Positions 1-32,000 of a stretch of DNA of 32,000 bases are shown here, piece by piece. How positions within the stretch are numbered: position 1 is the first letter of the stretch; every line of letters begins with the position of its first letter. The stretch covers positions 1,410,001 through 1,442,000 of the forward strand of contig NC_014972.1 in assembly GCF_000186885.1 (NCBI RefSeq), given 5' to 3'. The translations under genes and the position numbers were made by a program. The notes under the pieces were generated by a model that was not told the origin of the DNA, searched no databases, and saw only the letters and a list, made by a program, of their open reading frames with translations. Origin of the DNA: Desulfobulbus propionicus DSM 2032 (GTDB taxonomy: Bacteria; Desulfobacterota; Desulfobulbia; Desulfobulbales; Desulfobulbaceae).

Positions 1-497
1 CCCAGCTGCAGAGCGGCAATCTGCTCACCGGCCAGCTGATGGTCAATCTGGTTTTTGTATCGGATGCTCCCAAGGCCAGCCTCTCCGATTGGAACGGATT
101 CAAGGCCATCCCGACCATTCCCGGTTCCTTTGAACGGTTACAGGAGAGTTTGGGCAAAATCACGGCCAGCCTGGAAAAGGTCAAATTCGACCAGATCGGC
201 GGTGAACTCCAACAGACCCTGCAAGAAACCAGAACGACAGTTGCCGAGATGGGCGGATTTGCCAAGCAGCTGAACAAGGAAACCACGCCCAAACTGCAGG
301 AGACGCTGGTTGAACTGCAGAAAACCCTGGTAGAGGTGCAGCAGGGCATGGGCAAGGATTCGCCCTTGAACTACAACACCACCAAGACCCTGGAAGAGTT
401 GTCCATGACCCTGCGCGCCCTGCGGGAACTCGCCAACACCCTGGATAACCAGCCCCAATCGATTCTTTATGGCAAGGAGAAGCAAGCAGATGAATAG
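1..497 (+). CDS. pqiB: PqiB-like MCE-family protein, C-terminal part (5' end lies outside the window)
   Basis: Frame 3 is open from the window edge (..QLQSGNLLTGQLMVNLVF..) to TAG 495-497. The C-terminal region is Q/L/E/T-rich and helical, as in PqiB-type MCE proteins. The stop overlaps the ATG (490) of a PqiC-type lipoprotein gene. The family call is from motif memory. Confidence 0.6.
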   Translation, partial: QLQSGNLLTGQLMVNLVFVSDAPKASLSDWNGFKAIPTIPGSFERLQESLGKITASLEKVKFDQIGGELQQTLQETRTTVAEMGGFAKQLNKETTPKLQETLVELQKTLVEVQQGMGKDSPLNYNTTKTLEELSMTLRALRELANTLDNQPQSILYGKEKQADE

Positions 498-1089
498 ATC
501 TCTCATCCTTCTCGGACTGGCGGCGTTCGGTTTATTCCTGGGTTCCCTCACCGGCTGCAGCCCGGTTTCCCCCCAGGTCAGCTACTACAGTCTGCTCGAT
601 ACCCAACGGCCGCCCAGCGTCGCCGGTGCACGGCAGTCGTTGGCCATTCTTGTCGGCCCGGTTTCGGTGCCTGACCTGTTGAAAACGTCGCAAATCGCCA
701 CCGGAACGGCAGAGCGGTACCAACTCGCCGAGCAGCATCGATGGGTGAGCCAGGTTGACCGCGATTTTGCCCGTGCTATCGGCGAGCAGTTGGCCTCCAG
801 GCTGGGCACTGAACGAATCGCCCTCTATCCGCAGGATCAGTACCTGGCGGCACCCCTGCAGGTTGTAGTTGATATTCTGGCCATGGAAGGGACTTTGGGC
901 CAGGAGGCCAGATTGACGGTCCGTTGGTCGCTGGTCGCCACCAAGAGCAAAACAGCGCGGCTGACACGTCGCTCCACCTTCAGCGAACGACCGGCCGACA
1001 GCAGCCATGGCGCTTGGGTTGCAGCCCAGCGGCGCAATATCAGTCGGTTGAGCGAGGAAATTGCCGCCGCGATCACGTCGCAGCATTAA
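490..1089 (+). CDS. pqiC: PqiC-like ABC-transport auxiliary lipoprotein (DUF330 type)
   Basis: An internal ATG at 490 gives MNRSLILLGLAAFGLFLGSLTGC, a signal peptide with lipobox LTGC. The YYSL..., ..HRW.. and ..VVVDIL.. pattern resembles YmbA/PqiC. The start overlaps the upstream MCE gene. Confidence 0.6.
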   Translation: MNRSLILLGLAAFGLFLGSLTGCSPVSPQVSYYSLLDTQRPPSVAGARQSLAILVGPVSVPDLLKTSQIATGTAERYQLAEQHRWVSQVDRDFARAIGEQLASRLGTERIALYPQDQYLAAPLQVVVDILAMEGTLGQEARLTVRWSLVATKSKTARLTRRSTFSERPADSSHGAWVAAQRRNISRLSEEIAAAITSQH

Positions 1090-1390
1090 TCTTCGCCGGG
1101 ATGGTCAATGTCGCCTCGCTGCGGGAACTCCATGCCGCCAGCCGTCGTGAGCTGACCTTTTCCCTGGTGACCACGGTCGGCGTTCTTTACTTTGATGTCC
1201 TGCCCGGAGTGGCGTTGGCCATCGGCATGACCCTGCTGTGGATGCTTACACCGCAAGCCAGCCCCATGTGGCCGTGCTGGGACGAGTTCCGGGGATGAGC
1301 GGTTTTCTGCGCAATCGGGGGAGAGCGGTCGATCAACGGATCCAACGTAACCCAGGCAGTGCTTCTGCCTGCATCCCTTTGACAGGTGCA
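1090..1390 (+). pseudogene. SulP-family anion permease remnant, frameshifted and truncated at both ends
   Basis: Frame 3 reads IFAGMVNVASLRELHAASRRELTFSLVTTVGVLYFDVLPGVALAIGMTLLWML, which resembles the last TM helix and linker of SulP. Near 1255-1265 the similarity shifts to another frame (SQPHVAVLGRVPGMSGF, compare the RPHxAVLGRxPG linker before STAS) and then decays. There is no start codon, no TM core and no STAS domain. Confidence 0.55.
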
Positions 1391-1392
1391 AC

Positions 1393-2394
1393 ATGAACGA
1401 ACAACACCAACAGTCGCGCATCGGTGCATGGATGGGCAGTCTCTGGCAACGTCTTCAACCCCGGGCAACAGGCGAGGATCCCCTTGTCCAGGCCATGGAT
1501 CGGCTGGTGCAGGTCGCCGATCCGGTTATTCGTCAGTCCAAGGGATATCGACGGGTACTGGCTGGCCCGGTTGCTGGTTCAATGAAGTATTTCCAGTCAT
1601 TGCTGGAAACCATTCCTGGTCCGGTCATTCTTGATCGCAGTCGGTATTATGACGACCCCACCGTCAAGGCCCTGTTTGCCTCACCCGAAGAGCTCGACGA
1701 GCTGTTGCGCTACAACCCAGAGATCAACAAGCTACGCAAGCAAGGTCTGAGCGGCGAGATGGTGGCGATGATGACCATGTTGCAGCAGGAGCGCACCATC
1801 TTCGGTCATAAGCAGGAAGGAGAATTGCTCCTACGCGATGTGCGGCAGCAAGCGGTGAGTTTTACCGATCATCGTATTGTCGCGCCGTCTCTTGATCTCC
1901 AGACGACCAGGAATGGCATTGTTAACCGGGGGTTGGAGGTGTTGGCCACGGTTGCCATGGAGCGGATCACCTCGCTACGGGCAAACAAGGCCGAATTGCA
2001 AGGGAAAAAAGAATATCTCCAGGGAATGGCAAAAATTCTGGGTGGCAGATCGCATCGCCAGGAGATCTTTGCTGCCCCCACCCCGAAGAATCGGGAAGAG
2101 CTGCGCAAGGTTGAACAGCTCTTGGCCGAGGTTGAACAGGAGCTGGAGAAACTGCGCCAGCAGATTGCTCTCCCGGAACAGTCATTAGCGCGTCTTGAGG
2201 AAGTCCTGCTCCAGCCGGAATCGATGCTGGTTGCCCGCCGTCAGAGTCTCCGGCTGAATTGGAAAGGGGTGCGCGTCGACGACGAAGCCGGGAGCGAGGG
2301 CAACGACATCACCCTCGCGGAGTTTTCCATGGAGGACGTCCGCCGTTCGGCGGTGCTGGTGACGTTCACTCTGACGACAGCATCGAGTCCCTAA
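1393..2394 (+). CDS. hypothetical protein with a coiled-coil-like segment; no family recognised
   Basis: This is a 333-aa ORF with an ATG start and protein-like composition. The C-terminal half has heptad-like E/L/Q/K-rich stretches (..NREELRKVEQLLAEVEQELEKLRQQI..). The SD is weak. Confidence 0.6.
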   Translation: MNEQHQQSRIGAWMGSLWQRLQPRATGEDPLVQAMDRLVQVADPVIRQSKGYRRVLAGPVAGSMKYFQSLLETIPGPVILDRSRYYDDPTVKALFASPEELDELLRYNPEINKLRKQGLSGEMVAMMTMLQQERTIFGHKQEGELLLRDVRQQAVSFTDHRIVAPSLDLQTTRNGIVNRGLEVLATVAMERITSLRANKAELQGKKEYLQGMAKILGGRSHRQEIFAAPTPKNREELRKVEQLLAEVEQELEKLRQQIALPEQSLARLEEVLLQPESMLVARRQSLRLNWKGVRVDDEAGSEGNDITLAEFSMEDVRRSAVLVTFTLTTASSP

Positions 2395-2451
2395 ATATGA
2401 ACATACGTGCCCGTTTCCCGAACTTGTCCATGCGTATTTTAAATATTCAAA

Positions 2452-2546
2452 GGTGTCTTGGTTCAACGGGAATAGGACAATCCTGCCGTTTATGATAAAC
2501 CATCATGAACGGCAGGATTGTCCTATTCCCGTTGAACCAAGACACC
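2452..2546. repeat. perfect 39-bp inverted repeat (long hairpin)
   Basis: The left arm 2452-2490 (GGTGTCTTGGTTCAACGGGAATAGGACAATCCTGCCGTT) is the exact reverse complement of the right arm 2508-2546. Pairing can continue with ATGAT 2492-2496 and ATCAT 2502-2506 after one T/G position, which leaves a 5-nt loop (AAACC). Confidence 0.95.
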
Positions 2547-3018
2547 GATGGATGAGCGGGGAAGGATCTATATTGAAAAACCGATAGAATCAGTCGCTCC
2601 GAAAACGCGCAGAGAGAATGCGGCTTCGGAAAGACAAAGAAAGAGCTGTCGGTTCAATGGGGGAATTGGATAAAGGGGAAACGAATCGATAGATCCGTTT
2701 TGCAGGGGTGCGTGCGCAGTTCTCACGAGTCAGAGAAAGACGTTCGCCTCTGCGATTAAACGTCTCCGGTCGAGGAAAGGCAGCGCCGTGTGCTACTGAA
2801 GTTCAAGAACACAAAAACCGTGTCCAGCTAAGCCCTAAAAAGGGGTATCTCATTGGAAATGAGTCAGAATAATGGGTTTATTAATAAGTGCCTGGTGAGA
2901 AAAATCAAGATTAAAATGAGTTCGTCAGCTTTTGCCTGAGCATGAACGGGCGAACTCATTTGAAATATGCATGACCAAGGCCATAGTCGCCTCGGTTGAT
3001 CAAGCCCGCGCTGCTTAC

Positions 3019-4203
3019 CTATTTCTCGACAACCACTGCTATTCCCATGCCCCCGCCGATGCACAGTGTGGCCAGACCGCTTTTTGCTCCCCGTTTTTCC
3101 ATTTCATGGAGCAAGGACACCAGAATGCGAGCACCAGAGGCACCTATTGGGTGGCCGAGAGCTATTGCGCCCCCGTTGACATTGACCTTACTCATGTCAA
3201 AACCCAGATCTTTTGCGACAGCAACACTTTGCGAGGCAAATGCCTCATTTGCCTCAATCAGATCTATCTCGGTAAGTGTCTTTCCGGCCTTTGCCAATGC
3301 TTTTGGAGAAGCCGCTGCCGGGCCGATGCCCATGATTTCCGGCTTTACTCCTGCGGAGGCATAGCCCGTCAACTTTGCCATTGGCTTGATCCCCAATTCT
3401 TTTGCCTTATCGGCCGCCATGACGATGATGACCGCAGCACCATCGTTGATGCCTGAAGCATTGGCCGCTGTCACCATGCCATCGGGTTTGAATGCGGGCC
3501 TCAGTTTGTTGACTTTCTCCAGAGTGGAGTCAGGGGTGTAATGTTCATCAGTGTCAAACACGAGGGGAGCGCCTTTTCGTCTCGGAATGAGCACCGGAAC
3601 GATTTCATCCTTGAAACGTCCACTGGTAATAGCCGCTTCAGCCTTTTTCTGTGATTCGACTGCGAAGCGATCAAGTTCCTCCCTGGATAGATTCCAGTTC
3701 TCGCATATGTTCTCAGCCGTTATCCCCATGTGACAATTGCTCATCGCGCAGTGCAGGCCATCATGGACCATCATGTCGATGATACCATTCGTCGGCGCGT
3801 TCATTCTGTAACCGAAACGTGCCTGCGGCAGAGCATAAGCCGTGGCGCTCATGTTTTCCATGCCGCCGGCCACAATGATATCGGCGTCACCACACTGAAT
3901 TGCCTGGGCGGCCATCACGATGGATTTGAGACCGCTACCGCAAACCTTGTTTATAGTTACGGCGGGAACATCTTGGGGAATGCCTGCTTTGAGCATGGCC
4001 TGACGGGCCGGATTCTGCCCCAGCGCCCCTGTGAGCACACATCCCAAGATTACCTCATCGACCATTTCCGGCTTAATGCCGGACCTGTTCAGGGCGTCTT
4101 TGATGACAAGAGCTCCCAGTTCCACTGCTGGGACGTCTTTTATGGAACCACCAAATTTACCGACAGCAGTTCGACACGCACCGACTAGGACGACTTCACG
4201 CAT
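3019..4203 (-). CDS. acetyl-CoA C-acetyltransferase (thiolase II)
   Basis: The 394-aa protein starts [20 protein letters not shown]. It carries the active-site context [11 protein letters not shown] and the C-terminal motifs [17 protein letters not shown] and CIGGGMG. An AAGGAG RBS lies 7 nt upstream of the ATG. Confidence 0.95.
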
Positions 4204-4287
4204 TGTTCGTTCTCCTTAAGTTGGATCAAGCTTTTTATCGGTCTAAAACTCACCCCGACAGTATAAATCAGACCCGAAAATTCACGG

Positions 4288-5586
4288 TTAAAGACACTTG
4301 AGCCAGCCGATACCCCACATGCAATGCCCGCAAGGAACATGGCTGCCATAACAATCATTGGCACCAAGCAGGCTGGTGTTGACCAAATCGACGCACGGTC
4401 CTGCTGAACAACTCCAACAGGGCGCATAGTTATTCAATTTTACCTCTGCCCGAAAAGACCTATATGCGGGCTGTTGCCAGATCATCTCAAGTGGTTGCTC
4501 TTCGAGAGTGCCAAATACCAACTCCTTGACATGGATCGGCTCCTGGTTCACCCTGCTGGGGCAGGTGTGCCATAGAAAGTGACAGGGCATAACCTCCCCG
4601 TTTTTATTGATAAAAACAGCCTCTTCTTCAATGAACGGGCAGGAGCGCTGTCCGTCGGTGTGTGCATAAAGCGGTGGCAGGAAAAGCTCAATGCCACGGT
4701 CGGTCGCCAACTCTCGGACCCTATGGAATTGCTTCTCCAACTCCCGCTGGTCACTGTCCCCCCGTGCCGCCACCAGGTTGGGAAAATGGAAGGTAATGGC
4801 CTTCTCGTTCGCTTCTTTTTGCATGGCCGCACCAAGTCGCAGAACGATGCTATCGGACAAACTCTTGGAAAACCTGAGCTGCGCGGAAGGAAGGTCAGTC
4901 AGATCTACCCCTTGGGCAACGGCTTCAGCATTCCATTTTGCAAAGAGTTGCGTCGCCTCGTAGCTATTCGGATTGAAGAGAGTCTGCCCGGCCATTGTGC
5001 CATCGTAGGAAAAAAGATGGCTGGCGATAATGTAATCGATGCCGTGCATGTGCGCCCATTCGACAAGAGCCGGTAACTGATGGAGCGTATCTTTTTGCAG
5101 CACTACTTCGACACCTATTCGAATCGCTCGATTTGCCGCCTTTGCTGCCTCCGAGAGATTCGCGATCGCCTTCTCCACCGAAGATCGCTGGTGCCCCTCT
5201 CGACCAAGGGTGCCGGTCTGTTGCTCGTTCAGATTGTCAAGAGACAGACATACGGTGTCAATTCCGGCTTGAATGAGTTGCAGGGCTCGTTTCTTATGCA
5301 ACAACAGTCCGTTGCTTTGGAAGCCAATACGTCCATCAGGAGGCATGACGGCTCTCGCGAGAACGATTATCTCGTCCAGATCGGGATGCAGCAAAGGCTC
5401 ACCGATACCGTTGAGGACCAAAAACCGGGTATGGACCAGGGAAGGCACCAGTTTTTTAAAGAGCTCAAGCGGCATGTCTCCTTCCTCGATGCAACTTCCC
5501 TCTGCAAACTTAAGGCACATGGGGCACCGCAGATTACAATGCGTCGTCAGCTCAACGTAAACTTTTTCCGGATACTGAATGGACAT
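4288..5586 (-). CDS. radical SAM protein with a C-terminal SPASM/twitch-like Cys-rich domain
   Basis: The N-terminus has the CX3CX2C cluster motif (LTTHCNLRCPMC), followed by NGIGEPLL (GGE-like SAM motif). The C-terminus has CPFIEEEAVFINKNGEVMPC, then CWSCSAGPC, and ends ..CYGSHVPCGHCMWGIGWLKCL. No obvious SD is present. Confidence 0.85.
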   Translation of the reverse strand: MSIQYPEKVYVELTTHCNLRCPMCLKFAEGSCIEEGDMPLELFKKLVPSLVHTRFLVLNGIGEPLLHPDLDEIIVLARAVMPPDGRIGFQSNGLLLHKKRALQLIQAGIDTVCLSLDNLNEQQTGTLGREGHQRSSVEKAIANLSEAAKAANRAIRIGVEVVLQKDTLHQLPALVEWAHMHGIDYIIASHLFSYDGTMAGQTLFNPNSYEATQLFAKWNAEAVAQGVDLTDLPSAQLRFSKSLSDSIVLRLGAAMQKEANEKAITFHFPNLVAARGDSDQRELEKQFHRVRELATDRGIELFLPPLYAHTDGQRSCPFIEEEAVFINKNGEVMPCHFLWHTCPSRVNQEPIHVKELVFGTLEEQPLEMIWQQPAYRSFRAEVKLNNYAPCWSCSAGPCVDLVNTSLLGANDCYGSHVPCGHCMWGIGWLKCL

Positions 5587-5674
5587 GCTTTAAAACTACT
5601 TAGAAACATTAAAAAAACAGAATACGAAGCGTTCCGGAAATCAAAGGAAGAGAATGCCGTTAGTAGGCTCTTCT

Positions 5675-6511
5675 TCAGTTGCAGGGTTTCACCGCCTCGA
5701 TCGTGGCAGAAACGATAAAATCGGCCACAGAGGCCTCTGGTGTCCAGGTGCGGATGAAGGCCTTGCTTTCTTCCTTGGGGGATATTTGAATATCCACAAA
5801 CCCGGCTGTTTGCAGCATGCCTTCCAACTCTGAAATCAGAGAAGCGCCGGCAATACACCCGGCATGGAGGGCCATGTCACGCCTGATATGCTCAGGCAAT
5901 TCAGCGGTGGCGACAATGTCGGAGATGGCCAACCGGCCGCCCGGTTTGAGAACGCGGAAGGCATCAGTGAAGACCTGGGGTTTGTCCGGCGATAAATTGA
6001 TGACACAGTTGGAGAGGATAACGTCTACGGCATTATCGGCTACCGGCAGATGTTCTATTTCTCCCAGTCGAAACTCAACATTGCGATAACCGTTGTTTGC
6101 CGCATTGGCCCGGGCCTTGGAAAGCATTTCCGGTGTCATATCCACCCCGATGACATGACCGCTCTCTCCCACCTGACGAGCCGCCAGAAAACAATCAAAT
6201 CCAGCGCCGCTGCCAAGATCAAGGACAACTTCACCCGTTATTAATGCAGCAATGGCTTGAGGATTGCCGCACCCCAGGCCTAAATTGGCTCCTTCGGGTA
6301 CCGCGCCTATTTCATCGGAGGTGTATCCTAACTGTTGCGACACCTCAGGGGCTGGGCCGCTGCAGCAACTCGTGCTGCCACAACAACCTGCTTCAGCCGC
6401 TCGGCTATAGAGATCTCGCACAGCTTGCCGGACACCATCTTTTTCCAACATACTCATAATACCCTCGCTTGATTGCTGCGATTGTTCCGCAACGTCATAA
6501 AATTCAGCCAA
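5675..6511 (-). CDS. arsM: arsenite S-adenosylmethionine methyltransferase
   Basis: The SAM-binding motif is VLDLGSGAGFDCF. Cysteine contexts match the conserved ArsM cysteines: GCCGSTSCC (N-terminal), LGCGNP, SNCVINL and HAGCIAGA. The start is a TTG overlapping the upstream gene's stop by 8 nt; an internal ATG (M19 or M21) is an alternative. Confidence 0.85.
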   Translation of the reverse strand: MAEFYDVAEQSQQSSEGIMSMLEKDGVRQAVRDLYSRAAEAGCCGSTSCCSGPAPEVSQQLGYTSDEIGAVPEGANLGLGCGNPQAIAALITGEVVLDLGSGAGFDCFLAARQVGESGHVIGVDMTPEMLSKARANAANNGYRNVEFRLGEIEHLPVADNAVDVILSNCVINLSPDKPQVFTDAFRVLKPGGRLAISDIVATAELPEHIRRDMALHAGCIAGASLISELEGMLQTAGFVDIQISPKEESKAFIRTWTPEASVADFIVSATIEAVKPCN

Positions 6512-6734
6512 TCCAAGATTCTATTTCACTCTGCTTCGGTATCCGGCCAACACACTTGACCTGACCGTCAATGACAACTGCCGGAGTTGAGAAAACACCG
6601 AGTTGGGCGATTTCCTGAAAGTCCTTCACCTTGACGATGGTAGCTTGAACGCCTTTTAATGCGACAGCCGCTTCGACGGCCTTCTGGGTTTTTTCACAGG
6701 AAGCGCAGCCTGGTCCACATACTTTGATTTCCAT
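6504..6734 (-). CDS. small thioredoxin-fold protein (redox-active disulfide protein 2 type)
   Basis: MEIKVCGPGCASCEKT.. contains CxxC, and TPAVVIDG lies in the C-terminal half. The ATG at 6734 is preceded by GAGGA. The 76-aa size is typical of this family. Confidence 0.8.
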   Translation of the reverse strand: MEIKVCGPGCASCEKTQKAVEAAVALKGVQATIVKVKDFQEIAQLGVFSTPAVVIDGQVKCVGRIPKQSEIESWIG

Positions 6735-6750
6735 TTTTTCCTCTTTCAAA

Positions 6751-7857
6751 TCAGATGATTGTATTAAAGAGATAGCCGGTGAAAACTATCCCGCATCCCA
6801 CTACAAAAACAAAAACTGCGATCAATTTTGGTTTCAGGACCTTGCGAAGAATAATCATCTCCGGCAAAGAGAGCGCAATCACACTCATCATGAAAGCCAG
6901 CACTGTCCCCAAAGCGGCTCCTTTGCCGAGCAGTGCCTCGACTACCGGTACAATGCCGGCAGCATTGGAGTACATGGGAATGCCGACGACCACCGCCGCC
7001 GGAACAGACCACCACGCATCTTTGCCCATAACCTGCGCCATGAAATCTTCCGGCACATACCCATGAATAAAGGCGCCAACCGCGATGCCGGCGACCACAT
7101 AGATCCAGACTTTGCCGACGATATCACGAACAGCGTCCTTGCCCTGGTCGATCCGATCCGGCCAGGAGAGTTTTCTTTCAAAGACAAGGGCTTCACCGGC
7201 CCGCATTTCCTGGACCCAATCCTCAATCCAAGTCTCGAGTTTCAGGCGACCGATAACCCAACCTGCAACCATGGCAATCAAGAGTCCGGTGCTGAGATAG
7301 AGGGCCGCGACCTTCCAACCAAGCAAGCCATATAGAAGCGCCAAGGCAATTTCGTTGACCATCGGAGCCGCAATGAGAAACGAGAAAGTGACCCCCAAGG
7401 GAATACCTGCCTGAACGAAACCGAGAAATAAGGGAACGGCGGAACAGGAGCAGAAGGGGGTGACAATCCCGAGCAGGGCAGCCATGACGTTCCCTGCGGT
7501 TTCACGCTTGCCGGCCAGATATTGCCGGGTGCGTTCCTGAGTGAAAAAGGAACGGATAACGCCAATGACAAACACGATTAAAGTCAGCAACATCATGACT
7601 TTTGGCGTGTCATAGAGGAAAAACTGGATGGCGCCACCAAGTTGGCTGCCCTTTTTTATCTCAAATAAAGAATAGGTTACATAGGATGAAAAGGGTTCCA
7701 GATTGTTATAGATGACAAGCCAGATCCCAAGGCTGAACAGGCTGAGGAGGATGATTTTGCCCCATTGAACATTTTTTTCGATGACAGCTTCGCCAGCAGT
7801 TGCTTGTTTGGCGCAACTACAGCCGGGAGATTGCAGTGGTTCCATTTTATGCCTCAT
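6751..7857 (-). CDS. PF03773/DUF318-type permease (ArsP-like; organoarsenical efflux candidate)
   Basis: This is a polytopic membrane protein with the family-typical TPFCSCSAVP motif and a two-half architecture. Its ATG overlaps the arsR stop (ATGA at 7854-7857). Confidence 0.8.
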   Translation of the reverse strand: MRHKMEPLQSPGCSCAKQATAGEAVIEKNVQWGKIILLSLFSLGIWLVIYNNLEPFSSYVTYSLFEIKKGSQLGGAIQFFLYDTPKVMMLLTLIVFVIGVIRSFFTQERTRQYLAGKRETAGNVMAALLGIVTPFCSCSAVPLFLGFVQAGIPLGVTFSFLIAAPMVNEIALALLYGLLGWKVAALYLSTGLLIAMVAGWVIGRLKLETWIEDWVQEMRAGEALVFERKLSWPDRIDQGKDAVRDIVGKVWIYVVAGIAVGAFIHGYVPEDFMAQVMGKDAWWSVPAAVVVGIPMYSNAAGIVPVVEALLGKGAALGTVLAFMMSVIALSLPEMIILRKVLKPKLIAVFVFVVGCGIVFTGYLFNTII

Positions 7858-8201
7858 TTTTTAAGATATGCCCGTTGACACGTTGTGTCCGGCAAAGCTT
7901 GTTTCATCCGTAGCAGTTCAGGGTCTTCATTCAGCCAATCCTGCAAGACAATCAACATTCTCCCCGAGTACACGGACTCTTTCCCGTCAGCCTGGCTGTA
8001 TATCATCCAGGTTCCCTGCCGTTCTTTTTCCACCAATCCAGCATCCTCAAGAATTTTCATGTGGCTGGAGACGGTCGGTTGGGCGATGCCTAACGCTTCC
8101 TGAATCTCACAGACACAGAGAGCGTTTTTCTCAAGAAGTTTCAATATCCTCACCCGATTCGGATCCGAAAGAGCTTTCATGACACGCAAGAATGTTTTCA
8201 T
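7854..8201 (-). CDS. arsR: ArsR/SmtB-family metalloregulator with a CVC site
   Basis: ALSDPNRVRILKLL is followed by LCVCEI, the helix-3 As(III)-type Cys pair as in the ELCVCDL motif. The wHTH region reads QPTVSSHMKILEDAGLV. A GAGG RBS is present. Confidence 0.85.
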   Translation of the reverse strand: MKTFLRVMKALSDPNRVRILKLLEKNALCVCEIQEALGIAQPTVSSHMKILEDAGLVEKERQGTWMIYSQADGKESVYSGRMLIVLQDWLNEDPELLRMKQALPDTTCQRAYLKK

Positions 8202-8222
8202 TTATCCTCACTATTAAATATG

Positions 8223-8271
8223 TATATATTTATATTTTATAATATATAAAACAGGGTAAAGTGGTTGTCAA
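8223..8271 (-). promoter_or_regulatory. candidate sigma70 promoter with an AT-rich inverted repeat (possible ArsR operator)
   Basis: On the minus strand: TTGACA (8271-8266), a 17-nt spacer, then TATATA (8248-8243). The inverted repeat TATATATT (8223-8230) / AATATATA (8241-8248) overlaps the -10. The AT-rich sequence is low complexity, which weakens the call. Confidence 0.35.
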
Positions 8272-8558
8272 CCTGCTTTCCGCGATTCAGCGCAGGCGTT
8301 TATAGCGTCACAAGGTCAAGCCTTAAGGGTGGGCCCAAGCTACCTCTGTCTCGGTGTGATGGGAGCTAACCATCACTGGTTTCATGATACAAGGGTGTAC
8401 TGGATGACGAGATGATTTCGTTCTTGGCCAGCTGTCCTGAGCGCCTTTCGACATTTCAGTCGAATTAAACCGTCAGATGTCGAAGTCGAGTTCCTCTGTT
8501 CTCAGCACTTTTATGCACAATGTACTGATTTTACGATTTTGTTTTAACAAAGTGTTCC

Positions 8559-8574
8559 TGGCATGATTGTTGAT
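8559..8574 (+). promoter_or_regulatory. sigma54-like -24/-12 element
   Basis: TGGCAT-gattg-TTGAT has correct GG-to-TTG spacing relative to TGGCAC-N5-TTGCW, but the -12 C is replaced by A. It lies about 74 nt upstream of the ATG at 8648. Confidence 0.3.
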
Positions 8575-8647
8575 ATTCAACGAACAAGCTAGTCGATGTG
8601 ATTCAGTAGGTGAACCATCAAAATGTAACAACCAACGAGGTGCAACC

Positions 8648-8971
8648 ATGAAAAAGATGAAGAAATTCGTGTTGGCAGTAGGATGCTTGCTGATGGCCAG
8701 TGGCGCCGCATGGGCAGTAGATTATTCAAAACTTTCTACAGATGAGTTGAGTCGTATGAGGGGAACCATGTACAACGCCAGCCAAACGGAATGGAATGCC
8801 TTTCATACCGAATGGTGGAAACGACTCGACAAGATGACTCCGGAACAACGGCAACAGTACTTTGGTCCGGGGCGTGGTGGCATGGCCATGGGACGCGGCA
8901 TGGGACGTGGCATGGGACGTGGTCCGGGATGGTGGGGAGCTGGTGCTGCAAACCAGGGTACCGGCAACTGA
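8648..8971 (+). CDS. small secreted protein with a Gly/Met/Arg repeat tail (possibly Spy/CpxP/ZraP-like)
   Basis: The signal peptide is MKKMKKFVLAVGCLLMASGAAWA. An LTxxQ-like segment (KMTPEQRQQY) is present, and the C-terminus reads GRGGMAMGRGMGRGMGRGPGWWG. The functional class is only a resemblance. Confidence 0.65.
   Translation: MKKMKKFVLAVGCLLMASGAAWAVDYSKLSTDELSRMRGTMYNASQTEWNAFHTEWWKRLDKMTPEQRQQYFGPGRGGMAMGRGMGRGMGRGPGWWGAGAANQGTGN
8888..8923 (+). repeat. 12-bp tandem repeat x3 encoding (MGRG)3
   Basis: The three units are atgggacgcggc, atgggacgtggc and atgggacgtggt, lying inside the CDS above. Confidence 0.9.
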
Positions 8972-9228
8972 ATATATGGGCATTCAGGGCAGGTCTATCC
9001 TCCCAGAGAAACAACTTGATAGTAGCTTGCCCTCATGCTCTGAGTTGGACAATGGCACCATCAAAATAAATCTGGATCACGGATACTCTGTTCTTTTCTC
9101 CGTCAGGTCAATAAATAACGCGGGCCGATACAAGCCGGCTCTATCCACTTCGGGCAATAAAAATGATTCGGGTCTCGACAATTTGTGACGCGTATCGACG
9201 TGATTGTCGGAATGCGCAGGGAGATCTC

Positions 9229-10209
9229 TCATCGGGAAGGGTTGATACCTGGTAAGGATGGGGGTGAATCGCAGGATGTATCAACCGAGCAGCCTTCTTG
9301 ATTTTCTGCTGGAGGGAGCAAAGGATTATTGATGGAGGTTGCACTTGAATGAATGTTGGGCAAGTTTTCTGATTTTCGACCATGGGTGGCGAGGCTGTCG
9401 AGGAAGGCAATACATGCGCTCTCTCCTTTGACAATTGAGAAGCCATTCGTTGTCCGGATTAAGAGAACAGGTATCTCTTCTATTCCCAGTGTGGTGAGCA
9501 GAGCCTTGTTTGCCCCAGCAGAGTATCGCGGATTCAAAATGACTTCAGGAACGGCAAGTGACGATATTGTGTCTATGGGATTAAAATGCATCGAGATAAC
9601 AGCATTATTCCGCATTGTCTTCAGGACTCGTTGACAGTGGCTGCATGTTGAAGAAAAGAAAAGATAGACTGTAGCAGTTGGTGATGCAATGATTCTGCTG
9701 GCAAAAACTCCATCGCGGATGGCGTTGGGATTCTTGTGGCTGCTGTTATATTCAAGGCTGGAAAAAGCAAGGAGAACTACGCCGAACACAAAAAAGCTCG
9801 TCAACAGTTGCTTGATTCCGGCTAGAACATTAAGCAGTGTAATAAATCCTAGAACGATCAGGCAATATGTGCAGAATGTTCCGGCTATTATCTGCTGAAA
9901 ACCAACAAGAACCCCTTCAGCGGCAAGCCCTGCGAGGAGGAGCAAACGGACCAATTGTGCTCGGTTTGCCCCCTCATCGTTAATTCGGAACAGGCACCAG
10001 AACACTGCTTGAAAAAAGAATAGCCCGGTAAAATTGAACCACAGTGGTGGAACTTTGGTTAATTGGTCAACCACTTGACAACCTTGGCTCAAACACAATC
10101 CTTCCTGGCCAAGAAGCAGAATAATAATCTGGGCGGCAACCATTAGGCTGGCGAGTAAAGCTGCCCATTTAACTCTTTGCATGCGCAGCCATTTATTTTT
10201 TCTATACAT
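9229..10209 (-). CDS. VKOR-like membrane thiol oxidoreductase fused to a thioredoxin-fold domain
   Basis: About five TM helices are present, with a loop Cys pair (GLCLSQGC) and an intramembrane CXXC (FCTYCL) as in the VKOR family. A C-terminal soluble domain carries FFSSTCSHCQ (CxxC). The start is uncertain (ATG 10209 or 10182). The 440-aa track ORF extends antisense into arsR and is not credible. Confidence 0.65.
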   Translation of the reverse strand: MYRKNKWLRMQRVKWAALLASLMVAAQIIILLLGQEGLCLSQGCQVVDQLTKVPPLWFNFTGLFFFQAVFWCLFRINDEGANRAQLVRLLLLAGLAAEGVLVGFQQIIAGTFCTYCLIVLGFITLLNVLAGIKQLLTSFFVFGVVLLAFSSLEYNSSHKNPNAIRDGVFASRIIASPTATVYLFFSSTCSHCQRVLKTMRNNAVISMHFNPIDTISSLAVPEVILNPRYSAGANKALLTTLGIEEIPVLLIRTTNGFSIVKGESACIAFLDSLATHGRKSENLPNIHSSATSINNPLLPPAENQEGCSVDTSCDSPPSLPGINPSR

Positions 10210-10285
10210 ACCAGAGCATTTCAAGCAATATATAATAATTTCAGTCGAATGCAACTTTTGCCAAATCGTTGAACGAGATTTCCGC

Positions 10286-10314
10286 TTGACAATAATTGTT
10301 GGTTGATTTACCAA
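10286..10314 (+). promoter_or_regulatory. candidate promoter with a palindrome upstream of the second arsR
   Basis: TTGACA (10286-10291) is followed by a 17-nt spacer and TACCAA (10309-10314, a weak -10). The 11-bp palindrome ACAATAATTGT (10289-10299) overlaps the -35 and spacer. The predicted TSS falls at or next to the ATG at 10322, and no SD is present. Confidence 0.3.
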
Positions 10315-10321
10315 ATGACAA

Positions 10322-10657
10322 ATGGAAAAGCAACGACCGACTGAAAAAGAGATGGCCCTTGTTGAAGCGAAAGCCAACGTCCTGAAAGCATTGGGCCACC
10401 CAACAAGACTGTGGATGGCCGAACAGCTTGCCGATGGGGAAAAATGTGTTTGCGAATTGGCTGAGTTCATCGACGCCGATTTTTCGACCATTTCAAAACA
10501 TCTGTCTGTCCTTAAACAGGCGGGGGTGGTCGACGATGAGAAGCGGGGCAAGCAGGTTTATTATCGGCTTAAAGTGCCGTGCATTCTCAAGTATATGTCG
10601 TGCGTCGAGGCTGTCATCAAAGCAAGCGTGAAAGAACAGGTTGAGATGCTAGCATAA
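10322..10657 (+). CDS. arsR: ArsR/SmtB-family metalloregulator with a CVC site
   Basis: LKALGHPTRLWMAEQL is followed by EKCVCEL, then FSTISKHLSVLKQAGVV (wHTH). Confidence 0.85.
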   Translation: MEKQRPTEKEMALVEAKANVLKALGHPTRLWMAEQLADGEKCVCELAEFIDADFSTISKHLSVLKQAGVVDDEKRGKQVYYRLKVPCILKYMSCVEAVIKASVKEQVEMLA

Positions 10658-10717
10658 TCTGCAAGTATCTTTTTGCTTTTTATATGGTCACTTGGCCAAA
10701 CAAGCAATGGTGTAATT

Positions 10718-12019
10718 ATGGAATGGAAGGTTGAGTGGAAATATCTCCTTTTGATCATTGGTGTTTTTCTCGCCTGTTATTATCTGCCCGTGGGGACGGA
10801 GCGGTTTGACAATGCCATTCTAGAGGCCTTCCATCTCGTCAAATGGTATGCGCAAGAACATGTTCTGCTCTGCCTGGTCCCGGCCTTCTTTATCGCCGGG
10901 GCGATTGGAGTTTTCGTCAGTCAGACCTCGGTCATGAAATACCTCGGCCCGACCGCCAACAAGGTGATCGCCTATGGCGTGGCCGCTGTTTCCGGCACCA
11001 TCCTTGCGGTGTGTTCCTGTACTATCCTTCCCTTGTTCAGCGGTATTTACAGGATGGGGGCTGGACTTGGACCAGCCTGCGCTTTTCTCTATTCCGGTCC
11101 GGCTATCAATGTGTTGGCCATCATTCTCACAGCACGAATTCTTGGCACTGAAATAGGTGTTGCCAGAGGTGTAGGAGCCGTCCTGTTTAGCGTGATTATT
11201 GGTGCGCTCATGGCATTTATTTTCCGTAGTGAAGAACAGGAAAAAGCAACAGTCCAAATGGCCTTACCCGAAGAGGAAGTCAAACGTTCTCTCTTGCAGA
11301 ATGCTCTCTATTTTGCCTCGATGGTAGGGGTTCTGGTTTTTGCTAACTGGGGTAAGCCGCAGGAACCTGTGGGTGTCTGGGCAACCATCTATGCCATGAA
11401 ATGGATGATCACCTCAGGATTTGCCGCAGCTTTGGGCTTGATCCTGATTGTTTGGTTTAAAATGAGGGCTTGGAAAGTCGGTCTGATCGCCGCTCCTGTG
11501 GTGGCCTTTGCAATGTTCTTCCCAGAGCAGCCTGTGGTGGCCTTTGCAGCAGGTTTTGTTGGATTATCCATTTTCACCAGCACAGATAAGGACGAATTAG
11601 GGGATTGGTTCTCCTCTTCATGGGGATTTGCTAAGCAAATTTTACCATTATTGCTCTTTGGCGTGCTGATAGCCGGCGCTTTGCTGGGTCGTGTTGGTCA
11701 CGAAGGCCTTATACCTTCAGAATGGGTTGCCAAAGCCGTGGGCGGCAACTCTCTTCTAGCCAATTTTTTTGCCTCCTTCGCCGGAGCTTTCATGTATTTC
11801 GCCACTTTGACTGAAGTTCCGATCGTCCAAGGGCTCATCGGCAGCGGCATGGGCAAGGGACCTGCGTTGGCACTACTTCTCGCTGGCCCTGCTTTGAGCC
11901 TACCCAATATGCTGGTGATCAATAGTGTCCTTGGAGTGAAAAAAACAGTCACCTTTGTCAGTTTGGTGATTGTGATGGCCACTTTTTGCGGCATGTTGTT
12001 TGGCTCGTTTTTTAACTAA
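10718..12019 (+). CDS. PF03773/DUF318-type permease, long variant
   Basis: This is a polytopic membrane protein whose motif GTILAVCSCTILP is equivalent to the TPFCSCS motif. It has extra central TM segments. The start is uncertain (ATG 10718 or TTG 10673). Confidence 0.8.
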   Translation: MEWKVEWKYLLLIIGVFLACYYLPVGTERFDNAILEAFHLVKWYAQEHVLLCLVPAFFIAGAIGVFVSQTSVMKYLGPTANKVIAYGVAAVSGTILAVCSCTILPLFSGIYRMGAGLGPACAFLYSGPAINVLAIILTARILGTEIGVARGVGAVLFSVIIGALMAFIFRSEEQEKATVQMALPEEEVKRSLLQNALYFASMVGVLVFANWGKPQEPVGVWATIYAMKWMITSGFAAALGLILIVWFKMRAWKVGLIAAPVVAFAMFFPEQPVVAFAAGFVGLSIFTSTDKDELGDWFSSSWGFAKQILPLLLFGVLIAGALLGRVGHEGLIPSEWVAKAVGGNSLLANFFASFAGAFMYFATLTEVPIVQGLIGSGMGKGPALALLLAGPALSLPNMLVINSVLGVKKTVTFVSLVIVMATFCGMLFGSFFN

Positions 12020-12038
12020 TTCAACGGAGAAAAAGACA

Positions 12039-12272
12039 ATGAAAGTTCAAATTTTAGGCCCGGGATGCGCCAAATGTACCAAGCTTATGGATACTGCGGC
12101 AGCAGCCGCTCAAGAACTGGGCATTGCCTGTGAATTTGAGAAGATTTCGGACGTGAATCAAATCATGGGATTCGGCGTTATGATGACCCCAGGTCTTGTG
12201 GTCGACGGGGAAGTGAAAAGCGTCGGCAAGGTGCCATCGCTGGAAGAAATGAAAAAACTATTAAAGAAGTGA
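12039..12272 (+). CDS. small thioredoxin-fold protein (redox-active disulfide protein 2 type)
   Basis: MKVQILGPGCAKCTKL (CxxC) and MTPGLVVDG are present. GGAG lies about 9 nt upstream of the ATG at 12039. It is a paralogue of 6504-6734. Confidence 0.8.
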   Translation: MKVQILGPGCAKCTKLMDTAAAAAQELGIACEFEKISDVNQIMGFGVMMTPGLVVDGEVKSVGKVPSLEEMKKLLKK

Positions 12273-12285
12273 AGAGGAGAAAGCA

Positions 12286-12675
12286 ATGAGTGCAATGCAA
12301 ACCGGATGCGGTTGTTCCTGCGGTGGTGGGGATGCAGGACCAAAAGTCATTTTTTCCTGTTCAGGGTGTGCCGATGTTGGTGAACTCGCTGATCAGGCTG
12401 CACGTAAATTGACCAGGGATGGCGCGGGCAAAATGGCTTGCCTGGCAGGGATTAGTGGCAAGGTCAGTGGCATCGTAAAATCTGCCGAGGCTGCGCAGTC
12501 AATTCTGGCCATAGATGGCTGCCCACTCGACTGCACCCGCAAGACCTTGGAGATTGCCGGGTTCTCCAGAGTTAACCATCTTCGCTTGAGTGATCTTGGC
12601 TTTGAGAAGGGGGATACGGAGGTGTCCCGTGCGTCTATTGCCTCGGTCATCAGCAAAGCAATGATCTACCTTTAA
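12286..12675 (+). CDS. DGC-domain Cys-rich (putative metal-binding) protein
   Basis: The N-terminus reads GCGCSCGGG, followed by FSCSGC, CLAGI and the eponymous IDGCPLDC motif. Confidence 0.75.
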   Translation: MSAMQTGCGCSCGGGDAGPKVIFSCSGCADVGELADQAARKLTRDGAGKMACLAGISGKVSGIVKSAEAAQSILAIDGCPLDCTRKTLEIAGFSRVNHLRLSDLGFEKGDTEVSRASIASVISKAMIYL

Positions 12676-12690
12676 GCGTAGGAGTCGACG

Positions 12691-13086
12691 GTGCGAACGT
12701 ATTCTTTCCCGGGTGCCTTGATGGCTCTCGCCCTATTTGTATCTATTGGACTCTTTGCGCTCTCCCAAACGCCAGTCATGGCAGAGCCTTTGCCAGAAGT
12801 ACCAGCCCCCGGCCTGGTGACCATAGTCGACATTGGGGCTAAAAAATGCATCCCCTGCAAGATGATGGCCCCCATCCTCGAAGAGTTGACCAAAGAATAT
12901 CAAGGACGTGCAGCGGTCATCTTCATAGATGTCTGGGAAAAGCCTGAAGCGGGACCTAAATTTGGTATACGGGCTATCCCTACACAGATCTTTTATGACG
13001 CGCAAGGCAAAGAAGTAACCCGTCATGAGGGCTTTTTGGATAAGCAATCCATTGTCAGCATGTTCACCAAATTAGGGGTCAAGTAA
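12691..13086 (+). CDS. exported thioredoxin-family protein (CIPC active site)
   Basis: The start is GTG with an AGGAG RBS. The signal peptide ends ..LSQTPVMA. The Trx active-site context is GAKKCIPCKMMAP, with the cis-Pro context IRAIPTQIF. Confidence 0.85.
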   Translation: MRTYSFPGALMALALFVSIGLFALSQTPVMAEPLPEVPAPGLVTIVDIGAKKCIPCKMMAPILEELTKEYQGRAAVIFIDVWEKPEAGPKFGIRAIPTQIFYDAQGKEVTRHEGFLDKQSIVSMFTKLGVK

Positions 13087-13088
13087 CC

Positions 13089-13796
13089 ATGGATCAGGTC
13101 TTTCTCACCATCAATGCCTGGATGACTCAGGGCCTCCTCTTGGGGGCCTTGGGCTGTTTTCTCTGGGGCATGGTCAGCGTTTTGTTCAGTCCCTGTCACT
13201 TGGCCTCCATCCCCCTTATTGTCAGTTATGTGGCGGGACAGAATCAAATCGTGGCAGGAAAGAAGGCTGTTCTTTATGCCGTGGCATTTACCATCGGTTT
13301 ATTTATCACCATCGCCACCATTGGCGTTGTTTGCACCTTGCTTGGGCGCATGCTTGGCGATGTCGGACCCTATATGAGCATCGCTGTGGGTGCAATTCTT
13401 GTCTGGGTTTCCCTGGATATCCTCGGCGTGGCCAAATGCTCCATGTCCAGTGGACTTATGGCGAAGATTAAGGTGAAAGGGTTGTTTGGCGCGCTCGTTC
13501 TTGGTTTAGCCTACGGTATTCTTTCCGGATCGTGCACCTTCGGCTTTATTGCCCCCATTCTTGCTATCATTACCGTGCAACAGAAAATCCTCACCGGAGT
13601 CGTTTTCATCCTTCTCTTTGGGATTGGCCATTGCATTCCCATTGCCGTTGCCGGCAGCTCCACCGCCATGGTCAAACGATTTCTGGAAAACAGCGCCTGG
13701 CAACAAGGAAGCGGCCTTTTCCGTAAACTTGCCGGTGTTTGTATTGGCGCCTTGGGGATTTATTTCATTAGCCAACCGCTCATGGCAATAGTGTAG
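13089..13796 (+). CDS. ccdA: CcdA/DsbD-type transmembrane thiol-disulfide electron transporter
   Basis: About six TM helices carry the two conserved Cys contexts FSPCHLASIPL and GSCTFGFIAPIL. The start lies 2 nt after the thioredoxin stop. Confidence 0.85.
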   Translation: MDQVFLTINAWMTQGLLLGALGCFLWGMVSVLFSPCHLASIPLIVSYVAGQNQIVAGKKAVLYAVAFTIGLFITIATIGVVCTLLGRMLGDVGPYMSIAVGAILVWVSLDILGVAKCSMSSGLMAKIKVKGLFGALVLGLAYGILSGSCTFGFIAPILAIITVQQKILTGVVFILLFGIGHCIPIAVAGSSTAMVKRFLENSAWQQGSGLFRKLAGVCIGALGIYFISQPLMAIV

Positions 13797-13831
13797 TTCG
13801 ACCAGGATGGTTCACGGGGAAGGAGACTTCC

Positions 13832-14719
13832 ATGTTCAACCGGTTCATCGTCGCAACGGATTTATCCCCGGCATCCTTTGCAATGGTGCAGCACATTGGG
13901 AACCTGAAGCTCTGTGGTGCTCGTCATTGCCTGCTTTTGCAGTGCCTCTCGCCTGAAGAATATGATTCGACAGTCTTCGCTTATGACACCAAGGTGTTGA
14001 GCAATATCCTCCGACAACAGAAGGAAATTCTGAAAAATCAGGGATATTCAGTTGAAACGCGTGTTGTATCGGGCAACACGAAACATCAGCTTAATCAGAT
14101 AGCCCTGCGAGAAAATTACGCCCTCTTTGTGGTGGGGACACGGGAATATTCCCTTATCGGTGAGAGCTTTTTGGGGGGTGGTGCCAACGATGTAATGCAC
14201 CATGCTTGTAAACCCGTTTTACGCCTGCGGGGCGACTTGGGAACAGGAGAGAAAAATTATGCCACCAACCATTTCAGATTCAATGAGCATGTGCTTTACC
14301 CCACCGACTTCTCCGACAATTCAACTCGTGCGTTCAGGTACGTCAAAGAGCTGGTGGCCTGTGGTGCACAAAGGGTAACGCTTTTTCATGTTCAGAAACC
14401 ACAACATGGCCACAGTCAAAAGGTTCGGCCAGGTGATGCAGGTGATAGTCCCTTGCAGTATTTGAAAGATTTGCAGGAGGCTCTGCGAGGTATTGGCAAA
14501 GCCAAAATTCGAATTGAAATGCGTGAGGGCTCACCAACGCCGGAAATTCTTCGCTGGATGCTGGAGCACGAAGTGCAATTGGTCGTCATGGCATCCCATT
14601 GCCGAAACATGGTTGAAGAATTCTTTGTTGGCAGCGTGAGCCACGATATTGCCCGTCATGCAGAGGCCAGTGTGCTTTTTATCCCTTCGGTACACCCCAA
14701 TTCGTGGTCGGTTCAATAG
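13832..14719 (+). CDS. tandem universal stress protein (two Usp domains)
   Basis: There are two halves, each beginning with a Usp-like strand (FIVATDLSP; VLYPTDFSD). The second half ends GSVSHDIARHAEASVLFIP. Confidence 0.8.
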   Translation: MFNRFIVATDLSPASFAMVQHIGNLKLCGARHCLLLQCLSPEEYDSTVFAYDTKVLSNILRQQKEILKNQGYSVETRVVSGNTKHQLNQIALRENYALFVVGTREYSLIGESFLGGGANDVMHHACKPVLRLRGDLGTGEKNYATNHFRFNEHVLYPTDFSDNSTRAFRYVKELVACGAQRVTLFHVQKPQHGHSQKVRPGDAGDSPLQYLKDLQEALRGIGKAKIRIEMREGSPTPEILRWMLEHEVQLVVMASHCRNMVEEFFVGSVSHDIARHAEASVLFIPSVHPNSWSVQ

Positions 14720-14857
14720 CAATCATGTCGGCACTTTTCAAAAGAACAATTTGGCAGGCGGTTGCCACGGTGTTTTGGCGGCCTTGCCAGGTGAACGCAT
14801 AAAAAACATATCTGTGTGTTCGTAATCCGCGATTCGCAATTAGATTGGAGGTTGGTT

Positions 14858-16159
14858 TTGAACGATACGCTGTTGCAATGGGCTGGATGTTGTTTGGCGC
14901 TCATGTTGCTGGCCGGTGGCTGCGCCAACAAGGAGCAAGGAGAACAGTCGGTCTCTGTCACCGACAAGGTGACTAGCAGCTCATCCACAACCACAAACTA
15001 CAAGGGAAAGGTCGCGAGTTTCTCCAAACGAGCCCAAGCCATATTTTTAACAGTCGGGTCGGGCGCTAACGCACAAACAGTCCGGGTAAAATTCGATGAC
15101 GCAACCAAAGGCGTCGATGAGATCGCAGAAGGCCATTTTGTCACCATCGACTACGAGTTGAGGGATGGCGAGGCCTATGCCACCAGTGTCCAACAAAATA
15201 AAGCGACTCTGCCTGAGGGTGTGACCAATATAGACACCGATGAGCTGTTGCGACTCATCCGGGAACGGGCCTCGTTTGTCCTGGTGGACCCTCGGCCGAT
15301 GGATCGTTACAAGCAATCACATCTCCCCGGCGCGGTCTCCATTTCGATCGATTTATCCGAACAGCAGCAAACCGAGCTACTGCCACAGGATAAAAATACG
15401 CTCTTGGTGTTCTATGATGGCGGACACGGTCGCGGCACGGCCATAACCAGTGCTGCGGCAGCCAAAAATAAAGGATTTGCGAACGTCCGGGTCTACACAA
15501 CGGGCCGGGCGGCCTGGATGGACGCTTCTTTGCCCACCTACTCCACCAGGGAGTATATCCAGAGCGGCAATGTCCTCGTGATCGATACACGCCCTAAAAA
15601 AACGAGTGCGGTCGGTCGAATCAAGGGAGCCTACACCTTGTCTGTCGATACAATCAATGCAACCCTGCGTGATTTGCCCCGTGACGCGCCCATCGTGCTG
15701 TATGGCGACGAGGCAACAAAAGCACTGGAGTTGCTGACCGATGAGGGTTTCACCGCTGTAACGCTCCTGGATGGTGGATATGCGAGTTGGGTTGAAGCAG
15801 GGAGCAAGATTGAGAAAGGGCCGATCTCTACCGCCAAGATCAAATGGGAACGGAAGCTGGAAACGGGCGAGGTGTCGCTGGACGATTTCCGCAAGGCCGT
15901 CTCTGGCAAAGAAAAAGATATTCTTCTCATTGATGTACGTGGCCGTGATGAAATCGGCAAGCAGCCACTCATTACTAACGCCATCAATATCCCCCTGGAT
16001 GAACTCCCCGCGCAAGAAGCCACGTTGCCCAAGGACAAGATGATGTATCTTTACTGCTCCACCGGAGCGCGTGCCAAAATGGCGTACAACGAACTGGCAA
16101 ACGCCGGCTTCAAAGCCAAATTCCTGCGCATGAATATCAAAGATCTTTCTGCCAGATAA
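14858..16159 (+). CDS. lipoprotein with three rhodanese-like domains (only the last has an active-site Cys)
   Basis: The track ORF starts at 14816. A TTG at 14858, 6 nt after GGAGG, gives a signal peptide with lipobox LAGGC. The domain loop contexts are FYDGGHGRG (no Cys), LYGDEATKA (no Cys) and LYCSTGARA (catalytic-type). Confidence 0.75.
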   Translation: MNDTLLQWAGCCLALMLLAGGCANKEQGEQSVSVTDKVTSSSSTTTNYKGKVASFSKRAQAIFLTVGSGANAQTVRVKFDDATKGVDEIAEGHFVTIDYELRDGEAYATSVQQNKATLPEGVTNIDTDELLRLIRERASFVLVDPRPMDRYKQSHLPGAVSISIDLSEQQQTELLPQDKNTLLVFYDGGHGRGTAITSAAAAKNKGFANVRVYTTGRAAWMDASLPTYSTREYIQSGNVLVIDTRPKKTSAVGRIKGAYTLSVDTINATLRDLPRDAPIVLYGDEATKALELLTDEGFTAVTLLDGGYASWVEAGSKIEKGPISTAKIKWERKLETGEVSLDDFRKAVSGKEKDILLIDVRGRDEIGKQPLITNAINIPLDELPAQEATLPKDKMMYLYCSTGARAKMAYNELANAGFKAKFLRMNIKDLSAR

Positions 16160-16170
16160 GGAGATTTATT

Positions 16171-17172
16171 TTGGCACACGATCATTGTCACAACCATAAT
16201 CACCATCACGCCCCCGATAATTTCAATCGGGCTTTTGCCATCGGTATAGTGCTCAATTTGTTGTTTGTCGGAGTGGAGGCTGGGTACGGCCTGTTTGCCG
16301 ATTCATTGGCCCTGGTGGCCGATGCGGGACACAACTTGAGCGATGTTATGACCCTGCTCATCGCTTGGGCGGCCATGGCAGTTGCCAAGCGGTCAGCAAC
16401 GGCAAAACATACCTATGGGTTCAAAAAAGGAACTATTCTTGTCTCTCTTGGCAGCGCACTGTTTCTCTATGCGGCCATTGGAGTGATCATTTGGGAGGCA
16501 TTCGGACGGCTGCTGTCACCGGTTCCCGTTCACGGCATGACAATCACCGTGGTTGCTGCCATCGGCGTGGTCATCAATACCGTGACGGCCTTGTTATTCA
16601 TGGCGGGGCGCAAGAAGGATCTCAACCTCAAGGCTGCATTTCTCCACATGGCTGCGGATGCCATTGTCTCTGCCGGTGTGGTGGTGTCGGGATTGGTCAT
16701 CACGGCTACCGGTTGGAATATGCTCGATCCAGTATTATCCATCGTTATCGCGTTATTCATCCTCTTTGCCGGCTGGGGTTTGTTGAAAGACTCTCTCCAT
16801 CTCACCATGGCCGGGGTTCCTCCCCACATCAATGCGGAAAAAGTTCTGGATTATTTGACGGCCATTCCGGAAGTGCGGTGCGTCCACGACCTGCACATCT
16901 GGGCAACCAGTACCACGGAGAACGTCTTGACAGCGCATCTGATCATGCAATCTGGCGGGAGCGATGCATTCCTCCATGAAACAGCGGAATATCTGCACCA
17001 TCATTTCGATATTCACCATACAACCCTACAAATCGAACGTAGTGATATAGGGGGTGTTTGCCATACGGACCAGGGAAACGGGCAAGGGAACTGCTGGCCT
17101 GGGCGACTGGTCAATGTGGAGCAAAGAATGCAAGAAGAACACAGGCAAAGCTGCTCATGCACTGCATCGTGA
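16171..17172 (+). CDS. cation diffusion facilitator (CzcD/ZitB-like) metal efflux protein
   Basis: The start is TTG after AAGGAG. The N-terminus is His-rich (HDHCHNHNHHH). Six TM helices carry ALVADAGHNLSD and FLHMAADA motifs. The tail is Cys/His-rich (..CHTDQGNGQGNC..SCSC..). Confidence 0.9.
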   Translation: MAHDHCHNHNHHHAPDNFNRAFAIGIVLNLLFVGVEAGYGLFADSLALVADAGHNLSDVMTLLIAWAAMAVAKRSATAKHTYGFKKGTILVSLGSALFLYAAIGVIIWEAFGRLLSPVPVHGMTITVVAAIGVVINTVTALLFMAGRKKDLNLKAAFLHMAADAIVSAGVVVSGLVITATGWNMLDPVLSIVIALFILFAGWGLLKDSLHLTMAGVPPHINAEKVLDYLTAIPEVRCVHDLHIWATSTTENVLTAHLIMQSGGSDAFLHETAEYLHHHFDIHHTTLQIERSDIGGVCHTDQGNGQGNCWPGRLVNVEQRMQEEHRQSCSCTAS

Positions 17173-17214
17173 TAACGATGATTTTATAAAATCAAAACTA
17201 TTGCCAAGGAGAAT

Positions 17215-17679
17215 ATGATGAAGCGTTTCAGATTAATTGCGATGTTACTTTCTGTACTTTTAGTGAATGCTCCTCTATTTGCACAAGAGGAGAAAAACAT
17301 TTCATTTGATGACTATCTCAAATCGTTTGATTATAAAGAACGAAAAAATATGAAAATTGAAATCCCTGAAATGCTGGAACTCTACAAACAGGGATCTGCC
17401 CAAATTATCGATATTCGCTTTCCTGAAGAATATCAGGCATACAGTTTTAGTTTTATCAAGAGCATTCCGTTGAACGAACTTCCTGCGCGGCTCGCCGAAC
17501 TTGATAAAAACAAAATTATCGTCACCATTTGTCCTCATTACGACCGGGCAGAAATAGCACGAACTTACCTGACATTGAAAGGATATCGTTCAAAATATTT
17601 AGTCGATGGCGCGGTTGGGCTGGCCGAATATCTCAGAGGTGATAAGGCACGAGATTTTATCAATGCCATAAAAAAATAA
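17215..17679 (+). CDS. exported single-domain rhodanese-like protein
   Basis: The signal peptide is MMKRFRLIAMLLSVLLVNAPLFA. The rhodanese fold has the loop VTICPHYDRA. Confidence 0.8.
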   Translation: MMKRFRLIAMLLSVLLVNAPLFAQEEKNISFDDYLKSFDYKERKNMKIEIPEMLELYKQGSAQIIDIRFPEEYQAYSFSFIKSIPLNELPARLAELDKNKIIVTICPHYDRAEIARTYLTLKGYRSKYLVDGAVGLAEYLRGDKARDFINAIKK

Positions 17680-17733
17680 GAGTGCGATCCTTTTGAACTG
17701 CATGCGGCTCACAGATACACACCTGCCTGTGCA

Positions 17734-18162
17734 ATGATCGGCATGATGAAAGCCATTGTCCAGCGATTACACTTTTGCGTAGGACTTGTCATGAGCATTT
17801 CCAGCACCGTTCATGCTCTCGAAGATGTCAAAATTATCGACAGAGTACAAACGGAACACCTTTTGCAACATGGCGCTGTCTTTATTGACAATCGCCCTGA
17901 ATATAAATTTTCCCTTGGCCATATCAAAGGAGCCATAAACCTTCCTTTTTTCATAGCCAATGACCCATCAAACAAGATGACCAAGGAGAATCTTTCCCTG
18001 GCCATTGGCAACAACGAGCTTGTCGTCTTTTACTGTACCGGCATGGAGCGCGCCTACCATGCCCTGAAACAGGCGCGACAATGGGGGATCACTGCTGAAA
18101 TGTATTGGTACAAGAATGGATTTGAAGAGTGGAAGATGTTTTACCCGCCGCACCTTGACTGA
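17734..18162 (+). CDS. exported single-domain rhodanese-like sulfurtransferase
   Basis: The N-terminal hydrophobic leader ends ..SSTVHA. The active-site loop is FYCTGMERA (a CxGxxR-type loop). Confidence 0.8.
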   Translation: MIGMMKAIVQRLHFCVGLVMSISSTVHALEDVKIIDRVQTEHLLQHGAVFIDNRPEYKFSLGHIKGAINLPFFIANDPSNKMTKENLSLAIGNNELVVFYCTGMERAYHALKQARQWGITAEMYWYKNGFEEWKMFYPPHLD

Positions 18163-18221
18163 ACCCTTTGGCATGGCCCCTGAACCAGTATGCGACGGCA
18201 TAGTGAGGGAGATCAACGACA

Positions 18222-20320
<2,099 letters not shown>

Positions 20321-20324
<4 letters not shown>

Positions 20325-20635
20325 AGCCGTCCGACTATAACTCGAAGCACGAGAAAGGTCCGGCTCACAGTGCCAAGATTGATCGGGACGCGAGGCGCCG
20401 CCTGAAAGCACAACGGGAGAAGAATAAAAATATCTGGTACGGCATGGGTATGTTCGGCCTGGTGGGGTGGTCAATAGCCATTCCGACCCTGCTGGGAGTA
20501 GCTTTGGGGATGTGGATTGATCGCCGGTGGCCAAGCCCTTATTCCTGGACGTTGATGCTGCTCTTTGCTGGCCTGATGGTTGGCTGTATCAACAGCTGGC
20601 ACTGGATCAAACAAACAGGCAAGGACGACGAGTGA
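20321..20635 (+). CDS. atpQ: N-ATPase AtpQ (ATPase_gene1/AtpZ-like small membrane protein)
   Basis: The ATGA overlaps the atpC stop. Two TM helices are present (WYGMGMFGLVGWSIAIPTLLGVALGMWIDRRW..). The position matches the atpDCQRBEFAG order. Confidence 0.75.
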
Positions 20636-20637
20636 GG

Positions 20638-20952
20638 ATGACCATGGAATACGCTGTTGTGTTTCTCGCCGGCATAGCCTTGGGTTGCTTTTATTTTGGC
20701 GGCTTATGGCTGACCACGCGCTCCGTGGCGCGAGTGCCCAAGGGGCAGGTACAGCTCATATCTTCGTTTTCGCCGGCATTGAAAATGTTCCTGAGTTTCA
20801 TTGGCAGGATGGGTGTCACCCTGGCGGGCATGTACTGGTTGATGCAGGGAAATTGGATCCGTGCGCTTATGGCCTTGCTGGGCATCCTGCTGGCCCGGTT
20901 TCTCGTCAAATACTGGGTAAGCTCCGTGGTGCGGAAGGAGGTGTCCGAATGA
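20638..20952 (+). CDS. atpR: N-ATPase AtpR small membrane subunit
   Basis: The ATG at 20638 lies 2 nt after the atpQ stop. The protein is a roughly 104-aa hydrophobic protein with three predicted TM helices. It sits between atpQ and atpB. Confidence 0.7.
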   Translation: MTMEYAVVFLAGIALGCFYFGGLWLTTRSVARVPKGQVQLISSFSPALKMFLSFIGRMGVTLAGMYWLMQGNWIRALMALLGILLARFLVKYWVSSVVRKEVSE

Positions 20953-21644
20953 CCATCAGTCCTGATGCCATCATCTATTTTTATCTCGGTCCATTTCCGG
21001 TAAATGCGACCCTTGTCTTTACCTGGGCAGTGATGGGTATTTTGGTGCTCCTGTCCTGGCTGGTCACGCGGAACATATCGAGTGAGGTGTCTATGTCCCA
21101 CTGGCAAAATTTTCTTGAGATCACCGTTTCCGAAATCCAGACACAAATACGAGAGGTGAGTAATCAGGAGGCCCGCCACTACATCCCCTTTATCGGCACC
21201 CTATTTTTGTTCATCCTCACCGCCAATGTCCTGAGCGTTATTCCCGAATTTTCCCCTCCGACCGGCTCCTTCTCGACAACCGTGGCGCTCGCCATCTGCG
21301 TCTTCATTGCCGTGCCTCTCTATGGCGTGTCCAGTAAGGGTTGGAGCAGTTACCTCAGCGACTATGTCAAACCGACCTTCATCATGCTACCCTTCAATAT
21401 TATTGGTGAAATATCCAGAACCCTTGCCTTGGCGGTCAGGCTGTATGGCAACATGATGAGTGGTACAGTTATTGTTGCTATTCTTTTAGGGATAACCCCC
21501 TTGTTCTTCCCGGTTGTTATGCACGCTTTAGGTTTATTGACAGGTGTCATCCAAGCCTACATTTTTTCAATTTTAGCCATGGTGTATATTGCTTCAGCCA
21601 GTAAATCAGCAAAACGAAACAATCATCAACCCCCCTCAGCCTAG
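20949..21644 (+). CDS. atpB: ATP synthase a subunit
   Basis: The internal ATG at 20949 overlaps the atpR stop. The conserved stator Arg context is LALAVRLYGNMMSG. Confidence 0.9.
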   Translation: MTISPDAIIYFYLGPFPVNATLVFTWAVMGILVLLSWLVTRNISSEVSMSHWQNFLEITVSEIQTQIREVSNQEARHYIPFIGTLFLFILTANVLSVIPEFSPPTGSFSTTVALAICVFIAVPLYGVSSKGWSSYLSDYVKPTFIMLPFNIIGEISRTLALAVRLYGNMMSGTVIVAILLGITPLFFPVVMHALGLLTGVIQAYIFSILAMVYIASASKSAKRNNHQPPSA

Positions 21645-21653
21645 GTACGTCGT

Positions 21654-21932
21654 ATGGATATGGTAACTATCATTGCGGTTAGCTCAATTGTTGTTGCCGG
21701 ATTCACCATTGCTCTCGGCAGCATCGGACCAGCGCTTGGAGAAGCCAGGGCTGTGGCCCAGGCTATCAGTGCCATTGCCCAACAACCCGATGAGGCAAAC
21801 ACCATCACGCGGACGCTTTTTGTCGGTCTGGCCATGATTGAATCAACGGCCATCTACTGCTTTGTGGTGTCCATGATTCTGATTTTCGCCAATCCTTTTT
21901 GGAATTATGCGATCAATCATGCGGGGAAGTGA
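21654..21932 (+). CDS. atpE: ATP synthase c subunit with Na+-type ligand set
   Basis: It is a hairpin protein whose loop reads AQQPDE. Helix 2 carries IESTAIY (E63, S64, T65, Y68), and helix 1 has E30 at the position of Q32 in the Ilyobacter tartaricus c subunit (alignment by eye). Confidence 0.9.
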   Translation: MDMVTIIAVSSIVVAGFTIALGSIGPALGEARAVAQAISAIAQQPDEANTITRTLFVGLAMIESTAIYCFVVSMILIFANPFWNYAINHAGK

Positions 21933-21935
21933 GCG

Positions 21936-22721
21936 ATGTCCGTCAACTGGATGACCGTTATTGCCCAGATATGCAACTTTCTCATTCTGATTTGGCTGCT
22001 GAAACGTTTTCTGTACGGCCCCATCCTGCGGGCGATGGATAAGCGCCAACAACATTTGGCGGAAATTCAGGAAGCGGCCCGCCGGAAAAGCGCCGAGGCA
22101 GAAGAAGCTGTTGCGTCGTATACGGCCCTGACCGCTGACCTAGCGAACGAGAAACACCGGATTTTAAGCGATGCCAAAATCGCGGTGGAGCAGGATCGTC
22201 AAGTGTATTTGGAGCATGCTCGAAAAGACGTGGACCGCATCAAAAATGACTGGATTCTGTCCATGCAGCGGGAGCAGGACGCCTTTCTTCAGCAGGGACG
22301 TGTCTTGATTGGCCAGGGGGCCTGTCAATTGGCCCGAAGGATCCTGCATGACCTTGCTGGAGCCGATCTGGAGCGGGGGATGGTGGCGGTGTTCATAGAA
22401 AAGCTGCGCACCCTTTCGCCCGAGCAGCAGCGCCAATTGCGGGTTGCGGCTGGGCGTGATGGTGCACCGATACGGATCCACAGCTCCTTTGCTCTCGACG
22501 CAGGCCAACAAGAACAACTTGCCGCCATGCTCTTGCCTCTGGCGGAGACAATTGGGCCGGTAGACTTTGTGGTGAGCGATAACCTGATCGCCGGCATCGA
22601 GCTGGATGTCGGCGAAAGGCATTACGGCTGGAGCATTGAGGAGTATATGCACGATCTTGAGCAGTCGCTGCAACGATATATCGAGAAGGGCCTCCCTTCG
22701 CCGGACCACGAACATGCTTGA
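21936..22721 (+). CDS. atpF: ATP synthase b subunit with a delta(OSCP)-like C-terminal extension
   Basis: The N-terminal TM helix and coiled coil are typical of b. At 261 aa it is much longer than usual. The tail ..[37 protein letters not shown] resembles the delta C-terminus. No atpH is present in the operon. Confidence 0.85.
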
Positions 22722-24225
22722 GTTCATTATCCAGGATATGTCCCGGGTCTTTGCGACGCTTGCCGAGGAAACAAGGACCGCTTTACAAGCCACGGAAGTC
22801 GGTTATGTGGTTGCCGTGGGGAGCGGCATTGCCCGGGTGGAAGGATTGCCCAGTGTCAAATCCCAGGAACTGCTGCTGTTTCACGGCGGCGTGCCCGGGA
22901 TAGCCTTTAACATCGATCCCTATGAAATTGGCGTCATTCTCCTCGGGGAGTGTGCCAACATCGCAGCAGGAACCAAGGTCTACTGCACCGGGCGAGTGGT
23001 TGATATTCCCGTGGGCGATGCGCTGTTGGGGCGAGTTATCAGCGCAACTGGCGCGCCCCTGGATGGAGAAAGTGGTATCGAAGCTGTCGAGCGGTTGCCC
23101 GTTGAACAGGAGTCCCCTTCGATTATGGATAGAGCCCCGGTGGTCACACCCCTGGAAACAGGCATTAAGGTCATCGATGCCCTGGTACCCATTGGCAAGG
23201 GGCAACGGGAGTTGATTCTCGGGGATCGGCAAACGGGTAAAACTGCCATTGCCTTGGACACCATCATCAATCAGCAGGGCAAAAACGTGTTGTGCGTCTA
23301 CTGTGCCATCGGTCAACGCGGATCAGCAGTTGCCCAGTTGATTGCCTCCCTGCGGCGCCATGGTGCCATGGCCTATACCGTTGTTCTGGTTGCCGGTGGT
23401 GACGAATCTCCTGGACTGCAATTCATCGCCCCCTATGCCGCCACCAGTATCGCCGAATATTTCATGCGCCAGGGCCGCGATGTCTTGGTTGTCTATGACG
23501 ATCTGACCCGACACGCACGGGCCTATCGCGAACTTTCGCTGCTATTGCGTCGGCCTCCAGGCCGTGAAGCCTATCCTGGCGACATCTTCTACATTCATTC
23601 CCGCCTGCTGGAGCGTTCCACCCATCTGCGTCCCGAATTGGGCGGCGGATCCCTAACCGCCATACCCATCCTGGAGACCCAGGCGCAGAACCTCGCCGAC
23701 TATATTCCCACCAATCTTATCTCGATCACCGATGGTCAAATCTATCTTTCCCCTGATTTTTTTCAGAAAGGGGTACTGCCTGCGGTCGATGTCGGCAAGT
23801 CGGTATCCCGGGTCGGGGGCAAGACACAGCTGCCAGCCTACCGCGCTATTACCGGCGATTTACGCCTTGCCTATGCCCAATTCGAAGAACTGGAAAGTTT
23901 TGCCCGCTTCAGCACACGACTGGATCACGAAACCCTGATGACCATCGAACGGGGGCGCAGAATCCGCGAGGTGCTCAAACAGCCGCAATACACGCCGCTG
24001 ACTACGACCGAGCAGATCATCATTCTCTTGGCAGCCACCGAGGGGTATCTGGACAATCTTGAACTCCAGGAGATTGCCGATGCCGAAGAGCGGCTGCAGC
24101 AGGCGGTCTTAAACGAACTGCCTGATTTAGAACAACAGATTTTTGACGGCAAGGTGCTCGGTGACGGCGACAGGCAACTCCTGGCGGAGAGTATCCAGCG
24201 AGTTGTGCAAACATACAGGGGGTGA
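22714..24225 (+). CDS. atpA: ATP synthase alpha subunit
   Basis: The ATG at 22714 overlaps the atpF stop. The Walker A motif is GDRQTGKT, and alpha signatures YDDLTRHA and [10 protein letters not shown] are present. Confidence 0.95.
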
Positions 24226-24229
24226 GGCT

Positions 24230-25108
24230 GTGGCCACCTTGGAGAGTCTGGTTCGCAAGATGAAGAGTGTTGACGACCTCCAATCCATCGTGCGCACCAT
24301 GAAGGCCATGGCGGCGGCCAACCTGCGTCAATATGAACGGGCTGTCGAGTCTCTCCAGGACTATCATCATACCGTAGCATTGGGGCTGCAGATTGTTCTC
24401 AAGGGCAATGGCGCCAAAAGGATGCCCCCAATAGCATTGCCTCGTAAGAAAGGTGCGCTGCTCGCTGTGGTGATCGGGACGGATTATGGATTTGCCGGTC
24501 AATTCAATGAAGAGATTATCCGGTACGCATTGCACGTGCTCAGCCACGACCACCATAGCGGATGCCATGTGATTGCGGTTGGTGCGCAGATTGCGGCCGG
24601 GCTCACCGCCTTGCAACGAGTCATTGCAGCATCCTACCCCTTGCCGTCCTCCCTTGCCGGTGTCAATCCGCTCGTCCAACGCTTACTGCTGGAAATTGAA
24701 CGCATAAAAGCTGACCAGGATATCGAGGAAGTCGTTCTGCTGTTCAATAGACCAGCAGCTGCAACGACCTACGCCCAGGAAAAAATCCGGCTATTCCCAG
24801 TCCTCATGGACGATTTGCAAAGTAAAACCGGTAAGTGGCCGTCACGATCAATACCGATCTCTGCCATTGCCCATGAACAGATGCTGAGAGCACTGGTACG
24901 TGAGTATATTTACGTCAACATCTTCAGATCGATAGCCCTTTCGATGGCCGGCGAGAATGCCAGCCGTCTGGCGGCCATGCATGCCGCCGTCAAAAAAATA
25001 GAAGAGGTTTCGGACGCCCTGACCATGGAGTATCGCCAGAACAGGCAAAATGCCATTACCGGAGAACTGCTTGATATTATTTCCGGGTTTGAGGCGCTTT
25101 CCCAATAG
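24230..25108 (+). CDS. atpG: ATP synthase gamma subunit
   Basis: A GTG at 24230 gives MATLESLVRKMKSVDDLQSIVRTMKAMAAA, a gamma N-terminal helix. The C-terminal helix reads ..NAITGELLDIISG. Confidence 0.85.
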   Translation: MATLESLVRKMKSVDDLQSIVRTMKAMAAANLRQYERAVESLQDYHHTVALGLQIVLKGNGAKRMPPIALPRKKGALLAVVIGTDYGFAGQFNEEIIRYALHVLSHDHHSGCHVIAVGAQIAAGLTALQRVIAASYPLPSSLAGVNPLVQRLLLEIERIKADQDIEEVVLLFNRPAAATTYAQEKIRLFPVLMDDLQSKTGKWPSRSIPISAIAHEQMLRALVREYIYVNIFRSIALSMAGENASRLAAMHAAVKKIEEVSDALTMEYRQNRQNAITGELLDIISGFEALSQ

Positions 25109-25173
25109 AGAAAGAGCCTGTGACACGGCAAAGCCACTGGTCACTGACTGTGTGTCTAGGTCGCAATTCTTTT

Positions 25174-26271
25174 TCACAAAACGAATTGGAACAGATAGCC
25201 GGCAGAAACCGCCATACCCAAGATGACCGTTAAAAAAGCGATTATCATGGGCATGCGAAACATCGACTTCAACAAAATGACTTCCGTTAGGCTGGCACCG
25301 GCGCCGCCTATGATCAGAGCCATAATGGCTCCAAGTCCCATACCCTTGGTCACCAGAACCGCACTCAGAGGGATAAGTGCTTCAGCCCGCACATAAAGCG
25401 GAATACCGATGACTGCGGCAATAGGGACTGCAAGCGGGCTGTCGCCACTGGCATATCTGGCAATGAATTCTGTGGGGACAAACCCATACACCAGGGAGCC
25501 AAAGGCAACACCCAGCAGTAGATACAGAAATATAGCCTTGAACTGGAGCCAACCATCCAGAAATGCCCGTTTTAACTTAAGCATAAATGCTGGGGCGTCC
25601 GTTTCAGTGGTGGCCGTACAACAAGCTGGTGAAAACGTAGGCAGTGCGGAACAACAGGTTTCGACAAGGGGCGTGCGGCAGGAATCTTGTACAGAGGCCA
25701 TCGGAAAAGAAGCGCAGCAAGAACCTTGAGCAGGCTGCGTACTTCCTGCTTCCGTGGCAGGATTCTTCCCCGCCGGATTTGCGGTGGGCGGGTTGGGGGA
25801 GCAGCAACTTGCAGCGGGAATTTTCCCTTCGGGGATAACATATCGTTCAAAACCAAGGTCCTCCAACACTAAACCACCGACAATGGAAACCATCAAGGCG
25901 ACAAAGGTGTACACCACCGTCACTCGCATACCAAAGGTAACCAGGAACATCCCGATAATAATCGGATTCAGCAATGGCGAGGTGAACAAAAAGGTGAGTG
26001 TGTGGCCAAACCCTACCTTGGCCTTCAGCAATCCACGCAGCATAGGGATGGTTGAGCAACTGCAAAACGGGGTGATCGCCCCCAAAAATGCAGCGAAAAT
26101 ATACCCCAAACCCTTTTTCCCGCTTAAAACAGCCTGGATCTTTGAATCAGGGATATACTGCTGCAACAGACTCACTCCAGCGCTAATCAGAAGGAAAAGC
26201 GCGGAGAGTTCAAACCCAAGGAATAAAAACATCCCAAGGGTATCTTTAATCATCAGGTAATACGCATCCAT
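25174..26271 (-). CDS. PF03773/DUF318-type permease with a Cys-rich central loop
   Basis: The ITPFCSCSTIP motif is present and the protein is polytopic. The central loop (aa ~150-225) contains SCC, SCC, TCC and ACC pairs plus one further Cys. Confidence 0.8.
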   Translation of the reverse strand: MDAYYLMIKDTLGMFLFLGFELSALFLLISAGVSLLQQYIPDSKIQAVLSGKKGLGYIFAAFLGAITPFCSCSTIPMLRGLLKAKVGFGHTLTFLFTSPLLNPIIIGMFLVTFGMRVTVVYTFVALMVSIVGGLVLEDLGFERYVIPEGKIPAASCCSPNPPTANPAGKNPATEAGSTQPAQGSCCASFPMASVQDSCRTPLVETCCSALPTFSPACCTATTETDAPAFMLKLKRAFLDGWLQFKAIFLYLLLGVAFGSLVYGFVPTEFIARYASGDSPLAVPIAAVIGIPLYVRAEALIPLSAVLVTKGMGLGAIMALIIGGAGASLTEVILLKSMFRMPMIIAFLTVILGMAVSAGYLFQFVL

Positions 26272-26295
26272 GGCAAAACCTCCATTATTTTTATT

Positions 26296-26350
26296 TTTCT
26301 AAAATAATGGAAATGTTTTCCTTGTCAATACATTTCTGTTATTTTAGAAA
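26296..26350. promoter_or_regulatory. 20-bp imperfect inverted repeat in the divergent permease/arsR intergenic region (candidate ArsR operator)
   Basis: TTTCTAAAATAATGGAAATG (26296-26315) and CATTTCTGTTATTTTAGAAA (26331-26350) are reverse complements at 18 of 20 positions. They are separated by 15 bp and lie between two divergent start codons. Confidence 0.5.
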
Positions 26351-26373
26351 TATTGAAACAAGGGAGGGATCAT

Positions 26374-26706
26374 ATGGAAATTGAAGCTGTTGCGGCCGCA
26401 TTGAAAGAACTGGGACACCCTACCCGGCTAGGTGTGTACAAAACGCTTGTCAAGGCCGGAGAGCGAGGGTTGCCCGTGGGAGATTTGCAAAAAAAATTGG
26501 ATGTCCCCGGGTCCACATTGAGTCATCACATTGCCGCACTGGTTTCTGTGGGGCTTGTCCGGCAGGTGCGGGAAGGAAGGATACTTTATTGTATCGCTCA
26601 GTATGAGGTGCTTGACGTCATAATGGGTTTTCTCATGGAAGAATGCTGTGTTGATCAGGTCGGAGCCCACACTTTCTGCGGTAAAAATCTCAAAAAATCT
26701 TCATAA
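26374..26706 (+). CDS. arsR: ArsR/SmtB-family regulator with a C-terminal CC..C site
   Basis: The ATG at 26374 follows AGGGAGGG. LKELGHPTRLGVYKTL and STLSHHIAALVSVGLV form the wHTH. There is no Cys in helix 3, but the C-terminus has C91, C92 and C102 (EECCVDQVGAHTFC), which resembles the Acidithiobacillus ferrooxidans ArsR site (Cys95/96/102). Confidence 0.8.
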   Translation: MEIEAVAAALKELGHPTRLGVYKTLVKAGERGLPVGDLQKKLDVPGSTLSHHIAALVSVGLVRQVREGRILYCIAQYEVLDVIMGFLMEECCVDQVGAHTFCGKNLKKSS

Positions 26707-26813
26707 GAAGTGAGCCAAAACAATCAACGATTAAGCGGTAATTCCTTGCGGGCTTTCCATGTAAAAATCTGCAGTTACATGCAAAAAAATTATCAACAGG
26801 ATGAGGTTCTGCC

Positions 26814-27227
26814 ATGCAACAGTCTGGAGAAAATATGATCGCGAAAAAAGTAAGCTGGTATGAGGCTGTAGCCATTCTGGTTATCATTGCAATTACTTGG
26901 CTCGATGAAATCCTTGACATCCCCTACGTCTTACTCGGCGGTCCGGCAACTCCGATAAACTGGCGTGAATCCTTATTTGAGAGCCTGATTATCACGATTG
27001 TAGGGGTGGTTATCATCCGCCACACTTATAAATTACTCGTTCGAGTGAGCTACCTGGAAAGCATATTGCCAGTGTGTCCCTCCTGCAAGAAGATCAGAGT
27101 TGATCGAGAATTTTGGCAAGATATCGAACGGTATATTCAGGAACGGGCAAAATCCGATTCAACCTATGGTATCTGTCCGGATTGCATAGATAAATATTAT
27201 CCGGAAATAGGACACACGAAGAAATGA
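26814..27227 (+). CDS. small 2-TM membrane protein with a C-terminal CPxC..CPDC (Cys4) domain
   Basis: Two hydrophobic helices (AVAILVIIAITWL; LIITIVGVVII) are followed by LPVCPSCKKIRVDREFWQDIERYIQERAKSDSTYGICPDC. The ORF ends 27 nt upstream of arsA. No named family is recognised with certainty. Confidence 0.65.
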   Translation: MQQSGENMIAKKVSWYEAVAILVIIAITWLDEILDIPYVLLGGPATPINWRESLFESLIITIVGVVIIRHTYKLLVRVSYLESILPVCPSCKKIRVDREFWQDIERYIQERAKSDSTYGICPDCIDKYYPEIGHTKK

Positions 27228-27254
27228 TCACAGTACGAGCGGACTGGAGAATGT

Positions 27255-29057
27255 ATGAAGAACTTTCTTGAGCAGCCAAGTCGTTATCTTTTCTTTACAG
27301 GGAAAGGTGGCGTAGGCAAAACTGCCCTTGCCTGTGCTTCTGCGATCCGCCTTGCTGAAATGGGCAAACGAATCCTCCTTGTCAGCACAGACCCAGCCTC
27401 AAACCTCGATGAGATGCTCGGGATCCAACTCTCTCTGCGAGCGACTGCCGTGCCGGGTGTTGATCGGCTCTCCGCGCTTAATATCGATCCTGAGTTGGCC
27501 GCCACCCATTATCGGGAGCGGGTAATAGCCCCCTACCGCGCCATCTGGACAGAATCACAGATCGCCGAACTGCAAGAGCAACTTGCCGGTGCCTGTACGG
27601 TGGAAATAGCCGCCTTCGATGAGTTTGCCGAACTCCTGGCCGGGAGTGAAAACGAGGTACCCTATGATCATGTTTTGTTCGATACCGCACCGACCGGACA
27701 TACTTTGCGACTTCTGCAGTTGCCCAGCGCTTGGACCTCCTTCCTCCAGTCGACGACTCGAGGCGCTTCCTGTCTTGGGCCACATTCCGGGCTAAAAATG
27801 GAAGAGGCCCGATTTTCCGCCGCGTTTTCGGCTCTCAGTGATCCGGAACGAACGATCATTGTGCTTGTAACGCGGCCGGATCGTGCAGCGCTGCGAGAAA
27901 TCGCCCGTTCGTCAGCGGAACTTACTGAACTTGGTCTCCTCAACCAGCAGCTTGTCATTAATGCTGTGTTTGCAGCGGCGGATCCGACCGACCGGACCGC
28001 TGCCGCTCTCGAGCGGCGCGGTCGGGTTGCGCTTATAGAGATGCCCGATCGTTTACAGAGCCTTATTCAGATGCGTATTCCTCTTCGCCCGTTCAATATG
28101 GTTGGGCTGCCGGCGCTTCGGGCGCTCCTGGACGACACCAAAGCGGCTGAACTTACACATTCTTCCGTATCTTCGGTTCAGCAAACTGATTATCCTCGGC
28201 TTTCTGGCCTCATAGACGAGATTGCGCAGTCTGGTAAGGGGTTGGTGATGGTCATGGGAAAGGGCGGCGTTGGCAAGACCACGATCGCGGCAGCCATTGC
28301 CGTGGAACTCGCCTCTCGTGGTGCCAAGGTCCATCTCAGTACAACCGATCCAGCTGCTCATCTTGCCACGACCCTTGAAGGGAGTGTCGAAAATCTCTCG
28401 GTCAGCAGGATCGACCCCGTCCTAGAAACAAAGGCTTATGTTGATCAGGTGATGAGCACCCGTGGAGCACGGCTTAATAAAGATGAACGGGCACTGTTAG
28501 CCGAAGATCTCCGTTCGCCCTGTTATGAAGAAATTGCTGTCTTCACCGCTTTTTCTCGGCTCATCATGCAAGCCCGTTCGACCTTTGTCATTCTCGACAC
28601 TGCACCAACCGGCCACACCTTGCTCCTTCTCGACACCACCGGGGCATATCATCGGCAAGTGGTCGGTAGCGAGGACACCGCAAATGAGTCTGTAGGTATT
28701 GTCACGCCCTTGATGAAACTCAGGGATCCCAAGCACACAAAGATACTCCTGGTCACTCTCGCAGAAACCACCCCAGTCTCAGAGGCGGCACGTTTACAAG
28801 CCGATCTTAATCGTGCCGGGGTGGAACCCTACGCATGGGTTATCAATAGCAGCCTTACTGCCTCAGGAACGAGAGATCCATGTCTGGCTCAGCGGGTCAC
28901 CGCAGAGATTATGCAGATTGACGCCGTACGAACCCACCATGCCCGTCGATTCGCCATAGTTCCATGGATGCCCGAGGAACCGGTGGGACCTGTTCGGCTC
29001 CTCTCATTGGCACGCGATGGGGTAAATTCCTCTGTCCCTTCTCTCCGGGAGAGTTAG
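27255..29057 (+). CDS. arsA: arsenical pump-driving ATPase ArsA (two homologous halves)
   Basis: There are two P-loops (GKGGVGKT twice) and two DTAPTGHTL signature sequences. Cys contexts match the R773 ArsA metalloid site: GACTVEIAAFDEF, GASCLGP and RSPCYEEIAVF. Confidence 0.95.
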   Translation: MKNFLEQPSRYLFFTGKGGVGKTALACASAIRLAEMGKRILLVSTDPASNLDEMLGIQLSLRATAVPGVDRLSALNIDPELAATHYRERVIAPYRAIWTESQIAELQEQLAGACTVEIAAFDEFAELLAGSENEVPYDHVLFDTAPTGHTLRLLQLPSAWTSFLQSTTRGASCLGPHSGLKMEEARFSAAFSALSDPERTIIVLVTRPDRAALREIARSSAELTELGLLNQQLVINAVFAAADPTDRTAAALERRGRVALIEMPDRLQSLIQMRIPLRPFNMVGLPALRALLDDTKAAELTHSSVSSVQQTDYPRLSGLIDEIAQSGKGLVMVMGKGGVGKTTIAAAIAVELASRGAKVHLSTTDPAAHLATTLEGSVENLSVSRIDPVLETKAYVDQVMSTRGARLNKDERALLAEDLRSPCYEEIAVFTAFSRLIMQARSTFVILDTAPTGHTLLLLDTTGAYHRQVVGSEDTANESVGIVTPLMKLRDPKHTKILLVTLAETTPVSEAARLQADLNRAGVEPYAWVINSSLTASGTRDPCLAQRVTAEIMQIDAVRTHHARRFAIVPWMPEEPVGPVRLLSLARDGVNSSVPSLRES

Positions 29058-29262
29058 CATCCATTGTTTGTTCAGCAAGGCAAACATGGCCGGATTCTCT
29101 GTTGCAACGATGAGCAGATCGAGCTTTCGGGGAGATTATTCATGCCGAAAAATTAGCTGGACCAAATTGGCTGACTACAACGAACCATGAAAGCTCAGTG
29201 CTTCGGCAGGACAAGGCCAGTGCTTCGCTAAAGGCTTGCATATAAATCGGGTTCCCCTCTTT

Positions 29263-29718
29263 TTAATTGGTCAGGCTGTCCGGAAGAGTTTCTTCAACAA
29301 AATCGAGGATAAGGTCACGGACAGAGCGATATGCTTGCAGAATCGCCTCCTCTGAGGAGGTATCTTTGGCTAAGTGCGGAGGGTCGGGAAAGCCTTGATG
29401 AATGATGCGTCCGGGAAAGTAGGGGCAGCTTTCATGGGCATGGTCACAAAGGGTGACAACGTAATCAAAGGGCATTGATGGCAATTCATCGATCAGTTTG
29501 GATTGCTGAGCGCTGATATCCACCCCGGCTTCCGCCATGACACGGACCGCCAAGGGGTTGAGTCCATGTTTCTCGATCCCGGCGGAATAGGGTTCAATTC
29601 TCTCGCCTTTCAAATGGCGCGTCCACCCCTCGGCCATTTGGCTGCGGCACGAATTGCCGGTGCAGAGGAAAAGGATGGTCGTCTTTCGCTGTTCGCTGTT
29701 GTTGTTGGATGCGCTCAT
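29263..29718 (-). CDS. arsC: thioredoxin-coupled arsenate reductase (LMW-PTP type)
   Basis: The P-loop is LCTGNSCRSQMAEG, with the downstream Cys pair TLCDHAHESCPYFPG. Confidence 0.9.
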   Translation of the reverse strand: MSASNNNSEQRKTTILFLCTGNSCRSQMAEGWTRHLKGERIEPYSAGIEKHGLNPLAVRVMAEAGVDISAQQSKLIDELPSMPFDYVVTLCDHAHESCPYFPGRIIHQGFPDPPHLAKDTSSEEAILQAYRSVRDLILDFVEETLPDSLTN

Positions 29719-30161
29719 AGAAACATTTTCAACCCTTTGTGCCGGTACTCGGCGAGGAACGCCTCAACCTGCATCTTTATTTGGTCCCGTATTTTCTGGA
29801 TTCCAGCCAATTTGGTCTCCCGGTCGCCCTCCAGACGGGAAGGATCGGCAAAAGGCCAATTGAGCCGCAGGGCTCGACCGGGAAAGAGCGGGCACAGCTC
29901 ACTCGCTTTCTGTGAGCAGACCGTGATCACCACATCATAGCTGCGCCCCTTTTTGAACAGATCAAGCGCTGCCTGGGTGGTGTTATTCTTAAGATCGTAG
30001 CCAATTTCGTCCATGACCTCAATCACCAGCGGATTGAGGGTACCAGCTTCCAGCCCGCAGCTTTCGACAAAAAAGTCGTCGCGGCCGAGATGCTTGAGAA
30101 AAGCCTCGGCCATCTGGCTGCGGGCTGAGTTGTGTTCACAGACGAAAAGGACTTGGAGCAT
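29715..30161 (-). CDS. second LMW-PTP-type ArsC-like arsenate reductase/phosphatase
   Basis: The P-loop is VCEHNSARSQMAEA, with the Cys pair TVCSQKASELCPLFPG. An ATGA overlap joins it to the downstream arsC, and its start lies 3 nt after the acr3 stop. Confidence 0.8.
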   Translation of the reverse strand: MLQVLFVCEHNSARSQMAEAFLKHLGRDDFFVESCGLEAGTLNPLVIEVMDEIGYDLKNNTTQAALDLFKKGRSYDVVITVCSQKASELCPLFPGRALRLNWPFADPSRLEGDRETKLAGIQKIRDQIKMQVEAFLAEYRHKGLKMFL

Positions 30162-30164
30162 GGT

Positions 30165-31259
30165 TTACCTCTCGGGTTTGACTCGCACATGGCAGACCCC
30201 GGTCAGGGTCCGCTGTTCATAGGGAAAATATTTATTCTTCAGTCGCAGGGCCACATTAACCAAAGCGATTAACACCGGCACCTCGACCAGAGGACCGATG
30301 ACCGCAGCAAAGGCTTCGCCGGAGTTGATACCGAAAACGGCGATGGCCACGGCTATCGCCAGCTCAAAATTGTTGGACGCGGCAGTGAAGCTCAAGGTGA
30401 CGGTCTGCTCGTAGGTCGCCCCTGCTTTCAACGACAGGAAGAACGAGACCCCGAACATTATCAAAAAATAGATGGTTAAGGGCAGGGCAATACGCAACAC
30501 ATCGAGTGGCAGCTGAACTATGTATTCACCCTTGAGCGAGAACATCACTAGAATGGTGAAGAGTAGGAAAATCAGGGTCAACGGGCTAATTTTTGGAATG
30601 AACACCGTTTCATACCAGTCTCTGCCTTTCAACTTGATGCCAATCAGGCGACTGAGCATGCCGGCGATAAAGGGGATCCCCAGGTAAATGAACACCGATT
30701 GGGCGATTTCGCCGATGGAGACATCGACCACTGCTCCGGACAGGCCGAACCAGCCGGGAATGACAGTGATGAAGATCCAGGCGTAGAGGGAGAAAAACAA
30801 CACCTGGAAGATCGAGTTGAATGCCACCAATCCAGCGCAGTATTCGGTGTCGCCGTCTGCCAGATCGTTCCAGACAATGACCATGGCGATACAGCGGGCC
30901 AAGCCGATGAGGATCAGGCCGACCATGTAGTGCTGCTGGCCGGAAAGCAGGGCGATGGCCAAGAGGAACATCAGCACTGGCCCGATCACCCAATTCTGTA
31001 CCAGGGAGAGCAGCAGCACCCGGCCATTGCGGAAGACCTGGCCCAGTTGCTCGTATTTCACTTTGGCCAAGGGCGGATACATCATCATGATCAGACCGAT
31101 GGCAATGGGAATGTTGGTAGTGCCCACTTGAAAGGCGTTGATCACATGCTGGACGCCGGGAACGGCATAACCGAGCATAACCCCGGCGAACATGGCGAGA
31201 AAGATCCACAGGGTAAGATACCGATCAAGAAAACTGAGTTGTTTTTGGTGCTGAGACAT
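30165..31259 (-). CDS. acr3: ACR3-family arsenite efflux permease
   Basis: [16 protein letters not shown].., [19 protein letters not shown] and the LARCIAMV Cys context are typical of Acr3. The protein has about 10 TM helices. Confidence 0.9.
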
Positions 31260-31300
31260 GGCACATCCTTTGAGAAATAATGTTCAGGAATACATCCAGG

Positions 31301-31359
31301 TGCAATGCATTGCATTGACGATACGATCATTTTTTAATCCGCCTGGGCGGATGCGTCAA
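31301..31359 (-). promoter_or_regulatory. candidate acr3 promoter with two palindromes
   Basis: On the minus strand: TTGACG (31359-31354), a 17-nt spacer, then TAAAAA (31336-31331). The spacer contains ATCCGCC-tg-GGCGGAT (31337-31352). A perfect 14-bp palindrome, TGCAATGCATTGCA (31301-31314), lies downstream in the leader. Confidence 0.3.
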
Positions 31360-31465
31360 TCCCAAACAAGAATAGACTAGATGGAGGTTAGAGGAAGATG
31401 GGGATTTGATCAGAAAAGCGTTTGCCGGTTGTATTTTGAGGTTCGAGGAACGCCTCGCGCAGTCT

Positions 31466-31506
31466 AAATAAAAAGCAAACGGGCTACCAGATGGGCAGCC
31501 CGTTTG
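31466..31506 (-). terminator. intrinsic terminator downstream of the molybdoenzyme gene
   Basis: On the minus strand, a CAAACGGGCT / AGCCCGTTTG 10-bp stem with an 11-nt loop is followed directly by CTTTTTATTT. It begins 21 nt after the stop codon. Confidence 0.7.
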
Positions 31507-31527
31507 TACAGTGATTGATGAAAGAGA

Positions 31528-32000
31528 TTACACTTTGATCAGTTTCACCCTGGTGTCATAAAAAGACACGCTGCCGCCAACTTTGTCGATCATGCAGGTG
31601 TTCTTCAGATGAGGATCGACCCACATGGCGGCATTGGCATGGACGCCGCCGGCCCGCTTTTTGTCGCCCTTGACAAGTTTGCCGTCAATGGTCACATCCA
31701 CAGCCCCCGAATCCCAATGACCATGGCCCAGAGTAAAGGTAACCACTCCGGGGCGGATGGTCTCAGTCACTTGGACCTTACCGATCATCGGCTTCTTGTT
31801 GCCATTGCCCAGATCCCAGACACCATCCGGATTGGTGGCCGAAACCACCTTGACCTGGTCGCCGGTCTTCACCCCCAGCTTCTTGGCGTCGCCAGTGTGG
31901 AGGATAATCGCGTTCTCCGGCATGAGGTCGGTGAGATAGGGCATGGTGATGGTCCGCGCCTTGGTGTGGCGGATATCGCGCTGGGTGATCAGATGGAGCG
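31528..32000 (-). CDS. molybdopterin oxidoreductase catalytic subunit, C-terminal molybdopterin-dinucleotide-binding domain (5' end outside the window)
   Basis: The frame is open to the window edge (..LHLITQRDIRHTKARTITMPYL..). The pattern NAIILHTGDAKKLGVKTGDQVKVVS..GKVQVTETIRPGVVTF..GHGHW is typical of the C-terminal beta-barrel domain of the DMSO-reductase family (Psr/Phs/Ttr/Arr-like). The subfamily cannot be assigned. Confidence 0.7.
   Translation of the reverse strand, partial: LHLITQRDIRHTKARTITMPYLTDLMPENAIILHTGDAKKLGVKTGDQVKVVSATNPDGVWDLGNGNKKPMIGKVQVTETIRPGVVTFTLGHGHWDSGAVDVTIDGKLVKGDKKRAGGVHANAAMWVDPHLKNTCMIDKVGGSVSFYDTRVKLIKV

Follow-up and report, generated by a model that had tools for sequence, protein, structure and literature searches.

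The arsenic operon of the window

The window, a stretch of 32,000 nucleotides from Desulfobulbus propionicus DSM 2032 (contig NC_014972.1), harbours a run of genes in which a radical S-adenosylmethionine (SAM) enzyme with a SPASM domain directly follows arsM.

7854..8201 (-): arsR, first gene of the operon (PF01022, 69 bits; NF033788, 96 bits)
6751..7857 (-): ArsP_1-family permease, putative efflux component (PF03773, 266 bits)
6504..6749 (-): small thioredoxin-like protein of the MTH895/ArsE family, redox-active disulfide protein 2 (PF13192, 94.6 bits; TIGR00412, 93 bits)
5675..6511 (-): arsM, arsenite S-adenosylmethionine methyltransferase (NF008823, 367 bits against a cut-off of 263)
4288..5586 (-): radical SAM/SPASM enzyme, 432 aa, ATG start, a member of TIGR04311
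3019..4203 (-): acetyl-CoA acetyltransferase (thiolase; Thiolase_N, Thiolase_C and TIGR01930, 483 bits)

The first gene encodes a predicted ArsR/SmtB repressor; an L-C29-V-C31-E motif can be read from its sequence, corresponding to the LCVC motif known from ArsRs that sense As(III). The permease resembles the SaoE and SO_0444 efflux models only weakly. The true start of arsM is probably the ATG at 6457, which gives a protein of 260 aa, and gene callers working on identical contigs also report 260 aa. Cysteines 43/44, 81, 169 and 219 of ArsM have a spacing that would suit the catalytic cysteines. That the radical SAM gene neighbours a genuine arsM, as the sequence-only reading of this DNA had proposed, is borne out; arsM ends 88 bp upstream of the radical SAM start.

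All genes of the operon lie on one strand and either overlap or are separated by 84–88 bp. A promoter/terminator scan, in which predicted sites were no more numerous than in shuffled sequence, gave nothing, terminator-like sites included, in the gap between arsM and the radical SAM gene or in that between the radical SAM gene and the thiolase. The radical SAM gene is probably co-transcribed with arsM. No Rfam match was obtained anywhere in the window, and hence no riboswitch precedes the radical SAM gene. The intergenic region between arsM and the radical SAM gene, aligned for four loci, is poorly conserved, with neither a peptide ORF nor a regulatory element.

The thiolase gene begins 84 bp downstream of the radical SAM gene on the same strand. 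It was rejected as a functional partner, as it follows the radical SAM gene only in the close clade (L001, L012, L065, L081–L083 and L085), and in all probability it does not belong to the system but is a neighbour or passenger. The window as a whole is a mosaic of several ArsR-headed cassettes plus transporters.

Architecture of the radical SAM protein

All motifs that had been named as marking a radical SAM/SPASM enzyme were found in the 432-aa ORF, including the segment C390-W-S-C393-SAGP-C398. Pfam Radical_SAM matches residues 12–177 (E 7e-14), and SPASM (PF13186) matches residues 316–393 (E 1e-12; 48.5 bits against a cut-off of 21.5). The principal features are as follows.

5515..5538 (-): ligands of the SAM-cleaving [4Fe-4S] cluster, C17-x3-C21-x2-C24, invariant in 104 homologues
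5395..5412 (-): N59-G-I-G-E-P64, a 'GGE'-type motif, from the homologue alignment
4756..4971 (-): helical insert of ~70 aa (residues ~206-277), skipped by TIGR04317-type alignments
4393..4641 (-): SPASM region (PF13186), C316-x13-G330-x4-C335 ... C390-x2-C393-x4-C398, with five cysteines invariant in the 104 homologues
4291..4356 (-): C-terminal extension, D411-C412-YGSHVP-C419-GH-C422-MWGIGWLK-C431-L432, with four further cysteines invariant in the 104 homologues

In the 'GGE'-type motif, N59, G60, G62 and E63 are invariant among the 104 homologues, and P64 is kept in at least 90%; by analogy with other radical SAM enzymes, this motif may take part in SAM binding. Twelve cysteines are invariant in total, nine of which are C-terminal. 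Judged by number, these nine would suffice for two auxiliary [4Fe-4S] clusters, leaving at least one cysteine over. The protein has the features by which a SPASM domain is recognised, namely C-x9-15-G-x4-C and then a cluster motif containing CxxC, but the canonical Cx2Cx5Cx3C is replaced by Cx2Cx4C-x13-C-x6-C-x2-C-x8-C.

An atypically long insert between the core and the SPASM part had also been noted, and 138 residues do separate the two Pfam domains. In the AlphaFold model (pLDDT 84, pTM 0.86; low confidence for residues 421-428), the ~70-aa insert is helical, with helices at residues 209-224, 229-237, 243-261 and 268-276. A Foldseek comparison of this model with the PDB gave generic SPASM/twitch enzymes (BlsE, DesII, SkfB, SuiB, PqqE and anSME) as the closest matches, at TM ~0.5 and 12–16% identity, and no specific structural relative. 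Searching PDB sequences with a profile built from the 104 sequences retrieved remote radical SAM cores only, with BtrN first (2e-10), followed by GDGT-MAS, MoaA and PqqE.

With SkfB, SuiB, PqqE, CteB and anSME among the closest folds, the protein could be a peptide- or protein-modifying SPASM maturase of the RiPP or anSME type, acting on the product of a neighbouring gene. The thioredoxin-like protein and ArsM would be examples, as would the c3 Fe-S protein, which is the preferred partner at other loci and is absent from the window. A small partner protein (c3 or the thioredoxin-like Trx3) is often adjacent to the radical SAM gene. Such a role is nevertheless very improbable. The likeness in fold is generic, as the TM and identity values indicate, and no one protein partner recurs in every ars-linked architecture. 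There is also no precursor-peptide gene or precursor-like small ORF beside the radical SAM gene, in agreement with the sequence-only reading, and clustering of the neighbours, which took ORFs of at least 70 aa, gave no conserved small ORF; the flanking gaps of 88 and 84 bp are poorly conserved (the gap in L001 is 42 bp), and those at most loci measure 30–150 bp and are likewise unconserved.

Family placement

The protein is a member of NCBIfam TIGR04311 (rSAM_Geo_metal; 'radical SAM/SPASM family putative metalloenzyme maturase'), with 469.1 bits against a cut-off of 400 (E 1.4e-140) and residues 5-432 aligned to positions 1-423 of the 423-position profile. It has the N-terminal CX3CX2C, the SPASM domain and the helical insert in between that are typical of this family. 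In length, motifs, insert and C-terminus it is the same as the 104 aligned homologues, and nothing sets it apart. Three further contigs, from metagenomes, carry an identical protein. With the curated TIGR04311 cut-off passed, the protein does not count as an orphan. TIGR04311 is, in short, a catalogued yet uncharacterised family, and nothing in its name hints at how often it is found in ars operons. Literature searches found no paper on TIGR04311 or TIGR04317 and no characterised TIGR04311 member; searches combining radical SAM with arsM and SPASM, SPASM with arsenic resistance, radical SAM with acr3, or tungsten enzymes with a radical SAM maturase returned nothing relevant.

The next-best NCBIfam match is TIGR04317, the tungsten cofactor oxidoreductase radical SAM maturase. 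The cut-off there is 380 bits; the protein aligns in two stretches and reaches 210.7 bits, and so lies outside this second family. The two have in common the N-terminal core, the SPASM region, an ending of the form DC..PC-x2-C..C and the nine C-terminal cysteines. TIGR04317 relatives align as residues ~7-205 plus ~278-428, lacking the TIGR04311 insert. The C-terminal cysteine motif occurs in the TIGR04317 proteins P0209, P0225, P0256 and P0268, and all nine C-terminal cysteines are shared with that family; the terminal Cys triad, which the sequence-only reading had set in an arsenic context, can thus not be regarded as specific to arsenic. Genomic setting also differs between the two. TIGR04317 is found in AOR-family neighbourhoods, whereas the radical SAM gene here lies in an ars operon, and no AFOR domain is present among the 38 larger annotated ORFs of the window, which include all those within ~12 kb of the gene. 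AFOR neighbours are limited to the distant TIGR04311 members L089 and L092.

Two further sets of candidates were discarded. Longer family members (P0134, P0178 and others), considered as domain fusions, gave no information, as they look like gene-call chimeras or bear response-regulator tails. What had seemed to be a second 'rSAM' copy in each of L016, L017 and L068 is an unrelated SPASM protein with 24–28% identity.

Arsenic linkage across the family

The TIGR04311 family recurs in the ars operons of many sulfate-reducing bacteria, comprising dozens of species of Desulfobulbales and Desulfovibrionales. Ars-type genes lie within 3 kb of the radical SAM gene in 24 of the 63 full-length relatives with usable flanks, and 20 of the 32 relatives that are at least 45% identical are ars-linked. 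Strict ars genes adjoin the radical SAM gene rather than being spread over the flanks; they occur solely beyond 5 kb in one locus. At least four independent operon designs, from species-level genomes, contain the gene.

arsR-acr3-rSAM-FeS protein: ~15 loci; acr3 matches TIGR00832 with 377 bits
acr3-rSAM-FeS-arsC, a form of the preceding design: L029 and L068
arsA-rSAM: L028 and L060; arsA matches TIGR04291 with 746 bits
arsR-arsC-rSAM beside arsD-arsA: L090, a deep-branching member
arsR-permease-Trx3(-arsM)-rSAM: ~12 loci

Nearly all ArsRs that adjoin relatives of the radical SAM gene carry an LCVC-type motif. The thioredoxin-like gene is directly upstream of the radical SAM gene in L005–L008, L049 and L086, and in L042 a gene with a DGC domain intervenes. 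L008, of the order arsR-permease-Trx3-rSAM, is a locus of Desulfobulbus rhabdoformis DSM 8777, and L042 one of Desulfovibrio sp. 7SRBS1; Desulfofustis glycolicus is another cultured carrier. Co-directional orientation, close spacing, an As(III)-type ArsR and conservation across species all mark the gene as a component of ars operons. A role as a substitute for arsC was dismissed, because L029, L068 and L090 hold arsC in the same operon.

In a crude neighbour-joining (NJ) tree, ars-linked members occupy at least four separate branches, and the proteins from ars-linked loci of the recurring architectures are 40–55% identical to one another. These data bear on the proposal that the radical SAM gene is a mere passenger, unrelated to arsenic and positioned through the assembly of genomic islands in Desulfobulbales. 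The mosaic nature of the window is in keeping with this, as are the many TIGR04311 members without ars neighbours and the unrelated thiolase gene that travels downstream of the radical SAM gene. Passenger status is, however, decidedly unlikely in view of the tight same-strand adjacency to acr3, arsA, arsC or Trx3 in at least four architectures and several deep branches, at 40–55% identity, and of the single locus at which a strict ars gene is confined to the outer flank.

Roughly 60% of TIGR04311 loci are without ars genes. In these, the radical SAM gene follows asd or Opp/Nik-type ABC importers, or lies near DUF364, NifX-like or CGGC genes. Basal members reside in W-AOR operons (L092 and L089) or behind NikR-CbiMQO-aminotransferase (L087). 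The ars-linked P0275 and the nickel-linked P0303 are close sisters in the NJ tree, which agrees with a generic function no less than with one specific to arsenic.

Relation to ArsM and to known arsenic enzymes

Two radical SAM enzymes with arsenic as their target, ArsS and ArsL, are encoded beside arsM (PMC8552651); ArsS works with ArsM in cyanobacteria (as cited in PMC8552651). The view that the present protein is neither of these is upheld by its TIGR04311 membership. The best 25 of 43 NCBIfam matches, of which the weakest scores 33 bits, include neither an ArsS nor an ArsL model. ArsS, the arsenosugar biosynthesis radical SAM protein, belongs to a different family, the two being distinguished here by their family-model matches.

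The locus resembles that of ArsL, the radical SAM enzyme of the arsinothricin cluster arsQML in Burkholderia gladioli, in that the radical SAM gene comes right after arsM in an ArsR-controlled operon with a permease. The proteins themselves are dissimilar. In ArsL, the CX3CX2C lies at residues 194-201, no more than three cysteines (194, 198 and 201) are conserved and a single cluster is predicted (PMC8552651), whereas the protein in the window has the motif at residues 17-24, a SPASM domain and nine further invariant cysteines. The permeases differ as well, arsQML having a GntP-type ArsQ and the window an ArsP_1 protein (PF03773). Neither the cysteine pattern nor the gene context is thus that of ArsL. 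A cysteine-rich C-terminal As(III) site, which the sequence-only reading had attributed to ArsL, is contradicted by the three conserved cysteines reported (PMC8552651).

It could be imagined that the enzyme is an obligate biosynthetic partner of ArsM, in analogy to ArsS or ArsL. The terminal Cys triad would bind As(III) or its methylated form, the enzyme would create a new C-As bond on it, and the permease would export the product. The order permease - methyltransferase - radical SAM enzyme under ArsR mirrors arsQML (PMC8552651), it is held in the window and in L001, L012 and L081–L085, and arsM appears functional from its sequence. Yet arsM adjoins the radical SAM gene only in this small clade, so that the partnership with arsM is not conserved. 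Sister loci that are 55–63% identical (L005–L008 and L086) have arsR-permease-thioredoxin-rSAM without arsM. Nearly all other ars-linked relatives lack arsM too and have As(III) pumps in its stead; in most, the radical SAM gene adjoins acr3 or arsA. The Cys triad is, moreover, clade-wide and also present in proteins linked to W-oxidoreductases, and the ArsS and ArsL models are absent from the best 25 of 43 NCBIfam matches. An obligate partnership with ArsM is accordingly unlikely. We infer that arsM joined the module later, in one lineage, and that its pairing with the radical SAM gene is recent and local.

Possible functions of the radical SAM enzyme

A role unconnected with arsenic chemistry has to be weighed first. 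Like TIGR04317 and the basal TIGR04311 members, the enzyme could be a maturase or repair enzyme for a metallocofactor or metalloenzyme, acting on a tungsten- or molybdenum-pterin enzyme or on another metal cofactor. Mo/W hydroxylases are inhibited by arsenite. Dithiolene and Fe-S cofactors are poisoned by arsenite, and the benefit of extra capacity for maturation or repair under arsenic stress would have brought copies of the gene under the control of ArsR. This explanation can call on the curated family name, on TIGR04317 as the next-best match (211 bits) and on the nine-cysteine C-terminal architecture common to both families. Basal members (L089 and L092) lie beside genes for AFOR, ThiS/MoaD-like proteins, ferredoxin and rubredoxin, and cofactor-flavoured neighbours occur elsewhere: NifX-like, DUF364/DUF4213 'heavy-metal chelation', CGGC and DGC proteins and nickel/cobalt transporters. 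The N-terminal half is like MoaA (68 bits; 22–25% identity over ~195 aligned residues), and ars and non-ars contexts are intermingled in the tree, which suggests one activity for several settings.

On the other side, AOR and pterin genes are absent from the annotated genes near the radical SAM gene, both here and at the ars-linked loci. Ars operons usually contain self-contained detoxification steps, and it would be strange for a maturase that serves a housekeeping cofactor to be expressed only upon ArsR derepression. The 'maturase' role of TIGR04317 and TIGR04311 is itself the curators' inference. Overall, a maturase or repair enzyme is the chief alternative to an arsenical-transforming enzyme, possible though doubtful, and only slightly the less probable of the two.

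The explanation tentatively preferred, at well below even confidence, is that the gene product may transform an arsenical without the need for oxygen and under the control of ArsR. All support for an arsenical as substrate comes from gene neighbourhood; the family membership, the intact catalytic motifs, the operon structure, the lack of a precursor peptide and the precedents of ArsS and ArsL are in keeping with the explanation. The enzyme would have an accessory part in an operon that responds to As(III) and has the order arsR - ArsP_1 permease - thioredoxin-like protein - arsM - rSAM. Arsenite would derepress the operon, and the enzyme would reductively cleave SAM to yield a 5'-deoxyadenosyl radical, with the auxiliary clusters shuttling the electron. 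The enzyme would act on a small-molecule arsenical, not a peptide, and a carbon-arsenic bond would be made or, as is deemed likelier, broken independently of oxygen. The product would then be removed by the neighbouring transporter, as As(III) via ACR3/ArsA in most relatives and by the ArsP-type permease in the window.

The enzyme would in this case be an anaerobic functional counterpart of O2-dependent enzymes of the ArsI/ArsH type. ArsI, a C-As lyase, is an O2-dependent non-haem iron dioxygenase (bioRxiv 10.64898/2026.08.27.747368). Similar to ArsI, the radical SAM gene occupies an 'enzyme next to pump' slot in ars operons; the parallel would be one of function only, as the two proteins are related in neither sequence nor fold. 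Some observations count against the preferred explanation. No arsenic-specific binding residue or motif was found in the radical SAM protein, whose cysteine-rich C-terminus recurs in TIGR04317, a family that curators associate with tungsten oxidoreductases. The c3 Fe-S protein, the favoured partner at other loci, is missing from the window, a C-As lyase beside arsM would look futile, and an arsenical substrate is not established, given that basal TIGR04311 members occur in W-AOR or nickel-transporter settings.

A more specific evolutionary proposal, which is somewhat unlikely as it stands, is that the ars-linked TIGR04311 clade constitutes a new arsenic enzyme derived from the scaffold of a tungsten/metal-cofactor maturase. 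One option is a C-As lyase or demethylase, which would be the first to work independently of oxygen and would serve as a radical-SAM counterpart of ArsI, feeding As(III) to ACR3/ArsA in strict anaerobes; the other is a third radical-SAM former of C-As bonds, unrelated to ArsS and ArsL.

Significance

In paddy soils and sediments, sulfate reducers and other strict anaerobes drive the methylation and demethylation of arsenic. O2 is required by ArsI, so far the sole C-As lyase known, as well as by the known methylarsenite oxidases, and the enzymes of organoarsenical turnover, including demethylation, under anaerobic conditions are unknown outside methanogens (bioRxiv 10.64898/2026.08.27.747368). 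A radical SAM family placed between the pump and reductase genes of ars operons is a clonable candidate for this missing anaerobic chemistry. Should the enzyme instead be a maturase or repair enzyme, it would likewise be new that arsenic operons include a function in cofactor repair. On either reading, the name 'putative metalloenzyme maturase' masks the arsenic connection of TIGR04311.

Operon organisation and protein family

The gene for the radical SAM/SPASM protein under study (rSAM) lies in a run of six same-strand genes with short gaps or overlaps:

7854-8201, −, arsR
6751-7857, −, ArsP_1-family permease
6504-6749, −, small MTH895/ArsE-type thioredoxin-like protein (Trx3)
5675-6511 (probable start 6457), −, arsM
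4288-5586, −, rSAM (TIGR04311)
3019-4203, −, thiolase

The presence of arsM upstream of rSAM, proposed in the sequence-only reading, is confirmed by the arsenite methyltransferase model NF008823 (367 bits; cut-off 263), and the encoded Cys residues (43/44, 81, 169, 219) appear to be spaced as expected for ArsM. Neither the 88 bp between arsM and rSAM nor the 84 bp between rSAM and the thiolase gene contain a terminator-like site, and an Rfam scan of the whole window gave no element. In its DNA-binding helix region, the window ArsR carries L-C-V-C-E, by analogy with the R773 ArsR paradigm a probable signature of As(III)-sensing ArsRs. A precursor peptide is indeed absent near rSAM; that rSAM is a peptide or protein maturase is highly improbable.

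The rSAM ORF begins with ATG and encodes 432 aa. All motifs picked out in the sequence-only reading are present in its translation:

C17-x3-C21-x2-C24, SAM-cluster motif
C316-x13-G330-x4-C335, SPASM, first part
C390-WS-C393-SAGP-C398, SPASM, second part
C419-GH-C422-MWGIGWLK-C431-L, C-terminal ending

Pfam assigns Radical_SAM to residues 12-177 (E 7e-14) and SPASM to 316-393 (E 1e-12). Over its full length, the protein belongs to NCBIfam TIGR04311, ‘radical SAM/SPASM family putative metalloenzyme maturase’, with 469 bits where 400 are required. The second-best family, TIGR04317 (tungsten cofactor oxidoreductase radical SAM maturase), scores 211 bits, below its cut-off of 380; beyond these two, only generic radical SAM cores are matched (MoaA, NirJ, PqqE and others). 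The best 25 of 43 NCBIfam hits include no ArsS or ArsL model, and rSAM is unrelated in architecture to both of these known partners of ArsM.

Twelve Cys residues (17, 21, 24, 316, 335, 390, 393, 398, 412, 419, 422 and 431) are invariant in 104 homologues of 46-75% identity, as are an NGxGE motif, D411, P418, G420, H421 and W424. The AlphaFold model (pLDDT 84, pTM 0.86; weak at residues 122-128 and the last ~10) is closest to solved folds of generic SPASM/twitch enzymes, namely BlsE, DesII, SkfB, SuiB, PqqE and anSME (TM ~0.5, 12-16% identity); a profile search of PDB sequences with the rSAM family found remote cores only. The exact protein occurs on three other metagenome contigs, next to the same genes. 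Judged by sequence, rSAM is a typical representative of an already catalogued family; literature searches found no paper on TIGR04311 or TIGR04317.

Linkage to arsenic genes

Synteny was sampled at 80 family loci in species-level genomes of the Desulfobulbales and Desulfovibrionales, retrieved via the motifs PCHFLWH[TS] and VPCGHC[MQL]W, which are therefore present by construction. Neighbours were analysed both with the window proteins and by unbiased clustering of all flanking ORFs. Within this sample, arsM is adjacent in L001 (64% identical) and L012 (75%) only; in L068 it lies 3.3 kb off on the opposite strand. The order arsR-permease-Trx3-arsM-rSAM(-thiolase) is found in close metagenomic relatives (L081-L085), and arsR-permease-Trx3-rSAM without arsM in L086 (63%) and L005-L008 (55-59%). 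The arsM-rSAM partnership suggested earlier is thus not conserved; given the sister loci without it, arsM is an optional insertion in one small clade.

As a class, ars genes are strongly linked to the family. About 15 loci have arsR-acr3-rSAM (acr3: TIGR00832, 377 bits), usually followed within 40-60 bp by a gene for a 173-180-aa PF04060 Fe-S protein (c3), after which LMW-PTP arsC comes in L029 and L068. L028 and L060 have arsA-rSAM (TIGR04291, 746 bits), and ~12 loci, two Desulfovibrionaceae among them, have arsR-permease-Trx3(-DGC)-rSAM. With acr3, arsA, arsM or arsC within 3 kb, 16 of the 63 full-length loci with usable flanks are linked, and the permease plus Trx3 cassette adds 8 more; only one locus has any of these four genes solely in its outer flank. 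Of the relatives at least 45% identical, 20 of 32 are linked, and nearly all ArsRs adjacent to rSAM relatives carry LCVC(E/Q/D). That rSAM is a mere passenger gene is quite unlikely.

The c3 gene, absent from the window, is conserved directly 3' of rSAM in acr3- and arsA-type loci (e.g. L026:11315-11848 and ~11-17 others). Its product combines ~110 N-terminal aa of unknown type with an Fe-S domain (PF04060, AcsC/RnfB N-terminal type), and probably serves as a dedicated partner or electron donor. A second SPASM gene (314-380 aa) by the ars loci of L016 (7270-8331, −), L017 (2369-3313, −) and L068 (10200-11342), divergent from arsR in L016 and L017, is no family copy; these proteins are unrelated, at 24-28% identity to the window protein.

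The terminal Cys triad

When 1.8 billion representative proteins were searched with a profile, ~80 full-length family representatives emerged. Past these came proteins of 345-375 aa aligning in two stretches, with approximately residues 206-277 skipped, which are members or near-members of TIGR04317. They share the terminal motif (e.g. ‘...DCNGNTPSCGDCLWARGLIYCP’) and all nine C-terminal Cys; the triad noted in the sequence-only reading therefore marks the TIGR04317/TIGR04311 clade as a whole. From the sequence it is most simply read as Fe-S ligands. Since nine Cys exceed the eight of two fully ligated [4Fe-4S] clusters, there may be a spare thiol or third site. The motif is no evidence for an arsenic site. 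The sequence-only reading credited ArsL with a Cys-rich C-terminal motif that binds As(III); the ArsL paper contradicts this, describing only three conserved Cys, at positions 194, 198 and 201 (PMC8552651). With arsM optional and the triad clade-wide, it is unlikely that rSAM is obligately partnered with ArsM and binds As(III) through the triad.

The surrounding island

Outside this operon, the window forms an island of arsenic and thiol-stress genes, with a second ArsR cassette (10322-18162), a canonical ars set (26353-31259) and, between them, an N-type ATPase operon.

1393-2394, +, 333-aa ORF without Pfam match, 3' of an ABC_trans_aux lipoprotein gene (469-1089)
8567-8971, +, 134-aa secreted protein, repeat GRGMGRGMGRG; relatives near rSAM in L022 and L023
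9229-10551, −, 440-aa ORF, no Pfam match, weak TrbB match; by appearance a multi-pass membrane protein whose C-terminal part is thioredoxin-like
10322-18162, +, arsR, ArsP_1 permease (448 aa), Thioredoxin_3, DGC-domain protein, thioredoxin, DsbD-type membrane protein, tandem Usp, triple-rhodanese protein, CDF transporter, two further rhodanese proteins
18541-25108, +, alternate (N-type) F1F0 ATPase operon, flanked by the two arsenic regions
25174-31259, 20 kb from rSAM, ArsP_1-like permease (−), arsR, arsA (TIGR04291, 770 bits), two arsC-like genes, acr3 (TIGR00832, 457 bits)
26814-27227, at the expected arsD position, 137-aa membrane-anchored protein, CPSC...CPDC, no family match
31528-31944, −, adjoining acr3, C-terminal piece of a TtrA/PhsA-like molybdopterin (bis-PGD) oxidoreductase

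The 8567-8971 and 9229-10551 ORFs separate the divergent ArsR cassettes. The second cassette, with weak matches to TsoB/TsoR selenoprotein-system models, resembles a stress module for thiol/sulfur(selenium) transfer and not a classical ars operon. The canonical set is arranged as arsR-arsA and acr3-arsC-arsC, its two LMW-PTP arsC-like genes scoring below the equivalog cut-off. Genes for ATP-synthase alpha/beta-family subunits lie directly 5' of arsR-acr3-rSAM in L009, L013 and L061, probably in the same kind of operon as the N-type one; molybdopterin oxidoreductases lie 2-3 kb from rSAM in L006 and L008.

Wider family and possible function

With a distant member as seed, a further homologue search extended to Deferrisomatales, Thermodesulfovibrionales, Syntrophus and Geobacteraceae, where contexts are mixed:

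L090, arsR-arsC-rSAM beside arsD-arsA
L092, W-AOR operon, Fer4-AFOR-NIR_SIR-lipoyl-NIR_SIR-rubredoxin-rSAM
L089, AFOR and a ThiS/MoaD-like gene near rSAM
L087 (Deferrisoma camini), 912-7332, NikR-CbiMQO-aminotransferase-rSAM
L088 and L091, uninformative

Nickel/cobalt or Opp/Nik-type importer operons end in distant rSAM members in L087 and L035/L038, and an aminotransferase gene adjoins rSAM in L091 as in L087. Among the 80 loci, asd (five loci) or Opp/Nik-type ABC importers precede members not linked to ars, others of which lie beside DUF364/DUF4213, NifX-like or CGGC genes. Neighbour-joining trees rooted on TIGR04317 place W-AOR-linked members at the base and ars-linked members in at least four separate branches, interspersed with other contexts; being crude, distance-based and without bootstrap support, the trees are trustworthy in their coarse pattern alone.

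Arsenite poisons dithiolene and Fe-S cofactors. This could account for ArsR control if rSAM keeps an ancestral role in cofactor or metalloenzyme maturation or repair, the main rival reading, possible though doubtful. Such a role is implied by the sister family TIGR04317 and the basal contexts, and the close relationship of ars-linked P0275 to nickel-linked P0303, together with the clade-wide Cys architecture, points to a generic activity; however, ars-linked loci contain no AOR or pterin gene. The evidence is contextual throughout, and this non-arsenic cofactor role is nearly as likely as an arsenical one.

We tentatively favour, at well under even confidence, an ArsR-controlled, O2-independent arsenical-transforming enzyme, leaning to C-As cleavage. 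The proposal builds on the placement of rSAM in TIGR04311, on its intact SAM-binding motif and SAM-cluster site, and on nine auxiliary Cys that are invariant among homologues. It also draws on the position in operons that have ArsRs of the As(III) type, and on the recurrent adjacency to arsenic pumps and enzymes. Upon ArsR derepression, rSAM would generate a 5'-deoxyadenosyl radical, with two auxiliary clusters as electron conduit, and would transform a small-molecule arsenical without O2. The product may be As(III), making rSAM an anaerobic ArsI counterpart; cleavage is favoured because the sole transporter in most relatives is an As(III) pump and rSAM occupies the slot that arsC or arsI holds in aerobic ars operons. 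In the window clade, rSAM has been combined with arsM and an ArsP-type permease. ArsI itself is O2-dependent, and no arsI transcription occurs in strictly anoxic soil (bioRxiv 10.64898/2026.08.27.747368).

The searchable literature yielded no description of an arsenic association of TIGR04311. As a system, rSAM adds a third kind to the radical SAM genes of ars operons, ArsS and ArsL being the first two; its gene context makes rSAM a clonable candidate for anaerobic arsenical chemistry.

Follow-up and report, generated by a model that had tools for sequence, protein, structure and literature searches.

A Predicted Arsenic Operon with arsP, arsE and arsM Ends in a TIGR04311 Radical SAM/SPASM Gene

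In the window (the whole stretch of 32,000 nt that was analyzed), a gene for a radical SAM enzyme follows arsM in a compact row of putative arsenic genes. This arrangement raises the question of whether the enzyme has a role in arsenic handling, and whether this role depends on the methyltransferase, as implied by the initial annotation, which compared the row to the arsQML genes.

Organization of the Locus

The genes and sites considered here are, in the direction of transcription:

8212..8271, minus strand: candidate arsR promoter and operator (sequence reading, inverted repeats I1-I4)
7854..8201, minus strand: arsR, ArsR/SmtB repressor, 115 aa (HTH_5, 69 bits; NF033788, 96 bits)
6751..7857, minus strand: ArsP_1-family permease (PF03773 ArsP_1, 266 bits)
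6504..6749, minus strand: MTH895/ArsE thioredoxin-like protein (PF13192, 95 bits; TIGR00412, 93 bits, cutoff 62)
5675..6511, minus strand: arsM, arsenite S-adenosylmethionine methyltransferase (NF008823, 367 bits, cutoff 263)
5587..5674, minus strand: arsM-radical SAM spacer, 88 nt (weak hairpin, U7 run, without Shine-Dalgarno sequence)
4288..5586, minus strand: radical SAM/SPASM enzyme, 432 aa (PF04055 and PF13186 SPASM; TIGR04311)
4204..4287, minus strand: radical SAM-thiolase spacer, 84 nt (strong conserved AAGGAG, the thiolase Shine-Dalgarno sequence)
3019..4203, minus strand: acetyl-CoA C-acetyltransferase (thiolase; family match)
2911..2964, minus strand: hairpin and U-rich tract (inverted repeat I2, about 55 nt past the thiolase stop)

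The five co-directional genes of the cassette were confirmed at the coordinates first given, each with a family match, and the order from 5' to 3' on the minus strand is arsR, ArsP_1 permease, MTH895/ArsE, arsM and radical SAM/SPASM, followed by the thiolase gene. The gaps of 88 nt (5587-5674) and 84 nt (4204-4287) were both exact. The tight junctions described earlier held with regard to compactness, but the overlaps (ATGA and 8 nt) were seen only with the longest-ORF starts. Better starts with a preceding Shine-Dalgarno sequence are ATG 7845 for the permease (364 aa, instead of 368 aa from ATG 7857), ATG 6734 for the thioredoxin-like protein (76 aa, GAGG ahead) and ATG 6457 for arsM (260 aa, GAGGG ahead). 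An independent pipeline called exactly these starts on identical contigs. The likelier spacings from arsR through the thiolase gene are 8, 16, 46, 88 and 84 nt with the revised starts, which is still compact. As stated earlier, the cassette lies apart from arsC/acr3 detoxification genes; arsC-arsC-acr3 genes were confirmed at 29.26-31.26 kb of the window. The host is a sulfate-reducer-type bacterium.

The ArsR protein harbors an LCVCE motif (Cys29, Cys31), which is typical for As(III)-sensing ArsR proteins. The ELCVC motif was present in 40 of the 41 listed ArsR genes that adjoin homologous radical SAM genes, with locus L103 as the exception. Upstream of arsR, TTGACA at 8271-8266 is followed 17 nt later by TATATA, and overlapping AT-rich palindromes (8212-8250) directly precede the ATG. 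We infer from this arrangement that the palindromes may represent an operator for binding by ArsR. The candidate arsR promoter at 8212-8271 was absent from the output of the consensus promoter scan.

The permease contains the cysteine pair TPFCSCS, and ArsE the motif CGPGCASC. The conserved cysteines of ArsM are located at positions 43/44/49/50, 81, 169 and 219, and its best solved relatives are the arsenite methyltransferases 5evj and 4fr0, to which GCGNP, SNCVINLS and C(I/L)AGA align. These family matches supported the earlier view of an arsenic cassette with ArsR at its head, in which an arsenite methyltransferase is paired with a permease of the ArsP family.

Modules of the type arsR-arsP-arsE-arsM are known for the production and export of methylarsenite, and the pairing of arsM and arsP for this function is established in anaerobes (PMC11653729). 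As in Paraclostridium bifermentans EML, the locus comprises a regulator of the ArsR family, an arsenite methyltransferase that uses SAM and contains the conserved cysteines, and a PF03773 permease of the ArsP family, and its host is an anaerobe, where MAs(III) is stable (PMC11653729). In strain EML, arsM is located with arsR1 and acr3, and arsP elsewhere (PMC11653729), whereas the genes of the window lie in one compact operon that also has an arsE gene and the following radical SAM/SPASM gene. By gene order and family matches, the locus is shown as a predicted arsenic operon that is headed by a CVC-type ArsR and ends in a TIGR04311 gene.

The Radical SAM/SPASM Protein Differs from ArsL and ArsS

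The radical SAM protein matched TIGR04311 ("putative metalloenzyme maturase") over its full length with 469 bits (cutoff 400), and ten homologues from differing contexts all belonged to the same family. The CX3CX2C motif is N-terminal (residues 17-24). Ten further cysteines (113, 316, 335, 390, 393, 398, 412, 419, 422 and 431) were invariant in 156 aligned family members; in a smaller alignment of 21 sequences (A1), nine rather than ten were invariant. The C-terminal Cys-rich region (residues 387-432) was poor in the structure model, with a pLDDT below 50. Fold matches of the model included the small-molecule SPASM/twitch enzymes BlsE, BtrN and DesII. There was no peptide ORF adjoining the gene and no N-terminal RRE in the protein.

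The position directly downstream of arsM could mean that both enzymes constitute a two-step route to a complex organoarsenical of the arsinothricin or arsenosugar kind, which would be secreted by the ArsP-like permease. In Synechocystis sp. PCC 6803, an enzyme of the radical SAM type is also encoded beside arsM (arsM-arsS, the arsenosugar initiation pair), and in arsQML of Burkholderia gladioli, the arsinothricin gene cluster (PMC8552651; bioRxiv 10.1101/2024.02.01.577332), a radical SAM gene likewise comes directly after arsM. The presence of permease and ArsR genes within the same operon is in agreement with such a cassette. However, the radical SAM protein failed every testable feature of ArsL. 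ArsL of B. gladioli belongs to NF040542, has an RCCLKC tail and only one cluster, and carries CX3CX2C at 194-201, whereas the protein of the window has CX3CX2C at 17-24, a SPASM domain together with numerous additional invariant cysteines, and no RCCLKC tail when this was looked for; ArsL was also not among its 25 best NCBIfam matches. The permease is of the ArsP_1 and not of the GntP type of ArsQ. ArsM reached only 151 bits with the AST-type model (cutoff 500) and 101 bits with the arsenosugar-type model (cutoff 400) and is, by these scores, of a generic subtype that is neither AST, as in arsQML, nor arsenosugar type. Differences from ArsS are a different radical SAM family with TIGR04311 as best NCBIfam match, the SPASM domain, and hosts that are strict anaerobes and not cyanobacteria.

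An identity of the protein with ArsL or ArsS was rejected on the basis of TIGR04311 membership, the SPASM domain and the missing tail. The analogy to arsQML and ArsL therefore did not hold as a family claim. For the AST-like two-step biosynthesis proposed in the initial annotation, the ars cassette and the conserved adjacency were retained, while the ArsL family, the AST-type ArsM and the ArsQ-type permease were not.

TIGR04311 Genes Close Different Arsenic Operons

The synteny survey took in 80 loci from genomes and 80 from metagenomes, 128 of which were informative. A gene was regarded as ars-linked when a co-directional ars structural gene was located ≤600 nt upstream. This applied to 41 of the 128 informative loci (Acr3 18, ArsM 12, ArsE 6, ArsA 4, ArsC 1), and the share was 31/51 among proteins with at least 45% identity to the protein of the window. 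In the other 87 informative loci, no ars gene was directly upstream of the family member. The commonest three neighbor families overall were ArsR, ArsP and Acr3. There were at least six ars-linked architectures, and in the family tree, ars-linked members occupied five or more separate clades. The radical SAM gene was internal to the operon in locus L034 (Acr3>rSAM>FeS>ArsC), and locus L095 harbored a minimal module (ArsR>rSAM>FeS).

The order arsR-arsP-arsE-arsM-rSAM recurred in loci L001, L013, L017, L081-L087, L096 and L109. The adjacency of arsM and the radical SAM gene was indeed conserved elsewhere, with recurrence in at least 12 other contigs of the clade (including the partial contig L084), and this also agrees with a biosynthetic cassette. 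Against such a cassette, 29 of the 41 ars-linked loci had no arsM, and we consider this route distinctly improbable. Because Acr3, ArsA, ArsC or ArsE preceded the radical SAM gene more often than ArsM (29 versus 12 loci), its role appears to be independent of a methyltransferase partner, and the enzyme would need no ArsM product.

The survey showed TIGR04311 genes recurrently as the last or second-to-last gene of differing predicted ars operons in Desulfobulbales, Desulfovibrionales and related anaerobes. Judged from this synteny, the TIGR04311 gene looks like a genuine arsenic-operon gene with a role not dependent on ArsM. Its presence at the end of many differing arsenic operons of related anaerobes makes it a probable new gene for arsenic handling. 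We found no paper that described a TIGR04311 enzyme as the product of an arsenic-operon gene.

The family name suggests another function, namely the maturation or repair of an enzyme with a metal cofactor (for example an AOR-type W/Mo-pterin enzyme) or of an Fe-S cofactor. Such a protein would not touch arsenic; control by ArsR would then be explained by arsenite poisoning dithiol/dithiolene cofactors. The next-best NCBIfam match was TIGR04317, "tungsten cofactor oxidoreductase radical SAM maturase" (211 bits), and similarity to MoaA was confined to the core. Eight distant TIGR04311 members with the top family-model scores (about 610 bits) were directly upstream of aldehyde:ferredoxin oxidoreductase genes; like them, the protein of the window is a full-length member and has all invariant cysteines in common. 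No ars-specific residue signature was found, as every invariant residue was present in members with and without an ars link alike, which argues for one chemistry in which arsenic is not necessarily involved. However, a candidate target enzyme was found in no ars-linked locus, and unlike the AOR-adjacent TIGR04311/TIGR04317 genes, the gene of the window closes an ars operon and has no AOR or other candidate metalloenzyme nearby. We know of no adjacent Ars protein that requires radical SAM maturation, and a factor that serves cofactors in general would not be expected to be tightly coupled in operons to As-specific transporters, as is seen in six architectures. That TIGR04311 and TIGR04317 proteins act as maturases is, in turn, only deduced from annotation, and no experimental paper on this was found. 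We regard a maturase function as unlikely.

Proposed Function of the Operon

Overall, we propose an ars operon for making and exporting methylarsenite with the radical SAM protein as an oxygen-independent accessory arsenic enzyme, and we see the chances of this proposal as even. As(III) would free ArsR from the AT-rich operator, and ArsM would turn As(III) into methylarsenite, which is stable and toxic without oxygen and would be exported by ArsP. ArsE may keep the relevant thiols reduced, and the radical SAM enzyme would be expressed with or alongside the operon.

For the enzyme itself, our preferred mechanism is tentative and stands somewhat below an even chance. The N-terminal [4Fe-4S] cluster would cleave SAM reductively, the radical would directly attack a trivalent arsenical, and electrons would be relayed through the SPASM auxiliary clusters. 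In many relatives, the source of these electrons would be a small Fe-S protein (PF04060), the gene of which lies directly downstream. The attack could result in C-As cleavage, which would make the enzyme an anaerobic equivalent of ArsI, or in ArsS-like arsenic alkylation. ArsI, a C-As lyase acting in the demethylation of MAs(III), is the aerobic accessory enzyme of ars operons and an O2-dependent non-haem iron dioxygenase. Both genes share a genomic niche as accessory enzyme genes within ars operons beside efflux pumps, for ArsI partly as outlined in an abstract on Nostoc arsM/arsI, but the radical SAM protein is unrelated to ArsI in sequence and fold, and its lyase activity is hypothetical. 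A lyase encoded beside arsM would, moreover, lead to a futile cycle. ArsS and ArsL, the two radical SAM enzymes found earlier in ars clusters, act directly on As(III) species, and ArsS applies the 5'-deoxyadenosyl radical to an arsenical; by analogy, ArsS-type chemistry is possible for the enzyme of the window.

The arsM-Radical SAM Spacer and the End of the Transcription Unit

The T7 run in the arsM-radical SAM gap and the radical SAM ATG lacking a Shine-Dalgarno sequence, both mentioned in the earlier description, are visible in the sequence. The weak stem described there is present as a weak hairpin, but its fold is no more stable than that of shuffled sequence (z = +0.44). A T-rich tract ahead of a start without Shine-Dalgarno sequence is common to most relatives of the clade, and the consensus fold of the spacer across relatives reached only -3.3 kcal/mol, without significant structure. 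In view of the 88-nt spacer, the U7 run and the missing Shine-Dalgarno sequence, co-transcription with arsM is no more than plausible.

The same features would agree with the radical SAM and thiolase genes being an independent housekeeping unit that abuts the ars operon, with the hairpin and U7 past arsM terminating the ars transcript. The T-rich tract at the same place in relatives, the thiolase as a highly conserved primary-metabolism gene (86-97% identity among relatives) and the roughly two thirds of family members that are not beside ars genes fit this explanation. On the other hand, besides the poor stability of the hairpin, the site scan found no terminator-like or sigma-70-like site in the 88-nt or the 84-nt gap. 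In other architectures, the radical SAM gene starts roughly 25-50 nt past Acr3 or ArsA (tblastn match offsets), and co-directional placement immediately downstream in 41 loci from several clades is far beyond chance. We consider a separate housekeeping unit very unlikely.

The thiolase gene was present 3' of the radical SAM gene only in the arsM-containing clade. Its distance was +85 to +93 nt in nine loci, and +1487 nt (about 1.5 kb beyond) in L087; in the case of L013 and L109, the contig stops inside the radical SAM gene or right after it. The suggested tie of the thiolase to the cassette was not borne out, as conservation was seen only within the closest clade. The thiolase is probably a clade-specific neighbor outside the arsenic function and would be a bystander in the accessory-enzyme proposal. 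The hairpin at 2911..2964, with an 11-bp lower stem (AAAUGAGUUCG/CGAACUCAUUU) followed by UAAUCUUGAUUUUU, likely marks the end of the minus-strand transcription unit.

Genes of the Cassette

Six consecutive genes were located on the minus strand of the window, among them the gene for the 432 aa radical SAM/SPASM protein, here called rSAM.

Genes of the cassette (window positions, strand, gene and family match)
7854-8201, minus strand, arsR (HTH_5, 69 bits; NF033788, 96 bits)
6751-7857, minus strand, ArsP_1 permease gene (PF03773, 266 bits)
6504-6749, minus strand, thioredoxin-like gene (TIGR00412, MTH895/ArsE family, 93 bits, cutoff 62)
5675-6511, minus strand, arsM (NF008823, 366.8 bits, cutoff 263)
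4288-5586, minus strand, radical SAM/SPASM gene (TIGR04311)
3019-4203, minus strand, thiolase gene (TIGR01930)

Judged by these models, the family matches of arsR, the permease, the thioredoxin-like protein, ArsM and the thiolase were unambiguous. The initial annotation had reported an ATGA overlap between arsR and the permease gene and an 8 nt overlap between the thioredoxin-like gene and arsM. Both result from taking the longest open reading frames. Other starts, ATG 7845 for the permease, ATG 6734 for the thioredoxin-like protein and ATG 6457 for ArsM, are preceded by Shine-Dalgarno sequences, and the same three starts were present in independent pipeline gene calls for contigs with the identical protein, resulting in products of 364, 76 and 260 aa. 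The intergenic spacings with the revised starts are 8, 16, 46, 88 and 84 nt. The last two gaps, the U7 run and the lack of a Shine-Dalgarno sequence at the rSAM start were all as described initially, as were the strong AAGGAG in front of the thiolase start and the presence of a separate arsC-arsC-acr3 set (29263-31259, minus strand).

The predicted ArsR protein has the ArsR/SmtB winged helix-turn-helix and an LCVCE motif with Cys29 and Cys31, as in the As(III)-responsive ArsR of the R773 type. The CVC or LCVCE motif of ArsR is a mark of As(III) sensing. In the permease, PF03773 is combined with the cysteine pair TPFCSCS at residues 133-139, and a membrane cysteine pair has a functional role in Campylobacter ArsP. 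PF03773 also covers transporters named for other substrates, of which SaoE and SO_0444 both stayed below cutoff for the window protein, and by its PF03773 membership we consider this protein a putative MAs(III) efflux permease. The thioredoxin-like protein scored above the cutoff of the MTH895/ArsE model TIGR00412. ArsM scored above the cutoff of its family model and has the conserved cysteines 43/44/49/50, 81, 169 and 219; its closest solved relatives are the arsenite methyltransferases 5evj and 4fr0, with which the cysteines in GCGNP, SNCVINLS and C(I/L)AGA align. The first four genes are a known kind of module, in which the arsenite methyltransferase and the exporter of the ArsP family are under control of an As(III)-responsive ArsR. 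The arrangement of arsM and an ArsP-family permease under ArsR resembles the logic of methylarsenite production and efflux in anaerobes, for which arsM and arsP were noted to co-evolve (PMC11653729).

Spacers and Transcript Signals

Consensus scans found no terminator-like or promoter-like sites in either of the two large gaps. The hairpin of the arsM-rSAM spacer did not exceed shuffled sequence in stability (z = +0.44), and for the spacers of nine relatives a consensus fold of only -3.3 kcal/mol was obtained, in which a single pair was compensatory. On these three grounds, we rejected that the arsM-rSAM gap contains a terminator or an internal promoter. Downstream of the thiolase gene, a U tract follows a hairpin (2911-2964).

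Seven related loci (L013, L017, L082, L085, L087, L096 and L109) share an arsM-rSAM spacer composed of GGCATATTGC, about 22 nt, GCAATATG and a T6-9 run, which lies 10-15 nt before an rSAM ATG without Shine-Dalgarno sequence. The spacer of the window and of locus L081 differs from this type, and the T-rich tract of L081 is much weaker. The spacer of L001 is short and without T-rich tract. The T-rich tract could act in Shine-Dalgarno-independent translation or in attenuation.

Family Membership of rSAM

The rSAM protein matched TIGR04311, the "radical SAM/SPASM family putative metalloenzyme maturase" of NCBIfam, with 469.1 bits (cutoff 400), residues 5-432 aligning to model positions 1-423. The second-best NCBIfam match was TIGR04317, a tungsten-cofactor oxidoreductase maturase, with 211 bits. 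The CX3CX2C motif is found at residues 17-24, and a SPASM domain is present (PF13186, 48.5 bits). Ten further cysteines (113, 316, 335, 390, 393, 398, 412, 419, 422 and 431) were invariant among 156 aligned family members, and nine of them, all except Cys431, also in a 21-sequence alignment (A1). The C-terminus reads ...VPCGHCMWGIGWLKCL, and its cysteines 419, 422 and 431 are common to the whole TIGR04311 family.

A structure model built on 21 homologues (pLDDT 78, pTM 0.79, poor in the C-terminal Cys-rich region) predicted a fold for which Foldseek returned only generic SPASM/twitch enzymes (BlsE, SuiB, SkfB, BtrN, DesII, PqqE and anSME) at a TM of about 0.5. The PDB sequence search returned only radical SAM cores (BtrN, MoaA and PqqE) with E values no better than 6.5e-10, and neither search gave an informative solved relative. 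An N-terminal RRE is absent from rSAM, and a search for a peptide precursor on which a SPASM maturase could act gave nothing: no minus-strand open reading frame of at least 20 aa is confined to either large gap.

Comparison with ArsL, ArsS and arsQML

The 428 aa ArsL protein has its CX3CX2C motif in the middle of the protein (Cys194/198/201), with only three conserved core cysteines and no auxiliary cluster (PMC8552651), and its conserved C-terminal RCCLKC motif binds As(III) (bioRxiv 10.1101/2024.02.01.577332). In contrast, the motif of rSAM is located at residues 17-24 and is accompanied by the SPASM domain and the ten extra invariant cysteines, and the RCCLKC of the ArsL tail subfamily (NF040542) is found nowhere in the protein. 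The 25 best NCBIfam matches of rSAM did not include the ArsL/RCCLKC-tail model; the weakest of the 25 had 33 bits, so that any match to ArsL can be no stronger than about this value. An arsenosugar radical SAM model was likewise absent from these 25 matches to NCBIfam, which we take to include an ArsS model. That rSAM is ArsL or ArsS was rejected because of its family score, the position of its motif, its SPASM domain and the lack of the RCCLKC tail.

The neighboring proteins also differ from those of the known pathways. The window ArsM belongs neither to the AST subtype (NF040538, 150.6 bits, cutoff 500) nor to the arsenosugar type (NF038099, 101.4 bits, cutoff 400), and the permease is of the PF03773 ArsP_1 type and not a GntP-type ArsQ as defined in PMC8552651. 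As in the ArsS/ArsM arsenosugar pair, the rSAM gene adjoins arsM, 88 nt past its stop codon and on the same strand. Since the features of ArsL, an ArsM of AST or arsenosugar type, and ArsQ are all absent, the comparisons to arsQML and to arsM-arsS are limited to a resemblance in gene order. The parallel to arsQML drawn in the initial annotation therefore holds for gene order and fails for the family membership of rSAM, ArsM and the permease, and it should not be passed on to the window locus by annotation.

Genomic Neighborhoods of Related rSAM Genes

We compared 80 species-level genome loci and 80 metagenome loci with rSAM homologues (L numbers), in which ars genes near rSAM were located by tblastn with probes derived from both the window and the loci. 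The homologues were concentrated in Desulfobulbus, Desulfobulbaceae and other Desulfobacterota. The exact order arsR-arsP-arsE-arsM-rSAM was found in L001, L013, L017, L081-L087, L096 and L109 (L084 is a partial contig in which arsM-rSAM is visible), with rSAM proteins 64-85% identical to the window protein. The adjacency of arsM and rSAM, whose absence from every other genome would have counted against the hypothesis of the initial annotation, is thus conserved in at least 12 contigs. In nine of the exact-order loci the thiolase gene comes immediately after rSAM (+85 to +93 nt); in L087 it lies about 1.5 kb downstream. We rejected the thiolase as a functional partner because it is limited to the closest clade; it is probably a housekeeping neighbor, conserved only in the arsM-containing clade.

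An rSAM gene was counted as ars-linked when a co-directional ars structural gene was present at most 600 nt upstream. This applied to 41 of the 128 loci with enough upstream sequence, the upstream gene being Acr3 in 18, ArsM in 12, ArsE in 6, ArsA in 4 and ArsC in 1. The fraction was 31/51 for rSAM proteins with 45% or more identity to the window protein and 10/77 for those below this value. In a neighbor-joining tree, ars-linked members occurred in at least five separate clades. Of the loci with an ars-linked rSAM gene, L009 comes from D. rhabdoformis DSM 8777 and L047 from Desulfovibrio sp. 7SRBS1.

Other gene orders around rSAM (order and loci)
arsR-arsP-arsE-rSAM: L005, L006, L009, L047, L063, L088
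arsR-acr3-rSAM, followed by a 173 aa PF04060 Fe-S protein: L014-L016, L018, L021, L022, L024, L031, L080, L092, L114, L121
arsR-arsC-arsP-arsE-...-acr3-rSAM: L066, L070, L076
arsR-x-arsA-rSAM: L033, L078, L098, L099
Trx-DsbD-rSAM: L007, L012
minimal arsR-rSAM-FeS module: L095
rSAM in internal position, acr3-rSAM-FeS-arsC: L034

Over all 160 loci, the three most frequent neighbor families were ArsR (40), ArsP (24) and Acr3 (21), with ArsM in 12. ELCVC, the motif of ArsR proteins that sense As(III), was present in 40 of the 41 adjacent ArsR proteins listed. An immediate, co-directional and downstream placement, after different arsenic-specific genes, in several clades and together with CVC-type ArsR, can hardly have arisen by chance or by simple vertical inheritance. 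The best reading of its sequence context is that the rSAM gene genuinely belongs to the arsenic operons of strict anaerobes, as an accessory gene. That it merely abuts the ars operon, as the rSAM start without Shine-Dalgarno sequence and the U-rich spacer in the clade of the window would suggest, is decidedly improbable, since this leaves the family-wide ars placement unexplained.

The partner protein of about 173 aa has an uncharacterised N-terminal half, and its C-terminal domain is of the PF04060 "putative Fe-S cluster" family (AcsC/RnfB type). Its gene is recurrent in ars operons, about 40-75 nt downstream of rSAM, in L018-L022, L031, L034, L078, L080, L092 and L095; in L027 it comes directly after Acr3, at a distance of 3.9 kb from rSAM. 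The window has no such gene. Loci L021 and L022 have a second radical SAM gene, shorter and divergent from ArsR, whose product is only a distant SPASM relative and was set aside as uninformative.

The only other recurrent functional neighbor of rSAM was an aldehyde:ferredoxin oxidoreductase (AOR; PF02730 and PF01314), which was found in eight distant loci (L060, L138, L144, L150, L153 and L156-L158) with rSAM about 180 nt upstream. The rSAM proteins of these loci are the best-scoring TIGR04311 members (about 610 bits), and this adjacency is probably the source of the family name. The AOR-adjacent relatives and the name itself argue for the main alternative explanation, that rSAM is a cofactor or metalloenzyme maturase recruited to ars operons, arsenite attacking dithiol or dithiolene cofactors. 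It is also consistent with this that no ars-specific residues or extra cysteines set the ars-linked rSAM proteins apart from other family members. An adjacent putative metalloenzyme target, the probable basis of the family name, is missing in the window, where neither AOR nor another metalloenzyme lies near rSAM, and our literature search found no experimental paper on maturase activity of TIGR04311. We regard a maturase function as unlikely; if rSAM did protect arsenite-sensitive cofactors, it would have a novel type of function in arsenic tolerance.

Possible Role of rSAM in Arsenic Metabolism

The initial annotation had proposed a two-step biosynthesis of organoarsenicals by ArsM and rSAM. 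This model was weakened by the finding that rSAM comes after Acr3, ArsA, ArsC or ArsE in 29 of the loci, against 12 with ArsM, which argues for a role independent of the product of ArsM. We tentatively favor that rSAM performs direct radical chemistry on a trivalent arsenical, possibly anaerobic C-As cleavage or an adenosyl-type alkylation, and consider this a serious candidate, somewhat short of probable. It is favored because a protein or peptide substrate is never co-encoded, because a dedicated small Fe-S protein often follows rSAM, and because both radical SAM enzymes known from ars clusters, ArsS and ArsL, act on As(III) species (PMC8552651; bioRxiv 10.1101/2024.02.01.577332). Rather more doubtful is the broader proposal that the TIGR04311 proteins, often with the PF04060 partner, would constitute a new oxygen-independent arsenic-transforming family in ars operons of strict anaerobes, either as the missing anaerobic C-As lyase or demethylase and counterpart of ArsI, or as a third type of arsenic-alkylating radical SAM enzyme after ArsS and ArsL.

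Methylarsenite reaches its highest stability and toxicity where oxygen is lacking, as in paddy soils and sediments. To our knowledge, all characterised enzymes that detoxify it (ArsI, ArsH and ArsV) require oxygen, and we know of no enzymes for anaerobic arsenic demethylation. In sulfate reducers, rSAM ends operons of the Acr3, ArsA, ArsP and ArsM type under a CVC-type ArsR, and this recurrent operon position makes it a concrete and clonable candidate for oxygen-independent arsenic chemistry. The cassette appears to be an ars operon with an accessory gene of radical SAM type that is uncharacterised and described in no paper that we found; the literature search also found no paper tying TIGR04311, or any SPASM radical SAM protein, to ars operons. 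Whether rSAM acts on arsenicals or on cofactors, its context gives a lead on a family annotated only as "putative metalloenzyme maturase".

Other Features of the Window

The entire window is an arsenic-rich island.

Further features of the window (positions, strand and description)
1393-2394, open reading frame of 333 aa, convergent with the thiolase gene
2445-2553, inverted repeat between these two genes, with 52 nt arms, 92% complementary and 5 nt apart
8567-8971, plus strand, open reading frame of 134 aa with a signal-like stretch beginning at an internal Met (MKKMKKFVLAVGCLLMASGAAWA) and with (MGRG)n repeated at the C-terminus
9229-10551, minus strand, long membrane-like open reading frame, its listed TTG start overlapping arsR2
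10322-18162, plus strand, second ArsR-headed cluster
18541-25108, plus strand, atypical F-type ATPase set (beta, a, b/delta, alpha, gamma) between arsenic clusters
25174-26271, minus strand, third ArsP_1 permease gene
26353-29057, plus strand, arsR3-arsD-arsA

The 333 aa open reading frame had no Pfam or NCBIfam match, and the two open reading frames between the first two arsR genes (8567-8971 and 9229-10551) had no Pfam match. The 31 nt core of the inverted repeat occurs at a single site within the window. The second cluster starts with arsR2 (CVC type), a 448 aa ArsP_1 permease, an ArsE-like open reading frame (12039-12263) and a DGC-domain protein. Next come a thioredoxin and a DsbD-like membrane protein, then a tandem Usp and a triple-rhodanese protein, and finally a CDF transporter and two further rhodaneses. 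In the relatives L007 and L012, a TIGR04311 rSAM gene is located directly after the Trx-DsbD end of a cluster of this kind. The ATPase island recurs next to ars genes, since an ATP-synthase beta-like gene is also found beside the arsR-acr3-rSAM operon in the related loci L014, L018, L065 and L080.
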